In this document: positions 1 to 64,000 of the stretch, piece after piece
How the letters are laid out: each line of letters starts with the position of its first letter
Position numbering within the stretch: the first letter of the stretch is position 1
Source of the DNA: an uncultured Planctomycetales bacterium
GTDB taxonomy: Bacteria > Omnitrophota > Gorgyraeia > Zapsychrales > JAHFFX01
Length of the DNA: 64,000 nt
Reading direction: 5' to 3'
Assembly (NCBI GenBank): GCA_964612665.1
Contig: CAZTCI010000001.1
Coordinates: forward strand, 636,896 to 700,895
Notes under the pieces: model-generated
Told to the model about the DNA's origin: nothing
The model's input: only the letters and a program-made list of their open reading frames with translations
Database searches by the model: none
Program-made: the position numbers and the translations under genes

Positions 1-3000
1 TTTTCTGTTGTTCTAAAGCCTGTTCTCGTTCATTTTCATACGCCTCAATTTCCTGATCCCCAAACCAATTCAATATTCTCGATGATGTGTTTTCTTGCTG
101 TCTACCTTCATCGATAGCAGCATATTGAGCCGCCAACCATTGTTCTTTTTCTTCTTGCTTTTGCTGCTGCTCTGCTTCGGCCTGTTGCCATGATGGCGAC
201 TCGGCAGTTATTTCTTTGTTATTGTTAATCGTTTTGACCTCAGATGTTTTTCTGGCTATGCCGTTATAAATTCTATCGCCAAAAGCTCTGACGATTCTTA
301 AGAGTTTAGTGCCCATCATGATGGAAACTTCAACAATGAAAATAAATACCCGTTTGAAGAAAATTTGGACATGGTCCCAACGATCAACCACAAAACCTAT
401 AATTACTTTCACGGCGATCAAAATGGCGCCAGAGAAAATTTTCGCGGCCATAACAATGACATTTGCCCACCATCGCAGATATTCTTGGGTCCATTGAATC
501 GCATCAAGAATTTGCAACACCACATGTCCCCAAATAAACTGGCTCCAAACCCTTAAAAATGTTTTGATCTGTCTCCAATCGTTCAATATCATCTCTGTTG
601 CTGGTGTAAGAATCTGATTCTGCATTACTTCTCGAGCTAAACGCAATTCATTCCAAAGAGTCTTCCCGAGCCAAACCAAAGCATCACTCCACCATTGCAA
701 CGATTCTTGGGCGGATTCAATCGCATCAAGAATTTGCAATCTCACATATTTCCGAATAAACCAGCCCCATATTCTGAAAAATACCCGTGTTCTTTCCCAA
801 CTATGGACGACAGCCACGACCATAGCTTTAATAGTTTTGATGGCTGCATTCCAAATCGAAATTCTAAAACGATTTAAACTATAGATGACCAAACTGACAA
901 AGCTAACCAACGCATTAATCATCAGGTCAGTGATGATTATTCCTAAAAGTAATCCGGTTTGAATGGCTCTAAGGGCCCGTTTTAAAATTTGATCCCGAAT
1001 CGTTTTCCCGGTTTTGATAGCTGCATCCCGAAGAGAAATTCTGATGCGGTTTAAACGATCCTTAACAAAGCTAATCACCTGATGAACCTTACGATCCACG
1101 AAGCTCGGGGTTCGAAGGAATAGGATTCGAACTAACTGGAGAATATCCATCACGGTTTTTTTGATTTGGATCACAGATTTTTTGATCAATCGCCCGGCCC
1201 AAATTGAAATATTCCTTATTCTTTCTAAAATCAGGTGAATCATTCTCAAGAATGAAGCTTCAATTCGTCTTACCGTCGGAATAATTGTCTTTTGCATCCA
1301 ATCAAGGGCCTTACTCTTGGCGAATGAAATCCTGGCCTGAATAGCACTCATCAGATTTCTGATCGCCGAGCGGATTCGATAAAGCACAGCCAAGCCCAGC
1401 AAGCCGCCCAAAGCAATCCAAACCATCGGATTCATCAAGACGATTTGTACGGCCGTTAAACTTAAAATCGCAGTTAGAAATACCCAACGGGCCATCTCGC
1501 TAACCGTTTCGGAAATTCTATGTTCTCTTGGAGTATAAGATTGCGCCATATTCCGTTCTTCCGGCATATGGCCGCGCCATTGGTTCTTCCTGATGAATGT
1601 TTCGTGATCGTTAAACTCAACTCGAAGGTCCGTCACAGCTTTCTTGAATTCTTCAATTTCCTGGCGGTGAATCAATTCTTCATTGGATGGAGTTGATTTT
1701 TCGGGAAGAGTCCCAATGGTTTGATTCATTACAGGCGTTTCATTAATAATTTTGATCCCGATCGGTTCCCATCCGTGTTCGGCCAAGTATTTAATCACAT
1801 GCTGTAATTCCGGCGTGACATCTTGGACCCATTGTGTAATATCAAACTCTGTACCAATAGGAATACGTCGGGCTCTGGCACCGCTTTCCTGAATCATTCT
1901 TTCAACAAAACCACCTTTGCCATAAACAAATGTTCCGATATGTCCCTCTTTTCTTGCCAAAGCAATAATAGTCCCCAAACCGCTTAAAGTTTGGTTCCCT
2001 CTGGGGCGGGAACTCTTGGCTGATCGGTCAAACTGAACACTCACTTTCCCATGATCCACCTTAAAGGTAAATGCGTTTACCGTCTGGGCTGTAACGACAA
2101 GGAGGAAATTAACCAAAATGAGCAGGACAACAACGGGTTTAAACAAAGATTTGAAGAAGGGTTTACTGACTTTTGCATTGCAAAAGTCTAGTACTAGGCC
2201 TTTTCTCCCTGAGAATGATAGAACAACCTTATCTTTGGAAGAGAAAAGGCCAGTAAAATGGATGACTTTGAAATCCACCTGCATTCGATTCAATTCCTTC
2301 CGGGAAAGATTTTTCAGGGAAATAATAGCGGTTTTTTCCGCACGGGTCCCGCGAACCGCGTTAAAGACGATGGAACTGATCAACAGTCCAATCACCCAGA
2401 TGGCGAGGATGGTGATTCCGACGACGATCAACGGATGGGAATTCATGAAATTCGAGAGCGGGGTGAAATCGAAGGCTTGGGCCGTCTTTGAACCCACTGC
2501 TTCTGCCCCCTTGCGCACCTTCATTGTCATCCGCGCGATGGTTTTTGATGCGGAATTTTCGCTGAGATAGGAGATTCGCCCGCCCTCTGTAATATCTGCG
2601 ATGGGAACGTTGATTTCTTTGCCTTTATTGAGCTGTCCGGAATCGGATATCGTCGACGTTGCAGCGCGGACGGAACCGCGGAGGTTGTTGATCCAAAGTG
2701 ATACTTCGCCCGGCACCGCTGCATAGATGGTGTAATGGTTGTGGTCTGTGGTCCAAACTTCCAGCACCATGGACGATGACAACAGGTGCAGATCAATCGA
2801 CGCTCTCTCTTCCTCGGTGTATTGCGGCTGCGGATATTTGACGAATTGTGGCGGCCAGCTGCTGCTGTCGATTAATTCAAAAACGCCTGGCTTAACTGAT
2901 GCCGTGTGCGCGATGAGATTCGATGAAGGGACCACGCCTGCGTTTATTTGTCGGATTCTGGTTTCGATGTCTTTTCTTAAAATCACCGGATTACCCAATT

Positions 3001-6000
3001 CCACATCCATGATGCTCTTCAATCCCTGGAACCACTCGTCGCTGCCGAGCTTCGCGGCCAATCGGTCCAAAACGACCTGCTGTGAAGTCCCGGCCAGGAT
3101 CGCGATCCGACGCAAATTCCTGACCGTTAACATCAACTCATTTAAATCCTCCTCATTAAGCTGCGCGTTGAAGATCGCTTCTTCTTTTTGAGAAATTCTT
3201 GTCAGAAGCATGGATACTGTAGTATCTCCGATGATATTCATCAAAAGTGTCCATCGGTCTTTCAAACCGAGGATCCAGATGGGCTGTTCCTCGAGCATTT
3301 TTCTTAATTGATGAATCAACCAATCGGGCAACTGAACGCGGTGATTTTGTAAGATAACGATAGCATCAATCAATTCCACCGGATTCATCTCCACCTTCTC
3401 CAAGGCCAACAAGGCCGTGATGATGTGTCCCTGAGAGACGAAAAATGTCATCGCATCGATCCGTTCAGCGCTGGTTAAGTTATGGAACAATCCGCGCAGA
3501 AAGCGGATACTTTCGTCCTGATTCTTTTCTTTTTCTGCCAAATAGACGGCGACTTGGCGCAAATAACTGATGGAGGCCAGCGTCTGAGAATCTTTCATCT
3601 CGGGCCCAATGATGAGAGCTGGATCAAAATAGTCGGGCAATAGATTGAACCGTCTCAGTAATTTCAAGTCTTCAATGGTTAATGAATAGGCATTTTGAGA
3701 ATTTACCACAACAACTTCGGTACGAAAATCGCCTAAGGTTCCGTTCATATACGCCAGAATTTCATTCACCAAGGAATCAATAGAGATGTTGTTATAGATG
3801 CGCGTGGCGGCCATTCCTGCTTTCAGTTCTGTCCAGCGGTTAGGATTTTTGACCTCCCGTCGCATTTCATTCAACAAGTCGATGATTTCTTTTTCTTCCG
3901 CCGAGAGTTGGGATTTTTGGGAAGCCGCGTAGGCTATCTTAAAGATTTTTTCCAAGTGGAGATGGGTCGGTTCATGAACCCGGCCTTCTCTGTCCTGTTC
4001 CGGCCGATTGCCCCAATAAAATTCTCCATCATACGCGACACCGCCCACCGAAGACTCTTTGACCGGTAAATACATTTGTGCCACACCTCGGTGATTTGAT
4101 CCCGTCCCGAATTGAAGAGTCGTCTTTTCGCCGCCCAGGATTCGGAATGTCAATTTGGCGAAATGCGCGCGGAAATGGGCGTTGATATCCATAATGTGCA
4201 TAAAGAACGGATTACGGATCAATTCGTGATAAATCTCTTGCGGGCTGAGGTTCTTAATAAACTGAATGATCGAAAGGGCTTTGCCGGCTGTGGATTGCTC
4301 GGCGCTGAGGATCGGTTGAACATCGAAATTATGGACAAGTTGGTCCGGTGTGGCGGCGAGGAAACGGACGCGGTTGATTAAAGTGGCCACCCGGACATCC
4401 GCTTCTCTCATGTCCGTCAGGGCGGAGGCGTCGATCGTTTCGCGGCTCCAACGGTGCCACAGATAAACCCGATCCAGTTGATTGTTTTGATAAAGCAAAA
4501 ACAACGGCAGCTTAACTTCTCGTTGGAATTTTAAGCTATGGAGATAACGGAAAGACCAGCGGCGTTCGTGGGCGAAGAATTCGGGCGAAACCAGAGTGAC
4601 TTGATAAGCGAAGATCGTATGATTGAGCCGGCCAGGATACAACCGCACGGGTTTCAATTGATGGACCATCAACCGTTTAATCTGTTGTTCTTTTAATCCG
4701 GAGAAAATGCGGTCGAGAATAAAATTCACATCTTTGCGGCCGCGAGCCAAGAAGGTCGCGACCATGGCCTTCGCTTTCTTTTCCAGCGTCTCCGACGACC
4801 CCGCTCCAGTTCCAAATACAGCCGCACCTATCGCCATCGATATCACAGTCCCCATTCCAAGCCCTTTGCTGATCATCAAAATTTGAATGAAGGCGATGAA
4901 GGCGATTAGGAATGGGAATATGCTTGCCGAATCATTCGGCGTCAACGTTGTTTGACCGTCGCCGGTCGATGTTTTGAGGCGGTTGCCTCTCAAGGCAATG
5001 TAGCGGATTAAGAGCGCAAGAATGGCGAAGGCGATCAATCCAACCAGCAGCGGATGGGCGGTCAGGAGATTTGTTAAGGCAGAAAAATCAATGGCATTAG
5101 TCTTATTCTCCGCATGCTTATTCATCGGACTTACCATCTCTAATTTAGCATCGACGATATTAATAAACTGTTGAACTTTTTGCCGTGCTTCTTCAATGAC
5201 TTCGGGATGAGAAATAAATTCGGCAGGGATTTCAGCGATAAGTTCATTCGTTTGAGTAGTCTTTAATGGCTGTTGACTGGCAACATCCCCTTCCTCCTCG
5301 CTGGGCAACACCTCAACCGGGACGACTTGAACCAATCGAATTTGCAATTGTCTCACCGCTTCTCGGGCAACGGCCAATTGCGCAAAGAATATTTTGCGAT
5401 CCGTTGGAACATCCAGGACTGTAAGCGATTGCCAAATTCTATTGACCCAAATTTCATACGGCTCATTGATTAATTCTTTACGCATTGGATGCTCCGCCGC
5501 AAATAAGGCAACTTCATAGAACACTCTCGCCGCAATAGCCATCTCGGTTGAATCGAATAGATTTCTCCAGTGGCTCCATGTTTCCTCTATGCTGGAAACG
5601 TATAAATCTTCGTCCCTTCTTTCTGACATGTCGTAATATTCTAAAATTCTTTTCCAAAAATCACCATTCCATTGCAATTGCAAAGGCATGTCGTCCCACT
5701 TAATAAATGAAGTGTCATATGAGAATCTCTTCGATTCTCGGACTTTAATATTATTGTACCCTCCCAGTTGAAACCAGACGCCATCCAAAGGATAGGTAAA
5801 TAATTCCTCCGGTTGCCGGACAGCTAACATAAAGCTTCCGTTGTCCTCATGGGACGTATTTGCAAAAAGCTTAAACGGATCGACTAAGAACGTCTGCTTA
5901 TTAGGCCAATAAGAATATACAGAAGATGAAACCACATCATTCAAGCCGTTTAAAATATTTCTTATGCGCTGGCGTGTCTCGGCAAAACCCGTCGTAATCA

Positions 6001-9000
6001 AGGCACTATGAAGATAGATGGCTAGCGTTAAGAAATAAATCAAATGCTGTCCCTCCGAAAGGGCTGATTTAATTCTGTCAACCGCCCTTTGTGCCTCAGG
6101 ATGAGATTGATCCCGTATCCAAGATTTTTTTCCAGGAACGATGAATAAAATCAAACCTAACGTTGCATAGATATCCGCCAGATTTAAGACAAACATAGGA
6201 ATGACTTCGCCGGTCGAAACGAAAACGTTCCAGCTCAACCAATCCCAGGCTCCGCCCTGCATAATGACCTCTATGTTGTTACTCAAACCAGCGCCTATCA
6301 TGAAACCAACGGCAATGGCCGATTTGCTCGAAAATCCAAAAAACAGCTCTTTTCTCAAAAGCCAAATCCATGGGGAAACAATAACCAGTAATAAGGAAGT
6401 TTCGAGATTAGGAGTAATGTGCAGGGTGGGCGTAATTCCCCAATTCCGAGACACAAGCCTAAGTAGTGTGCCAGTGATTCCGGATTCATCGGAAGGATCA
6501 AAGAATAGGGCTTTGATAAATCCTGTTTTAGCCAACGCTATTTGAACAAATTCCGATGAGGCAAAAGACAGTATAATATTTTTCGCAACTTGATCGGAAA
6601 TAATGGCAAACAACACAACGGAGATAAAAAGAATGGTTCGAGGATAATTTCTCCTTAATTCTCTCATGGCTCGGAAGGTTGATTCTCTGCCTTGCTTTAT
6701 CATCATCCATCCGACTGAAATGAAGATGATCGCGACGAAAATGCTTAAAGGAAGCCAGGAATGAACAACGTCCTTCTTCCCCTGCCGTCGGGCAAAGAAT
6801 TTTTTGATCATCGGCGGCGCGCGCGACCGGAGATTCATTTGATAGAGGCCGATCAAGATGACCACGGCGATGATTGCGCCGGCCAAGAGAAGCTGCGACG
6901 GAATAGATGAAATAAAATCCACATTCAACGCATTATTTTTCTGGATTTCTTTATTCTTATCTTGGTTCTGCTGTCTTTTCCCAGAAAAGCGGCGGATTAA
7001 GTCCAAGACGATCATTCCTATTGAACCGATAATCGAAATGTATCCTCCAATGTTTATGAAAACGTCAGCAACATTATAAGCGAAACGTCCGTAGTAAATA
7101 AAGTCCGCCACTCTTCCTCTATATAAGAGGCTTAAGCCATTGCTGAGGTGGCCAGACAACATCAATATGAAGCCCATAGAAACCCAAGGAGCCAATTGAA
7201 CCATCCAGTTCGACCAGACCGAAGTCTTCCCCTTGGTCCGAGAAATTACTAAGAGAAATGCCGCCATTGTGACTTGCATTAATCCCGTTAGGAAGGCCAC
7301 GACCAAAGCAGTGCCTTCCGTAATCTCCAACTGGTCATACAGTTCGTGAAATATATGCGGCAAAATATTCTCTGTTCCTACCAACCATTGAGTGAATTGA
7401 TCAAACGCTACGAGCAAAGACACAATCATAAAAACGCGTCGAGATGCCATCAGAATTCTTGTCGTTAGAGAAAGATCTTTTTCTAAATTATCTTCTAAGG
7501 TAGTCTGCTGAGCGCTGTCATCAACGTTTTCGTCTTTCAAATGAGGTTCGACGGGCTGTTCGTTAGTTTCTTTGGCCACATCTTTTCGATGATAGGCATT
7601 GTACAAATTAAGGATGGATATAATGACTGGTATAACTGACAAGAGAACGGCAAGACCAGCTAACGCCACAATTGCTCCGCCATTTATATTTAGCAGGTTA
7701 ATCAGGTTGTTTAAAATGGTGACGTCGAAGGCGTTGTGCTGCGTACCACGACGATTTTCTTCCTCACTAGAATTCCGCAGCTGCTGATCTTTGGCGCCTT
7801 CCCGTCGGTCAGACTTGTAGGAACTCGTATCCAAACGAATGACTTTACTTTTCGATTTCTTGACGATGATTTTGGGTTGATCAGGGATGCCGGCATTGTC
7901 CTTTTCGCTGAACTTAGTCGGCTCCGTGGATTTTTTGGCTTCGGCCTCGATGAGCTGCGTTAATTTTTCGATAATTCCGAGCATAACGTCTTTGCCCGAG
8001 GCATAGAAATGGTCGATCTCCCGACGGGAAATCTGAATCTGGCCGATCCATCTGGCCATGAAATCATTGCGGCTCAACCACAATGTCCGGGTCGCCGGCA
8101 ATCCCATACTGGACAATCCTCTCGAATGCTCTTTGTTTAAATGCAGGACGAGAATAGTTAAATCTCCAGAATTTTTCTCTGCACCGTTCTCCTCGTTGTG
8201 TTTTAACCCATTGGCCAAAGACAAGGTGACTGACCAGCGGATCCTCTCCATCAATTCTGAGAAAGGCAAGTCGATGACAGATCGATCAATATAGTAGAAT
8301 CCGCCGGTAAATCCTTCCTGACTCGCCTGAAGTTTTTGCGCATTCGATAATGTTGTTCCGTGGAACGCGATAGAATGTCGACGGAGATAATCTTTAGTTC
8401 GATATAACGCGTTGATGATCTCTGTTTGTTTGTCCGTGCGGGTGCCCATATCGTCGGAGGAATTTGCACTTTCCCGAATTTTTTGTTTAAATAAATTCCT
8501 GATGAATATCCATCCAATAACCGTCGCCGATATCGCGATCAATATCGAGAATCCAAATCCATGAACCTGCGTTTCCTGACGATGCTCTTCTTGTTCCATC
8601 CGGCCCTTCGAACGATGCGGCAGGACGATTGATTGCGATCGCTCGATCTGCTTCGGTGTGATGGATTGCACTTTATTCGCTTCTCCCTGCAATCGTTCCT
8701 CGCCCTTCATTTTCTTCGTCGATTTCTCCAAACGCCCTTCCCCTTTTCTTGATGTTAAATTCATCGGCAGATATTTGACCAGCTGATAGGGTGCGGGATA
8801 ATCGGCCACAAATAATCCCAGCCCTTGCCGTGTAAGAATCAGGGCGCCGACGCGATTTGTTGCTTGCGGGAAGCGTTCGGCCAGGAGATTTAAGTGCGGA
8901 TACTCTTGGTGGACCTTCTCTAACAAAGGTTGAAGCAGGTCTTCGGAATCGCTTCGATACCATAAGACGACGTTGTGTTGGGAAGATCCGGGAACAGACA

Positions 9001-12000
9001 TCATCCGACGGATGATATCCGGCAGAACTTCAAAGTGGTTGTTGTAATCTCCGGCTCTCAGCACATGACTGACCATTCCCACGGCTTGATGGTCTTGGAT
9101 ATAAATGCCCGCCACTCCCGCGCAGGTATAAATATCCTTGGTGCCGAGGATATCATTCAATTCAAATCTCTGATTAAATAGCGTTCTTCGCGCAGGAACA
9201 TTTAAGACATTATGCGTTTGCTCATTCGATGATTCATATTGGCTGAAGGGCACGGAGAATAACGCAAGACCATTTTCGGTTCTTCCGGAATAAAACGCTT
9301 CTAAATCAACCTGCTTGCCTGTTGTGAGATATGAGAAATGATCCGCTTGCGTCTGTGCGAAGAAGATGTTTGCCTGAGCGGCAAATTCCTCAGCAGATGT
9401 GGATTCAAATGTGTCGGCATGCTTTAAATTACCTTCATCGCCGAGCAGAGCGAGCGAAACTTTTCGGTTGTTTATCTGGGTTTTTAAAATCTTGGCGAGA
9501 ACAAAAATGATGGACTCAACAAAAACGGCATGCAATGTGGTGGAAGAATTGTCTGTATTTGCTGGCTTGGGAGAAGCAGTAACAGCAAGGGCGGATTCGG
9601 TGATATGGCTGGTGGATTTTGTTGGCGAATGTTCTTTTAAGGCGAGGTATTTGCGGAGGCTAATCAAAATTCCCTTAATAAAATTGACCCGACTACTTCC
9701 ATAGGAACGTTCGAGAACAAAAAGGCCGCGGCTCACTGGATTCTGCGATCCTAACGATGAGAATCCCAAATAAGATTGTTTAAGAATATGAAAACCTGCT
9801 TTGATAAACAACTCGGCCCAATCTTCCATCGACTTGTAATTGCCAGGAACCAACGGTTCTCGAATACCATTGCCGAGGAAATAATGAACGAACCAGTCGA
9901 CCCCATGCAGAAAGGCGATGCGCTCCTCGTCACTGGATAGTTTAAGGAAGTTCGCTTCGATGCTTTGCCGAAGTTCAGTAATGGTCTCCTCTTGTGCCTT
10001 AACGGATTCTACCGCCAAACGATTACTAAATGTATCCTCCAAAACTACCAGGCGACCACCGCGCCGAATCACACGACGTACCTCACGGAGATATTCTTCC
10101 AATGGCACATCAACATGATGCAGGGTAAACGCCATCAGGGCCGTATCTGCCACTTCGTTATCGAGCGGAATGGTGTCGGGCTTCACCATCAATTTAAAGC
10201 TCACACCTTCAGGGTAAGCATTTTTACGATACTCTTTTATATCAACCTCGATGGCTCGTTTGACCTTCGGGTTGAAACGGAGGCTACGCTCGCCGAATAT
10301 ACTAAGCCCCGCACCGATATTCACTAACGTGGGGCCAAAAATATCTGGACGCAAAAACGCCTCTTTTTGAACACAAGCCGGCAGTTCAATGGTTGGAGCG
10401 GTTAACGGACGGATATATTCTTCTCGCATGATCTTCAAGATACCGAATCTACGGTTGGCTTCCTCAATCACTTCATCAGATTGCTGATCGGCCTCATGCA
10501 AGAAAACAATCATTTTTTCAATTTCAGCCCGATCATCTTGTCGGCCTTTGTTTGGATAAGCAACAATCCAATCAACCATTAAATGCTGTCCAGCTTTGCT
10601 GTTTAGTATTCTGAGTGGATCACGAGAAAATATTGATACACTTGAAGGAAGAGCAAATGTGCGGTTAATGATTTTGGCAATTTTTGCTGTTGGCGAATGT
10701 TCTTTTAAAGCGAGATATTTGCGGAGGGGGATAAGGCTTAAAGTAACAGCAAAAATTATGGTAGAGATAAGAATACTAAACCCAGTAAGATCAGATACAA
10801 CTATGGAGGTTTTGGAATCTGATGAATCTGATTCAGCGGCTTCTTTTTTCTGAGTCAATATCGAAAGTTCATTCTCAAGGCGAGGTAACAGTTCCTTTGC
10901 AGCTGTTAATTTGTTTCGTAATTTGATGAATTTGGGATCTTCACTGTATTCAAATCGTAGCCGGCTTTGATACTCACGGATGTCTCTGTTAATTTTAGCT
11001 ATTTTGCGGGTTAATTTTACTTCGCGGTAAATTTCGGGGATGAGTATTCTTAATACACCTCGCGTTAAAGCATCAATAATGAAAACCCCTAAAAAGCTAA
11101 TTGCGGCTCCAAACATCCCAACAAAATAGGACAGGGCGTATGCAGTGAACATAAAGCGTATATACCACGCCGTTCTCTCATATGGATTTATTGGTGGAGG
11201 GAATGAAATGTAGTTTGGAATAGTGCTACCCGCTAATAGTGATGCAACCATCCCTCCATAAAGAATAATCAATCCAAAACTTAACCTTCTTCCTCCATCC
11301 TTTTGGAAAAATACATCCCAAACAAATCCTGCCGCCACAGCAATGACAGCCATCACTAAACCAAGTATCAAATAAGATTCGACTTCAATAATAGAAATTT
11401 CATAATTCTTTGTATCAAATGAACGGATATGTGCTGGAGGAGCTCTGGAGTCAGATAATAATTTATAAATGCCCAAAATTACAATCAAAGCGCCCACAAT
11501 AAAGAGGGTGATTATTGGATAACTTAACAAATAAATTAATACAGAAATTTCAAAGGCAAAAAGATTGTTAGAGTTGTCATCATTCTTGTCATTCTTTGTT
11601 TTTATTCTAAGTATTTCTTTAATTCTATTCCATCGCGCTTGGCGTTTGATTCTTTCCGCTTCTTTTCGTTCCTGCCTGACATGATAATTCTTTATTCTAT
11701 CCTGTAATAGATCCCAGTCCTCTTTCCAACGTGGATATGAAGGATTTTCTTCTGGAATAATTTGTCTTTCAACATATCTAAAATCAGATTCATCCTGATT
11801 TGATCCAGTCTGGAAATATTCTCTTTCACTGTATGTTTTTAACCTTTCATATCTCTTTTCTAATTCTTTAATCCGTTTTTCAAATGGGGTTCGTATGTCA
11901 TATAAGATTGCTTTAATCAATCCATGAATCATTATCCCTATGATGACAAGAGCTCCTATTATAAATGGATAGAGGCCTGGACTTATTGCTTGAACTATTC

Positions 12001-15000
12001 TTTCAAAGATAGCCAGCCAATCGACAGGCAAGATCATCATTAAAACAGATAACACTGCAAATATAATTCCCATAATATCCAGTGGCGAAAGGAGGTTTAA
12101 CTTTTGGCCAGGATCTTTATTCCCGTCCTTCTTCTTTTCCTTTTTAGCTTTATCTTTTGCTATGTTCGCCTGTAAACGATCCCAACGGAATTTCCATGCT
12201 TTATAATCTGGATGATCTTCTGGATTAATTTCTTTTTCTCTATACTCATAATGTGTCTCATCCATATAAGAGCCTCCTATATATGGAATTCTTTCCGTTA
12301 TCTTTCTCATGGCTTCATATTCCCTTTTCAATCGCATTCGCTGTAAATCAAGTGGTGTTATTCTTTCATATATCAATGGCTTAAAAAAGCCAAACCAAAG
12401 CGTCGCACCTACCGCCCAGACAAAAAGTATAATAAACGGCCATGCACCAGGCGAAACAAATGCAACAAAACGTTCCAAAATGCCAGCTAAATCCCAGGGT
12501 AACAAAAATAATCCAAAGATTGACCACGAGAGAATAATCAGCATAATGTGTCCCTCACGAGATATTTTTCCTGATCGTGATCTAATTATGTTCCAAAGAC
12601 CAATCCCCAATCGGTTAAAACGCTGAACAAAAGTATTAAATAAGTTCCACATATCTCTCCAAAGATTAAGTTCTTTTGGATCTTCTCTCCAATAGATAAA
12701 TCGATAAAGATCTTCAAACGTTAACCTCAATACGAAACCGACATTACTTAAGCCGTGCCTAAACAAATAGCCAGTCACGATAGCCGTGACAATACCACTG
12801 AAAATATTGTAGAAAGGTACTCCAAAGAATTTTAACAATGCCATCACCGGAATCATGAAAATAAGTATTGTGAATTTATTACTTCTTAAAATTATCTGTA
12901 TAAATGCATCTACGTTTCTATAACCATTTCTTGCCACTCTTAATAATAATAAAAGTTTACGATCCATCTTGACTGCATAGTGCCATATTAAAGCAACGGT
13001 AGCTAAAACCGTCCAAACGATATCGGCTGGTAAATTTAAGGCTTTCAAAATTAAGAGAATAATGACAATAATTGGTAAAAGGCGGATTTCTCTGCGTCTT
13101 CCATACGCTTCACTTAACTTCATGCCATTTAGCAAAGGTTTCTGTACAAAAACTTTATTCCATAAAGTTTCTCTCAATCGGCTCGGATGTATTAAATCAG
13201 ATCTATTGAGGCTAGTTGCCCATATATCTTGCAAATTGCGTAATCTATATTGTTTAGTAAATGCGCCGTATGGCATAGTACCCGTCAAGAAAGAAAGCGC
13301 CGCTAAAAGATATGGTAATGTAATAACTGGTCCCCAAGAAGTCGTAGCGAAGAAGGAGACGATCCATGAAATGATCATCAAAAATGCTACTGTACCATTA
13401 AACGGAAATGGGGTGCTAAAAGGATTGTTCAAAATTTGGTTCAAGATGATAAGGCTAAAGCCAATACCCATGGTAACCAGAGGGCCAAGATAAACTGGCC
13501 ATATAATAAATCTTACCAATAATCCACCAACAAAGATAATCCAACCAAACCACCGAGCGATTCGAATAGCAGTGGGATTATTCAAAATACGGCTAAAAAT
13601 AATCAGACCGAGACCAAAAACTATTACAATCAACAGGCTCGGATTAAATGGCCATATAATAAAGCTTAATAATAATCCCCCAATTAAGCTCATCCAACCA
13701 AGCCAGTTAATCATCCGCGTACGAGAATTATTCCAATTCCAAATCCGGCTAAAGATAATAAGAGCAACTCCAAAATCAATTATAAATATAGGTGCAAATT
13801 TGAACGGCCACATGCCAAATCCTAAGAACGCACCAATGAAAATTGTCCAGCCAGCCCAACGGGCAATCTGAGCCGCTAATGGTGACCTTGATACTTTAAA
13901 TTCCAAGTACATGGTTTCTTGATATCTCTCCCTTGTATTTCTCTTAGTTAATAAAGAATCTTTTACTGTCGGAATAAATTTAAACTTTTCGTTAGCTGCC
14001 AGTAAAATCGCTCTCGGGAAGCTAACAATTAACGTTACATAGAAATTAAATCCTTTACGTATATCATTTAAAGTTAAGGCTATGGCTTTATAGATACTTC
14101 CTTCTTCTCTTAAATGACGCAAGAAATCATTAGCGTTAATGGCCTGCATCAAGAATGTACTTAAGACAGTGAAGACCAATACAGATTGTAAATAAGCAAA
14201 TGAACTATAAGGTGCGCCGGCCGGAAGCAGAATACCTAAAGCTAAAGCAAATATAGAAGAGAAATAATGGAGGAATAAGAAGATATGAGATAACTTTACA
14301 TCGTATCCTATTTTATCATTATAGAATAATTGATACTGCCCACGATCCATCATAAAACGAGTTACGTTAAAGGCATAACGTTGCTCTGTTGCATAAATTG
14401 ATTCCGCGAGTAACGATGGACGACCCCACTCAAAAGCCATCCAGTCAATCTGAGTTGATGTTACAAAGGGATGACGGCTCTGCAAAGATAAAAATGCTGC
14501 CGAATCTTCGCCGGGTGGAGAAAGCATCGTATCGCCAGCTGCTGGTGTTATTAATGCTTTACCGTAAAATGTCAAAAGACCTCGGCGGCCACGCTGTACA
14601 TCAGAAGTGAAGGTTTCCTGAGAAACTTTATAAAGGGCAGTAACTGGGAATGCATCTGTGGCTGAATCCCAAATGCGCATCATTGGATTGATAACCATAA
14701 TTTCAGGATTTCTTCCCACAAAACTGGCCCAAATTGGACGCCAAATATTTTGACCTGGATAAGTGCGAACATGAGCATCGTAATTGGCTGAACGGCCATA
14801 GGTCAACCACAAGTTAGTCCCAATACCACCGTTTTTATTTAAAGGAATTGGATTATCATTTTCTTTCCACCAATCCGTCGTATCTGGTTTCCGCATATAG
14901 AATGGTAAATAGACATTAGTAATGTCTGTCTTATGAATAACGGTTGAAATCTTAACCAAATTATCCCAATTGGGAAGTTTTCCGCGCACTTTTAAAATCG

Positions 15001-18000
15001 AAGCATAATTTTGTGAACGAAATTCCAGAACGACGCGGGCTGTATCGATCAAATTTTCTGATTCAACATAATTGTTCCCTTTATCATCCGTTTTTAATAA
15101 TCCTTTGGATTGGAACGCTGCACGGAATTGTTGAATAAGATATGCTTCTTCGGCGTTAAGTTTCCTCATATCAGCATTAATGATTCCATTCAAAATCTTA
15201 AAGCGGTAATGCCGCTCAGGGGTACGGTCGACAAATTGTCCCCAAATAGTTGCGTCTTGATAAATTGATCGCAATTTCAATAAGACCCGCTGCTTGTAGA
15301 CCAAGTATTTATCTAAGAAATCTGGTTTCAAAAAGCTGTCTGTTAACTTTTGAGCTTGATCCCGATAAGCTTCTTCCAAAGATGTATATAACTCTGATAA
15401 ATATCGAACAGCCTTATGATAGCTATAATCGCTAAATTGAGATGCAATCATTAAATGATAAACAATCTGATCATGGGCCATGTTCTCAACCACTTTATAA
15501 TTCGATGGACGAGACTCATTAAGAAATCCTTCCATTGCAGAAACAATCTCCATTTTATCTTCAGGGGTTAGATACCAATGATTTTCAAAAATAATTTTAT
15601 TAAAATCGGTAGTTTCATGAGCCCCGCGCAATTCTTCAACCACCGCATTAAATCTTTCTCCTTTTTGTCTTAACAAGGCAAGCGTATTGTCATATTGTGG
15701 TTTATGCGTTATCGCCATATATCCTAACAGAGAAACTTTCTTAGAAATTGGATCAATAGTTCTCTTATCTTTTATCTGCAGAGGATCAAACGAACCGGGT
15801 TGAGCAATAATCTCATAAGAGTATACAAAGGTTTCATCGGTCGTCTGGACATGCGTTGAAGTTCCTTGCAAATGCTCAAACACATCCATCATTGGTTTCT
15901 TCTGGCTAAAGGTATAGAAGGTCGTATACAAGAATTCTCGACCGAGGGCAGATTCGGGAATCACAAACTTATGTGCCTGAGGATTTTCGATGGCCAGGAG
16001 GATTTCATTAATTTCTGCACTGCTTATAACACCCGATTTATATCTTTCAAGAAATATCCGACGGAATTTCTGTTTAACCGTTTCTCCACTAGGTAATGGT
16101 AGACCATATTCTTTTTCAACCTTTAAGAATTCTTTATACCAACGTGTATAGAAGGATTCCCATCTACCTTTTTGCCAGAAAAGAATCCGTGCTATTGTCT
16201 TATTTCTTATTAAGCCTAACCTTATTAAAGAACGCCAGCTGATCAAGCTCCGGCCTGTTCTGCTCCAAGTGTTTACAACAGAAAGAATGTAGCTCTTAAT
16301 TACCACTGCAAAATGATAAATCGACATCAATGTTGGTAAAGCGCTTAATGACCAAATAGCAAACGTAATCCAGAAACCTAATGAACCAAATTGAATAACA
16401 TCGAACTTCCAGAAAAGATAATGTGGTAAAACACCAAAAACGTACAATGACGTTATCGTAAAGACTGATATCCAAAGTACTCTTTCTGAGAAATATCTAA
16501 CCTGGCCGTATAGTAAAACCGGTAAGATAATTGATAACGAAAAGATTGCCATTCCTACTGCTAAGTATGGCTTCACAATACCAATGTATAAGCCTATTCC
16601 GATGCCAAGAACCATCAAGGATATAACGTTGACCAGCCTAATTCCGCTTTCAATTCCCCAGAAGGCCCGCTTTATGAACATAAAGAAAATTCTAGAATAC
16701 ACATGCACAAGACCTCTCCAACCTTCAGTTCTTCTATCAAACCACGCCGCCCATGGAGAATGTTGTGCTGCTAATCTTAGGGTCAATGTTTTAAAGGGAT
16801 TCAAGAATCGTATAATATCAACTTCATTTTCTGCGTTTGCATAAGCTCTTCCACCAATAGCTCTGTATAGTCTTTCCAAGTCTTCGGAAGTACGATCATT
16901 GTTATAAAATGCTTTGCTAAGATCATTGAAATAATCAAAATGCCATTTTACGGCCTCTGATACCTTGGCAAATTTCATATTCTGTTCACCTAAAAATTCA
17001 TCATTTTCCTCTAATGTCTCATGCGTATAATTCTCATAAACAACTGTTAAAAGATTTTCCCATTCATTAAGGCCTTGTTCGTGGTCCATTTCCGACAACA
17101 TACTTATCAAATCATTAAAATCGAGATCTGAAAATATTTCTATTAACCTTTGAAGAGGCTGGAATTCACCTTGATTTTGAGGTTGAGTAATCCACCACAA
17201 TAAGCCTGGCATTCTGCCAAACTTTACAACACCGTCATTAGGGTTCTTATATTTCTCTTCATACCAATCATTGAGCCAGAAAAGATGCGTCCAAATTTCA
17301 GCATGCATCTTAATTCGTTGCATGACTTTTCTCGAAATCTCATCAAAAGCAATTCCCTGTTGTCTACCTTCATTAATGTAGTAGGCAGCCTCGCGTGCAG
17401 CAAAAACCGCTACAGGGAACATGGTCGCAATTCCTCCCATCGAATAGCCTTTTGTTTCAGAAGGCGCAAGCTGAGTAAATCTATGAAGAACAATTTCGAG
17501 CATGGTGGTTGGTTCAACACTTCTTGCAATTGGATAAGGATTAACTTCTACATTATCATTGTTCGAAATTTGCGCTGGTTGGATATACAAGAAGCGATAC
17601 ACTTCACTTACAATACTTTCAAAGAGCCGATCTAAAATTTCTTGATTAATTTGAGCGCCGATCCCCGTATGAACAATTCTCAAAAATTCTTCAAACTGTG
17701 GACGAATTATCTGATTAATTAATACTTCTCCTACAAACTCTCGGAAAGCTGCGCTGTCCCCTGTTTTTTCAATATATTCTTGAGCTAGATCTGCCAGAAA
17801 CTCTTCAGGGTTATTTGTGTTCAGAAGGTTTGTCTGAAGAATAAAGGATAGAATTTTTACTCCAGGTGTGGGCAAGAAATTCCGCACGGCTTCTAACCCG
17901 CCTTCTTGAGTTACAATTCTGGTAAGAAGTTCTCGGTCGGCTGCAGCCAAAACTAAATCTTTAAGCTGGTTCCAGAAATTAGCGCCCTCTGGTTCTTCTA

Positions 18001-21000
18001 TTTGCGGAATAATATTTCTCAAAATGTCATCAGCTGACACAAAACCGTGTTCAATCAAATACTGTACTACCATCGCTTTTGAGTAATGCTGTCTAGATGC
18101 GGCCTCAATTTGCGGTAATATTGGCTGTGAAATTTGAATATCTGGTGCCGGTATCTGATAACGTGGTTCATAATTCTCCTCTTCAAAGACTACTCTATTT
18201 TGAATCGTCAATCGAACAATCACTTCAATCTCTTCGGGAGTTAGTTCGATAAAGTAATTAGTAAGCGCATTTCTCTGTTGTTGTGAATTTAAATGCTTTG
18301 GTAAGACAAAATTGCTAGAAAGTTCTTTATGCATTAGTATTTTATTTGCTAAAACTTCTGCACTAGAACGATTAACTTGTGTACTTAGAATATTGCTTAA
18401 ACGTTCAAACCGCATTTTTACTGAATTGACGTTTCTTGTATGAATAATTACGGAGGCTAAGGTTGGCCTTCTTAATACAAAGGTAGCAAATATATTAACT
18501 AAAGTAATAATAGAGCTCAGGAACGAGAGGCTAAGGATTGATAAAGTCGAAATAAGCCAGAAATTAAAGAAGAAGTAACCATCGTATTCAATCTCAAAAG
18601 GATTACGGAAGAACAATCTTATGTAATCGACATAAATATCTTTAGTCAATGGGAGGCCATTTCTTAAATTCACATTGAATCTATTGGTCTCCGTTGTGTT
18701 CTTGGCCGTCTGAGCAACCATGTCTGCAACTCGGTCGAGGCTAATTCTATCTTTAACAAATTGACCTCCGATAAATAATCCATAAATATATCCTGGGATT
18801 CCATTTCTGAGTTTGTCCGGATTGGTGTAGTCATATACATTCAAACGGACAAAATCTCCCTCCAGAATCGCAAATAATTCATTATTACGAATAACTCGAT
18901 GTACTGGTTTAGTAATTGGTGTTGGCGAGTAGATATCTTCCGAATTGATCAAATATAAGTCACCGTTTTCACGGTAAACATTAGTTGAGAACAGACTGTA
19001 AAGATATTCTTTGGGTTTATTTTCTCCGACAAAAGGATATTGCAAATTACTTTGGACACCGCGCCAGCCTAGAGGAATCCGGGTTAGCCCTAGAGGGAAA
19101 TCCTCACGTGTATAAAGTTTAAATTCTTCTTTAACATAATGTTCGAAAACAATGCCAGTTCTATAATTGAATCCTAAAAAGATATCTCTTCCACCTGTAA
19201 ATTCGACCCCATCACGATATTCATATAAGACCCTATAAATATATTCATTCTCAGCTTTATTGTGTTGTACAAACTCCGTCTCTCTTAAAATACGGCCAAG
19301 TTTATTGGACACTGCGACTTCACCTGAAGCAATACCAACTGGCTGATTCTTTTGTTCGTATTGTATAAACCGAGTAAGACCTCTTGTTTCTTTAACATAG
19401 TAACGTGATAATGGATCATTAGCACCCAAATAACGAGTTTGCATTAAGACTTGTTTAGTCTCATCCTGGTTAACGAGTAAATAGCTGTTGATCTTCGCTA
19501 ACTTTGTTTCATGTAGAAGCGCTATATTTTTATTAATCAACGTCTTTTGGAGATTCTTATCGTATTGTTTAATTAAAGAGTTTGGCTCAACATTAGAATC
19601 TACAGTTTCCTGTTTAAACATGATGCCTAAATAGGAGAACTCATAACCCATTTGAGCATTCTGTCCTTCCCATTTAACGTTAATAACTGCATTTTGTTCA
19701 ACATTGCTTGAAACGAAAATTAAAACGCGGGCCAAAGGATCTTCAGTAATACGGAAGAAGAAGACCGTTCCGTCGTCCTTGGTTTCAGTTCGGGCTTTAA
19801 TGACTTTAATATCTCTTGGCAAGTTAGCAGAAATAGCAATTTCGCGTATGCCTTCAACTAATTTTTCAGTCGCTTTTGCCCGAAGCACATCACCCTGAAT
19901 GAAATTGAGGTCTTCGATGATTTCTTTTACTTCTGGACCATTATCACCAAAATGAATTGAAAATTCTTTCTCATCATAAGCTTCTTTAAAGATGTCTTTA
20001 GATTCATCAAAAATGTAAGTATCTTTTTCTTTTCTTGCTTGGAAAGTCAAACGATCTGCTTTGCCGTCCCCAACTTTGGCCTCTTGAGACAAAACTTCAA
20101 TGAAATAATTGTCAGATAAATTATCTTTATCGATACTAGCCATTAATTCTTGGCCTTCATAGGCACGAGATTTCTTTAAAGTTCCGTTAGGCAGAATTTC
20201 ATCAATAACCGTCCACGCTTCATTGTTGACTTTGGCATTAGTATTAACGGAATATCCGTAAACACCTAAATCAGTTAAAATTGTGTAATAGCCATTAATA
20301 TTACGGAAATAATAAATCGAACTGACTAATTCCTCTCCAGAATAACCTCGAATCTTATTAATTTCTGGTGATAAGCTACCAGCTGCTTTCTTAGTTTTAT
20401 CAATAACAACTACGCGACCATCTACAGTTTCTTCATGACCTGAGATCTGCAGTTTTTCACGACCCAAGACTGGATAGAATCTTAAGCCTTCTTCTCCCGT
20501 CAATGGATTAATACCAAAAACTCGTTCCAAATTACCTAAACGTAATGTCTTATCTGCAACCAGAATAGTTTCTCCTGTCATTTTTTCGTTACTTGACACT
20601 TCAGCTAAACTATGACGTTCGACAATATTAAACTTCTTACCTAAAACTTCCTGAGTACCAACGACTCTTGAAATAGCAATTGGATAAATAGTTAATGAAG
20701 GTTCTTTTTGTTTTCTCAAAAAGTCTTCTAGTTTATAAATACGAGATTCGCTTGGACTTACTAAAAGTTCGGCCTCAGCTTTGGAGAAATCACCTCGCAG
20801 ATAAATGCGCGCTTCAGTTACTTTATCAAAACCTTTGACTTCATATTTAGTCACCTCTTTTATCTTACGATACATATCCCGTGGCAATGTCTTCAATTCA
20901 TCCAAGGTCACATAAAAGCCTTGACCATTCTGAAGTACAACTAAAAAGCGTTCGGATCGGATCGTCTCCATAATTTCCTCACCGCTGGCACCAGGAAGGA

Positions 21001-24000
21001 GTGGATTAGCCTTGCTCAATTCGACATCCGAGGTCAATAATGGTAAGTATCCAATCGGTGGCTCATAGGTAAAGATGATTTCCTCACCATCATCAAATCT
21101 TCGATTATTATTAATGTCTTTAAAGAATGGATAACCTTCACCCGGCTTTTCAATATGGCTATAGTGGATATATTCTCCTTTATAACCACCCATACTTACC
21201 ATTTGGGTAAGAATTTCTTTGGTAGCCGGCTGGTTACGTAAAGCATGCGATTTCTTTGCCAAGGTCAAAGGTCTCGCCACGACAGGCTTGCCATTATATT
21301 TTAATTCGGTCGATTCAAACTGTTTATCATTTTGCATCATAACGACAAAGCCTGCCAAATGAATGTCGACAGGAACTTCGTCATAGAGCATTGATACATT
21401 GTCCGGCAGACCGTTAAAGCCCTTTGAAGTTTCATAGTCAAATAATTTCCATTGATATTTGCCCATCTCTTCAACAATATGGACAAAACCATTGGTAAGA
21501 TTAACCTTTTCTAAAAGAACTTCTTGGGTCAGAGGAACATTACTATTGTCGAAATGGATGGTGCCCAAATCACCGGCTAATTGCTCAGGCTTCAATAGAC
21601 TCAACATATAGTTAAATGCTTCTTTAGTGAAATCTAAAGCACCGCTCACATAAGTGCCATCTGGCAATCTGTACTTAGTGGATTGCCACGCTAAACGCAT
21701 GATTCCCTGTGCGTCTTTCACAGGGACGACACTTAAATTAGTACCTTCTCGTTCAAAGAGCATATCTTCGATCATCTTATTGGTAACTGGTAAGCCACCT
21801 TTTTCCTTGGTACGAAAGACTCCAAGTTTATATTCGGCTTCAATTGTTTTCACTAATTTCTCACCCTTAGTACCGATTTCGAGAACCGCATCAGTAATTT
21901 TTTCGCCATTAGGCATTGTAAATTCTTTCACAATCAAATAGTAATCTTGTGCACTAGTAGGCGTAATGATTCCTGGCTTGAGAATACCAACAATATAGCC
22001 ACGGCTACGATCCACCAAACTCCTCAACATCTCCTCCGTCAAAATATACGTTCCATACTTAGTATGAATCGCGCCGTAGCCGATGAATTTGGAATCTAAC
22101 ACAAGGCCTTCTTGGTTCATCATTTCATAAACAGGGAGATAAAGGGATTGCTTTTCGGCGTCACCCATATAGAGTGCTTTTAAGGCCTTCATGATGACTG
22201 TTGCTTTTGATCCCAGCTCGAGGTCTGTGTTTGCATTGATTTCACCGGTGGGCAATGAGAAGCCCATCGCTGTTTGTAATTTATAATCTTCTTCATTAAG
22301 CGGGTTATCGACTCGAGCAACGCCCGTCATGTTGATATGGCCATTAGCCAAATGCAAAAGTTGATTGCGGAAGATATCGTTAGAAATAAAGACAGTCCCA
22401 TGGTCCGGATAAATCAGACCATTGCCGATAAATTCTTTTGGAATGCTTACGCCCGCTTCAGCGGCTTTCTTCTCGGCTTCAGCTTCGCCAAGATTTAATG
22501 CGCGGATGACTGCGAGCACTTTTGTGGATTGCGCGTGTTCGCCTATTTCGAGCACGGCCCCTTTCTTAACAGTCAGCTTGTCGCTGAGATTAATGTCTTG
22601 GGTTGTCAACAGCATGAATATGATTTTTTCTTCGGGATTATTTGGATCTTTCTTGGCTAATGGTTTACCTTTGAGGTAGATCAATCCTTCCTTAAGATTA
22701 ATAATGCTGCTTAACTGATCTTTTGATAAGAAAAATGACCCTTCGTTGCTGCGGAAAATGGCGCCGCCGAAATATTTCTCATCCATTCTAATATTAAGCG
22801 CCGCTAATTGCTGACGTGCGGCTTCTTCGCCGAAAACAAAGTCAGTGACAGAATCCAAAACTTGTTTTGAATAAGCGCCTACTTCTACTGATTTCACCAT
22901 CTCAGGTGATAATTCAACACCGCCGATTTTTAACTTACGGACTGTGAGAAGTTTGAAGATATCCTTTCCTTCCTTCGTCTTAAGCGGCAAGATTTCACCC
23001 TTGAGATAAATGACTCCGAGATCCAAATCTACAATTTGGGCTAACACAAAGCTGCGTGGTATAAAGAAGCTTCCTTTGTCGCTGTGAACAACGCCTCCGC
23101 CGATGAATTCTTTCGGCAAGCTCATGCCAATTTTCTTATAATCAAATTTAGCTTGGGCCTCTTTGTCGTCCATGTACAGCGCCTTCAACGCATCCAAAAT
23201 CTCAGCCGACTTGCTACCAACTTCATATGTCGAACCCTCAGGCACCTCTGCACCATCGAAGGTGATCGCCTGTGTCGTATAAAGTTTATAAATAGTTTTG
23301 CCATTTTCTTTCATCTCTGAACCGTCCGGGTTCTTAAGCGCCTCGCCTCTCAGATAGATGCCCTGGTTCAAATTGATGAGCTTCGTTCTCACTGCGTCAA
23401 TTGGTGCAAAGAACGCACCTTTCGCCGTATGGAAGATCCCGCCGCCAATAAATCTCTCGTCGATATGGATACCTAACGCCTTGGCTTTCTCAGCGGCTTG
23501 GTCCGGTGACAGAGTCGCGTTGGCTTCGCTCAGACTAAAGATTTGAGCAAACAGGTTACGAACGACTTCGCCTTGGGCGAATGAGGCCGGTTGAGTTTGG
23601 TTGATCGCGAGTGCATTAAGAATTTCTAAGACTTCGCTCACCTCATGTCCTGGCATGAGGACAGCGTGTTCAGGAATTTCAATGTCGCCAACTTTGATCG
23701 CGCGGGTTGTATAAAGCGTATAGATTGGTTTACCTTGCGCGTCATATTTGCCGCTTTCTTCACCAGTAACGAAGATCACCGGAGCATGACTTAAATCAGT
23801 TAATTTTTCTATGAAGGCTTGTTTAGGCAAAAAGATATCACCGATCGAGCTGCTCAACAGCGCCCCGCCGATGAATTGGTCAAACTCCGGCGGCAGGGTG
23901 ATACCGCTTAAAATCTTTTCAGCTTCTTCGCGGCTGGGCAGTTCGAGATCTTTTAGAATGTCGTCGGAGACATTCAGCATCTTTGATTTGATTGAGGAAG

Positions 24001-27000
24001 CGATATCGGCGGTGCGTTTGCCCATTTCAACAATGCCGCCGGCTGGGATGGTCATCTGATCGTCGATCTTAATATCTTCTAATGTCAGAAGCATCGGCTT
24101 CGTCGGGTCTTGGCCAGGGACTTTGACAGTGCGCAATTTGATACGGCCGTTCTTTAAATCCACAATATGGTCTAACAAGCGCTGCGTTGTTAAGAAGAAT
24201 GATCCTTGGCCGCCTTTGGTATCGTGGATATAACCGCTGCCAATCAATTCTTCTGGTATATTCAAGCCAATGGCTTTTTCTTTCTCGAGGTCGCGGTCTT
24301 TAGAATCCATAACAGCGGCATCGATGACAGTAAGGACTTCATCACCTTTCTTCGTCGCCTCAAAGACAGAACCAGCTGGGATCTTTTCGGTATCGCTGTA
24401 AGGAATATCCAAGGCCACGCGCATCTTGAAGAGTTCTTTGCCTTTTTCATTTTGCTTGTGAAGATCATCGCCGAGTAAATTCTTGCGCTGATGGGCCATG
24501 TCCAAAATGCCTGAGCTTAACATCTTCGGCTCGATGACAAACATACCTTCGGTATCGCTGTAGGCGAAGCCAGCGGCGTTGTCTTTCAAGTTCTTCATAA
24601 ACGCTTTGCCTTTATCACCGTAAACGATGTCCGATTTCTCGAGCAGTTTGCCGTCTAATTTCAAATTGACTGCAAAATTACGGTACAACGATTTATCGCC
24701 CAGGTCAGCGCCAATCATCGTACCGGCCAAATGACCGTTACGGCGAAAGGCCAGGTCTGCCAATGTCTTTTCATCTTTGATCTTGAATCGGCCTTCTTTA
24801 GGATTGTTCGCAATCAAGAACGATTCTTTCTGAGCTGCCTTTTCAATTTCTTTCATGATCTTTAAACCTTCGAGACCCAATTCCAACGGCACGTTGTTAA
24901 GTATTTTGCCGTTGTAATTGAAATCTTTAACGACCATGTTGAGTCTGCCTTTGGCTTGAACGGTGCCGAAGCGGCCGGCTTTTCCTTCATCGAGAAGATG
25001 AAGTATTTCTGAGGGCAAAGTGATCGGCTGGGCAAAGCGGATAACGCCAGGGCCGGTCACAAATTTAAGTTCGCGTTCGTTGGCGGCCTTGCTTCCTTCA
25101 ACCACAATCGGATAAGTACTATTAAGCCCGACCTTGGCGGTATCTTCAGGCAAGATGACCATCGTGTTGCCTTTGACATCACTCAATTTCTTTAAGAAGC
25201 TCTTGCCGTTTTCGGTCATCAATCGGATGAAGTAACCGCCGGTGCCGTTATTCGTTTCTGGCATAAAGATGATGCCGGCTTTCTTGAGGTCTTGAGGTTC
25301 GATATGACGAAGGACCTTGACGTATTGTTGAGCGGCCGCAAAGGTCATCTTCTTCGACGGTGTTTTATCAAAGTAGATGCCAAGCCCTAACGAATCCTCA
25401 TCAAACAACGCGGCCATGGATTCTTTAATCGCACTCAAACTCCAGACAACCGTCTGCGGATTGGTGGTCAGTTGTGTTACATCCTGGGTGTAAGTTAAAA
25501 ATTCTTGCGGCAGCGCCGAGCGGAGATATTCGTTTTTGCCGGGCTCGCCGTAAATGCCTAAGAGTTCGCCGAATTTCTTGGTGAAATCGACGGGGATCTT
25601 GATTGCTTCTTTGAGATCCTCAATCTTGCCAAAGCTCTTACTTAATCCAATGCTTGGTCTCGCACCGGCGCTGGTCATTGCGGCTTTAAGATCAATGCCT
25701 GTGCCAAAGATGTCCTTTTTACCTAAAGCCACTAACGCTTGAATGACACCCTGCGGCGTGCGTTCAAATCCGATCTGCACATTTTCCATCGGGCTCACGC
25801 TCACACCGTAAGTCTGTGTACCATTGACAATCTTGTAGAAGGCGCCGATTGATTTGTCTTGGACCTTGTAATTGCCGGCGATACCGATGCGCCCATCGGT
25901 ACCAACCTCGGTTGAGACAAAAACAGGTCCAAGGTTCAAATCGGCGCCTAATGAAGCAAACTGGCTGGATTGAGTTCCGGCGAAATCTTTGACACCGGCA
26001 AGTTCATTGTTGAATGAAAGTTTGAGAGTGAGTCTCTTGTTTTCGAGCGGATTGTTGATCGCGTCAAATTCGAAGCCGAACTTCTGGAAGCTGAAGGCAT
26101 CTTTGCTTAAGACCTTGATGCCCGTCGACGTCATTTGATTGTTTAAGATATCAAAGACTTTGACCTCGGTGCCTTTTTCTTCAGCGCCGGCGAACCCGCC
26201 TTCAACAAACACGCGGCTGCGGCTTTGAGCATCCAAACCAAAGCTTACAAAACCATCAACACCATATTGACGGCTGTCGCCCTGGCCCACGACTTGCTGC
26301 TGCAAGATTCCAGAAACAGCGGCGCGCAAGCGGCCATCGTGATAACCGATCGACGGAATAACGAGAAAATAATAACGTTCGACGGATTTACCGCCGTTTT
26401 CACTATTAGAATTCTGGGCGAAGTAACTGACTTGGCTGCCACCGAAGGCGACTTGACCGAGGAGTTTGTCCATGGATTCCGGCGTAGCGCGGATCGCGAC
26501 GAGACCGAAATGTTCAGACAATCCGCCGGGGATCGAGGCGACAACCGTGCCCCAATGAGCGGAGATCCAATCGTTAAATTCTTTGGCAAACTGGAAGGAA
26601 GATTTGACATCAAGCCCGGCTTTTTCATTCACGAAGGCAAATCCGCCTTGCGCGATATCGATTGTCTTATAATCGCTGACATTGATCAAGAGATCTTGAA
26701 CGCCGGCGCCGCGAATACCGACGGGCTTCCAAACTGGACCAACAGGCATGTATGCTGGAGGCGCGCGGGTCATTTGCGCAAAGTAAACATCCAAGCCATG
26801 CAAGATCTCTTCTTTCATTGGTCCAAGACCGGTGTTGCTTTGAACCAGTTTAAACATCTGCTCGCGTAACGCAGCCACTTCGCGGTTGACTGTCTTTGTC
26901 TGCTGCGGCACTTGCAAGACAATTGTGTTAACGTCTTTTTCCGCTTCATCCGCTTTGTTTTTGGCTTCGCGGATTTGGGTATTGATATCGATTTTCTTGA

Positions 27001-30000
27001 GGATGCCGGCATTCATTCCACCCAAGCCAGCCAAAGCACCGCGCAATGGCGTGCGGGCAAGCCCGACTCGGTTAGCGAGGTTCTTAATGGCTTGTTCTAA
27101 TGTCTGCTGTTCAAGATTGGCGCTCGTGATTGACAATTCTGTCGGTGCAACAAAGGCGTCGTTTTTGTTCAAGGCACTTAATTGCTGAACGATTTTGCGG
27201 CGTTCACCATAAACGTTTAATTCGGCATCACGCGCCGCGGCCTTACGGTTCACAATGTCGGTGACTGAGACGTGGGCTGGGTTGCCATTTTGGAAGGCAA
27301 CATCTGCTTCAACTTCTGGTTGAGCAAATTGAGTGATATAGTTGCGTTCCGTCACATTCAAGTTCTTGACATATTGGCCTAAGAGATCTTTGGCGGCCTG
27401 CGTTGTTCTCGGCGAATTAATGAGGTTCTGGACAAAAGCAACATCGCGGTCGATCTGGGCCAAGCGGGCGTTGAAGAAGTTACGAGCACTATCGGCGTTC
27501 TTCGACGGAACCAGAGGCAATTGCGCGAAGTTCGGCGCGGTTTGATTCAAAGCGAGATTGAGAACACTGCTCTTCGTTTCAATAAGCGCATTCATATCTT
27601 TTAAATTGTTAATCTTTTGTTGAAGGACATTTGCCGTTGTCTCATATACAACTGGGCCTTCTGGAACTCTTTGATAACCCATCTGGTCATCCAACAACCG
27701 TTGTTTAAGACGTTCGCTTAAATTGATTTCAGTTCTGACCGCCGCGAGCATACCCTGGGCAACTTGATGCCAGGCGTCTTGACCGCCGGACAAGGTGCTC
27801 TGCGTCTGCCAATAGTTTTCAGCGTCGTGTAATTGCGGAATATATGTATCGAAATACTTAAGTCCGGTGGTGATCTTTTCTTTCGATTCATAAAGATCCG
27901 AGAAATTCTTAGCATCCAATTTTGCCTGCAGATCTTTAATGGCTTGGCTGTTAGCTTCCGATAATTTGTTGTTGGCTTCAATGTCAGATGACTTAAATCC
28001 ATAAATGTCAGCGATCCTAACCTGACCCTCGCCGCTTAAAAGCGTTTTGCCGTTTGTGATGTCCTGGATCCGTTGAGTCAATCCTTGTTCAGCGTTAACG
28101 CCGAAGAATGGAATCGCGGCCTGGGCGGCGATTAATTCTTGCCGCAAGACTTTCTCAAACCCTTCTTTGGCGATCCGGTCGCGGATGGTTTTTTCATATT
28201 GATCATATGGAATGCCTTGTGCTTTAGCATTCAATCTTAATCTTCCTTCAATTAACGTGCGGGCATCCATACCAGCGAATTCTTCGATCGTCGAGGACAT
28301 GAGCTGCATCATGCCAGAGGAATATGTTCCGAAGGCGTCTTCTTTTTCCGGCGAATTCTTAAGCGTTTCGACCAATGCATTTTGTTCTTCATAATTATTC
28401 TGGCGGGCCTTCGCTGTCATATACATCACATTTAATTTATCTAATTCGCTGATCGTCTGCTTGATTGTGGCTTGAAGTTCGGCATTCTGTGAACCGCCTA
28501 ACGTCTCGGCGATGGCTTTGAGTTCTTCAAGCGTGCGGGCGCCCGCGATTTGGTCAACCAGTTTGCTCGCCGCTGTTTCAGCTTCAGGACTGATTGTCAC
28601 TTTAACTTTTGTTGAAACCGGCATTTCATTGACCAAGAACCGTGGTTCGCCAGTCACTTGGTCCGTTGTGAAACCATAAACGGTTTCGCCTGGATGGGTG
28701 GCTTCGTATTCAGCTGTTTCTTTAAAGAGGTTGCGGCTGCGGGCGGCGAGTTCAATAATACCGACTTCTTGACCAGCTTTAAGGCCGCGGCCTTTCATTA
28801 ACAACATCGTCGGAAGTTTACCTTCGGCGTTCTTGATTGGTTTTAACTGGAATACCTGGCCGTTCGGTAATTTCCAAGCCCGCGGGATTTCCATACCATT
28901 CGGCAGGTCACGTGTTGCGGCCTTGTAGACTTCTTCTTCACTGTAATAATACATTGAACCGATTTCAGGTTGAATTTCATGGGCGTAAGGCAAGCGGTCC
29001 GGTTTGGGCGCGAAGATACCGAATTCATTTTCTCCGACGAAGCGGCGGTTGGTCACAACTGGATAACCGCCGGGCAAGGTGTAGGTGCGGACTTTTTCAG
29101 TATCTTCAATAGAAACATCTTGGTCTTTTTCGAGAGGCGTATAAATGTTCTTGAGCGCGGCGGCATCTTTGAAGGCTGACGCGTTGGTCACAGGAACAAT
29201 GCGGCCAGGTTTGGTTGAGTTCTTTTCAAAGACCATCATCAAGCCTTCGATTTCCTCTGGATTCGCGACGTGTAAGAAGAGTCCTTCTATCGCTTTTGGC
29301 AAGCTATAAGTGATGATGCCTAAGACCGGTTTAGTTTGTTCAGCATCGTAATACCGGAGTGTCCAGCCTAACGCAACATCCGCCTCAGCCTTGCTTGCTG
29401 TCATCAAACTGCCATTTTTATATTCGGGCATTTCTTGTTTGGTCGCTGCTGGCATGCGTTGACCTTCATAAATTGTTCCACCCTGAACGATCATATTCGT
29501 CAGCGGATCTGTGACCTGGGCTTGGATCCGGCGGCCTTCGTGATCAACGCCGAGGACATTTTCCAATTGTTGTTGCAAGTCTTCTAAGATTGCGGCAGTT
29601 GGTTGAATGTACACTTGGCCTTTTTCCATCCAGAAGGCTTTCAGTTTTGGATTCTTTTCATCGTGTGTGGCTTCCCAAATCAATTCGCGGCCGTTTTGAT
29701 CTTCGATAAACCGGCGGGAAGTAAAGGCCAGATAAGCGCCTTCTTTGCCATTGGTTTCTTTCAATTTATTAATGTCAAATATATAACCGCGGGCAAATTC
29801 GTCGTCGGAGACGCTTTCATGCTCGCCTTTCTCATTGATGATATCAATCATTTGATCGCCATTGCCTCTCATCACGAGATAGAGGATATTTTTATCTTTA
29901 TTTAAAGCCGCTTCACGGGCAAACAGTAATTCATATAAGCCAGGCACCGGAACGCCAGGATATTTATGTTGCCAGAATTTGACAACGTCTTCGTGTTTGA

Positions 30001-33000
30001 TCAAGTCTTTGAGGAACGGAACCTTGCCGAGTGTTGAATCAATAATCGTTGTGGACACATCATTCAACGCCTTGGCCGGCATGAATTGACGATAATTGCC
30101 GACGTTATAGCGTTCTTTAAATTCATCCTTAGTCAATGGTTTGCCATTTTTATCCATTGGCGCATTGGCGTGGAATTTATCTTGACCCAAGACAAGTGAA
30201 ATTGGGAATGGCAAGCTGTTGGTTTCCCAAACACCACCTTGACGTTCAGAGTCTATATCAGGATTCAATAAGACATTGGAAAGTTCGATCAATTGATTAA
30301 TTAATTCGACTAGACCTAATGCACCGCTGGCCGCTGTGCCCGGTGAACTGTTCAAAAGATTATTAATAATCTTCTCAGCGCCGACGCCCAGATTCAAACT
30401 CTGCAGAATACCAGCCGCTTTATGGTTAATATTAAAGTTCACCGCAATCGGGAAGCCGCCGAAGTTGGCCAATTGAATCGACATTAAATTATGGACCATC
30501 GTTGAGAATGGACCGAAACCGACGCCCGCAGTCACAAGACCTTCACCGGAAGATTTTGATTTCACTTGTTCATTAAGTTGTTCGACGAGTTTCTTGGCGA
30601 CTTCCGGCGTTGACATGTAAGCAATCGCCGGCGGAACGGCGAAGGCGCGCAAGCTGGCTTGAATGATCCCTTCGAATGCTTCAGCTTGTTTCTTAGCGAG
30701 GTCTTCGGGCGATGGGCCTTGCATCAGCGCTTCGATGCGTTTCTTATCTTCTTCAGCGTCGTGGCGGGTCTTTTCTAAGGCTTTCTGCGCTTTGATAATG
30801 GCTTCTTTTCTGTTTTCTAATTCAACGCTATTGAATTTATCTTGTAATTGGTCAAGACGCTGATTGAGCGCAGTTTGTTCTTTTTCAACTGTCTTCTCAT
30901 GTGCGGCCGTCGGATAATGACCAGCCAACCATTCCGGATTGGTATAGCGGTCAAATTCATCATGCAAGAGTTTGGCCAACACGTTTTCGGCATCAACGAT
31001 ATCTACGAGAACAGTCTTCTGGTCTTTGTCTTTAACTTCATTTAATTTTTGTTCGATCTCTCGGGTGATATCTTGTTGCTGCCAGAAGTTGATCAACTTG
31101 TCTTGTTGTCCCATCAGTTTCGCCATGCGGATATCGCGGTAATCTTGCAAGGCTTGCGGTTCGCCAGCGAAAACATCTTCAGCAACGTCTTTGTCCTTCA
31201 ATAATTCGGCCATCTTCTTGCGGGCATCCAGAAGCGTCACTTTCTCGACGGTAGTGGCAGCCGAAGCCGCTGTTTCTGGAGCTTTCTCTTCAATCTCTTC
31301 ACCGGAGGCGACTTTGAAATATTCATCAACGCGGTTTGTACGGTGCGCAATCGTAGGCATGACAAGCGCCATCTTATAAGCATCTTTACCCATGACTTTG
31401 GCAAGGTTCTTAATGAGATTGAAGCTCACCTGGTCAGTTAAATCTTCGCCGTTATGCGTATCACTGTAAGCCACAACCAGGATGACTGCATCATGGGTGC
31501 CCTTGAGAGCTGTTGTGTCGACTTCTTCAGGGACCGCCATACTGATACCTTCTGGGCTGACTCTGACGAATCCGTTACCCGACGGCAATACAAAGAAGCT
31601 TTCTTCAAGACCTTCCCAGGCCATTTGCTTGACAGCTTGGACCACGACGACATCTTTGCCCTGCGCTTTAAGATCAGCCACTTTCTCCTCGGTTGTGCGG
31701 GTGTCAACCGGTTCAGCATAACGTCCGACGGGTATTGAAGCAAATTTAAGCGGCACGTTAATATTCAAGGAAGCCGCAATGATGTTTTGAACATAAACTC
31801 GTGGTTTCTGGATAATGGTCTTTCCTCTAAACTCAGTGACTAATGTCTCCGGAATATAATTGTATGCTGGACCGGTCATATAAGTGGAAACCGCCAGTTT
31901 AATCACCTCAATAGGTGAAGCTTCACCACGCAAGGAGAGTAAACTCTTTTCAGCCAGTCTTAAACGATCTGCGAATATATTTGAGCCCACAAAAACGTTT
32001 CGAAGCGGATTAAAGGCCTCATCAAATGACCAACCGGCCGGAGCGAAATCTTTCCAAGTGCCTTTGGTAATCTGCATTAAGCCGCGCGCGCCCGTCGGAC
32101 TTACGGCATTGACAACAAAATCACTCTCATACTTGATTAACGCTAACATCAATCGTTTGAAATCTTCCGCATTCTTGAGATATTTCTGAACGATGGCGTC
32201 GTGTTCGAATACTTCCTGCATTAATGGCAGGACATCGGCTGGCACGCGTTTGGCCAGGTCAGCAAAGGCGAAGGCATTTTCGGTTTTGATCTCCGGATGC
32301 AACGCTTGTTGATATGTATCCATAACTTCTTTCGATTCGGCCAATGCTTCCGGCGTGCGGGCCGCTTCAACACGGGCAGCAGATTCTTTCTTCTTGTAAT
32401 CTTCTTCATAATCTTTCATGAACTTATCGAACTCTGTCTTGCGTTCAAGATGATTGACCAAGCCGCTAATATCGATCTGCGACGGCAGAAGTAATTTTGT
32501 CATCGGATTAATGCCGGTCGATGCAACAAATTTATCGTGGAGCGTCTTAAAGATTTGTTTGAACTCACCGCTCGTAATATCTTCCGGCGCGACCAGCATG
32601 ATCGCGGCTTCCATCGGTTTAGCCTGATTGAGAATCTCTTTCAAACTTTCAGGCAATGCCGCGGTCACTTCAATAATGTCCTGACGGCTGTTTTCAACAA
32701 ACTTCTTGCTTTCCTCGACGCGGGTATGCTGGGCAGCGGCGGTTTCTTTAGCTTTATTCAAAACAACTTCAGCATCATGCACAGCTTTTTCTTTCGGTGA
32801 CGGCAATGATTCGCCAGCGGCGGCCTTAAAGGCCTCTAACGCTTCGTCATACGCCTTTTGCGCTTTGGCCTGTTCCTCGTCGGCCTTGACGGCTTCTTTG
32901 GCGAGGATTTCAGCGGTATTTTGAATTGTTTCCAACGCCTTATCTTTAGTTGTTAATTGATAGTATTTATTTTTCTCAGGACTAAAGATGACCGCCGACC

Positions 33001-36000
33001 GGCCGCTGAAGTTGATAATCCACGGCAACACCGCTTCACCTTTGGCTTGAAGCAACGCGGCTTCTTTAATTACATTATTCATCGTTGCAACCTGGCCTGG
33101 AATGCCGAGGGCTTTTTTCATGGATTCAAAATATTCCGGTGAGGTCTTTGATAATTCAACCAAGAATTCTTCCATTTCTACCATGTTTTCAGTATTGACC
33201 TTGCTGACAACCGGTGTAAACCCTTCGACTTGGTTTAATAAATCAATCGCCCGGTGAATTTTCATCTGGGCGGTTGTTTTGTAAATCTGGCTAAACTCGC
33301 TAAAGCTGACTGGCTCCGAAACGCCTTTGTCCGTCGCGTAATCATAGTAATCTGAAGTTTTGGTTGCAACGTGAAGTTCAACCGCGTTGCGGCCGGTCAG
33401 TTTTTCATAAGCGATCTGAGTGATCTTTGATTCATGTGCTAATAATTCTTTACCCGTATGGGCTTTATAATAATCACCGACGGAGTTATCAACACTATTC
33501 AATAAATGACGCCCGATGTTAATCAACCCGTTATCGCCTTCCAGAGATTGAACGGCTGGACCAAAACCAATACTCTCTCCCATGTGAACGGCGCCCGCAA
33601 TTTCGAGACCAATCGTTGACAATCCAATCGCGCCCGACCAGAAGGTGATCTTCAAACGTCCTAAGGTTTCAAAGAATTTCTCTTGCCGTCTATGCGCTCG
33701 GCCTTGGATACCGGCTAACTTCGAAAGCAAGTGAATCGGCACGAAGATATTGGCATAGAACAACAGAACCGCCGGAATCGCCCACGCCAAACGCACAGCC
33801 CATTTCTTAAAGAACCGGCCGCCCATTTGTTCTTTAAGGATATTTTCCAGCGAGCGGTTTTCAGTATAGAGATAACCAGTTTGGTAAGCTTGCTTGATGT
33901 TCTCATCTTTCATCCAGTTAACGTTGATTTCTTTTCCGCCGAGGATATTCTTTTCCAAAGACAATGTTTTTAAACTCAACCGTTCAGTTGAAGCGAAGCG
34001 ATAATCGATCAAACTGTGGATAATTGTTTTAACCTGACGGGCCGTTTGCATGAGGAAGTTCAATACAAAGATGTAAGCAATACCGGTTATCTTCGAAGTA
34101 TAGAACCATACAAAAATAGGTGTCAGATAAGGGCTCAACGCATTTAATACGAAAACTGGCAACAGATGAACAACACCCCAACCCATTAAATTCCCGACGA
34201 TAATAAAGCCTTTCTCAATGATTCGGAAAAGAACATACAACGGCGCAACCACCCAGCCCAACATAGTTCCTTGAAGGGCGGCGATCTCAGCCATTACAAT
34301 CGGCGTTAAGATGGCGCTGTAGATCGCCATCGCAATTCTAGATTTAAGAAGTTTGATAGTTCCGTAAACGATCGGATGACGCAAGCCCAATCTAAAGAGC
34401 ATCTTCGCGGGTTTGTCGAGGAGCGGTGCGGCCTTCTCATCTTGCAACGCTGCCTGCATGGCCAGGACCTCCACACGACCGATCGCTGAACCTTCTTCAA
34501 CGCTATGCAAGAATTTGATGATCTGATTGTCCGCTGATCCGAAGAACAGGTATAAAGCGCGCAATAAGAACCAGCCAAAGCCAAAAGGCAAGGCCACCGT
34601 CTTCACGACGGCATTAATCAATTTGTTACCCACATTAAAGTAATTAGTGAAGAATTGCGCAGCGGTGAAGGCATCCTCAATGGCCTGGACGAATTCTTCG
34701 GCGACGCCAATCATAAGGACTTTTGCCCTGAGCCACAACACGCTGAATTGGAAGCGGCCGACGTATTTCGTCGTTTGCGCAGCCCTCGATTGTTGTTCAT
34801 TATTTTGTAGAGGTGAAGCTAAGGCGAATTTATGGAAGAGATAATTGCTGTAGAGTTTCTTTAAAGATTTTTCATTAGCGCTTTGGGCAATCGATTGAAT
34901 TCTTTGTTTGAGTGTTTCATCCGGAACTCCGGCAGCGATGGCTTCTAACCGGCCGCGGATTGTTTCCGCTGTCAAATCAACCGTCCGAATACCGCCCTTA
35001 AAGTTATGGACCATGCTGACCATCAAAGCACGGATCGCCAAACCAAAGACCGTCCAAGCCGCCAAGGCTGTCCATATATAACCAACTGGAATTAACTCGC
35101 TGATGGCTGGGAAGACTAATGATAACCCTACCATAGTAACTGCGGCGGCGATAGCTTTCACCGTCGGTCCAGCGCGATTGAGCCCAGCTGACTTGAGGTA
35201 TCTAGTGAACAAAGTTGCGACTGCGCCAATGGCTAAAAGAATTAACCCGACAGCCTCACTTACACCATTGAGTTTGGATCCAGATGTTTTTTCAACTGTC
35301 GGATGTGAAATCTTTGTTTTTAGATCAACGACGGCATAGTAACCATTTTGAGTAAATTCATACCCGAACCCTTGACCTTCTTGCTGCATTTGAATGAATG
35401 ACTTTTCAAAGAATTCTTTGGCTGTTGGCGTTTCTATAGCAAAATGCACTTCTTCAAATCCGCGCTGGGCCAGCCAATGTAAAATGACGACCAAGAAAGG
35501 ATAGGAATAAACGCCCCGGGCGGTGTTGATCGTATTGAGCAACATTCTAACTACTTTGCTGAAGGCCAAAATGGTAATGTTGTTATAAGCCATCGGTAAA
35601 TGCGGTCCAACAAAATCACGCGACGGCAACTGGCTCAAACGAATTCTAGCCTTAAACCGGCTTGCGCTAACTTTTAAAGCTTGGTAATGGATGTCTGAGC
35701 CGCGGCCATTAAATTGTCCCAAATCTTTCATCTCTGAACCAAACGCCACACGACCAAACTTGGTCAACAGATTTCCATTATTATCAATGTAACCGTTTGC
35801 AACCAAAACTTCCCAAAGTTTATCTATGTCAATGTTGCTTATTTGACCAAGGTTTGTTTTCGTTAAAGGTTTCCCTGCTTTGGATTCTTCTATTTTGATC
35901 CGGCCGGCATCGGGAATGGCAGCCTTTACAATGCTATTAGGGTTGCTGGCGAGTAATTCTTTAAAGAATTCTTCTGCCTGTTCCTTTTCATTAGCGCCGT

Positions 36001-39000
36001 CTAATTTTAACGTCGCTTCTTCATGATTCACACCCGCCACGGCCAGGACCGCCCAAACACCAAACACTGACACCACAATGCCCCAATTGAGGTGTAAATG
36101 GTTCGATGACAGGCTGTCCTGGTTCATCTGATAATTGACTGTATTAATTAATGTGCTGATGGGTAGTAAAGTATGGAACATGCCCAGCATGTTTGGCGCG
36201 TTGGGCTTGATCGTAGAAAGAAGCTGCTTCAATCGTCTCCATAGGGTCCCAAGAACTTCTAAGAGCATTGCGCGTATAAACGCGGCCGGTCTTGTTATAA
36301 ATAAGGAAGCAACGTTTACGGCCGCTGTCCTGGTGGGCAGATACGAATAAGCAATCGTCTTTGGTAAATTCCACAAAATGATCAAAAGTGATTGTAATGG
36401 CTTTGTCCATGGTTGGACTCCTTTCAAGTTGTCAGACACAAGTTGGTTTAAGAGATTAATGATTGAATTAACGAAGGATTTGATAAAAGCAGAAACAGAG
36501 AATCGCTGAATCTTCCCGAGGAGCTCGATTGAGCTTGGGGCGATAACAGTTATTCTCCCGAAGGCTTTTCCTTGGGCTTGCTTTCCGCTCAAGGAACTGC
36601 TGGTTGAGGAGTTAGTGGTTTGAGGAACAACAGTTTTATTCCCTCGTTCGTCGCCGGGCGCTTGGATAAATCCATTTTGGCGGAACTCAGGAACTTCGCT
36701 TTCAGATGAAATACGATTTCCGGCCGCTGTCGTTTTGCTTGTTAACTCAATCGCAGCCTTCTCAGCTGCTGCTTCGACATTGGTCAGAAGATATAAACCT
36801 AAACGAGCCTCGTTGACATTCGCCCGTTGTTGTTTTCCATCTACAGTATTTGGTTGTCTTACTGAAAGGGTACTGCTAAGAACAATTTTGTTAGATTCTT
36901 GACCACTTAAGGTCAGAGCTCTAACAACTTTTTCCCAGAGCATTCTGATAATCGCCAGAGCCTGCGCCAAGACCAGATATACGCTGAGAACTGCATTCAC
37001 CCTCACCGTTTCAGCGTTGAGAGTGTTATTCGTCACAATAGAGTTGTTGCTAAGAACGATTGCAGGCGTACCTTCTTCTTTCGATTCAGGTAAACCAGCT
37101 AGAGTCTTGGATTGTTTTTCCTCAGTACTGTTGCCTTGAGGATACACTCCTTGACCCTTTAATGCTTCATCTCCCTTATCTCGTTTCACATTTTCAGTGA
37201 AGCTTGATCCTGGAGCGAACACACCTTCTAACGGAACATTACCACCATTAGACCTTACTGTTGGTGATTGTGATTCTTCAGGTCTTAGGGTGTTAACTAC
37301 TTGTATATTTGTCGATACAGTTTCTACACCCTCAGTTCCAGTTCTTACGACACTCTGGGCGACCGAGGTTATAGCGACTATGCCGACAAGGCTGAGAATT
37401 ACATTCGTTGCACGACTGCTTAGAACATTGACCAACTTGACCGCCAATGCGATCAAGAGTTTGTTCCAGTTTCCGCTTGAGCTTGCACTCGCACGTACTT
37501 CTAGAACCTTCGATACTGCATTTTCTCCAGCCTCATTTCCGTTACCGGATGCTGGAACCAGATACGCTGCAGAACCGACGTCTACTTTCTCATTATTACT
37601 CTTAGAGGTATATTGAGTTTCCTCTTTATAGTCTCCTCGAGCCTTTGTTGCCACACTTCTTACACCTTTAACTCCACCTGAAACACCTTGTTCCAGAGAA
37701 GCCAAAGCTATATTGACTGCTGCAACGGTACTTCTTACTGCATTTACTGCTATACGACTCAGAACGCTTAATAACGACTTGTTTGTCGCTTTCGCGACGA
37801 TCCTTGATGTCTTCGCAGCCACGCCTTCAATCAATTGCTTGATCGAAACGCTTGCTTGCAGAGATCTCAAGAACTTGTTCCAGGCTCCATTTGAGCTTCC
37901 GCTCGCTTGGACTCCAAGTACCACTAGATTTGCCGTCGGCTCAGCTTTGGCTCTGTCACCAGATACCTTGACCAAGCTTTCAACATTTCCTGTGAACTGC
38001 TTTACTGCTTTAACGAATCGATCCAAAACCGTCTTTAGTACCTGCACTAATCCCATCAACCATGAACCGATGAACGGCAACATGACAGCGTTGACAGTTT
38101 CTGTACCTGCATTGAAGCGATTCGAAGAACGATTTACTGCTGTACTGCTCTTTACGATAGACGAACTTGCGTTCGTTTGTTTCTTTTCTGTCGAGCGAAC
38201 TGATTTTACAGCCGCCTCTTTGGTAGCTTCGACAGACTCTCTACCATTGAGACTTTCTGTCAGCACAGCTTGTGTTGCCGCCGCTTTAACTTCACTGACA
38301 GGGCCGAAGTTATTGCGACTAGACATCGGTTCTGGTGTTACGACCGCAGCTTCAGCCGTCCCGACATCCACTGCCCTGCTGAGACCGCGTGCCGCCGCTT
38401 GAACAACCGTCGCTACGACATTGGCAGCACCTGTGCCGAAGAGACGTACAACTTGACCTAACTTTGTCCACGCTGTGCTTCCTTTTACTTCTCCCACTGC
38501 CTGCTTCGCTGTGGAGCGAAGGGCAGCGAGAGTAATGCCGGGACTTTCGGCGCGCTTAGCTTTCATGCCACGCTGGCTCGCCTCATTTTCCCCCTTAATT
38601 TTTGTGAAATCTGCTTGTGTACGATTAATAGATATAGTTGTGTTGGCTGCAACCGCCAATTGGGCGTTGTAATTTGTACTAACAATTACTTTCGCGACAG
38701 GATTGGGTGTGATGCCTAATTTTTCAACAGGTGTGACTTGTTCCGTCGGCGCACCGCTTGAAGGACCAGGCGCTGGCGGTGTTCTTCCGTCGTTGTTGCC
38801 TCCGCCGCCAGATCCGCCATTTCCTTCATCAGGAAGCTCACCAATCAATTGAGCTCCTGGGAAGTTATATGCTAAAGGCGGTGTGGTGGCTGGAAGATTT
38901 TCATTTGAATTAAAAGGAGATCCTTGTGCTTTTTGAGAACCTGACATAGCGACTTGTATATCTTCATGATGTCCGTGAGGAAGCAAACCAAGGATGAAAC

Positions 39001-42000
39001 TTACGAGATTTGGCAATAATTTGGGCGCTGTTGGTACAATGCCTTCTGGCATCGCGTTGGGGAGCCGAAGATTTTCATTCGCGGGAACATTCGGCGCCAG
39101 CGTCGGAGAAACGTTCATCGATGGCGAAGCCGGCATGGTCGCAGGCACTACAGGCTGAGGAACCGCGTTTGCTGGCTGTTGTTCATACTGGAGCTGAGCG
39201 GGCGGATTCACAGCTTCGGTCTCTGATGTCACATCTGGAGCTCCGCTCAAGGTAGCGGCTGTTAATGCCCCAGCCACAACTTGTTTTAATCTCGATGGAC
39301 GTTTTTTACTGTCAGACGCTTGTTGTTGAGCAGCCTTAACCTCAAAAGCTTTTTCATTTTGCAATTCTCTTGTGAATTGAGCGTCTTGAGTTTTTCGACG
39401 GGCTTTATCCAAAACAGTTGTTAATTTTTCACCAATCGGAATCGGAGCAAAAAACGCGTTGGTCCGTTGCGCCCGAGAACCGTATTCCCGCAAGATTCCT
39501 TCTTTTTCGTCTTTGAGAAATCCTTTTGCTTTTGAGTAATCAGTCACGCCTAACGGCAAACGGTTTAAGGCCGCCAAACCAAAGTTCGCGGTAATAAAAT
39601 TAAAATGATATGGAATTAACCAGAAAAGCGTTGTGCTCGGCCCGTCGGAGATGGAGATTCCGGTCCAATGACTGGTCGCCCAGGCCCCGCCAAATAATAA
39701 TAAGTTTGTAACCGGGCCGGCCCGGGCAATATTACTGCTGGCGCGTGACTGTTTAGATATGAATTCTCTTCTTTCTTGGCTGGTTAAATTCTTAACATCG
39801 ACTGAGGGATGTCGATAACTAACTTCAAAATTCATAATCCCCGTTGATGTTTCCGTCGGCGTTAACCCATAACGCACAACCATGAACTGATGGCCAAGTT
39901 CATGAAGCAAGGCGCTGCCAGCAATGATCGCCAACCCCTTCAAACCATAAGAGTGGAACCACATCACACCCGCGCCGAGTGTTATTGATTTAAGTACAAA
40001 AGGCCCGCCGATATACGGAAACCGAAGCTGCGGCAGCCGCCATGGCGATTCCATGACTAACAAACTTGGCTTCTCCATTTCAAGCTCGGCTGATTTTGGC
40101 TGACGGAGGGTATAACGGCCGATATCCGCCAATGTTTTACCAATTGAACGCGGTTGATAAGCTTGTTCGATGCTGGTTCTTTGGCTTTGAGATTGTTGTC
40201 GCGGTGTGGTCAAATTCTTAAATGCCGCTGCCGTTTCTTCCATAGCATTTCGATAAACCGAACTCAAATGCGTAGACTCCGGTGTTACACCGACGGCAGC
40301 CAATGATGCTTCGATAGCTTCGGGAGAAAGTTCTTCGCGGTTGGGCTGATTCGCCAGCGCGTTAGCCAAGGTATCGATTTGAGAATTACCTGTAGCTGTG
40401 GTTCCATTTTCATTAACGAAACTTTCCTTAACCGCTTGGGCCAAGCGGGCGGCGTGTTCGGTCGTGCGGTTTTCAGTTCCCGTCGGAACGGCAGACAAAG
40501 CTATATTCCAAAGACCCGAATCAGTTAATGCTGATTGGTGGACAAAAAGCGTTCCTGTTGTCTCATTAAAACTAGATAAAGCTTGATTATCAGAGGAAGT
40601 AACAACTTGAATGCTTCTGAGCCTTATTCCGACGGGCTTTGCCTCAACAACTTTTTGGAGAGCAACCAATTGTTCTTCATCCGCGCCACTAACCGGTATA
40701 ATCAGCTGACTATGTTTCGCAATATAATCTTCAGTCGCCCCACTAGCGGCTAACTGTTCCATGTGTTCTCGGCTTTGAACAATAACAAACGGGGTCTTAC
40801 GCCATTGCTGAACATACTGATCAGCGGCTGTATTGATTTCTGTCGGAATTTCTTCAATAGCTTCTGTGACAGTAATCTCTCCTTTACTAATTAACTCCCC
40901 ATAGTTAGCAAAGACCCTTTCGCCGGCTTTATATTTTGCGTAGGTATTCAAATCATTGGCGTTCTTAAAGGTCACCATATGTTGTTTATAGAGGCCATTT
41001 AATTCTTTAATAACCGCTAAATTCTCATTGACATACTGCAGCGAAATCTCCCATCCCGACGGGAGATTTGAAGCTGCTGCCCTCACAGCCAGCGCATTGA
41101 AATGAGCCGGCTCACCCGCGGCCATCTCGATAAATCTCTTCTGGCTTGCGTTATCAACTGGAAATTCTCTCTGGGCCTGTTCAACAGCATCTTTTGCCGA
41201 CGGGAGTTTCCAGTCCAAACGGCTGGTTAAATCATCACCCAGTTGATCGCGGATCAAGTTATAACGGTATCGTGTCTGACGGCCGGAACCTTTAAGCAAG
41301 TTTGTCAGGTTTTCCCATTTATTGTTCTTCCCTAAAGGAATCACCCCGCCTTTTTTATCCTGCCGCTGGTTGACATATTGAGCTAACTGCTGTAAATCTT
41401 CCGTCGTGACATAAGAATTCTGATAAAGATAATTACGGGCCGCTTCGGCGATGTTATTCCCTGGCTGTAACGTTAATAGAGATCGAACATATTGAAGCGG
41501 ATTGTTGGCCACACGGGCAATGTCTTCAATTGGTTTTTCGGCCCACTTTGAATCTTGCTTCAGCAATACATTGTTATAGATGTCATCAGCACGGTTAATA
41601 TCCGCAATACGCGCGACCTCGTCATTAAAACCGAGTACTTGCGCGAATTTTATCGTCGGCAATGATGAAACCCCAGCGGCTCGTTTCATTGTTTCCAATT
41701 CATTTGGCGCCGGGTTTAGGGCCTTGAAATAAGCTTTAGCGCTAAATTTTTGCTGCTTTTCGCGCAAGATATATTCAGGAACATTAACAGCGGCGCCCAG
41801 TTTAGACACACCTTGCATTCTTTGTTCAAAGTCTTGCTGTTTACCGCGTTTTTCCTGAATATTGTTTAACTTCGAATCCAAACCTTTTTCGGTAATATAT
41901 TTTTGCCATTGCGTATAAACGCTATCACTCGACGGAACACCCAAGGCCTCGGCAATCTTAAGTGTGGCCAGATATGGTGTCTCTTCGTTTTGTTTGAGAA

Positions 42001-45000
42001 TGACGCGTAATTCAGGAATGGAAATTGTTCGCGGTGGTTGGCCGGGCACTGTTGGGACTCTCTGTTCCCAGAAATTAACCATCGCAGCGAGCCGACGCGC
42101 CTCAGATAAATCAATCAGCCCCCGATCAACCAATTCTCTAGCCATGTCAAAGGCACTGCTCGTGGTTATCTTTTCGTCGGAGTTTCTAACAATTGACCTT
42201 CCCGTCAAAGCGGAAAGTTCATCAGCAACTTCGTTGGGAGAATGCTGGATCCCTAAAGTAATGTTCAAAATCGCGCGGCCGTTTTCATCTAAAGTTTTGC
42301 CTTCAACCGTGTAATAATTACGCAGGATTTCTTTTTGTTCGTGCGTTAATCCAGGATTAAATTCCTGCGGGAAATATTTATCAAGTTCTCTGTCGGTCGC
42401 GCTCACAATATCGCTAGCCGGTGTGGCGGCCCATTGCATAAACGGTGACTGCGCGTAATAAGACGTAATTGTCGACGGAAGAATTTCCTCACCCAAGGCC
42501 TTGGCCACCGCCAAAATTTGACGGTGCGCGAATTCTCTCTCCGCGAAGTAAGGACTTCTGGCAACTTCAAGGAAGTGATTCAAGTTTTCCAGCGTCGGTT
42601 CAATGGTTTCAAATTGAGTTTGTTCTTCAATCATCTGCTTTTGAGCAAAATCGAGAAGCGCTTGAACACGGGCCAAAGTCTCGGGACTCATGTTGTTGGC
42701 CTTGCCGCGGTCACGCAGTGTGCGCCACATCGCGATTGTTCCTTGCCAATTTTGCTGAGAAGCTTTTTTGACCCACTCAAGACCGGTCGACGCGGTTTTC
42801 TCAGATTCCTGTGTATCGCCATAAAAACCGTTACGCTGTTCGACCATCACTTGACGGACCATTTCTTTGTCTTGGTCCGTTGTTGTATCAAACAGTTCCT
42901 GGATATCTGATCCTTGACGAGAATTTAATAAAATCTGACGGATGGTGTGCTGGTTGGAACTGGAACGCTGCACGAGTTGCAGGTAATCCGTGACCAGTTC
43001 AAGCTGGTCGAGCGGATTGACGGCTTGTCCTTCTTTCGATTGGCGCTCTAATTCGATTGCTCTTTCTGCTAGACCTACAATTTCTTCGTCCTGGCTGTAA
43101 CTCAAAAGCATACGGCTGTCGTTATTAATATGTTTGAGCAGTTGATCGAGGGACGGTTTGTCAGACAAGATAAATTTGGCACCGGCGGTCGATCTATTTT
43201 CGATGCGCCAGTTGCGGTTGACCGCATGTGTTAAATCAGCCGTCGGCCAGTTCTGGGCGTTAACGACGATGACATCAAAATTTCCTTCTGGACTGAGTTC
43301 CTTGGCAAATTCGGATGAGGCAATGACAACTAGTTTTTCGGTGCCAACGTTCTTAATAATACTTTTGTCAGGAGTCGATCCGTCGACCAAAACCACTCGG
43401 ACACCGCTGTCTTTAAACTTGGCGGCTAACTCTTCATAGGTCTTTTTGCGCAAATTGGTTTCGGCCACAAAAATCAAACTGCCGATGCCTCCGTCTTTAA
43501 CACCGTCAGTATTCTTAAATGGTAAAGCCCGCGCCTGCTCGATTAATGTTGTCAGCTGTTCAGTAAGATCGGGTCTCTGTTCAACATGCTGTACGAATTT
43601 GCTTACGGATTTCAATTGATCTTTAGTTAAGTCCTGTTTTCCTTCTTCCCGCAACTGCCTATACAAATCTTCATATGTTTTTTCGTCTCCCATCAACCTA
43701 GCTTGCTTAAATACATTACTTTCCTCGCCCACGTCTTTAACATCAATGGCCCCAGTCTTGGCCAACATGATGGCCCTGGCGCCGGCCTTATTGGCCGTGG
43801 CCCCGATAACCGCTCCGCGTCCGCCGAACATTTCTTGCAGCGGATTTTCCCGAACAGTGTCGCCGGAGACGGTCATGTTATCAAGTTTTAACTGATCTTC
43901 CTCCGCTTTACCCTGGTTATACATCTTCGTCGCCGCGACTTTGAGCGCGACGTTACTGAACAAAAGATCGGATTGCAAACGGCCGGCGCGATCCGTTAAA
44001 ACCAGTTCTCCTTTTTTCTTATCAACATCCAACCGCAAGCCTAACGGTTCAACAATCCCGCGGATCACATTGTGGACCAAGGCCCTTGGATAATCTTCAA
44101 AGTCCTTATTCACCAAATCTGATACAAGCAAATCTTGATGCTGGCCGGGTAAAGAATTCGCCGCCATCGGCGCTAACCAAACAATGCGCTCCGTTGATTT
44201 ACGTTTTTCATATTCTTCCCGGTCTTGAGTAAATGCAATTGGCAGGGTTTCATCGTCGGAAGCTTCTTCTTTTTTGCCAATGATTCTTATTTTCTTGTAA
44301 AGTTTTTCAGCTGACTTACGAATCTGTTTGACCACCGGATTGTTCTTAAGCGCTGTGCCTTCTGACTGAATAAATGTTGTTTCCAATAAGAGAAGATCGT
44401 CGGCTTCATCGAGAATCGTGACACCATCATTTTTAATTTTCTCAAGGCCTTCTAAAATCCGTGGATTATAGAAGAAGCGGTTGGGCATGTGACCGCGGTT
44501 GTTAAGAGAAATAACAACGAGCGTTTTGGGATTGTTCAAAGCGTCGGCGATTTTTTCTTCAATTTCTTGACGCTGTTTCTCCATTAAGGCTGGATTGGTA
44601 TTAAAATCGCGTAGTATCTTATCGTGCTTGCCAATCAACTCATCTAAATCGACAATCTCAAATTCTTTGTTAATGGCTGCTGCCATTGTTGGATAACTTA
44701 CATCAAGTCCAGGCGGCGCGTCGGGGCTGGTATATTTTTTAGAATCCTCAGGACTGCGGGTGATTATGGTTGCATGCTGGTCTCGTTTCATAAAGGCGAA
44801 GGCGGCCATGGCTTCGGCTAAAGTTTTTCCAGCGGCGTTAGGGGCGACAGCGATATTCAGATTGGTTAAGGCTTGAGTGATTTCAATTTGCTTCTCAAAT
44901 AGATCTTGGTCAATGCTTTTGCGATTAAGCTCAAAGATTATTTTGGAAATAGTTTTATCAAACTCGAATGGCTGACGGACAGGGGGCTGCAGGCTTTTCC

Positions 45001-48000
45001 CTATATTGATCGCATTCAATGCATCGAAAAGCGTCTCAGCCGGGTTAACCAGTACAGCGGCGTCAGCATCGTCAGTGCGCGGAGGCAGTTGTTTAGAGGC
45101 AGGTCTTGCAGGAACAAGTTTACGTTCGCTCGACAGCCTCGACGGTGGGGCGCGAGCTTCTTGTAACGTTCTTACCGGTGTTGAAATCGGCACGGCCGTT
45201 TCGCGTACATTGTTTGTTTCTTCATTTTGCGGTGATTGCGATTGAGTCCGATTCTCAACAAACTTTTCCAAACTGAATTTATCTTTAAGCTCTTTAGCCT
45301 GGCTGCTTTCTAAAGAACCAGCCAATTTGATCAACGTCTGGCGATTCTTTGCATCTTGAACCATCGCCGGTGTTACAAAAGTCATGGCAAATTGAAATGC
45401 CTGTTGACGCGAACCTTTTTCTAATATTTCCGCAATATCTATTTCTTCGACGGGTCTGCTGCTGACCTCGAAAGCAGCACCGGGGATCACGGGAGAACTT
45501 GGAACACCAACGGCAGATGTTTTTGATGGCTCTTCGGTTTCTTCTTTGGTCGTCTTATTCTTTCCTACGCCAAGCAGACTCAGGAAGAAGCCAAATAAGG
45601 AAGCGTCTTTACTTGTTGACTCTTTCTGATGTTTGGCCACTACATTGGGCTGTAACGCCAGCGACGATAATTCCCGGGCAGACATCTTGACAACTTCAGG
45701 ACGGACGGAAACAAATGTTTTACCTTCAGCCTCGAATTGATGCACTTGAATCGGTCCAGTTTGCTGTGGATTCACCACAATCGCATTGATCGAATGACTT
45801 ACCGATTGAATTTCTGGACGATCCTGCAAAGCGCTCATCAGAGTTGTGGCTTCTTCAGATGAAAATTCTTTAGAATTATATTGAACCATCTTTAATTCCG
45901 ACGACGAAGTGGTTACAGGAACCTCTTTAATGTCCGACGCTTGGGCCACCTCAACATCGGAAGTTGATGAAGTCATAAATCCATGCGCTATCAGATATTC
46001 GTCAAACGAAAGTGACGATTGATCTTGAGGAATCTCTTCATGTTTTTCACCTAAGAATTGAAAAGCTTTAGCCATTCCAACCGCACCTGCAGTCTTTAGT
46101 AAATCTGTCCAAGATTGGTCTTTATTCTTAAGCTCTTCCTTGGCGACACCGATTATACCCAATGAATCTTTCACTGTTGATTCTCCCGTCGCCGCTGCCC
46201 GCAATAATCTAGGATTAAGAACAAGGATTCTCTTTGAATCACCGCTCACCAACACAATACGGGCGTCTTTATCTTGGGCGATCTCGCCGCTAAACACCAC
46301 AGCATCAAAATGTTTCCCATCACCCATCCGGCTCACCAACTCCCCGTATAAATCATCGTTCATTTGAATTGGAACAAAAACTTTATGGTAGAGAGTTTCG
46401 TTATTTAACCGATACAAATCGAATTTATATTGCGGACGGTCTTTGTTTTCTTCAATCGCCGATGTGTTGGCATTATTAGAATTATTGGCAAACGGGCTGA
46501 AAAGCGCTTGATCAAAATTTCGGTTGTCGGTGATTTCAGCCAGGATCGGCTGTGATTGCGGCCTGGCTTCAAGATAATCCGGCGCGACATAAAGGATACT
46601 CTGCGGTCCGCTAGGTCTTTGACCTTGGCCTAAAATGACTTTTCCGTCGGGTAAACCCTTGTCCACAACGACCGCGTCGATTCCAGTTGAAATGTTTAAG
46701 CGTGAAATGTTCTCTCTTAAATGATCGGCCTGTTCCACCTCTACTGGAGAAACCGCAAAAATAGGAACCAATGGCAACTCAGCTTGATTAGATTTCGAGA
46801 TATCGATCGCGGAACGTAAAACAGGTTTTTGATCAGTGGTCATAATCGGAGAACGGCTTGTATCTTCGATAAGAAAAGCTGAATCTTTTTGATCAATAGC
46901 TGCGGCCGTACGTTCAGCCGGTTTTTCTTTTCTTAACGCAGGGTTCTTGTCTACAACGTTAAAGACAATTCCCCCATTGTGGTCGATATTTTGGACCGTT
47001 AAGGTTGCGCCGGCTTGTTGAGCCAAGTCAACGACCTTTTGAGCAAACTCTTCGGCTTTGGTCCCATTCTTCGAAATCGTATCATAGCGGACATACATCA
47101 ATCCGCCGGGTCGCACGACGCGGACAAACTCATTGAAACTATCGATGACTTTGGCAGTCCCGCCTTGGTCACTGATCCACTTAAACAAATCAATCACTGA
47201 AAGCTTATTGACGGAGTTGTCAGCCAAAGGAATCTTGGCGGCGTCAGCATTTAGTAATTCAACATTCTTAAAACTATTTGCGTTTTCTTCGTTGGAACCA
47301 GACGATGGATTTTGTTGATTGACGATTTCAGAGACCGGCCGGTTGAGGAGTTTGCTTACATCAAAGTTTGTTTTTTGAGACAATTGGGCGATGATTTTTT
47401 CTTTTTGGTCTGCCGGCGCTTGAGCGACTGTTTTTAGAATCTCCCGCACAAGCGGTAGATTTAAACTCGATTTATCCAAATAGATTGTTTTCGCACCTTT
47501 GACGGCAGAAACAGCTGTATACGAACCAGGACCTCCGCCGACATCTAAATAAGTATCTTCCGGTCCAACATTTAACGCGTCAGCTCCCAATACCTCTTCC
47601 GCTGGAATGGTGCGTGAAAGTCTCAACTGATCAACACCGTTTGATGTAGCGCGGTTAATCTGACGTGGGCTCGTTTCTGAAATCGCTGAAGTTTGATCCT
47701 CAGAATTTATTAACTCGGCAAAGTCAACATCTTGACGCGGTTTCTCACCCACCACCATTCCCAAAATCTGCCCGCCGATGATTTTCTCGGCGGATTTTTC
47801 TTTCTTGGATAAAACGGGCAAGCTCGGCAGCGCTTTGGTATCGAAAGGCTCGGCTTCTTGCAACATTTTTTCATACGGAATTTGGCCGTTGTTCATAACT
47901 TGATGCATCTTAATTTCATCTTTAACATCTTCGGCTTTTTGGTCCGCGCGTCCACCGAGAACACTGAAATCCATATTCTTAACATCTTTGTTGTTTAACT

Positions 48001-51000
48001 TATTCATATCCATTTCAAAAGCGCCCACGGAGAACATCGGCGAGGATGTTCCTTTCCAAACCAGACCGCCATTTTGCGTGTCGCGTGTGATCTGGCCTTG
48101 GGCGTTTAGCTCACGGTATTTATCGGCATCGATTTTAAGAATCGGCAAACCAGAAACTTTAAATGCATTGTTTCTTTCATCAGATGGCTTGACTTCGACT
48201 GGAACACTGGATTTTTCTATAGGACGGTTCATTTCATCCGTGAGTGTATAATTTCCGTCGGAATTCATTTTAAGCGTCAACACTTTGTCTTTATTTCCTT
48301 CTGACTGGAGCAATTGCACAATGTGAGTTTCCTGCGGATTAGCAGTATCTTTAAATTGAACAGTTTTCTCAGGTGTTGTGATTGCGTAATTGACCTTGGT
48401 TGTTGGCGGCGTTGGAGCGTCTTTAAAACTGGTTTCCATCTGGGTTTTGAAAGTCTTGGGAAGCAGATCGCGGATAGCGCTGATTCTCTCGTCGGTATTG
48501 GCGACATGCGCGGTTTGCTTTAAAGCGTCGTTGATAGCCAAAAGCTGGGTGTCCACAATCCGTGTTCCAGACTCATTGCCAAGCTGATTGGACGTTGCAC
48601 CGATATTGTTGCCGTCAACACGCAGGACAACAAGTTTCTTCGTATCCGCATTCCAGAGAAGCGCGCCATACTCGTCGGATTCTTTGCCCATACGAAAGAC
48701 CACATCAAAACTTTTGGCTGGCTGAGTATGGACAACATGATTCATTAAACGATCAAAATGTTCGCGTCCGACAAAGACATTTTCCTGAGCAGATAAATTT
48801 GGAGTTTGATAACGGGTCGTGCGTTCAATGATTTTTCCTAAAGCATTCTGCATCCCCACCACATCTTGCTGCCGTTTCGCTTTGGCATAGTCTTTATGCA
48901 ACTCTGTAAGCGATTGACCAGGGACCATCTGAGATCTTAATTCCGAAATGGGTATAAATTCACTCTTAATGGAAGGTTCGTTCGAGAGAAAGTCAATCGC
49001 GGGTCCCTTCATGTCGCTGAATTTTGTAACACCACTTTGAGCCGTCGTTTTGGCTTCTCCAATGGCTGAAACACTTCCTTTACCTTGAGTGCGCGGTATT
49101 TCTACGGGGATATTTTCTTTAGCTATGATAGTGGCAGCCGTCAACGCAGATTGCAGCCTTGGTTCAAAAGCTAACTGCGTATACTTTGCCCCTTGAAACG
49201 CTTGTTTATCAAGATCATTGGCCAATCGAACCGCTGATTCTTCATCTGCTGGTGTGGCGTCCGCTTTTTTGGAGAGTCCAATATAAACATTGAAATTTTG
49301 CGAATTGAAATCAGCCAGCTTTTCCGGAACAGCCGAACGTACTTTGAGCTCATTGACCACACTCTTGCGGAAATCTGAATTGTCCGCGGCGATATTTTTA
49401 AGCGCCGCGGTCAATTGTTTTTCATCCTCAACATTGCTGAATATCATCTGGAACGACGGGCCGGCGTTATAAACTTGATACTTGATATCTGTGCCTTTCA
49501 ATTGTTCGTTAAGGGCCTGCGGTAATTTTTCGGCGACAACTTTAATCGCTTCATCACCGAATTGATGTCCCAAGCCCATATCTTGGCCGCGGGTGTTAAA
49601 TTGGTTCTTAAAATCTTGTATCTTAACGGCGCCGACAACAATATTGTTTTCCTTGGGATTACTGAGCTTTGACACCAATTCATCAGCATATTGTTCGCGG
49701 TTGGGCAGACCGTTTGAAAAACTGGTGATTTCCTTAATCGCGTTGATCGACGGAAACTTGATAAGCTCGGCGCGGTCGATGGATTCTAATTCAGGAGAAC
49801 GAACGTTCACAGGTATGGAAAATACCTCCCCAACCCCGGGGGTTGGGACGGTATTCGCCGCTGCTAACGCGCGGTCAAAATCTTTATGTGCTTGAACAGC
49901 TTTAGTTAAACCAACAGTGATCTCCGGCGCTAAATTGGCCGGCTGTTTGACCGTTGAAACTTCGCTAGCACGGTTCAGATCTGTGACAAAATTCCTGACC
50001 GTATTATTAATCATGAGCACTTGCGGGCTGCCCGGCTCTTTATTCAACGTCACAATTTTCATCGGCTCTGACATGTCATGATTGACAACGACTTGGTTAA
50101 CGCCGCCCACGTGCGGCGCTACAGCGGCCAACACCGCTTCGGCATCATTACGGGTCAAATCTTGTGGATTAAACTTAAATGGTTCACCAAAATAATTTGT
50201 CAGGCGGGTTTCTTGAACAGAGGACGGACGTTCTTGAAGCTCTTGCTGCCGATCATAATTTTCAATATCAACTTGGCGCAGCGGAGTACTCGGGTAGTTA
50301 GATAAATCTTTAAGCGAGGAAAGTTGTTCTTCATTTAAAACCAATGTGTGTGCGCTGCCTTCTTGAACAATGGTCGGCGCGATGGCTCTATCCGGCGGGC
50401 CGCGCACAGGAAGAACTCTAACATGGTCAACTGTAATGCCGCGATCGTTTAATTGACGGACTGTTTCAACCGGAACGCGTTGATCAAATGTAACCGCGCG
50501 GCCATTTACATCCGCTGTCATCATCAAAGGCGCTTGCCCCTTCCCTAATAATGCATTTTGATCGCCCTGAGTCAGTTCCTGTGTCCAAACTGGAACCTTC
50601 ATCTTGGTTCCGGTCAAAGATTCAGCTACTGTTGAAATTGGAACGAGCGGTTCTTCAACCGTTATACTTTCTGAACGGCCTGTGGCTTGTTGAATCACAC
50701 GCGGTCTTTCAACGATTGTAAAGTTGTGGACTACATCGCGCGTTGCTTCATGGTCGGCCAAGGTATTGGCATGCATAATAAGTTCAACATTCTTTTCTGG
50801 AACTTCTTGTGGTTCAATCGGTTTAAGTCCTGATGAATTCAAAAGGAAAAATTTATTTTCGTTATCCTGATTTTGGGCTAAATTCGCGGCGGAAGTGCTT
50901 TTAATTTCATTAACAGCAGCATTGTTCACCAAACTAAATTGCTGTTCAATACCTTTAGCAACGGCCGGCGGAACAACTAAAACAATCTGCTTGCGATCTT

Positions 51001-54000
51001 CTGCGGCCTGCGCATTATTATCTTCAACTATTTGTTGGATTCGTGTCACAAAATCCTTATCTGAAACCACATGTCCGGTCAACCCGCGGCTAATACCTAG
51101 AGCCGCTGGCCGCTGTGACCAGGAAACAATAGGACGCTGGGAAAAAACCTCCCGGGTAGTTCGCAAAGAAATCCCCACATTGTTCTCATTCACGCCAGTC
51201 ATTTCTCTTATAGCTGATAGGCCCTGCTTTTCCGACGGAATAAGGACCCCACGGTCAGTTCCCAATGAAAGGCTCGGCTTGTTCATGCTAACAGGTGTGG
51301 TCGCTGATTCGGATGTCGGTTTTGGTTCTCGCGTTGCTTGGTCCATCAACTCCTTTACAGCGCCGGCATATTTCAAAAGCGGTTCCTTGACCTCTGCGGT
51401 TTCTTTATCGAATTTTTCAACGTCTTGTAAGTCGTTGGCTATTTGTTCCAATGATTCCATCACCCGTTCAGGACGATAATAATAGGTTTGACCAATATTG
51501 AATTCTTTATTCTGAATATGCTCTATTTTACGAATTCCCATTGTCTTCACAGCTTCTGTATTCATAATGCGGTCAATGATCTTGTGATTACCAGCATACA
51601 AATAATAACCGGGCTTTTTAACGTCCAATAAGAATGCGACAAACGTCGGATCTTTCTCCTTTAAGTATTTGACCGCTTCGTCGTCATTATTTTTCTTCAA
51701 TTCTTTGATTAATCCTGAGAAGGCATCAGCTCGAACGGGCGCGATGACTTTAAAGGTTGGCAGTTCTTTGCTTCCTTCAACGGATTTGATAATGACCTTG
51801 GCTTCATCAAAAGCCGCGCCCCAGGTATTCACCAATGCTTGAGTTTTGGAAACAACCCCTTTGGCCACTGGTCTAGCCAACACCTCTGGGGTTCCGCTTG
51901 CATCATGCCAACTACTCAATTGGTGCCATGGGTATATTAAAGAGTTTTCATCTATCGCGCTTCGAATGGAGGTCTTCCTTAGCCATTCAGCCTCCGCCAA
52001 AGGATAACCCAAGACGACAGCGCCCAAGAACGTACTCTTGTTTGCAGATGTCAATTCTTTGTCGTCTACTCCCTTAAGAATAAGCTCGTCTAACTGGGTC
52101 AAAAATCTTTCCTGCTTAACTTGCGGTAACCGCGCGTAACGTTCACCCCTTGAGCTGGTCGCCGTCGGGACTTCTGGCTTTTCTTGAATTCCATTCAGGC
52201 GGGCACTCAAATCATTTGAATGCAATAACGGCACGAGTTCCGACATAAACGCCAAATGCGTGTCAGTTCGCGCCTCAGCACGCGGGCCCTTGATGGCTTC
52301 GGCGTTTACTTCATCAAAGAAGGTTGGCACATGATATTCTTTTTTATCAAAAAATCCGCCTTTAATATGTTCCGGCATAGGAAGCTCGCTTGACTTCCAA
52401 TCCATCTGCAGACTGTGTTCCAGTAGATCAGTGTAAACCGGCCGCAGTCCTGCTTGGTCTATGCGGGAAAGCATCGTCGAGAATAAAGCTTCTTTATATT
52501 GTTCTTTTTCTTTAGTGCCAAATTCTTTGAAAGGAATTTCCTCGCTATTCTTCACTACATAAGGAATAGATTGCGCCGCTGCCCCAGCTTGAAAAGCTGT
52601 GTCCGGATAAATAAACGGTGAAGAAGCCGCCTCGATGACCCAGCTTGTAAAATCACGCAACGTCACGACATCACCATTTTTGTTTTGCAAAACCGGCTGT
52701 TCTCTTTCCTGCGGCGAGGCGTCTCGATAATATGACAACAACTTGACCGTGGCTTCAATAGCCAACCGTGTATCTACAAAATGATCATCATTCATCGTAT
52801 CTTTGAACGTATGCGGTCCATGATAATTAATATCGCGAATGATTGAATACAAGTAGGCGCCATAGTTCTTAACCTGTCCCGGAAATCTTTCTAATTCTTG
52901 AACATCTTTTTCTAATTGCGGCGCTTCGAAGGGTTTTAGGCTCTTTTCTATAAAAGTAGTAACCGGTGCGCTAACAATATATTCACCGATATTTCGAGAA
53001 ATATCTGATCTGGGTTGAGCCATAGCGTTTATGCCGTTGGAGGCAATGCTTGCGGGATTTGAAGACATAGCATTTATCGATTGAGATCGAAAAGTTGGGA
53101 TATATTTTTTGTAATTATCAATTGTGCTGGAGGCTGCTTGGGAAGAATTGATCGGTGATCGATCAGTTCCCGTTTTCACAAGTTCGGCAAAGTCAAGTCT
53201 TGACGACTGGTCAGCTTCTTTGTCGAGTTTGAAATTCCTTGTCTCGCGGGTGGGCGTTTGCACTAAATTATTTTTTACCGGATGAAATACATCTTCAAAA
53301 ACAAAACGCACGCTTGTGCCTGTGGCTGGTTGCTGTGTTTGACCATTTTGATTCTCTTGACGAGAAATTCTTCCATTCTCAAAATTGAAATTGAGTGAAC
53401 GACCCGCGGGTTCTTCGGCACTTTTCGTATTAATTTCCAGATGGCCTTTCAGACCCGCAAAGCGCTGACCATATTCAAAAAGTCCACGGTCCATACCACC
53501 GATACGTGCACCATATTGTTCACTCTTACTGGTTGTTTCGTTTTCTACAAGATTATTCCATACGCGATTAGAAATACCTTTTCCATTATCAGTAACTTCA
53601 ATCACTAAAGCATTGCCTTGTTGATACACCGAGGTATCAAGCTTTCCTTTAAACTCATGGCCGTTGGTCTTTGCGGCAGCGCCGGCGATTGTGTCAATCG
53701 CATTACCATAAAGCTCATCCAAGCTGACTTCAACCGGTTGTTCTCTAGCGGCTACCTTTACTTTCATTAAATCATTTGCTGGCAATCCAGATGAGCTTTT
53801 CTCCGGAAAAGAAATGACTCCTGTCTCATGGATCGCTCGATTATTATTCAATTGATTTCTTAATTGTTCTGATAATTGTTCAGCGGTTTTATTCTTTAAT
53901 TCCGTTAAGCTGCTCTCGTCAATTTTGGCCGGCAGTTGAACGTAGCTCACGGCTTTTAGTTCTAAAGGAGAAATGGCGCGCGCGGTAGTGTAATCCGAAC

Positions 54001-57000
54001 TGATCGACGATTTTTCATTTCCATCTTTCACCAGCTCCGCGCGGTCGATTACTCCCTCCTCAACATCGGGAGTTGAGGTGGCATTTGCTTTTACAATGTA
54101 TGTTCCCTCTTGTTGGTTATAGTCAACATCTAACCGCGGGTCCTGTTTTAAAGCTTCATACATCCGGGTTGCCTCTTGCGAACGATCAGCCGATGATTTC
54201 CATTCTTTAACTTCACCGCTTGAAACCAAAAAGGCCACAGCCTTTCTCATATATCCCTGATCTTTTTCAAAGGTTGCCGTAACAGGTTCAAAAATCTTTT
54301 GGTTTTCACCCAGGGCCTCTGCTTCGGCAACAACTTTAAATTCTCCGTTATCTAAAGGACGCATCACAAGCATAGTTGGCTTAGCAGGATCACCTTTTTC
54401 TGAAACAAAGACAACATGTAAATTAGTATCCGTATCCACAACATGTTTAATAATCTCTGGAGAAGTAACATGTTTATATAAAAAGGGCGAATATGACTGC
54501 GGTTTATCAATATCCGCCTGCGCAATAGGACGCATCATGTCTTGTATTTCTTTGATCTCATTTATAATGGTAGGGATAGACTCGGCCAAAACTTTGTCAT
54601 TTTGAGCAACGGTGTGCGCCTCTTTCAATATCGCCAAGGCCTCCGCTAAATTTCCATTTCCTCTTAGAGCATCAGCGTGCGTAAGTTTTTCTTTGAACTC
54701 ATTGGAACTGATCGACGATTTTTCATCTTCATCTTTCACCAGCTCCGCGCGGTCGGATGATAAAGAAGAATCCGCTTTGCGGTCCAAAAATCTAGCCAAA
54801 ACTTGAGTGGCTTTGCCTTCATCTATATGGTAATCGGTCTTTAATTTTTCTTTAAGCTTCTGGGCGCCTTCAATGAAATAAATCTGAACGTCGGCGGTGG
54901 CCTGTTGCTTAGAGATCCCGGCCGCTTGAGCCAGATTATCTCTGGCCGAGAAAAGCCGGTCCATATAGGCGCCGGGGTTGGAACCTTTAGTTAAACGGCT
55001 TTTTAGCTTTCCTGCGGACCGCTCGTCAGTAAAACCAAACGCCTCAACCCTGGGTTTAACTTCCGCCCAGGCGGCCGCAGGCGCATCCCAGTTTCTGGCC
55101 AAATTCTTTATGTCCGTCGGGGAAAAATTTTGTTCTAAAAACGCCTTAGCTGTATCGACGGGCAATAACGCGCCAAACACCAAATCATCGACGTCTTTGT
55201 CAGCTGTAAAGATCCTTTCTCCCTTGGTGTTCGTTAAATTTTTATAAGCTTGGTGTTCGGCCAATAAAGCTTTGCCCATTGTTTGAATGGCTTTATCGTC
55301 GATCGTTCCGTTATTCAAAGAGGCCGCTATCTTTTCATTAACCAAAACTTTTCTTTCTTCTAACCCAGCTGGACTCATCGCTGCTAAACCTTTAATAAGT
55401 TTCCTTTGAATTGTTTCATCTAAACCTAATTGTTGTCCTAACTGTTGTCTCAAATTTAGTAAATATTTATCCGCTGTAAATTGTTTTCCGGATTGACGAG
55501 CGATATATCCTGCTGGTAAAGTTAAACTTTTTTCTGGAACACTCATGGTGATTTCATTATTACCCTTCTCCGGAAGGATTCGAATCCTATAAAACCGGTC
55601 CCCTTCGTTTGAAAGTCTGTCGTCTAGCCCGACAAGAGTTCCTGGCCTTCCTTCATACAGAACAGCACTTCCGGCTGGGACAATGCGTTCTTCACCACTC
55701 TCCTGCTTAACAATGAATTCTTGTTGTTGAGGAGCGCGGTAAGTTTCTCGCCCGCCCATGGTATTTCCATTTTCAAAGCTGTCATTATATTTTTTTTCGG
55801 GCTGATTAAAGTTTTCTGGTCTCCACTTTTCGGCCAAACTGCCAGGGGTCGGTGTGGCCACCTCAACTTCTGATGTCGAGGTAGATTTCAGATTGCTTTC
55901 TCCAAGACGACTGTTAAATTCTTCGAACGCCTTACGTGCCTCATCCCCGCCTTCTTTAGCCAGGGTCATTTGTGCAGGGGTGAGTTTGGTTGCGAATTGA
56001 TAGGCCTTGTCTAAATCCTGATCCCGTAGCCCAATCGCTATCTGTTGGTCCAATTCTTTGACGAGGAACTTTCTATTTTCTGAAAGGTATTGGTCTTCAT
56101 TCTCGCCGTCAACTCTCATGGCGGATGAATTCATCATTTTATGGAAATTGTCTTGCTCATACATTTTCTGGCTGGTACTTGTTGGCTGGGCCATCAATGT
56201 CGGCGATGGCAGGCCTTTGTCTTTCCAATTAGCTGACAACACGTCAAAGAGAACATTCACATAACCTGTCCGGGTATTTTCTTTAATAATGCCATCCCTG
56301 AGCGCTCCCCAAGTGGCCGCGTGATATTCTGGAGAATGATAATCAATTGTGGGAATTTCTTTTTCTGTTACTTTCTTTAATCCGCTTTGAATTTGTTCAT
56401 GTTTTTGAAGATTAATATCACGAAGCGTATCGTCATAAATCTGCGGGTTCATGACCTGGGTAAGAACAAATAACGCATAATCTTTTTGGGTAAAATCTGT
56501 TTTCGCGCCAGAAATTTCTCTCGGGACCAATACTTTATTTGTGCTTCTGTTCAAACCATAATCTTTGACCAAAATCGGCGCCACGTTTACTAAACTAGCA
56601 TTATCAGGGAAGATTGATTTTTGTTCACTTTGATTTTTGCTGGGCACGTCATGCGGCCCGCCCACTCGAACATGTTCCGCAATGATTTTTGCGGCCACGC
56701 GCAGCGCCTCTGGATCGTCTTTTAATGCATTGACCCGTCGGATAAGTTCATCTCCGTTTAATGTACGGATTGCTTCCTGGGCCTTTTCGAATGTCTTGCG
56801 ATCTACGATCAGCGGCTTCGTCTCACCTATTCCTAACCGTTGTTCAATGATCGATTTTTCGTCTTTCGATGTTGACGCAGTTGTAGAGAATTTTATCGAT
56901 AAGTTATCGACATGACTATTCACCAATTCCGCGCGGTCGACGATTGCTATTTTTTCTTTTGACGTATCTACTCCAAGATCTCTATAAAATTTTTCAAAAT

Positions 57001-64000: not shown

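Follow-up and report, generated by a model that had tools for sequence, protein, structure and literature searches.

The giant open reading frame

The DNA analysed here, a stretch of 64,000 nucleotides referred to as the 64-kb window, is occupied by one giant open reading frame (ORF), and no other large ORF lies in it (Table 1). Embedded in the giant frame are Pfam matches to SLT, Peptidase_A8, Peptidase_M50, GGDEF, HATPase_c and, twice, Methyltransf_11, together with 72 hydropathy peaks resembling transmembrane (TM) segments. The frame shows the features by which giant multi-enzyme proteins are recognised: it exceeds 10,000 aa, has many TM helices and contains enzyme domains at scattered positions. 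From its sequence it looks like part of a giant gene for a multi-enzyme membrane protein of the Omnitrophota type. As far as those proteins (Archaeovorin-type) are described in passages of two reports (10.1101/2023.11.21.568195; 10.64898/2026.06.07.730766), the likeness extends to the frame of more than 21,000 codons, the many TM segments and the scattered methyltransferase, HATPase_c, signal-peptidase-II, peptidase and SLT content. Relatives of the methyltransferase module described below likewise lie in Omnitrophota metagenome-assembled genomes (MAGs).

Table 1. Features of the 64-kb window, with positions numbered from its first nucleotide and the repeat copies named in gene orientation.
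Feature	Position	Strand	Description
Giant ORF	2..64000	-	Uninterrupted, no stop; runs off both window ends; at least 21,333 codons
Third island, upstream copy, ASDNAMLRDQESAP	62055..62096	-	aa ~636-649; 40/42 nt match to 60480-60521
Third island, downstream copy, ASDNAMLRDEESAP	60480..60521	-	aa ~1,161-1,174; 1575 nt from partner
Second island, upstream copy, DRAELVKDEDEKSSISS	54705..54755	-	aa 3,083-3,099; 49/51 nt match to 53997-54047
Second island, downstream copy, DRAELVKDGNEKSSISS	53997..54047	-	aa 3,319-3,335; 708 nt from partner
TM helix, TGFSILISTIIFAVTLSLIP	10728..10786	-	aa ~17,739-17,758; abuts R1; hydropathy peak 2.31 at aa 17,741
R1, upstream copy	10688..10727	-	Encodes LRKYLALKEHSPT; aa 17,759-17,771; straight after TM helix
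N-side linker, AKIAKIINRTFALPSSVSIFSR	10622..10687	-	22 aa, from R1 to conserved module; without homologue
Conserved methyltransferase module	9698..10621	-	~308 aa; aa 17,794-18,101; DPLRIL…FVLER and three further residues
GC3 step, support interval	10331..10558	-	aa 17,815-17,890; 0.32 to 0.49; inside module, not at repeat
Methyltransf_11 (PF08241) match	10043..10261	-	aa 17,914-17,986; E = 1.2e-6; 29.5 bits against a cut-off of 21.2
C-side linker, SSRVNFIKGILIS	9660..9697	-	13 aa; aa 18,102-18,114; from module to R2
R2, downstream copy	9620..9659	-	Encodes LRKYLALKEHSPT; aa 18,115-18,127

A near-identical repeat pair

Two copies of a short sequence, R1 and R2, bracket a segment of the frame that is called X. 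An earlier note on this DNA had described them as near-identical copies of 39 nt (9621-9659 and 10689-10727) with a common peptide, and exact alignment bears this out: 37 of the 39 bases match, and the minus strand reads LRKYLALKEHSPT in each. Taken as 40 bases (9620-9659, which is TGTTGGCGAATGTTCTTTTAAGGCGAGGTATTTGCGGAGG, against 10688-10727, which contains AAAGCGAGATATT), the identity is 38 of 40. The copies are spaced by 1068 nt from start to start, or 356 codons, with the module between them, so a deletion from one to the other would, as had also been proposed, take out the methyltransferase without shifting the frame.

The match is real and exceeds what chance would produce. Its two sites are the only ones within the 64-kb window at up to three mismatches, and none of 100 dinucleotide-preserving shuffles gave any match at the same tolerance. 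Both differences between the copies are at synonymous third positions (TAT/TAC and GCT/GCC), with 11 of the 13 third positions identical; in the old internal peptide repeats of the giant gene (ALKALYM, GFSILI), almost every synonymous site differs. The duplication is genuine and comparatively young at the nucleotide level, and this counts for a gain of the bracketed module. The GFSILI match (aa 17,740 and 18,483) is old or a chance match, because its nucleotides differ at most synonymous sites. A regulatory or RNA role of the repeat was also rejected: no promoter-like site was found, terminator-like sites occur at chance level and outside the repeats, and no Rfam family was found in the 64-kb window.

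On both sides, the flanks of R1 and R2 show no relation to each other in either nucleotides or protein, and the edges of the island are sharp. In principle, the pair could be all that is left of a longer tandem duplication, the interior having since been replaced or become unrecognisable by divergence, and decayed tandem duplications do exist in the giant gene (13422-13705, 72% identity; 467-782, 77% identity). On either side, however, the identity of 95% falls to background over a single codon, and decay acting uniformly could not have left only 40 nt intact. Because alignments of the flanks reach scores no higher than those of shuffled sequences, a decayed longer duplication was rejected, and an origin of this kind is considered very improbable.

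Further repeat islands in the same frame

Two further islands in the frame share the format of the R1/R2 pair, being 42-51 nt long, direct, in frame and 0.7-1.6 kb apart, with two mismatches and with flanks that are unrelated in each; half of their nucleotide differences are non-synonymous. No inverted or long-range pair comparable to the islands was found in the window. A five-member connector family (DRAELV) with graded divergence includes the downstream copy of the second island, and two members of this family flank the HATPase_c match. The islands and the connector family count for a gain of the methyltransferase module between R1 and R2. The interiors of the second and third islands contain no domain recognisable with Pfam, NCBIfam or PDB, which counts against the module-gain reading.

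The islands also bear on whether R–X–R exists in any real genome. The DNA source is probably a metagenome assembly, in which a strain bubble or repeat might have been mis-threaded. The two differences between the copies indicate, though, that R1 and R2 were not collapsed and re-expanded; moreover, the 21,333-codon frame stays open across both junctions, X holds a complete module with intact ends, and the same pattern occurs in the two other islands. An assembly artefact is accordingly held to be most unlikely.

The bracketed methyltransferase module

The earlier note had placed a second class I methyltransferase domain between the copies, and one of the two Methyltransf_11 matches does fall there, the other being at aa ~5,574-5,636. 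Since R1 adjoins a TM helix, it constitutes a positively charged juxtamembrane segment. The conserved module beyond it begins with a helical N-terminal extension of ~90 aa, which is followed by a class I SAM-dependent methyltransferase (MTase) core. The family profile matches class I MTases of the PDB, down to E = 9e-9 (e.g. 3mgg and 1xxl). Motif I is glycine-rich (NIGAGLS). Its G103 and G105 are the same in all 9 homologues compared, as is D127, the acidic residue after strand 2 (EVDI); the position before motif I that is usually acidic is occupied by Asn in the module and in its two closest relatives. By profile threshold and motif criteria, the module is predicted to be a class I SAM-dependent MTase. 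It is like the known members (Methyltransf_11; 3mgg, 1xxl) in its core, glycine-rich motif I and acidic residue after strand 2, but it differs from them in the conserved extension, and its C-terminal DWFxHxF…PLVPGNY…GSRNPxSRG region is common only to a small uncharacterised subfamily. In NCBIfam the module scores below all cut-offs, and an AlphaFold2 model built from a 2-sequence alignment was unusable (mean pLDDT 33.5) for judging a Rossmann-like seven-strand fold. The first methyltransferase of the frame was rejected as donor of the second, the similarity being only 35% identity over 46 aa.

A search with a query that spans the module gave 344 matches; the best, P0001, is 52% identical to it across query positions 144-457. 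Alignments to relatives are confined to aa 17,794-18,101, and homology extends from 22 aa past R1 to 13 aa before R2. The module is also found as a complete free-standing gene of 302 aa (L010) and inside unrelated large proteins, e.g. after radical-SAM domains or before HEAT repeats. The view that the interior of X is one complete, discrete and portable unit is supported by these sequence comparisons, and it counts for module gain.

Connector motifs at the edges of related modules

In the closest relative of the module (L001), an in-frame nucleotide repeat, GCGAGTTTGGG (ASLG), flanks the module, and all three copies of ASLG in this ORF have the same codons (P ~1e-4). In four further proteins (P0002, P0108, P0035 and P0012), both edges of the module fall on a recurrent motif of the protein concerned, RSELR or [AE]SLG; in related large proteins RSELR occurs 12-13 times and ASLG 11 times. 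On the other hand, the module is present without flanking repeats in L002 and L003, which are from Candidatus Omnitrophota MAGs, and in L004, which is labelled Planctomycetales, and this counts against the module-gain reading.

In another account, the module requires LRKYLALKEHSPT at each of its sides. The peptide might be a site of cleavage or processing that frees the methyltransferase from a polyprotein, or a docking helix of juxtamembrane or amphipathic type, and selection would preserve both copies; a role of this kind can be layered on either mutational origin. The punctuation of related large proteins by RSELR/ASLG exactly at module edges speaks for this account. The synonymous nature of both R1/R2 differences, for which the probability under neutrality is estimated at ~0.06, points the same way, as do the Peptidase_M50 and Peptidase_A8 domains in the same frame, and passages of a study of giant genes raise proteolytic processing into smaller polypeptides, with cleavage points unknown (10.1101/2023.11.21.568195). 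The peptide is, however, absent from the rest of the 21,333 aa and from 150 homologues, even with 6 substitutions allowed. Peptide selection alone cannot explain the 11 of 13 identical third positions, and half of the differences in the other two islands are non-synonymous. We know of no protease specificity for the LRKYLALKEHSPT motif, and we regard a connector maintained by function as an improbable explanation of the pair.

Composition of the bracketed segment

The GC content, GC3 and codon usage of X overall are ordinary for the giant gene, and a foreign origin was rejected on these measures, as the whole of X gives no signal. Internally, GC3 is 0.23 in the first 60 codons and 0.47 in the remainder (p = 6e-4), the former resembling the upstream block and the latter the downstream block. 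The best position of the step is aa 17,832; a step at the R1 end is 7.1 lnL units worse, and one at R2 is ~12 worse. Because the step lies inside X, X does not look like a uniform recent import, and this argues against a single recent import of a uniform foreign cassette. TM content was rejected as the cause of the GC3 mosaic, its Spearman correlation being not significant.

The composition of X, continuous with its neighbours on each side, also suits a different account, in which X is native, a 13-codon patch was copied over ~1 kb by template switching or ectopic micro-conversion, and the bracketing is coincidental. All island pairs are direct and lie within 0.7-1.6 kb, and the three islands begin on a codon boundary and, one chance base aside, come close to whole numbers of codons (39, 51 and 42 nt); in-frame insertion of a patch requires whole-codon islands and target duplication does not, so this format favours the patch. 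What a patch leaves unexplained is an autonomous unit of 308 aa with margins of 13-22 aa, for which the chance is roughly ~1-2% (an estimate that takes into account how few domains can be recognised in 21,333 aa), as well as the nucleotide bracket in L001 and the connector motifs at the module edges of other proteins. A short templated patch is judged unlikely, if still worth serious consideration.

Searches for orthologues and mobility machinery

Neither an orthologue of the flanks nor an empty site (a single R without X) was found in any protein, genome or metagenome collection searched. Word-indexed protein searches with the 601-aa region, the family alignment and the P0002 segment returned nothing or only P0010, and a single-protein search of genome and metagenome contigs gave no related locus. 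A search of such contigs with a 3-sequence alignment recovered relatives of the module only, at 37-52% identity, and orthologues of the giant gene were absent from the results; the exact repeat was absent from viral contigs. Because no empty site or orthologue was found, it is from the anatomy of the locus that an insertion is inferred.

No recombinase or integrase family was detected in the 21,333-aa frame at E <= 0.01. X has no transposase, its interior encoding only the methyltransferase module, and no terminal inverted repeats at its ends; no donor copy of X was found in the window. The giant frame gave no match to a reverse transcriptase. For a TR/VR pair of a diversity-generating retroelement (DGR), the criteria applied were changes only at adenines of the template, a repeat length of ~60-150 nt and a neighbouring reverse transcriptase. 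A DGR TR/VR pair was rejected on this basis: only 2 of ~9 adenines differ in the R1/R2 pair (D9), the differences in islands D1 and D5 are not adenine-specific, and the islands measure 40-51 nt.

Proposed origin of the repeat pair

Of the accounts considered, the likeliest is that R1 and R2 are the scar of a gene-sized methyltransferase unit built into the open frame just after the TM helix, a reading that is held tentatively and given somewhat less than an even chance. In the ancestral state, the TM helix would have been followed by LRKYLALKEHSPT and then by KSTSH…. A unit consisting of a linker, the 308-aa module and a second linker would have entered at or next to the R stretch, and the entry would have duplicated ~39-40 nt of the target or connector, giving R–X–R. 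This may have occurred by fill-in of a staggered or template-switched junction, or by way of a circular R+X intermediate that integrated by single crossover at a pre-existing R. The two routes would be indistinguishable on the present sequence, with which insertion, Campbell-type integration or a short copied patch would all be compatible. The in-frame product would set a cytoplasmic SAM-methyltransferase beside a membrane anchor. The earlier note's idea of a domain-cassette footprint is upheld in so far as the bracketed unit is portable, the repeat young, further islands present and the closest module relative bracketed by a repeat of its own; it is weakened in that no recombinase or empty site was found and the GC3 step lies inside the insert.

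Once formed, R–X–R would be a substrate for in-frame loss of the module, with recombination or replication slippage deleting exactly 1068 nt. The predicted product is …ACTTTAAGCCTTATCCCC-[one R]-AAATCCACCAGCCAT…, with the peptide TLSLIPLRKYLALKEHSPTKSTSH. RecA-dependent recombination in E. coli has a threshold of roughly 30 bp (PMC2884548), and the R1/R2 pair, at 40 nt and 95% identity, is just above it.

A broader and more doubtful proposition is that giant genes grow and shrink by in-frame cassettes, with nucleotide-conserved connectors of ~11-50 nt acting as recombination sites. Each gene-sized module (the methyltransferase, HATPase_c and others) may then receive a duplicated connector and be excisable or movable between connectors, and the three R–X–R islands, the DRAELV family, the ASLG brackets of L001 and the RSELR/ASLG punctuation may be traces of one process. 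Among Omnitrophota giant proteins, PF08241 and PF02518 are the most recurrent Pfams of one co-occurrence module (10.64898/2026.06.07.730766), which counts for the gain of the methyltransferase module at R1/R2.

Comparison with known systems

Duplicated host sequence flanking added DNA, as in R–X–R, is also produced by transposon target-site duplication and by the repeat duplication of CRISPR spacer integration. Target duplications of bacterial transposons are typically 2-15 bp; to our knowledge, one of 39-40 nt exceeds those of known bacterial transposons, and this counts against the module-gain reading. Although R1 and R2 abut the segment as a target-site duplication would, they are 39-40 nt long, and X, which lacks a transposase and terminal inverted repeats, is an in-frame protein module and not an element. 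With the attL/attR sites of Campbell-type integration, the pair shares direct repeats of tens of bases that flank a segment and whose recombination would excise it precisely, but here the 64-kb window has no integrase or recombinase, and the segment measures just 1 kb and forms an in-frame part of the translated host gene. The small variable segments of bacterial genes (Touzain et al. 2010, PMC2884548) are alike in being in frame, in membrane or surface genes and associated with short direct repeats; there, however, the polymorphism is between strains, whereas here one haplotype is available and variability is a prediction. For the giant genes themselves, the passages searched (West-Roberts et al. 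2023; Nielsen & Lui 2026; 10.1101/2023.11.21.568195; 10.64898/2026.06.07.730766) describe domain content and contain nothing on short in-frame direct repeats bracketing modules, nor on a mechanism of module gain.

Implications for the evolution of giant genes

The origin of bacterial ORFs with tens of thousands of codons is an open question. A gene-sized enzyme module within a young 40-nt in-frame duplication would be a concrete, datable footprint of module gain, and it predicts loss too; the further islands in the giant gene and the analogous brackets in relatives strengthen the case. If the pattern fails, what remains is one ordinary illegitimate-recombination scar in an extraordinary gene. 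If it holds across giant genes, their evolution would become testable with existing long-read metagenomes and catalogues of hundreds of giant genes, and connector peptides would serve as functional or mechanistic landmarks for dissecting giant proteins. A cassette mechanism, if true, would explain the assembly of ORFs of 20,000 to 150,000 codons in a way that can be tested.

Repeat pair and enclosed module

An earlier note described near-identical direct repeats that encode the same peptide, and exact alignment bears this out: R1, the upstream copy in gene orientation, and R2, the downstream copy, agree at 38 of 40 bases and both read LRKYLALKEHSPT on the minus strand. The window holds just these two copies, with no further site at up to three mismatches, and none of 100 dinucleotide-preserving shuffles yielded any match, so the resemblance is beyond chance. 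The peptide is found nowhere else in the 21,333-aa giant protein, nor, with up to six substitutions allowed, in the 150 matches listed of the 344 module homologues. Both mismatches are synonymous and in third position (TAT/TAC and GCT/GCC), 11 of 13 third codon positions being the same; in contrast, almost no synonymous site agrees between the copies of two old peptide repeats of the gene, ALKALYM (aa 13,604 and 13,939) and GFSILI (aa 17,740 and 18,483). The duplication of R1 and R2 is young at the nucleotide level. Outside the copies identity drops from 95% to background within one codon on either side, and alignments of their flanks score no higher than shuffles; edges as sharp as these make the remnant of a larger tandem duplication very improbable. 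An assembly artefact is equally improbable, given that the copies differ from each other, no stop interrupts the frame and nothing of the module is missing. Searches of the window tied no recombinase, transposase, terminal inverted repeat, promoter-like site or RNA family to the repeats.

A stretch of 601 aa with the repeats around its centre served as query for an exhaustive HMMER search against 1.84 billion representative proteins. Every one of the 344 matches lies on the interior between the repeats; neither the R1-side nor the R2-side flank had a homologue in that set, and no orthologue of the flanks was present in the collections searched. The best matches, P0001 (52% identity) and P0002 (46%), span query positions 144-457, from DPLRIL to FVLER. 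The module so delimited is formed by a conserved N-terminal extension of ~90 aa and a class I SAM-methyltransferase core, which exceeds the curated threshold for PF08241, matches class I methyltransferases of the PDB with E as low as 9e-9, and has a glycine-rich motif I and an invariant acidic residue after strand 2. One relative, P0010, is a complete free-standing gene of 302 aa with the same ends as the module, and others follow radical-SAM domains, precede HEAT repeats, or lie deep within proteins of 4,700-6,200 aa; the module is portable. The linkers measure 22 aa from the end of R1 to the module and 13 aa from its 308-aa part to the start of R2, so that a single complete module, the size of a gene, takes up nearly all of the space between the repeats, as the claim that they flank the second methyltransferase had held. 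The claim that a deletion would be in frame also stands, since the spacing equals 356 codons and loss between the copies would keep the frame. The first Methyltransf_11 of the frame is a distant relation (35% identity over 46 aa), and no peptide repeat flanks it.

Coordinates of the repeats, connectors and domains (window positions unless a locus is named)
Feature	Position	Strand	Amino acids	Remarks
R1	10688-10727	minus	17,759-17,771	encodes LRKYLALKEHSPT
R2	9620-9659	minus	18,115-18,127	encodes LRKYLALKEHSPT
Module			~17,794-18,101	second Methyltransf_11
Island D9 (R1/R2)	9620-9659 / 10688-10727	minus		38/40 nt; start-to-start spacing 1068 nt; LRKYLALKEHSPT
Island D1	53997-54047 / 54705-54755	minus		49/51 nt; spacing 708 nt; DRAELVKD..EKSSISS
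Island D5	60480-60521 / 62055-62096	minus		40/42 nt; spacing 1575 nt; ASDNAMLRD.ESAP
Connector family	60434, 56936, 54752, 54044, 53192		1,188; 2,355; 3,083; 3,319; 3,603
First Methyltransf_11	47,093-47,281		5,574-5,636
Peptidase_M50	~39,240-39,930		8,023-8,254	weak match; inside giant frame
SLT lytic transglycosylase	~31,900-32,190		10,605-10,699	inside giant frame
Signal peptidase II (Peptidase_A8)	~7,025-7,423		18,860-18,992	E = 1.6e-12; inside giant frame
ASLG connectors, 11-mer GCGAGTTTGGG	L001 9980, 10946, 13877			all three of the ORF
REP-like TGTCATTCCCGCGAAAGCGGGAATCCA	L002 4625-4653, 9021-9051, 9475-9504, 13393-13467, 14273-14301	both

The giant open frame and its composition

Positions 2-64000 (minus strand) are a single open frame of 21,333 codons, stop-free in the standard code and running off both ends, and the other frames hold just five ORFs of at least 150 aa. 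The frame contains 72 TM-like hydropathy peaks and Pfam matches to SLT, Peptidase_M50, Peptidase_A8, GGDEF, HATPase_c and, twice, Methyltransf_11, in agreement with the multi-enzyme, membrane-anchored giant proteins reported for Omnitrophota (10.1101/2023.11.21.568195; 10.64898/2026.06.07.730766). Two decayed local tandem duplications, in frame and copying TM-helix or helical units, were also observed at 13422-13705 (131 nt at 72% identity, 153 nt apart) and 467-782 (94 nt at 77%, 222 nt apart); they are older than the repeat islands and different in type.

The insert between R1 and R2 has GC and GC3 at the gene's median for segments of that length, and its codon usage is unremarkable for the giant gene. 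The compositional continuity of the insert with its neighbours would suit an insert native to its position, with only a short templated patch having been copied, and the codon alignment of the islands and their lengths, roughly multiples of three, point the same way; this origin is nevertheless unlikely, as it leaves the bracketing of a domain unexplained. The frame is a compositional mosaic unrelated to TM content: a block of ~10 kb (aa ~14,400-17,830, window ~10,510-20,800) has a GC3 of 0.24-0.35, against 0.45-0.58 on either side, which suggests that segments of the giant ORF have different histories. At its downstream edge the block breaks off in a sharp step (ΔlnL 44.6), whose best position is aa 17,832; the support interval, aa 17,815-17,890, falls inside the methyltransferase module, and moving the step to the end of R1 costs 7.1 lnL units, moving it to R2 ~12. 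Within the insert, GC3 is 0.23 in the first 60 codons and 0.47 in the remainder (p = 6e-4). If the module did come in as a single uniform import, some exchange must have crossed it afterwards.

Repeat islands and connectors

Exactly three isolated repeat islands (D9, D1 and D5) occur across the whole window, all of them direct, in frame and with two mismatches apiece, and no comparable inverted pair is present, the longest exact inverted match being 18 nt. The D5 copies enclose 507 aa in which no domain was recognised. D1 is part of a five-member connector family, (D/N)RAELV(K)…S(S/P)I(S/N)S, with graded nucleotide divergence, and the HATPase_c match (aa 3,427-3,523) lies between its last two members.

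The (D/N)RAELV connector resembles the RSELR type of punctuation found in related large proteins, where one short motif recurs roughly every 200-500 aa at domain edges: RSE[LM]R in the module homologues P0002, P0108, P0141 and P0076, and [AE]SLG in P0035, P0001 and P0012. The module has RSELR 3 aa before it and 2 aa after it in P0002, and the protein's own motif at or near both edges in P0108 (RSELR), P0035 (ASLG) and P0012 (ESLG); in these proteins the motifs occur 11-13 times per 4,400-5,900 aa. RSELR often precedes Met and once a twin-arginine signal peptide (P0141 aa 3855), which suggests that it may mark former gene starts or processing sites; of 217 full-text literature matches for the string, the top 10 were all unrelated machine-learning papers. 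In L001, the locus of the closest relative, the module is bracketed by in-frame copies of GCGAGTTTGGG (ASLG) 966 nt apart, with a third copy in the same ORF 2.9 kb downstream and none elsewhere in the 20.9-kb locus. The three copies are codon-identical (probability ~1e-4 under the ORF's own codon usage), so that conservation goes beyond the peptide to the nucleotide level, and a purine-rich, Shine-Dalgarno-like run (TAAGGAG, TGAGGAG) comes after each. Not every relative has the bracket: in L002, L003 and L004 no repeats flank the module. The L002 contig (= L005), from an Omnitrophota MAG, contains a palindromic REP-like element, also inside open frames.

These motifs, together with the purely synonymous differences between R1 and R2, hint at a functional connector or processing peptide maintained by selection, a rather improbable explanation, somewhat more so than the templated patch, and compatible with either origin.

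Origin of the repeat pair

The explanation with the most support, put at slightly less than even chances, is that R1 and R2 are a duplicated target or connector left when the module was incorporated into the reading frame just after a TM helix. Candidate routes would be a staggered or template-switched junction followed by fill-in, or Campbell-type integration at a single repeat of a circle carrying one repeat and the insert. Duplication during gain of the module would explain a young, sharp-edged, direct, in-frame and local island and its exact enclosure of an autonomous unit, and would account for the other two islands, the graded connector family and the brackets in relatives. The earlier reading of a cassette footprint is supported in part. 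It would be the most economical one, and gains circumstantial intragenic and comparative support from the islands and the relatives' brackets, but the GC3 step within the insert opposes its simplest form. In length the repeats sit just over the threshold of ~30 bp of homology given in PMC2884548, and recombination or slippage between them would be predicted to delete the methyltransferase in frame. An insertion scar flanked by direct repeats is a known kind of feature; the unusual points here are how long the repeats are, that the cargo is in frame and as large as a gene, and that it all lies within a giant ORF.

What the first reader, a model, noticed from the sequence alone, without database searches (positions are those of the whole stretch)
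11000..16700. About 5.7 kb polytopic membrane region with internally triplicated TM hairpins inside the giant ORF
A stretch encoding roughly 1,900 aa is dominated by hydrophobic helices. It includes three tandem ~40 aa units ('...GLGLIIFSRILNNP...') at 13.5-13.9k and aromatic/Trp-rich loops. Giant adhesin-like proteins are usually extracellular beta-repeat fibres. A membrane domain of this size, channel- or synthase-like, embedded between soluble enzymatic modules is unusual. It suggests the protein forms or gates a conduit in the envelope. That fits with the SLT domain, which cuts peptidoglycan.
Basis: inference. Interest (0 to 1): 0.55.

Follow-up and report, generated by a model that had tools for sequence, protein, structure and literature searches.

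The report
Polysaccharide-synthase-like membrane module in giant gene
Part of a bacterial gene over 64 kb long encodes a previously unannotated membrane module whose predicted fold and key residues resemble cellulose, chitin and hyaluronan synthases, which suggests this giant protein makes and exports a sugar polymer.

Summary
The whole window is one minus-strand ORF of 21,333 codons that is open at both ends. Amino acids 15,790-17,760 hold about 29 hydrophobic helices. Three tandem ~50-aa two-helix units (43-48% identical) lie at window 13,406-13,867. The region is not uniformly membrane, though: it contains a ~670-aa soluble domain and long charged linkers.

The conserved part (aa ~15,760-16,920) is a module with no Pfam, NCBIfam or PDB sequence match. 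It has 93 homologues, mostly fragments of very long proteins, with taxon labels from Omnitrophota and, more distantly, Endomicrobiia. An AlphaFold model of its core (pLDDT 78) matches only membrane-integrated processive glycosyltransferases: hyaluronan, chitin, cellulose and beta-1,3-glucan synthases. The invariant residues K, D, YGK, ED, TExRY and FxxTxK line up with the E. coli BcsA motifs KAGN, DxD, FFCGS, TED, QxxRW and FxVTxK at nearly the same spacing.

The triplicated hairpins are a lineage-specific insertion that does not change topology; homologues carry 0 or 1 extra hairpin there. The helices after aa 16,974 are lineage-specific anchor hairpins with cytoplasmic linkers.

The "synthase-like" reading is supported. 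The proposed link to the SLT domain is not. This looks like a new, very divergent variant of a known enzyme class.

The parts
1..64000 (-). Giant open reading frame: 21,333 codons with no stop, open at both ends. The first base of amino acid a is at window position 64000-(a-1)*3.
   Evidence: Six-frame stop scan.
16286..16633 (-). N-terminal TM bundle of the synthase-like module (aa 15,790-15,905; 5 hydrophobic helices). It is followed by a strongly K/R-rich stretch.
   Evidence: Hydropathy. Conserved and collinear in homologues.
14927..16285 (-). N-terminal half of the cytoplasmic domain (aa 15,906-16,358). It is mostly helical and contains a variable insertion. Invariant residues are E15996, E16056, G16069, G16093, H16182, D16191 and Y16194. 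Fold not established.
   Evidence: 35-sequence alignment. No Pfam, NCBIfam or PDB hit. The single-sequence AF2 model was unusable (pLDDT 39).
13901..14926 (-). Modelled conserved core (aa 16,359-16,700): the C-terminal half of a GT-A-like catalytic domain, an interface helix, TM helices and a loop.
   Evidence: AF2 with a 29-sequence MSA gave pLDDT 77.9 and pTM 0.76. Foldseek against PDB and BFVD returns membrane-integrated GT2/GT48 synthases.
14777..14836 (-). Invariant K16389-N16390 and D16408 ('NKNGGIGTN...NYDAHV'). Proposed equivalents of E. coli BcsA K340 (KAGNIN) and D360 (the first Asp of DxD, which coordinates UDP).
   Evidence: K and D are invariant in 35 of 35 sequences. D sits directly after strand E46-48 of the model. 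K-to-D spacing is 19 here and 20 in BcsA.
14558..14566 (-). Invariant Y16479-G16480-K16481 ('TFYGK'). Proposed counterpart of the BcsA FFCGS acceptor-binding motif.
   Evidence: Offset to BcsA G433 is 311, the same as the neighbouring motifs.
14504..14509 (-). Invariant E16498-D16499 ('PPGED'). Proposed catalytic-base motif, equivalent to TED at the tip of the finger helix.
   Evidence: 32 of 32 invariant. Immediately precedes helix H143-151 of the model. The role of TED in BcsA is described in PMC8892547.
14375..14389 (-). T16538-E-Q-R16541-Y16542 ('TExRY..N') on the long membrane-proximal helix. Proposed QxxRW equivalent, with the Arg and aromatic residues retained.
   Evidence: R and Y are 32 of 32 invariant. 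They lie in helix H173-193, just before the first TM helix of the model. BcsA R382 and W383 stack on the glycan (PMC8892547).
13991..14305 (-). TM and interface helices after the catalytic domain (aa 16,566-16,670), containing invariant D16567, K16569 and H16578-Y16579.
   Evidence: Model helices H208-240, H247-275 and H278-311. Hydropathy. Weak collinear hhalign match to BcsA 514-610 (E 0.026, probability 1.9%).
13961..13978 (-). F16675-I-P-T16678-V-K16680 ('FxxTxK') in a low-confidence loop. Proposed gating-loop motif, matching FxVTxK ('FNVTAK', 617-622) in E. coli BcsA.
   Evidence: K is invariant and F nearly invariant. The loop has pLDDT below 50 at model residues 318-321. The FxVTxK motif coordinates UDP in BcsA (PMC8892547).
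13406..13867 (-). Three tandem ~50-aa TM-hairpin units: U1 aa 16,712-16,764, U2 aa 16,765-16,813, U3 aa 16,814-16,865. This is a lineage-specific insertion.
   Evidence: Homologues have 0 or 1 hairpin at this site.
13250..13405 (-). Conserved terminal hairpin of the module (aa 16,866-16,917; 'PFNG...GP..LPYLLA..SF.TG..AF'), present in essentially all homologues. Proposed TM7-8 equivalent.
   Evidence: It is not similar to U1-U3.
10721..13081 (-). Lineage-specific series of TM hairpins (aa 16,974-17,760). Loops within a hairpin are short and K/R-poor (mostly 2-36 aa). The linkers between hairpins are mostly long and K/R/E-rich (34-133 aa).
   Evidence: Hydropathy and loop charge. No similarity to any homologue beyond aa ~16,920.
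11591..12583 (-). Tandem duplication of a ~160-aa unit made of a TM hairpin plus a charged linker: aa 17,140-17,300 and 17,301-17,470.
   Evidence: Smith-Waterman score 222, z = 35 against shuffles.
10600..22000 (-). Low-GC island within the ORF (aa ~14,000-17,800). It contains the conserved cassette and the hairpin series.
   Evidence: GC is 0.35-0.40 against 0.45-0.48 in the flanks. GC3 is ~0.32 against ~0.50, with sharp edges.

Best explanation
Amino acids ~15,760-16,920 of the giant protein form a self-contained membrane-integrated glycosyltransferase module of the processive-synthase type. Cellulose synthase BcsA/CesA, chitin synthase and hyaluronan synthase are the functional models.

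Proposed mechanism:
- A ~670-aa domain sits on the cytoplasmic face between two TM bundles.
- Its C-terminal half is a GT-A-like catalytic half-domain. It would bind an NDP-sugar (probably UDP-sugar) through K16389, D16408 and the FxxTxK loop.
- It would deprotonate the acceptor with D16499 of the invariant 'ED' at the tip of a finger helix.
- It would hold the growing glycan with R16541 and Y16542 on the membrane-proximal interface helix.
- The polymer would be threaded outward through a channel formed by the module's own TM helices.

The three tandem hairpins are extra two-helix insertions at a variable site, between the gating-loop motif and the conserved last hairpin. Each adds two helices, so they leave the topology unchanged. 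The ~14 helices after aa 16,974 are lineage-specific anchor hairpins that tether successive cytoplasmic linkers to the inner membrane.

Shown: the ORF, the helices, the repeats, family conservation, the fold match of the core, and motif collinearity.
Inferred: catalytic activity, processivity, the channel, the donor sugar and the orientation.
For: 1. Fold. An AF2 model of aa 16,359-16,700 built on a 29-sequence MSA has mean pLDDT 77.9 and pTM 0.76. In Foldseek against PDB, all top 50 hits are membrane-integrated glycosyltransferases. They include CvHAS 7sp7 (E 2.5e-5), Chs1 8k3p, XlHAS 8smn, BcsA 5ej1/4p00/4hg6, plant CesA (TMq up to 0.58) and Fks1/Fks2. The independent BFVD library gives viral GT2 and chitin synthases (E 1.5e-5 and weaker, TMq up to 0.59).

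2. Conservation. There are 93 homologues among 1.84 billion representative proteins. The core is the best-conserved part. Invariant residues in 30-35 sequences at 26-58% identity are K16389, D16408, Y-G-K16481, E16498-D16499, W16525/R16527, T-E-x-R16541-Y16542, N16545, D16567/K16569, H-Y16579 and K16680.

3. Motif collinearity with E. coli BcsA (sequence taken from NC_000913.3):
- K340 with K16389
- D360 with D16408
- G433 with G16480
- E456-D457 with E16498-D16499
- R496-W497 with R16541-Y16542
- F617/T620/K622 with F16675/T16678/K16680
The offsets are nearly constant (300-316). A regular expression of the ordered motifs hits the 21,333-aa protein once, exactly there. It also hits BcsA at its DCD motif and 21 of 35 family modules, and hits 0 of 300 shuffled copies of the protein.

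4. Structural placement of the motifs. D16408 follows a beta-strand. ED precedes a helix. RY lies on the long helix before the first TM. FxxTxK lies in a low-confidence loop. These match the published roles of DxD, TED at the finger-helix tip, QxxRW on the interface helix, and the FxVTxK gating loop (PMC8892547).

5. Topology. The 673-aa domain and all long linkers are K/R-rich. The short intra-hairpin loops are K/R-poor: my tally is about 8 K/R in 129 aa, against about 114 in 556 aa on the other side. By the positive-inside rule the domain is cytoplasmic, where NDP-sugars are found.

6. Architecture. TM bundles flank the domain on both sides and are conserved as a unit in homologues.
Against: - No sequence-level link to any GT family. 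There are no Pfam or NCBIfam hits for the window or for any of 29 family members, even at E up to 10. The family profile against PDB found no glycosyltransferase (only chance-level hits, E above 1). hhalign was negative against FKS1 1068-1330 (probability 0.15%), a 52-sequence GT48 profile (0.07%) and E. coli BcsA (1.9%).
- The canonical signatures are degenerate. Only the first Asp of 'DxD' is conserved (D-A-x). QxxRW is T-E-x-R-Y. No equivalent of the first UDP-binding Asp (Rs BcsA D179) was identified.
- The N-terminal nucleotide-binding half of a GT-A fold was not modelled.
- The motif mapping was made by eye and by spacing, not from a structural superposition, and the regular-expression test is post hoc.
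- TM-scores are moderate (0.4-0.6) and rmsd values are high for many hits.
- No activity, product or expression data exist.
Confidence: 0.6

Rival explanations
1. The module descends from a processive synthase but no longer polymerises sugars. It would act as a pseudo-enzyme, serving as a glycan-binding or glycan-threading membrane scaffold, or purely as a structural anchor within the giant protein.
For: The canonical motifs are degenerate: DxD is reduced to D-A-x and QxxRW is T-E-x-R-Y. No first UDP-binding Asp was found. No GT HMM recognises any family member. A ~280-aa helical insertion splits the putative GT-A domain.
Against: The residues that remain are exactly those that contact UDP, the acceptor and the catalytic base in BcsA. 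They are invariant across members down to 26% identity, including those from Endomicrobiia. That pattern indicates selection on an active site rather than on a scaffold.
Confidence: 0.15
2. It is a non-processive membrane GT-A enzyme, like polyprenyl-phosphate sugar synthases (DPMS/GtrB/PcManGT type). It would load a sugar onto a lipid carrier rather than making and exporting a polymer.
For: PcManGT (6yv7) appears among the Foldseek hits (rank 49, E 1.6e-2). These enzymes share the same GT-A core, interface helices and TM hairpins.
Against: All better hits are processive synthases. The family has an FxxTxK loop with the spacing seen in cellulose synthases, an R-aromatic pair on the interface helix, and about 5 + 5 flanking TM helices. 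Those features are typical of channel-forming synthases.
Confidence: 0.12
3. The fold match is an artefact of a shallow alignment and generic alpha/beta-plus-TM topology. The region would then be only a membrane anchor with an unrelated cytoplasmic domain of unknown function.
For: The MSA has only 29 sequences. TM-scores are 0.4-0.6 with high rmsd. All sequence-based tests are negative.
Against: Two independent libraries return a single functional class at the top, with Foldseek probability 1.00. Six invariant motifs fall collinearly on BcsA functional motifs, and 0 of 300 shuffles reproduce the pattern.
Confidence: 0.08

Closest known systems
Bacterial and plant cellulose synthases BcsA/CesA (CAZy GT2; PDB 4HG6, 4P00, 5EJ1, 8G2J, 8VI0)
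   Same: - Predicted fold of the catalytic C-terminal half, interface helix and following TM helices.
- Ordered motifs K..., D, aromatic-G, ED, R-aromatic and FxxTxK at nearly BcsA spacing.
- A cytoplasmic domain flanked by TM bundles.
- A final TM hairpin after the gating-loop motif.
   Different: - No detectable sequence homology.
- DxD reduced to one Asp; QxxRW is TExRY; FFCGS is FYGK.
- A ~280-300-aa helical insertion in the N-terminal half.
- No PilZ domain.
- 0-3 extra TM hairpins inserted before the last hairpin.
- The module is embedded in a polypeptide of more than 21,000 aa.
Hyaluronan synthases (CvHAS 7SP7, XlHAS1 8SMN) and chitin synthases (Chs1 8K3P, CaChs2 7STM), GT2
   Same: These are the best Foldseek E-values (2.5e-5 to 1e-4). 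They share the membrane-integrated processive GT-A architecture.
   Different: Their gating or C-terminal motif is of the WGTR type (from my own knowledge), whereas this family has FxxTxK. There is no sequence similarity.
Fungal beta-1,3-glucan synthase FKS1/GSC2 (GT48; 7XE4, 9WZS)
   Same: - A large (~600-aa) cytoplasmic domain with helical insertions between two TM bundles.
- A single-Asp 'D-A-x' motif (FKS1 has 'IDANQDNY'; sequence verified against 7xe4_F).
- Foldseek hits at E 1.7e-3 to 6.7e-3.
   Different: Profile-profile comparison with a real GT48 alignment is negative (probability 0.07%), as is comparison with FKS1 alone. No PF02364 hit. The GT2 enzymes match the model better.
Giant TM-rich ORFs of Omnitrophota, including 'Archaeovorin'-type and inner-membrane-anchored giant proteins
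   Same: - An ORF over 64 kb with dozens of TM helices.
- The sparse Pfam content typical of these ORFs: Methyltransf_11, HATPase_c, GGDEF and SLT.
- Homologues labelled Candidatus Omnitrophota.
- The literature describes this class of protein (10.1101/2023.11.21.568195; PMC10066038; 10.64898/2026.06.07.730766).
   Different: Those papers report soluble GT1 and GT5/starch-synthase domains. They do not mention a membrane-integrated GT2-like synthase module. West-Roberts et al. excluded TM regions from structure prediction.

Membership tests
Processive membrane-integrated GT2 synthases (BcsA/CesA/CHS/HAS) | GT-A fold catalytic domain | tested here: inconclusive
   The C-terminal half (aa 16,359-16,565) is modelled and matches by Foldseek.
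Processive membrane-integrated GT2 synthases (BcsA/CesA/CHS/HAS) | D, D, D, Q(Q/R)xRW signature (PMC8892547) | tested here: not met
   Read literally, the signature is absent. There is one invariant Asp at the DxD position (D-A-x) and an invariant ED at the TED position. T-E-x-R-Y stands in place of QxxRW, with R and an aromatic residue retained. No counterpart of the first Asp was identified.
Processive membrane-integrated GT2 synthases (BcsA/CesA/CHS/HAS) | Recognition by GT2 sequence models (Pfam Glycos_transf_2, Glyco_tranf_2_3, Chitin_synth_2, Cellulose_synt) | tested here: not met
   No such hit for the window or for any of 29 family members at E up to 10. The only trace is Chitin_synth_2 at E 1.2 on the N-terminal TM bundle, which is not significant. 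hhalign against E. coli BcsA gave probability 1.9%.
Processive membrane-integrated GT2 synthases (BcsA/CesA/CHS/HAS) | Catalytic domain on the cytoplasmic face, flanked by TM helices and amphipathic interface helices that form a glycan channel | tested here: inconclusive
   Flanking TM bundles and a positive-inside charge pattern are present. The model has a long interface helix followed by TM helices. Whether a channel exists was not tested.
Cellulose-synthase subgroup (BcsA/CesA/Csl) | Gating loop carrying FxVTxK | tested here: inconclusive
   The family has F-x-x-T-x-K (F16675, T16678, K16680). K is invariant and F nearly so, and the motif sits in a low-pLDDT loop at BcsA-like distance from the R-aromatic pair. 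Val is not conserved, and the equivalence rests on spacing alone.
Cellulose-synthase subgroup (BcsA/CesA/Csl) | C-terminal PilZ domain for c-di-GMP control (bacterial BcsA) | tested here: not met
   No PilZ hit anywhere in the 21,333 aa at E up to 0.01. A GGDEF domain does exist far upstream, at aa 4,764-4,873.
GT48 beta-1,3-glucan synthases (FKS/CalS) | Homology to the PF02364 Glucan_synthase domain | tested here: not met
   No Pfam hit. hhalign of the family profile against a 52-sequence alignment of PF02364-annotated proteins gave probability 0.07%. Against FKS1 1068-1330 it gave 0.15%. There is structural similarity only.
Giant ORFs of Omnitrophota | ORF over 20 kb with multiple TM helices and relatives in Omnitrophota genomes | tested here: met
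   A stop-free frame of at least 63,999 nt with 61 hydrophobic windows, some overlapping. The closest relatives carry Candidatus Omnitrophota labels: P0014, P0002, P0008, P0009 and JAFGHG010000076.1. The source organism of the window itself was not identified.
Any glycosyltransferase | NDP-sugar-dependent glycosyl transfer activity | not testable with these tools
   This needs biochemistry.

The most novel reading that the evidence does not exclude
The module founds a new glycosyltransferase family, with no CAZy or Pfam model, that polymerises and exports a glycan through a channel built into an inner-membrane-anchored polypeptide of more than 21,000 aa. The giant protein would then be a single-chain envelope machine. 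It would make its own polysaccharide 'coat' or tether in cis with its peptidoglycan-cutting (SLT), LspA-like and other modules. A further possibility is that the family's large helical insertion and single-Asp D-A-x motif make it a bacterial relative of the lineage that gave rise to eukaryotic GT48 glucan synthases.
Probability: 0.2. Interest if true: 0.75.

Novelty: new variant of a known kind. Interest (0 to 1): 0.58.

Why it matters
Giant ORFs of Omnitrophota and related ultra-small bacteria are among the longest genes known, yet they are almost devoid of annotation. The published structure-prediction screen deliberately skipped their membrane regions.

This work identifies a conserved, recurrent module (93 relatives, all 'hypothetical') with the fold and active-site layout of cellulose, chitin and hyaluronan synthases. 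That gives a concrete, testable function to one of the best-conserved parts of these proteins: synthesis and export of a glycan from the cytoplasmic face.

It also shifts the picture of these proteins from degrading prey surfaces towards building something as well. It defines a GT-like family that current HMM libraries cannot see.

Finally, it shows how TM-hairpin number can expand (0, 1 or 3 copies) at a topologically neutral site.

Tried and rejected
- Pfam and NCBIfam scans of all sub-segments, down to E of 1-5, gave nothing meaningful. The TctB hit (E 3e-5, below the gathering threshold) on a duplicated hairpin is judged a compositional TM match.
- phmmer of the 941-aa module, and a 29-sequence profile, against all PDB sequences found no glycosyltransferase.
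- Single-sequence AlphaFold of the 941-aa module gave pLDDT 39 and was unusable.
- I noticed by eye that the motifs resemble GT48 FKS/callose synthase, and tested this properly. I verified my recalled FKS1 segment against 7xe4_F (100% identical), collected real PF02364 proteins and ran hhalign. The result was negative, so I dropped GT48 membership.
- hhalign and a home-made profile-to-sequence global alignment against E. coli BcsA showed no significant overall similarity. Only motif order and spacing agree.
- The word-indexed homologue search found only 1 and then 4 relatives. The exhaustive search was needed.
The single-protein scan gave one Omnitrophota locus.
- I tested whether the conserved last hairpin is a fourth copy of the repeat. 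It is not detectably so (z about -0.5).
- I tested whether downstream hairpins are further copies of the unit. They are not.
- The upstream conserved cassette (aa ~14,300-15,150) has no Pfam or PDB match.
- Self-BLAST of aa 15,100-18,000 against the whole protein found no second copy of the module.

Full report
**1. What is in the sequence**

The 64,000-base window contains no ordinary genes. Its reverse strand is a single stop-free frame of 21,333 codons that runs off both ends. The only other stop-free stretch of at least 250 codons is 256 codons long. The finding (window 11,000-16,700) corresponds to aa 15,767-17,667 of this partial protein.

Kyte-Doolittle scans show no hydrophobic segments in the first 8,800 aa. 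There is a cluster at aa 8,859-10,087, and then a TM-rich zone from aa 15,143 to the end of the window. A finer scan of aa 15,700-17,800 gives 28 segments, plus one just below threshold.

They are aa 16,712-16,764, 16,765-16,813 and 16,814-16,865, at window 13,406-13,867. They are 43-48% identical. Smith-Waterman scores lie 12-15 SD above composition-matched shuffles. Each unit is a two-helix hairpin. At the DNA level the copies are diverged (mean column identity 77%) and Tandem Repeats Finder misses them, so the triplication is old.

A second, stronger tandem duplication lies at aa 17,140-17,300 and 17,301-17,470 (z = 35). Its unit is a TM hairpin plus a ~100-aa charged linker.

Trp is enriched: 2.9% in the region and 5.9% in the hairpins, against 1.1% overall.

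However, only ~30% of the residues lie in hydrophobic segments. One 'loop' of 673 aa (15,902-16,574) is a soluble domain.

**2. Topology (inferred)**

Helices from aa 16,700 onward come in pairs. The two helices of a pair are joined by short loops, mostly 2-36 aa, with almost no K or R. Successive pairs are joined by longer K/R-rich linkers of 11-133 aa.

My tally is roughly 8 K/R in 129 aa on one side and 114 in 556 aa on the other. The 673-aa domain begins with a very basic stretch.

By the positive-inside rule, the large domain and all linkers are cytoplasmic, and very little of this region is exposed outside the membrane. This agrees with the 'inner-membrane-anchored, cytoplasmic-face' reading proposed for many giant Omnitrophota proteins (10.64898/2026.06.07.730766).

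**3. Relatives**

Pfam, NCBIfam and PDB sequence searches are blank for the region. The word-indexed protein search found a single relative.

The exhaustive HMMER search of 1.84 billion representatives found 93 relatives, 56 of them at E up to 1e-30. Many are pieces of very long proteins, up to 7,623 aa.

Those long enough are collinear with the window protein from aa ~14,400 to ~16,920, and with nothing beyond that. The finding therefore splits in two:
- a conserved module, aa ~15,760-16,920;
- a lineage-specific tail of hairpins, aa 16,974-17,760.

Labelled relatives are Candidatus Omnitrophota MAGs. Two distant relatives (21-24% identity) are from Endomicrobiia, and one of them is mis-named 'MFS transporter'.

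The Pfam content of the rest of the window protein fits the published TM-rich giant ORFs of Omnitrophota (10.1101/2023.11.21.568195; PMC10066038):
- SLT, aa 10,605-10,699
- two Methyltransf_11 domains
- GGDEF
- weak HATPase_c and Peptidase_M50
- two signal-peptidase-II-like modules

**4. What the conserved module is**

A 35-sequence alignment shows that conservation peaks in aa 16,380-16,700. The invariant residues are K16389, D16408, Y-G-K16481, E16498-D16499, W16525/R16527, T-E-x-R16541-Y16542, N16545, D16567/K16569, H-Y16579 and K16680.

AlphaFold2 on the core (aa 16,359-16,700) with a 29-sequence alignment gave mean pLDDT 77.9 and pTM 0.76.

In Foldseek against PDB, the top 50 hits were all membrane-integrated glycosyltransferases:
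- Chlorella-virus and Xenopus hyaluronan synthases (best E 2.5e-5)
- yeast and Candida chitin synthases
- bacterial BcsA
- plant CesA (TMq up to 0.58)
- Fks1 and Fks2

The viral structure library independently returned GT2 and chitin synthases.

I then took E. coli BcsA from NC_000913.3. The family's invariant residues fall on BcsA's functional motifs at a nearly constant offset of 300-316:

| E. coli BcsA | Window protein |
|---|---|
| KAGNIN K340 | K16389 |
| DCD D360 | D16408 |
| FFCGS G433 | G16480 |
| TED E456-D457 | E16498-D16499 |
| QRIRW R496-W497 | R16541-Y16542 |
| FNVTAK F617/T620/K622 | F16675/T16678/K16680 |

A regular expression encoding the ordered motifs hits the 21,333-aa protein once, at D16408. 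It also hits BcsA at its DCD and 21 of 35 family modules. It hits none of 300 shuffled copies of the protein. This test is post hoc but still informative.

In the model, each residue sits where its BcsA counterpart does (roles from PMC8892547):
- D16408 comes right after a strand.
- ED comes at the start of a helix, like TED at the finger-helix tip.
- RY lies on the long helix preceding the first TM, like QxxRW on the interface helix.
- FxxTxK lies in a low-confidence loop, like the mobile gating loop that coordinates UDP.

**5. What the triplicated hairpins are**

In most homologues, the sequence after the FxxTxK loop runs straight into one conserved hairpin ('PFNG...GP..LPYLLA..SF.TG..AF'). 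In the window this hairpin is aa 16,866-16,917. Two homologues, P0004 and P0010, have one extra hairpin before it. The window has three.

The conserved hairpin is not itself a detectable copy of the repeat.

The triplication is therefore a lineage-specific tandem expansion at a variable site. Because each unit adds two helices, it does not alter topology. It is an accessory feature, not the heart of the module.

**6. Limits**

All sequence-based membership tests failed:
- no GT Pfam hit in any of 29 members;
- the family profile against PDB found no glycosyltransferase, only chance-level hits;
- hhalign was negative against FKS1, a real GT48 alignment and BcsA.

The GT48 resemblance I first saw by eye is therefore not supported as homology.

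The canonical D,D,D,QxxRW signature is only partly present. Channel, donor and product are all inferred.

**7. Verdict**

The best explanation (confidence ~0.6) is a very divergent processive polysaccharide-synthase-like module. It would have a cytoplasmic catalytic domain and its own TM channel, and it is followed by lineage-specific membrane-anchor hairpins.

Rivals:
- an inactive descendant of such a synthase, used as a scaffold or glycan binder (0.15);
- a non-processive GT that loads a lipid carrier (0.12);
- a spurious fold match (0.08).

'One 1,900-aa membrane domain', 'unusual for an adhesin' and the SLT link are not.

Polytopic regions in giant Omnitrophota ORFs are known. But the three papers I checked report only soluble GT1 and GT5 domains, and one of them excluded TM regions from structure prediction. 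This module therefore appears to be undescribed.

I rate it a new variant of a known kind, with interest 0.58.

Noticed in passing
window 10,600-22,000 (aa ~14,000-17,800): A sharp compositional island lies inside the ORF. GC is 0.35-0.40 against 0.45-0.48 on both sides. Third-codon-position GC is ~0.32 against ~0.50, so amino-acid composition does not explain it. The island covers the cassette shared with other giant proteins. This suggests in-frame acquisition or a mosaic origin.
   Followed up: partly
window 7,025-7,423 and 6,137-6,616 (aa 18,860-18,992 and 19,129-19,288): Two signal-peptidase-II (LspA, Peptidase_A8)-like membrane modules are embedded in the giant ORF (E 1.6e-12 and 4.7e-6). 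Both score above Pfam's gathering threshold.
   Followed up: no
Smith-Waterman z = 35.
   Followed up: yes
window 49,382-49,711 (aa 4,764-4,873): A GGDEF diguanylate-cyclase domain (E 1e-6) sits in the same polypeptide as a cellulose-synthase-like module. Bacterial BcsA is activated by c-di-GMP, but no PilZ domain was found here.
   Followed up: no
window 33,740-37,426 and 39,239-39,934 (aa 8,859-10,087 and 8,023-8,254): A second, separate cluster of ~13 hydrophobic segments, preceded by a weak Peptidase_M50 (site-2 protease)-like match (E 4.5e-4, below the gathering threshold). The SLT domain follows at aa 10,605-10,699 (window 31,904-32,188).
   Followed up: no
L001 (ENA ERZ27250192 k141_520460), positions 31, 403, 3799: The homologous region on this 3.8-kb contig has three in-frame stop codons. 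The tblastn alignment to the window protein runs straight through one of them, and another falls inside the GT-like core. It could be a pseudogene, a split gene, recoding or an assembly error.
   Followed up: partly
L002 (ENA ERZ1286166 contig_2864, 70.6 kb): The contig carrying homologue P0023 has 23 consecutive same-strand ORFs called within the 21.6 kb fetched. Only P0023 was shown to be a homologue. The pattern looks like a giant gene broken up by long-read indel errors.
   Followed up: no
P0056 (MDR1940826.1) and P0086 (MCL2335638.1): Distant members of the module family (21-24% identity) occur in long Endomicrobium and Endomicrobiia proteins. One is annotated 'MFS transporter', which looks like a misannotation.
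   Followed up: partly
window 10,640-10,735 and 9,572-9,667 (aa 17,756-17,787 and 18,112-18,143): A 32-aa segment is repeated ~355 aa apart at 56% identity, flanking the Methyltransf_11 domain at aa 17,919-17,986.
   Followed up: no
window ~18,500-20,800 (aa ~14,400-15,150): The cassette conserved with other giant proteins begins ~1,300 aa upstream of the synthase-like module. That upstream part has no Pfam or PDB match, so its function and any link to the module are unknown.
   Followed up: partly

Follow-up and report, generated by a model that had tools for sequence, protein, structure and literature searches.

The DNA analysed here, a stretch of 64 kb (the window), raises the question of what a tandem array of an unrecognised repeat is doing inside a protein that spans the whole of it. 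The original prediction had described at least seven consecutive units of a ~110-125 aa "FIGGG" domain at positions 21950-25200, and had suggested a stalk, spacer or binding module. We examined whether these copies are real, what family and fold they represent, and on which side of the membrane they may lie.

The host reading frame

The whole window is occupied by one minus-strand frame of 21,333 codons that is open at both ends and contains 0 stops, whereas the two remaining frames of this strand have 1,224 and 1,713; no other ORF of ≥230 aa was found in the window. Residue i of this frame begins at window position 64000-3(i-1) (Table 1). The window thus holds a fragment of a giant gene, and the size of the host protein, >21,333 aa, is to be read as a lower bound. 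A Kyte-Doolittle scan gave 70 overlapping windows of ≥1.7, grouped in two clusters (aa 8859-10093; aa 15143-21236); such numerous transmembrane helices are found in giants of the Archaeovorin or multi-enzyme type. Scattered methyltransferase, peptidase and HATPase_c/GGDEF domains with an occasional SLT domain are likewise characteristic of the Archaeovorin type, and the host carries Methyltransf_11 (twice), Peptidase_A8 and SLT above the curated Pfam cut-offs and GGDEF, HATPase_c and Peptidase_M50 below them. Giants of this type are predicted to exceed 30,000 aa, and the >21,333 aa seen here belong to a frame that leaves the window on both sides. A divergent SecA_DEAD domain is a further trait of the type; no match to SecA was obtained in the 21,333 aa scanned with Pfam, the gene being incomplete. 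The host is a giant protein that crosses the membrane many times and probably comes from an Omnitrophota bacterium and belongs to the "Archaeovorin" or multi-enzyme type.

The domains of cytoplasmic type (methyltransferase; weak GGDEF and HATPase_c) are located in a soluble segment, aa 1-8858, which is separated by a transmembrane cluster from another soluble segment, the one bearing the array. In the latter (aa 10094-15142) no 19-residue window reaches a Kyte-Doolittle value of ≥1.45. Its SLT domain reaches 52.4 bits where the cut-off is 21.3, and the catalytic motifs E-S, GLMQ and AYN are all present ("KYESDF", "GLMQ" and "GPAYNY" at aa ~10622-10710). The array thus lies, as had been proposed, between the SLT region upstream and a polytopic membrane region downstream.

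Table 1. Positions of the reading frame, the repeat units and the neighbouring features in the window.
Feature	Residues (aa)	Window positions (nt)	Strand	Evidence
Single open reading frame, giant-gene fragment		2..64000	-	stop-free frame
Last predicted TM helix before soluble segment, end of cluster aa 8859-10093	10069-10093	33722..33796	-	
~5,050-aa segment without TM helices, carrying SLT and array	10094-15142	18575..33721	-	Kyte-Doolittle
SLT lytic transglycosylase domain	10605-10699	31904..32188	-	Pfam PF01464, E 4.6e-14
Conserved unannotated region, upstream of and into array	11925-13163	24512..28228	-	BLASTP
Repeat array, eight tandem units (935 aa)	13135-14069	21794..24598	-	phmmer, leave-one-out HMM, motif
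Unit 1	13135-13242	24275..24598	-	39.7 bits leave-one-out (shuffles ≤8.5)
Unit 2, LIGSGYIH...GSFF	13243-13353	23942..24274	-	54.0 bits leave-one-out; motif match
Unit 3, FIGGALLS...GDIF	13364-13477	23570..23911	-	50.6 bits leave-one-out; motif match
30-aa linker after unit 3	13478-13507	23480..23569	-	
Unit 4, FIGGGIFH...GAFF	13508-13621	23138..23479	-	96.9 bits leave-one-out
Unit 5, FIGGGVVH...GSFF	13623-13734	22799..23134	-	70.5 bits leave-one-out; motif match
Unit 6, YFGGAIFR...GSFF	13735-13848	22457..22798	-	81.8 bits leave-one-out; motif match
Unit 7, FIGNGLIY...GTVF	13849-13956	22133..22456	-	60.8 bits leave-one-out
Unit 8, FIGYGAIH...GTYI	13963-14069	21794..22114	-	32.3 bits leave-one-out; motif match
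Conserved module downstream of array	14211-14372	20885..21370	-	common to P0002 and P0004/L001
Further downstream module	14649-14970	19091..20056	-	common to P0007
First predicted TM helices after soluble segment	15143-15176	18473..18574	-	

The repeat array

The array comprises eight copies, duplicated long ago, of an alpha/beta module of ~110 residues. With unit 4 alone as query, phmmer recovered all seven other units (E 3e-15 to 3e-3), and in leave-one-out HMM tests the units scored 32-97 bits, as against at most 10.2 bits for the best of 1,000 shuffles. In a self-BLAST of the 21,333 aa the array was the only strong soluble internal repeat. The tandem repetition of the original prediction is, therefore, real and far beyond chance, while the count of "at least seven" becomes eight, and the units measure 107-114 aa, with a start-to-start spacing of 108-145 aa. 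Searches with hhalign and HMMs found no significant further units flanking the array, aa 12934-13134 included; the interval originally given accordingly includes ~600 nt in which these searches found no significant unit, and misses the final 156 nt of unit 8. A GC3 change point occurs at aa ~13997, within unit 8.

A shared motif does exist in degenerate form: [FYLI][FI]GX[GA]XX[HYRSN]X(2,8)GX[FYVI][FIV] matches 7 units and has no other match among the 21,333 aa, the mean over 200 shuffles being 0.04 matches. The literal FIGGG occurs just twice, and unit 1, the most degenerate copy, lacks the Gly-rich motif (AAGFAYSDTEGMFV) and is homologous by profile. Neither TRF nor a seed-based repeat finder detected a DNA-level repeat in positions 21000-26000, and a relative with an identity as low as 22-30% carries the array at the equivalent place (see below), which bears out the view that the duplications are old. 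The low pairwise identity among the units (16-38%) is the sole point in favour of an artefact arising from compositional bias, chance recurrence of a motif or a non-coding frame, a reading refuted by the phmmer and leave-one-out results, by an independent database protein that matches the profile at E 3.4e-33, and by a frame that is stop-free over 64 kb.

Fold and family of the repeat unit

AlphaFold2 predicts unit 4, the copy nearest to the consensus, as an alpha/beta domain (pLDDT 84, pTM 0.70) with strands at residues 14-18, 21-25, 43-47, 64-68, 72-74, 77-79 and 84-87 and helices at 27-34, 89-102 and 106-110; the unit is thus predicted to fold on its own. A three-unit model repeats this secondary structure in all three units; its confidence is low (pLDDT 63.5, pTM 0.57) and the packing of the units cannot be read from it. 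According to DSSP, a helix pair closes each unit in both models. The predicted unit would start as a beta-hairpin bearing the Gly-rich x-G-x-G-h-h-[H/Y]...G-x-F-F motif, followed by a short helix and a strand with a G-x-I-Y-L-K-G motif; a further four short strands that end in h-x-E-x-G would then lead to the helix pair, which would pass into the next unit. Conservation over 16 units from four proteins is chiefly at Gly and hydrophobic core positions, as is expected for a structural module. Among the polar positions the His/Tyr after the Gly motif, the Glu in h-x-E-x-G and a Thr are fairly well conserved, although His and Glu are each missing from several units.

As the original prediction held, the family is not a recognised one. 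The 935-aa array matched no Pfam-A and no NCBIfam family at E≤1, and a profile search of the PDB sequences gave no match at E≤10. When the 16 units were scanned singly against Pfam at E≤10, five different families appeared once each (best E 0.018) and none recurred; CBM, LysM, SPOR, PG-binding, Cache and PAS families were all absent from the units at this threshold. A Foldseek search of the pLDDT-84 model against PDB and BFVD returned nothing at E≤0.001. Its sub-threshold matches were repeatedly extracytoplasmic PAS/Cache-type domains (LuxQ, McpU, TlpQ and TlpA), which the unit resembles in being small and alpha/beta, with an antiparallel sheet, flanking helices and a presumed extracytoplasmic location. 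However, these matches are insignificant (E ≥0.07, probability ≤0.23, TM-score ≤0.27) and have no counterpart in Pfam, so that the likeness is a lead only.

Giant adhesins such as SiiE, LapA and the MpIBP-type RTX adhesins contain extender arrays of Ig-like/Big modules, i.e., Pfam-recognised all-beta sandwiches of about 90-100 aa, many of them dependent on Ca2+ and many nearly identical in their DNA. The array resembles these in its many ~100-aa tandem modules between functional ends, presumably projecting or spacing outside the cell, but it differs in that its unit is alpha/beta with three helices, its copies are 16-38% identical without a Pfam model, and its host crosses the membrane many times, unlike a secreted RTX adhesin. 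The three helices that the model has beside its seven strands do not fit an extender repeat of the Ig-like/Big type, and no Big, Ig or cadherin family was matched in Pfam.

The repeat adds a new domain family to a phenomenon already described, that of tandem repeats in giant Omnitrophota proteins. The repeat classes published for these proteins are Pfam families, i.e., TSP3, NHL, WD40, HEAT, TPR, lectin-like and dockerin (West-Roberts et al., 2023, 10.1101/2023.11.21.568195; Nielsen and Lui, 2026, 10.64898/2026.06.07.730766), whereas the unit described here has no Pfam or NCBIfam model and is extremely rare: when 1.84 billion cluster representatives were searched with its profile, only four real matches emerged, all of them fragments.

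Relatives, location and possible role

A scan of GTDB representative genomes found nothing. One of the unit-bearing fragments is labelled Gammaproteobacteria and lies on a 1.9-kb MAG contig. Another relative is encoded on the 41-kb metagenome contig Ga0216254_1000323, itself a broken giant gene, which is collinear with the host (SLT, a ~1,240-aa region, the array and a downstream module) at 22-30% identity; the same order is partly kept in P0002. Unit 7 is collinear with the first unit of P0001 and P0002 (BLAST). The region upstream of and into the array matches aa 1670-2987 of L001 ORF1 (BLASTP, 22% identity over 1,371 columns, E 3.6e-34) and has no Pfam or NCBIfam match. Among the relatives of the array's flank only one is named: P0007 (E 1.1e-33), which is a partial protein encoded in a MAG of Candidatus Omnitrophota and is listed as [quoted passage not shown]. 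It shares the further downstream module but has no array unit in the 1,298 aa preceding it, which indicates that the array is not obligatory.

SLT enzymes act on murein, outside the cytoplasmic membrane. It is plausible, judging from sequence features, that the array also lies outside the cytoplasm, since it shares its transmembrane-free segment with an SLT domain whose motifs are intact and since the helices at aa 15143-15176 carry 2 K+R on the array side versus 4 on the far side, a weak positive-inside signal. We therefore tentatively favour, at slightly less than even confidence, a non-catalytic, architectural array, a spacer or scaffold on the extracytoplasmic side. Giant Omnitrophota proteins are reported to be anchored in the membrane, to abound in tandem repeats whose similarity has decayed in the DNA, and at times to carry SLT (West-Roberts et al., 2023, 10.1101/2023.11.21.568195; Nielsen and Lui, 2026, 10.64898/2026.06.07.730766); the host resembles these scaffolds in its very long membrane-anchored chain, its tandem domain with the protein architecture kept, its sequence-unique relatives and its SLT domain. 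Against this reading, the semi-conserved His/Tyr and Glu might make up a site for binding or catalysis, enzyme domains are at times repeated in such giants, the number of helices in the preceding transmembrane cluster is ambiguous, and P0007 does without the array.

Alternatively, the units could be blocks of one superhelix. West-Roberts et al. (2023; 10.1101/2023.11.21.568195, Fig. 5A) predicted in Archaeovorin-type giants a ~1,500-aa [quoted passage not shown], a continuous single-stranded beta-helix with a hollow interior. If the array were such a tubule, each unit would contribute its strands to a common sheet and its terminal helix pair would lie outside. A unit of seven short strands followed by a helix pair fits the wording of this description, and both are unannotated periodic sequences in proteins of the same kind, the host having an Archaeovorin-like repertoire (methyltransferase, peptidases, weak HATPase_c and GGDEF, SLT and many transmembrane helices); furthermore, the three-unit pTM exceeds, at its pLDDT, what we would expect for three freely jointed domains. 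However, a lone unit is confidently predicted to fold, the array measures 935 aa instead of about 1,500 with no significant flanking units, and the three-unit model is too uncertain for geometry, such as a placing of the helices outside a continuous sheet, the comparison with the published tubule being one with its description. We consider this reading rather unlikely.

It also seems rather improbable that the units are ligand-binding modules, i.e., multivalent binders of a cell-wall polymer, a prey or host surface glycan or the cell's own murein, that would hold the ectodomain, with its SLT domain, on a substrate in the manner of carbohydrate-binding modules or extracytoplasmic PAS/Cache-type domains. 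The company of the SLT domain, in an order retained by a distant relative, the fairly conserved His/Tyr, Glu and Thr, the recurrence of PAS/Cache-type domains among the Foldseek matches and the roles in adhesion and cell-wall digestion proposed in the literature for such proteins are all consistent with it, but those matches are insignificant and none of the binding families sought in Pfam appeared.

A cytoplasmic array, which would line the inner membrane face as a scaffold or a platform for interactions, is distinctly unlikely. Such an arrangement would resemble that of the "TM-only" giants, as 46% of the long Omnitrophota proteins are predicted to be, with their bulk in the cytoplasm (10.64898/2026.06.07.730766). 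The helix count of the preceding transmembrane cluster is ambiguous (about 10-12) and its last helix has balanced flanks, which leaves room for this topology, and other domains of the host are of cytoplasmic type. These are, however, confined to aa 1-8858 with a transmembrane cluster in between, the SLT domain would have no substrate in the cytoplasm, and the charge bias at aa 15143-15176 points the opposite way.

That each unit is a small enzyme, repeated eight times, is extremely unlikely. Enzyme domains are at times repeated in such giants (e.g., nine hexokinase domains; 10.64898/2026.06.07.730766) and the His/Tyr and Glu positions are semi-conserved, but the irregular presence of His and Glu, the dominance of Gly and hydrophobic residues and the lack of any matching enzyme family in sequence or fold searches argue against it.

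For the architectural array that we tentatively favour, a chain of folded modules would extend, stiffen or space part of the ectodomain, and would thereby position its neighbours, the murein-cleaving SLT domain among them, with respect to the membrane of the cell itself or to the envelope of a target cell. Because the order of these elements is collinear in Ga0216254_1000323 and partly so in P0002, the array appears to be a retained part of an ectodomain cassette.

A tandem domain array inside a giant reading frame

The minus strand of window 2-64000 forms a single reading frame of 21,333 codons, free of stops and open at both ends, with window position 64000-3(i-1) as the start of residue i. 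Stops number 1,224 and 1,713 in the two remaining frames of that strand. Because this frame never closes, the table-11 ORF listing of the window holds short ORFs only, and the array therefore lies within a fragment of a giant gene. Short plus-strand ORFs within the array run antisense to this frame; we took them as chance occurrences. No Rfam families or tRNAs were found in the window.

The periodic motif is directly visible upon translation of 21950-25200, where the original prediction had placed at least seven repeats. With one unit as query (aa 13508-13628), phmmer retrieved seven further adjacent copies (E 2.5e-15 to 3e-3), and iterated profiles converged on eight units and none elsewhere in the 21,333 aa. 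The predicted array is thus real, but its copy number, unit size (~110 residues) and boundaries had to be corrected to those listed in the table below. Within the 535 aa upstream and 531 aa downstream, hhalign revealed no significant units; candidate degenerate units at aa ~13025-13056 and ~14396-14425 were not significant and were dropped. Pairwise identity between units is only 16-38%. Nevertheless, each unit scored 32-97 bits against the profile of the other seven versus at most 10.2 bits for the best of 1,000 shuffles, which refutes an artefact. A degenerate Gly-rich motif matches seven of the eight units and no other part of the protein (shuffle mean 0.04 matches); the literal FIGGG string occurs just twice. 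That the copies have diverged at the nucleotide level, as proposed, is borne out by TRF and seed-based repeat finding, neither of which detected DNA-level periodicity. At the protein level, self-BLAST recovered the array as the sole strong soluble internal repeat of the fragment. Self-BLAST also revealed two duplications in the membrane region, i.e., aa 17152-17280 versus 17309-17436 (36% identity; window 11693-12547) and aa 16702-16755 versus 16804-16858 (40% identity; window 13427-13897).

Coordinates of features in the giant protein and of collinear regions on metagenome contig L001 (Ga0216254_1000323, JGI 3300021153)
Feature	Giant protein (aa)	Window	Strand	Basis or counterpart
Methyltransf_11	5574-5636	47093-47281	minus	Pfam, above curated cut-off
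Methyltransf_11	17919-17986		minus	Pfam, above curated cut-off
SLT	10605-10699		minus	Pfam, above curated cut-off
Peptidase_A8, two stretches	18860-18992		minus	Pfam, above curated cut-off
GGDEF		49385-49711	minus	Pfam, below cut-off
HATPase_c		53432-53722	minus	Pfam, below cut-off
Peptidase_M50, weak match		39239-39934	minus	Pfam, below cut-off
Array, eight units	13135-14069	21794-24598	minus	
Unit 1	13135-13242		minus	
Unit 2	13243-13353		minus	
Unit 3	13364-13477		minus	
Unit 4	13508-13621		minus	
Unit 5	13623-13734		minus	
Unit 6	13735-13848		minus	
Unit 7	13849-13956		minus	
Unit 8	13963-14069		minus	
SLT domain	10579-10746			L001 ORF1 168-323
Conserved region	11925-13163			L001 ORF1 1670-2987; 22% identity, 1,371 columns, E 3.6e-34
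Array	13248-13362			L001 ORF2 127-253
Downstream module	14211-14372			L001 ORF2 1210-1377

A hydropathy scan revealed two transmembrane clusters (aa 8859-10093 and aa 15143-21236), separated by a helix-free stretch of ~5,050 aa that contains both the SLT domain and the array. Hydropathy and Pfam thus agree with the predicted position of the array between SLT and the membrane region starting at aa 15143. The first 8,858 residues (window 37427-64000) lack predicted transmembrane helices and carry a cytoplasmic-type Methyltransf_11 and sub-threshold GGDEF and HATPase_c matches, which suggests a very long cytoplasmic portion ahead of the first membrane cluster. The Peptidase_A8 matches place a signal peptidase II (LspA-like) inside the giant polypeptide (window 2-7600; best stretch 7025-7423, E 1.6e-13). 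The host protein resembles the ‘Archaeovorin’ and multi-enzyme giants described for Omnitrophota (West-Roberts et al., 10.1101/2023.11.21.568195; Nielsen and Lui, 10.64898/2026.06.07.730766) in its giant size, its numerous transmembrane helices, its scattered domains of methyltransferase, peptidase and signalling type, and the occasional SLT. We consider an Omnitrophota origin probable. Genes of this kind are reported to have type II secretion-like loci as neighbours.

Cysteine is nearly missing from the giant frame (3 out of 21,333 residues, encoded by one TGT and two TGC, versus 236 Trp); the other two frames contain 485 and 956 TGY codons. This scarcity is common to the relatives discussed below, with 7 Cys in 9,168 aa for the L001 ORFs and none in the 1,656 aa of P0007, a partial sequence encoded by a Candidatus Omnitrophota MAG. 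Cysteine is not mentioned in either of the two giant-gene papers (10.1101/2023.11.21.568195; 10.64898/2026.06.07.730766). GC3 drops abruptly from ~0.53 to ~0.32 and returns to ~0.50, the low block occupying window ~10,500-22,010 (aa 13997-17832), with change points at aa ~13997, within unit 8, and aa ~17833; codon positions 1 and 2 show hardly any change in GC. An 11.5-kb block of differing codon usage within a single ORF points to a mosaic or recombinant origin.

Family, predicted fold and relatives of the repeat domain

The original prediction did not recognise the family, and our searches led to the same outcome. The array has no match in NCBIfam or, at E<=1, in Pfam-A, and scanning 16 units singly against Pfam-A (E<=10) yielded no recurrent weak family. 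The unit profile matched none of the PDB sequences at E<=10. Foldseek returned nothing significant for the unit model against PDB (best E 0.64, TM <=0.27), a best E of 0.21 against BFVD, and insignificant PDB matches for a three-unit model (best E 0.075). As far as these searches reach, the repeat domain does not belong to a known family.

The AlphaFold2 model of unit 4, with the eight-unit alignment as input, is confident (mean pLDDT 84, pTM 0.70). It predicts a hairpin (strands 14-18 and 21-25) bearing FIGGGIFH...GAFF, a helix (27-34), a strand carrying IYLRG (43-47), strands 64-68, 72-74, 77-79 and 84-87, the last being YEVG, and C-terminal helices 89-102 and 106-110. The three-unit model, based on a three-row alignment only, is far less confident (pLDDT 63.5, pTM 0.57); the same order of elements recurs in each of its units. 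In the alignment of 16 units, drawn from four proteins, Gly and hydrophobic residues make up most of the conserved columns; a His/Tyr, a Thr and a Glu are partly conserved.

Searching 1.84 billion cluster representatives (50%-representative library) with the profile yielded six proteins, four of which are real relatives (P0001-P0004), all singletons; the other two, P0005 with Ig-like repeats and P0006 with low-complexity repeats, are spurious, their scores adding up many weak stretches. P0001, P0002 and P0003 reside on short contigs and P0004 on the 41-kb JGI contig L001. A long identical stretch is common to P0001 and P0002, which therefore seem to represent overlapping pieces of a single gene. 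P0003 (MCK5644141.1), a fragment of 618 aa, has three clear units plus a fourth, weaker one and is encoded on a 1.9-kb contig of a MAG labelled Gammaproteobacteria; this label may reflect faulty binning and need not mean that the domain occurs outside Omnitrophota. A word-indexed protein search with the array or the 16-unit alignment gave no match despite the four known relatives; scanning GTDB genomes, JGI metagenomes and IMG/VR for related loci, and tblastn of the array against phage and plasmid collections, were likewise negative. The array is real, and its domain family is very rare and undescribed. What is new is this family, since the occurrence of diverged tandem repeats in giant membrane proteins of Omnitrophota is known already.

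Conserved context and possible role of the array

Within 1-27338, L001 contains three long ORFs in succession on the plus strand, each in a different frame (3-9950, 9890-17335 and 17215-27324). A 10-N gap splits the first two, and the third is overlain by small minus-strand genes in the source's gene calls; the contig probably carries one giant gene broken by assembly. It is collinear with the giant protein; three of the units on L001 are strong and several more are degenerate. A single alignment at 30% identity joins P0002 to aa 13872-14302, which span units 7-8 and the downstream flank. The array is thus a retained part of a cassette of SLT, a long unannotated region, the array and a downstream module, with variable copy number. 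P0007, the sole relative of the flank to carry a name (E 1.1e-33), shares aa 14649-14970 with the giant protein, and no units were found in its 1,298 aa preceding the shared region; the array is, therefore, not universal.

SLT enzymes act on murein, outside the cytoplasmic membrane. The SLT domain retains the E-S, GLMQ and AYN motifs, no hydrophobic helix was found between it and the array, and at the first helix after the soluble segment K/R residues are more numerous on the far side than on the array side. For these reasons we infer that the array would lie outside the cytoplasm; the transmembrane-helix count is ambiguous in parity as a topology guide. There, the array may constitute a non-catalytic chain of folded modules extending, spacing or stiffening this part of the ectodomain. 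We tentatively favour such an architectural role, at a confidence just short of probable, because of the eight copies, the core-type conservation, the lack of an enzyme signature and the position retained in a distant relative. Alternatively, the units could correspond to the repeat that builds the beta-helical tubule, with its external helix pairs, predicted by West-Roberts et al. (10.1101/2023.11.21.568195). This idea is attractive in that each unit is modelled as short strands plus a helix pair, but we consider the identity rather unlikely. A putative multivalent binder of cell wall or glycan likewise seems a fairly improbable function. A cytoplasmic scaffold is very unlikely, and repeated putative enzymes, one per unit, are hardly credible given the missing enzyme signature.

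Implications for giant Omnitrophota proteins

Giant Omnitrophota proteins, which may reach, bind or digest other cells, are mostly unannotated. Unannotated repeats in such giants are no surprise to a specialist. The present array is, however, cleanly bounded, predicted to fold, positionally conserved beside a lytic domain and experimentally tractable. A bounded, confidently foldable module of expressible size, in conserved position relative to SLT, therefore offers a handle on a protein of >21,000 residues that is otherwise intractable: the profile allows the module to be traced through giant genes, and constructs of one to three units could be made for structural and cell-wall-binding tests. 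If the units merely serve as a spacer, they would be a routine addition to the domains of unknown function; if their fold is new, they would add a domain family; and if they are the repeat of the predicted ‘tubule’, that structure would gain a sequence signature. A bolder and doubtful reading is that the fold is new and exclusive to giant Omnitrophota-type proteins, and that the eight copies form a defined extracellular superstructure carrying SLT to the envelope of prey or host, which could be either a multivalent rod that binds the cell wall or the hollow beta-helical ‘tubule’ of West-Roberts et al. If so, the unit profile would provide that apparatus with its first sequence signature.

Follow-up and report, generated by a model that had tools for sequence, protein, structure and literature searches.

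What kind of protein joins a methyltransferase, an ATPase, a protease and a lytic transglycosylase in one chain? The initial annotation of this 64-kb stretch of DNA (the window) had placed a class I methyltransferase at 47.1-47.6k, a Walker A/DExD SF2-helicase-like ATPase at 44.0-44.9k, an M50-like HELGH protease at 39.5-40.1k and an SLT domain with ES...GLMQI...AYN motifs at 31.8-32.2k within one ORF, and had likened the suite to polyvalent proteins. The window is indeed a single stop-free frame on the minus strand (2..64000; 21,333 codons), starting at window base 64000 and open at either end, which holds all four modules at those places. Every feature described below lies on this strand, and residue i corresponds to window bases 64000-3i+1 to 64000-3(i-1). 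Such a frame might be an assembly chimera, a non-coding open frame, or a set of genes fused by sequencing error. Neither a start nor a stop codon is visible within the window, gene calling splits a low-coverage relative (L001) into a row of neighbouring genes, and the exact 50-mer that was tested had no match in genome and metagenome collections, so that an independent assembly does not confirm the locus. Against this, no other frame stays open for more than 256 aa and the domain matches along the whole window all fall in the same single frame. Cysteine codons number only 3 in the giant frame, compared with about 290 expected and 485–956 in the other frames, and this frame-specific avoidance is a sign of selection at the protein level. 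Moreover, collinear ORFs of at least 6,950 and at least 7,399 aa occur on independent MAG contigs, and genes of this kind are documented in the literature, with peptide evidence for one. An artefact is scarcely credible, and we are highly confident that the window encodes 21,333 aa from the interior of a giant multi-enzyme protein of the Omnitrophota type that is anchored in the inner membrane.

The ATPase (42701..44920, aa 6361-7100) carries intact Walker A (APNAAGKT, aa 6386-6393, window 44822-44845) and Walker B (LDEAD, aa 6530-6534, window 44399-44413) motifs. Its position in the initial annotation was correct but its bounds were too short, and the helicase assignment gives way to a SecA-like one. 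The best sequence-profile matches are SecA2 and SecA1, with collinear SecA-specific pieces that include the GMTGTA region (VIGATAN, window 43790-43810); a conserved NRNxR is found at window 43205-43219. The best 24 Foldseek matches are all SecA. Judged from these profile and model comparisons, the module is likely a divergent two-RecA motor of the SF2/SecA type, resembling the protein-export enzymes. Directly downstream, homology to relatives defines an all-helical extension (41201..42700, aa 7101-7600) which carries the conserved region on to about 41200. It is common to the Omnitrophota relatives L002, L005, L003, P0001-3, P0011 and P0017, and its AF2 model (pLDDT 55.7) found no fold match.

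The methyltransferase (46931..47563, aa ~5480-5690) is a class I SAM-dependent enzyme of the Methyltransf_11/UbiE-like type, as matched by Pfam Methyltransf_11 (E = 2.7e-8, 34.8 bits, gathering score 21.2) and, at the cutoff, Methyltransf_25 (27.2 bits, cutoff 27). Motif I (LDVGGGPGS, aa 5485-5493, window 47522-47548) is followed by an insert of ~60 aa, and the NCBIfam matches are weak and of the UbiE/MenG type. The initial reading followed the logic of a helicase–methylase dyad. A nucleic-acid SF2 helicase or translocase, paired with this upstream enzyme for DNA modification or anti-restriction, would account for the sub-threshold Pfam DEAD match to the motor (20.9 bits, cutoff 26), the weak DEAD/DEAH matches in 3 of 14 motor family members, the presence of Mfd and RecG among the weak profile matches, and the weak match of the PADLOC mad2 profile to the methyltransferase region (E = 3.5e-6); further upstream the relative L002 also has a distinct and genuine DEAD/ResIII helicase. 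We nevertheless consider this pairing very unlikely given the SecA matches of the motor and the UbiE-like character of the methyltransferase. A motif scan of the whole 21,333 aa found no [DNS]PP[YFW] DNA-methylase motif, the two modules lie ~700 aa apart, and the methyltransferase had no counterpart in the relatives examined, including beside the SecA-like module. It may instead be a small-molecule or protein-type class I enzyme that is uncoupled from the motor.

Downstream of the motor lies an M50/site-2-protease-like zinc metalloprotease (39506..39946, aa ~8019-8165). The HELGH motif (aa 8033-8037, window 39890-39904) is followed by GPVTN, and the third zinc ligand would be Asp8154 in NRLPLGVTD (aa 8146-8154, window 39539-39565). 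The window copy falls just below the Peptidase_M50 gathering score (E = 1.4e-5, 25.0 bits, threshold 27.2). Orthologous segments in L002 and P0017 carry HEIGH/HEIAH and NLLPIPxxDG and, like the window segment, match Peptidase_M50 (best E = 5e-14, in relatives). A profile built from the three sequences matches the solved site-2 proteases RseP (8e-4), MjS2P (MJ0392; 1e-3) and SpoIVFB (0.07). The M50 helices are weakly hydrophobic (KD 1.2-1.3). From its sequence, the module is very likely an S2P-like intramembrane enzyme.

Membrane segments were located as hydrophobic 19-mers in a Kyte-Doolittle scan, so that topology is estimated from hydropathy alone. There are ~48 strongly hydrophobic segments across the window. 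None falls within the first ~7,950 aa, and this part holds the modules that need cytoplasmic cofactors, namely the SecA-like ATPase, the SAM methyltransferase and two domains further upstream. One of these is a sub-threshold histidine-kinase ATPase (HATPase_c-like) segment (53432..53722, aa 3427-3523; E = 7e-4, 20.4 bits versus 26.4) with weak sensor-kinase NCBIfam matches. The other is a GGDEF-like domain with the degenerate signature FGDEA (49382..49711, aa 4764-4873; E = 4e-6, 27.1 bits, gathering score 23.8), which belongs to the same polypeptide but lies upstream of the four-module region. The four modules had been thought to be separated by low-complexity linkers and a TM helix. Clear linkers, P/A/Q- and G/P-rich, do exist but only just after the M50 domain (aa 8254-8294 and 8379-8422), and in place of one helix there is a first transmembrane cluster between M50 and SLT (33713..38095, aa 8636-10096) with ~9 strong and several weaker TM-like segments, or about 9-12 TM helices; the scan found none between the methyltransferase, the ATPase and M50. 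A TM-free stretch of ~5,000 aa follows, with the SLT domain at its start, and then a second, dense transmembrane region (293..18574, aa ~15143-21236) with ~39 strong hydrophobic segments. Within the latter are a second Methyltransf_11 domain (10043-10249, aa 17918-17986; E = 5e-6) and a signal-peptidase-II/LspA-like domain (7025-7423, aa 18860-18992; Peptidase_A8, E = 3.9e-15). Of the repeat arrays that had been reported, one was recovered at the protein level (21830..24616, aa 13129-14057; ~8 copies, units of ~115-130 aa, 25-30% identical). It is the sole such array in the window and lies outside the four-module region, and at the nucleotide level the 64 kb contain no tandem repeats.

These assignments bear directly on the analogy with polyvalent proteins, which reside in phage or conjugative-element genomes (PMC5512222). 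A metallopeptidase, a transglycosylase, a methyltransferase, an SF2-type ATPase and a GGDEF-like domain in one chain do superficially resemble the Acetonema example (PMC5512222), and Fic and PRTase-CE, two domains typical of conflict systems, occur in the relative L005. However, polyvalent proteins combine an SNF2 ATPase, a DNA adenine methylase and a soluble zincin, whereas the window protein has a SecA-like ATPase, a Methyltransf_11/UbiE-type methyltransferase and an intramembrane M50/S2P protease. Searches for the defining SNF2–adenine methylase–LPD36 module, the soluble zincin MPTase and ArdC-N found none of them. A tblastn search with aa 5461-8260 returned nothing from 50,697 phage or 72,556 plasmid records, nor from IMG/VR, and among the domains of the window protein only SLT was matched by PHROGs. 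The word 'transmembrane' appears nowhere in the defining paper (PMC5512222), and ~48 TM-like segments in a chain of >21,000 aa would presumably be incompatible with packaging or with transfer by a T4SS or phage tail. The analogy is therefore abandoned: it is highly improbable that this is a counter-defence protein of the polyvalent kind, even in a giant derived form, which a phage or conjugative element carries and delivers into recipients.

The relatives point elsewhere. Sixteen homologues of the ATPase module could be detected, each a partial hypothetical protein or an ORF fragment that fills a whole contig. They come nearly all from Candidatus Omnitrophota MAGs, with three MAGs labelled 'uncultured Planctomycetales', and since the window contains no marker or flanking gene the phylum assignment is taken from these homologues alone. 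They bear out the closing suggestion of the initial annotation, a giant cell-envelope machine comparable to Omnitrophota giant ORFs. In L002 (Ca. Zapsychrus exili, phylum Omnitrophota) the order is SecA-like (aa 3313-4511), M50 (4632-4753), TM peaks (4864-5943), M23 (6493-6596), SLT (6649-6742) and a last TM (6911). L005 has SecA-like (aa 3334-4511), TM peaks (5538-5800), SLT (~5980-6130) and M23 (~6346-6424), and in L003 a TM cluster again follows the SecA-like module; neither L005 nor L003 yielded an M50 match. The order that recurs in independent relatives is thus a soluble N-terminal region, the SecA-like motor, in some cases M50, a TM cluster, and one or more peptidoglycan hydrolases. An unannotated segment of the window protein (28718..30061, aa 11314-11761) is also conserved with L005 (26% identity over 477 aa, E = 5e-25), where its counterpart sits downstream of the SLT domain. 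Published giant Omnitrophota proteins are rich in TM regions, and their divergent SecA_DEAD domains have been proposed to drive export of the giant chain itself; they also contain methyltransferases, peptidases, GGDEF and SLT domains (bioRxiv 10.1101/2023.11.21.568195). The domains of multi-enzyme giants include PF08241, PF02518 and signal peptidase II, and architectures with PF07517 form a cluster (bioRxiv 10.64898/2026.06.07.730766). This repertoire agrees with that of the window protein, although the glycosyltransferase, HEAT and NUDIX domains typical of Archaeovorins were not found in the window. We conclude that the protein very probably belongs to this published class ('Archaeovorin'/multi-enzyme giant ORFs).

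The SLT (GH23) domain (31856..32188, aa 10605-10715) is well supported by Pfam (E = 8e-13, 48.4 bits, gathering score 21.3), with its motifs YESDF (aa 10624-10628), GLMQI (10640-10644) and AYN (10712-10714) at window 31859-32131 and the catalytic Glu10625-Ser present. Its top NCBIfam match is the BB0259 flagellar-assembly lytic transglycosylase (1.9e-7), and it is 37% identical to the SLT domain of the L002 giant ORF. The domain is probably extracytoplasmic. Whose wall it would act on is more finely balanced, with the cell's own wall given an even chance. In an Omnitrophota-type giant the SLT domain (and M23 in relatives) might instead be offensive, displayed or released outside the cell to break down bacterial prey or host walls upon attachment, a function proposed in the literature for Omnitrophota giants. 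Peptides of the V. archaeovorus giant protein rise in attached cells (PMC10066038), the ~5,000-aa TM-free stretch with its repeat array is long enough to extend past the envelope, and the matching PHROG families are of the endolysin/transglycosylase type. Yet only ~500 aa separate the SLT domain from the last TM of the preceding cluster, and the second TM region closes the loop that contains it. In L002, M23 and SLT are flanked by the TM cluster on one side and, on the other, by a last TM helix situated 40 aa short of the stop codon, which places the pair in the periplasm, tethered to the membrane. The window yielded no adhesin domain and no module for outer-membrane translocation, and the prey of the sole cultured relative is an archaeon without murein. 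We regard the offensive role as unlikely.

A scheme of export, processing and remodelling of the cell's own wall would accommodate these features. The built-in SecA-like motor, driven by ATP at the cytoplasmic face, would push downstream parts of its own polypeptide into and across the cytoplasmic membrane, through either SecYEG or the protein's own TM cluster; this self-export role for the motor is tentative. The adjacent S2P-like protease and the LspA-like protease further along may cut within membrane-spanning segments, either processing the giant chain or clearing its anchors. The SLT domain would sit in a long loop outside the cytoplasm, anchored at either end by a TM cluster, and would locally cleave glycan strands of the cell's own sacculus and so let the huge extracytoplasmic portion fit or pass through, much as the lytic transglycosylases dedicated to flagella and secretion systems do. 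Taken together, the Omnitrophota-type identity and this general scheme are somewhat favoured. What the locus would add to the known class is modest: a recurring motor–S2P–TM–murein-hydrolase core and a near-total avoidance of cysteine.

The entire 64,000 bases form a single minus-strand open reading frame of 21,333 codons, without a stop and open at both ends (at least 63,999 nt); the longest open run in any other frame is 256 codons. Amino acid i of this frame corresponds to window bases 64000-3i+1 to 64000-3(i-1), such that window positions 31800–47620 encode aa ~5461–10734 of a chain longer than 21,333 aa, and the window as a whole lies within the ORF. The amino acid composition is ordinary in all respects except one. 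Only three Cys codons are present in the coding frame (aa 17876, 18293 and 20607), compared with ~290 expected from the position-specific base composition, and each of the five other frames contains 485–956 TGY triplets. This frame-specific avoidance of cysteine, together with domain matches that all fall in one frame, argues against an artefactual ORF. Related proteins are also nearly without cysteine (0–6 residues per 1–7 kaa).

The module at aa ~6361–7100, initially annotated as an SF2-helicase-like ATPase, contains a Walker A motif APNAAGKT (aa 6386) and a Walker B motif LDEAD (aa 6530). Searches of Pfam, NCBIfam and (with the single sequence) the PDB gave noise or at most a sub-threshold DEAD match for this segment: NCBIfam returned no match, phmmer against the PDB returned a chance match to ribokinase only, and the window copy did not reach Pfam SecA_DEAD. 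Word-index searches for homologues of the ATPase, M50 and SLT segments likewise came back empty. Relatives emerged only when 1.84 billion representatives were searched exhaustively with HMMER, which gave 16 homologues of the motor, and the best identity to any database sequence searched was 42% at most. Alignment of the motor homologues reveals the family-conserved motifs N-x-x-GK[TS], RGH[LM]P, DExD, TxxENP…G-x-[TS]A[TN] and NRNxR. The best PDB match of a profile made from this alignment was SecA2 (4uaq, E = 7.9e-5) followed by SecA1 (1nkt, 0.005), and the aligned pieces (Walker A, DEVD, the GMTGTA region and NBD2) are collinear; Mfd and RecG were matched more weakly. An AlphaFold2 model based on the same alignment (mean pLDDT 74.4, pTM 0.67) adopts a two-RecA fold, in which Walker B is followed by a beta-rich insertion and NBD2 by long helices. 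When this model was compared with the PDB using Foldseek, the top 24 matches were all SecA or SecA2 (E = 4e-11 to 1e-6), with LGP2, RecQ5 and RapA ranked below them.

The SF2 fold of the motor is thus certain, and the Walker A and DEAD assignments of the initial annotation stand, but the module is probably SecA-like rather than a helicase; on profile and model grounds, the SecA subclass is favoured because three lines of evidence point to it. In common with SecA and SecA2, it is a two-RecA DEAD motor with a Walker A GKT and a Walker B DEAD, and its GxTAT segment corresponds to GMTGTA. The beta-rich insertion of the model may correspond in position to the SecA PPXD, and the long helices that follow NBD2 are a further possible likeness to SecA. 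The Foldseek alignments to SecA are ~750–900 columns long. Scaffold and wing domains are reported to be missing from the SecA modules of published giants (bioRxiv 10.1101/2023.11.21.568195). Unlike SecA, which is a free protein of ~900 aa, the motor is situated ~6,300 aa into a giant chain, is only 10–13% identical to SecA, and displays family-specific A-x-P-x-x-A-K and NRNxR sequences in place of motifs V and VI. A conserved extension at aa 7081–7620 gave no fold match and was modelled by AlphaFold2 as all-helical at low confidence (pLDDT 55.7).

The motor is followed by a candidate intramembrane protease. In the window copy, the match to Pfam PF02163 scores 25.0 bits, just below the gathering score of 27.2, and neither a single-sequence phmmer search of the PDB nor NCBIfam gave a match for the segment. 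The site-2-protease (S2P) signature is nonetheless complete, with HExxH in a hydrophobic helix (HELGH at aa 8033), GPxxN, and NRLPLGVTD (aa 8146–8154) containing the third-ligand Asp; HELGH and NRLPLGVTD both align to the corresponding motifs of MjS2P and RseP. Orthologous segments in two relatives contain HEIGH…NLLPIPAFDG (locus L002) and HEIAH…NLLPIPGTDG (protein P0017), and both segments pass Peptidase_M50, the better with E = 5.1e-14. A profile of the three M50 sequences matched the solved structures of RseP (8e-4), M. jannaschii S2P (1e-3; the alignment covers both motifs) and SpoIVFB (PDB entries 7w6x, 3b4r and 8vjl). The M50-like assignment proposed for HELGH is therefore well founded in the signature, the Pfam scores of relatives and the structure-profile matches, and two further HExxH strings (aa 324 and 20009) are without family support. 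The module resembles the site-2 proteases RseP, SpoIVFB and M. jannaschii S2P in its HExxH-bearing hydrophobic helix, GPxxN and N-x-x-P-x-x-x-x-D. It differs from them in that the hydrophobicity of its helices is only weak, DY stands where the motif has DG, PDZ and CBS accessory domains are absent, and a fusion places it in cis with a translocation-type ATPase and with its possible substrates.

A hydropathy scan, which is a crude method, identified 48 non-overlapping 19-mers with a mean Kyte-Doolittle value of at least 1.7, arranged in two clusters, and bears out the extensive membrane-spanning regions that had been proposed. There is no 19-mer with a mean of at least 1.5 in aa 1–7,950. The first cluster (~9 strong and a few weaker TM-like segments) occupies aa 8636–10096, between the M50 and SLT modules; aa 10,200–15,100 are again TM-free, and ~39 further TM-like segments follow at aa 15,143–21,236. 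The initial annotation had the modules separated by low-complexity linkers and a TM helix. Such linkers do exist, confined to aa 8254–8294 and 8379–8422, but no hydrophobic segment lies between the methyltransferase, the ATPase and the M50 module, the ~9 strong segments being found between M50 and SLT. Of the repeat arrays that it also described, a single one was found, at the protein level and outside the region containing the four modules: an array at aa 13129–14057 (window 21830–24616, minus strand), in the long TM-free stretch after the SLT domain, consists of ~8 units of ~115–130 aa that are 25–30% identical and have no Pfam match. Nucleotide tandem repeats were considered as the source of the described arrays and rejected, as TRF found none in the window. 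The G+C content falls from ~0.45–0.48 to 0.36–0.39 at window ~10000–22000, over the stretch that encodes the TM-rich portion of the chain (aa ~14,000–18,000), and this probably reflects the codons of hydrophobic residues rather than foreign DNA.

The SLT domain lies just beyond the first membrane cluster and its assignment is solid at the sequence level, with a match to PF01464 (E = 8e-13) of 48.4 bits, well above the gathering score of 21.3, and with the expected catalytic motifs within aa 10624–10714 (Glu-Ser at 10625–6, GLMQI at 10640–4 and AYN at 10712–4). Its top NCBIfam match is the flagellar-assembly lytic transglycosylase BB0259 of Borrelia (1.9e-7), and it is 37% identical to the SLT domain of L002. 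With BB0259 and similar lytic transglycosylases of envelope machines it shares a GH23/SLT catalytic domain containing Glu-Ser, GLMQ and AYN. VirB1, EtgA and FlgJ-type enzymes are specialised lytic transglycosylases of envelope-spanning machines. Like these, the window SLT would be tethered beside a membrane machine, although it differs from them in being part of the same polypeptide as the machine that it would serve, and genes of a secretion system or flagellum are not seen. In two relatives the SLT domain is paired with an M23 murein endopeptidase (M23 then SLT in L002, SLT then M23 in L005), a pairing also known from some flagellar systems; no M23 domain was found in the window. Downstream of the SLT domain, an unannotated segment of ~450 aa (aa 11314–11761, window 28718–30061) is conserved with L005 (E = 5e-25), and may be a further part of a conserved extracytoplasmic core.

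At the other end of the region, the methyltransferase called by the initial annotation is confirmed as a class I SAM enzyme, scoring 34.8 bits against Methyltransf_11 (gathering score 21.2) with motif I as LDVGGGPGS (aa 5485–5493). NCBIfam matches it weakly, in every case to small-molecule methylases of the UbiE/MenG/ArsM type, and the [DNS]PP[YFW] motif of DNA methylases is absent throughout the 21,333 aa. A weak match of the methyltransferase fold to PADLOC mad2 (E = 3.5e-6) is the sole hint of a conflict system in the window. Several other enzyme domains are encoded on the same minus strand. A GGDEF-like domain (aa 4764–4873, window 49382–49711) is above the Pfam threshold with its signature degenerated to FGDEA, and may be a non-catalytic or divergent cyclase. 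Further upstream, a sub-threshold Pfam match (E = 7e-4) to HATPase_c, the histidine-kinase-type ATPase (aa 3427–3523, window 53432–53722), fits published accounts of a signalling-type module in giants of Omnitrophota. Within the second TM region, Pfam identifies another Methyltransf_11 domain (aa 17918–17986, window 10043–10249) in a loop of the dense TM segments, with one of the three cysteines ~40 aa upstream, and a signal-peptidase-II/LspA-like domain (Peptidase_A8; aa 18860–18992, window 7025–7423; E = 3.9e-15) in which the FAYNVAD motif is conserved. The three cysteines were considered as lipoboxes for this embedded LspA-like domain and rejected, their contexts not being lipobox-like.

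This set of enzymes had been proposed to mark a polyvalent protein of the kind used in counter-defence, and in some respects the chain does resemble that class (Iyer et al. 2017, PMC5512222). Several unrelated catalytic domains are carried on one polypeptide, among them a transglycosylase, a methyltransferase, an SF2-fold ATPase, a GGDEF-like domain and a metallopeptidase with a possible role in processing the polypeptide. The idea of many enzymes on one chain with a possibly processing protease still holds as a fair analogy. Where polyvalent proteins combine a SWI2/SNF2-clade ATPase with a DNA adenine methyltransferase (and with LPD36), however, the window has a SecA-like ATPase ~700 aa away from a Methyltransf_11/UbiE-like enzyme that is not a DNA adenine methylase. 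Where they have a soluble zincin MPTase as a hub, the only HExxH protease of the region is of the intramembrane M50/S2P type. Furthermore, ArdC-N and LPD modules were not detected in the window, ~48 TM-like segments are present, and in size the chain is over 10 times larger. The searches gave no connection with mobile elements: tblastn with aa 5461–8260 gave no match in phage or plasmid collections, IMG/VR gave none, and PHROGs matched the SLT domain only. Because the types of ATPase, methyltransferase and peptidase all differ and the collections searched gave no mobile-element match beyond that of the SLT domain, we reject membership of the polyvalent class. Co-occurrence of "MTase + helicase + HExxH + SLT" is insufficient for a polyvalent counter-defence call, and the present case guards against mis-annotation of this sort.

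The relatives of the motor lead to a different class of protein. Eight of the ten motor homologues that were looked up are "partial hypothetical proteins" of Candidatus Omnitrophota MAGs, one is a MAG protein annotated as "bacterium" only, and the tenth is an ENA protein. The nearest homologues bear the name Candidatus Omnitrophota; the window itself contains no marker gene. In eight of the ten the protein spans the whole contig (e.g. 4,890 aa on 14,671 nt), and such homologues are fragments of giant ORFs. A pattern scan of GTDB species genomes yielded four loci (L002–L005); equivalent scans of metagenome contigs and viral contigs were empty, and an exact 50-mer taken from the window had no match among the genome and metagenome contigs. 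L002 is from Ca. Zapsychrus exili of the phylum Omnitrophota (a 111.5 kb contig with an ORF of at least 6,950 aa), and the MAGs of L003, L004 and L005 bear the label "uncultured Planctomycetales". The MAG contigs of these relatives are 111–186 kb, and the ORF takes up the parts examined, which for L005 amount to 22.2 kb of a single ORF. An additional locus, L001 (ENA contig ctg287574, 2.78x coverage), carries the homologue P0002 (4,551 aa) among neighbouring genes that all lie on one strand and either overlap slightly or are separated by very short gaps; one of these genes matches Glucan_synthase. The pattern resembles a giant ORF that sequencing errors have split because coverage was low.

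When read by BLASTP and Pfam, the relatives repeat the module order of the window: a SecA-like motor, in some cases M50, a TM cluster and then one or more murein hydrolases. In L002, the SecA-like module (aa 3313–4511) is followed by an M50-like module (4632–4753), TM peaks (4864–5943), M23 (6493–6596), SLT (6649–6742; M23 and SLT together at L002:19480–20230) and a last TM segment at 6911 before the stop. The next ORF downstream (451 aa, cut by the end of the locus) has no Pfam match. In L005, the SecA-like module (aa 3334–4511) precedes TM peaks (5538–5800), SLT (~5980–6130), M23 (~6346–6424) and then the segment homologous to window aa 11314–11761, and in L003, which has no Pfam domains, the SecA-like module is again followed by a TM cluster. 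The enzymes upstream of the motor vary. These are HATPase, GGDEF and the methyltransferase in the window; L002 has a bona fide DEAD/ResIII helicase (aa 1295–1434, L002:~3880–4300), and L005 has Fic/DOC and PRTase-CE domains typical of toxin/conflict systems (aa ~808–850 and ~1393–1606). On account of this variation, the methyltransferase is not a conserved partner of the ATPase, and the cytoplasmic region at the N-terminal end seems to be a "cargo" zone of variable content. The murein hydrolase and, in part, the S2P are conserved with the motor.

Homologous motor modules were found only in Omnitrophota-type ORF fragments in the databases searched, and the window closely resembles what has been published for the giant proteins of this phylum. 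Giant ORFs occur widely among the classes of Omnitrophota and show little conservation, and that of Velamenicoccus archaeovorus encodes a protein of 39,678 aa (Seymour et al., PMC10066038). The products of full-length genes have many TM regions (West-Roberts et al., bioRxiv 10.1101/2023.11.21.568195), most contain divergent SecA DEAD domains suggested to export the giant protein itself, and the "Archaeovorins" among them contain methyltransferases, peptidases, GGDEF and, less commonly, SLT (bioRxiv 10.1101/2023.11.21.568195). Multi-enzyme giants with PF08241, PF02518 and signal peptidase II, and an architecture cluster with PF07517, have also been described (Nielsen & Lui, bioRxiv 10.64898/2026.06.07.730766), 94% of such giants having TM helices or signal peptides (bioRxiv 10.64898/2026.06.07.730766). 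Published descriptions of the neighbourhood of Omnitrophota giants place a T2SS-like locus upstream, with pilZ and genes for carbohydrate uptake on the downstream side. The window shares with this class an ORF of tens of kilobases, dozens of TM helices that alternate with long stretches free of them, an embedded and divergent SecA_DEAD-type motor, sparse divergent domains (including PF08241, HATPase_c, GGDEF, peptidases, signal peptidase II and SLT) and a chain that is mostly unannotated. It differs in that Pfam finds no glycosyltransferase, HEAT, TPR or NUDIX domain in this 21-kaa piece. The other suggestion of the initial annotation, a giant cell-envelope machine to be compared with the giant ORFs of Omnitrophota, is thereby upheld by ORF size, TM regions and the embedded SecA-type motor, and the window fits as a new and highly divergent member of the published class. 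M50, M23 and cysteine are not mentioned in either preprint (bioRxiv 10.1101/2023.11.21.568195; bioRxiv 10.64898/2026.06.07.730766), which concerns the S2P-type M50 adjoining the motor, M23 as the partner of the SLT domain in relatives, and the avoidance of cysteine. Our additions are modest: a conserved motor–S2P–TM–murein-hydrolase core and an extreme avoidance of cysteine.

Along the chain, enzymes of cytoplasmic type come first and are followed in turn by the SecA-like motor, the S2P-like protease, the first TM cluster, a TM-free stretch led by SLT and a second TM region. In the mechanism that we favour for this layout, the motor on the cytoplasmic face would push those parts of its own chain that follow it into the membrane or through it, and the S2P-like and LspA-like proteases would cut inside membrane segments for processing or clearance of anchors. 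The SLT domain, tethered in the loop between the TM clusters, would locally open the sacculus of the cell itself; in L002 the SLT domain likewise has a TM cluster on one side and a terminal TM helix on the other. The main rival, which has been proposed in the literature, is that the SLT domain attacks the walls of prey. A broader proposal, which we put forward as a long shot, is that the motor–S2P–TM–murein-hydrolase block is an autonomous cassette for self-export and self-processing of a membrane polyprotein. A built-in ATPase would thread the downstream segments of the chain across the membrane, a built-in lytic transglycosylase would open its own sacculus, M50 and the LspA-like protease would cut the chain into working pieces, and the avoidance of cysteine would be an adaptation to the unfolded export of tens of thousands of residues. 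If true, this would be a cis-acting secretion mechanism without described precedent.

To our knowledge, the giant proteins of Omnitrophota are the longest predicted polypeptides. The window provides a well-resolved example, in which the modules around the first membrane crossing follow an order that recurs in independent relatives, and it supplies specific residues on which questions about these proteins can be put: Lys6392 and Asp6531 of the ATPase for self-export, His8033, Glu8034 and Asp8154 of the protease for processing, and Glu10625 of the transglycosylase for the cutting of peptidoglycan.
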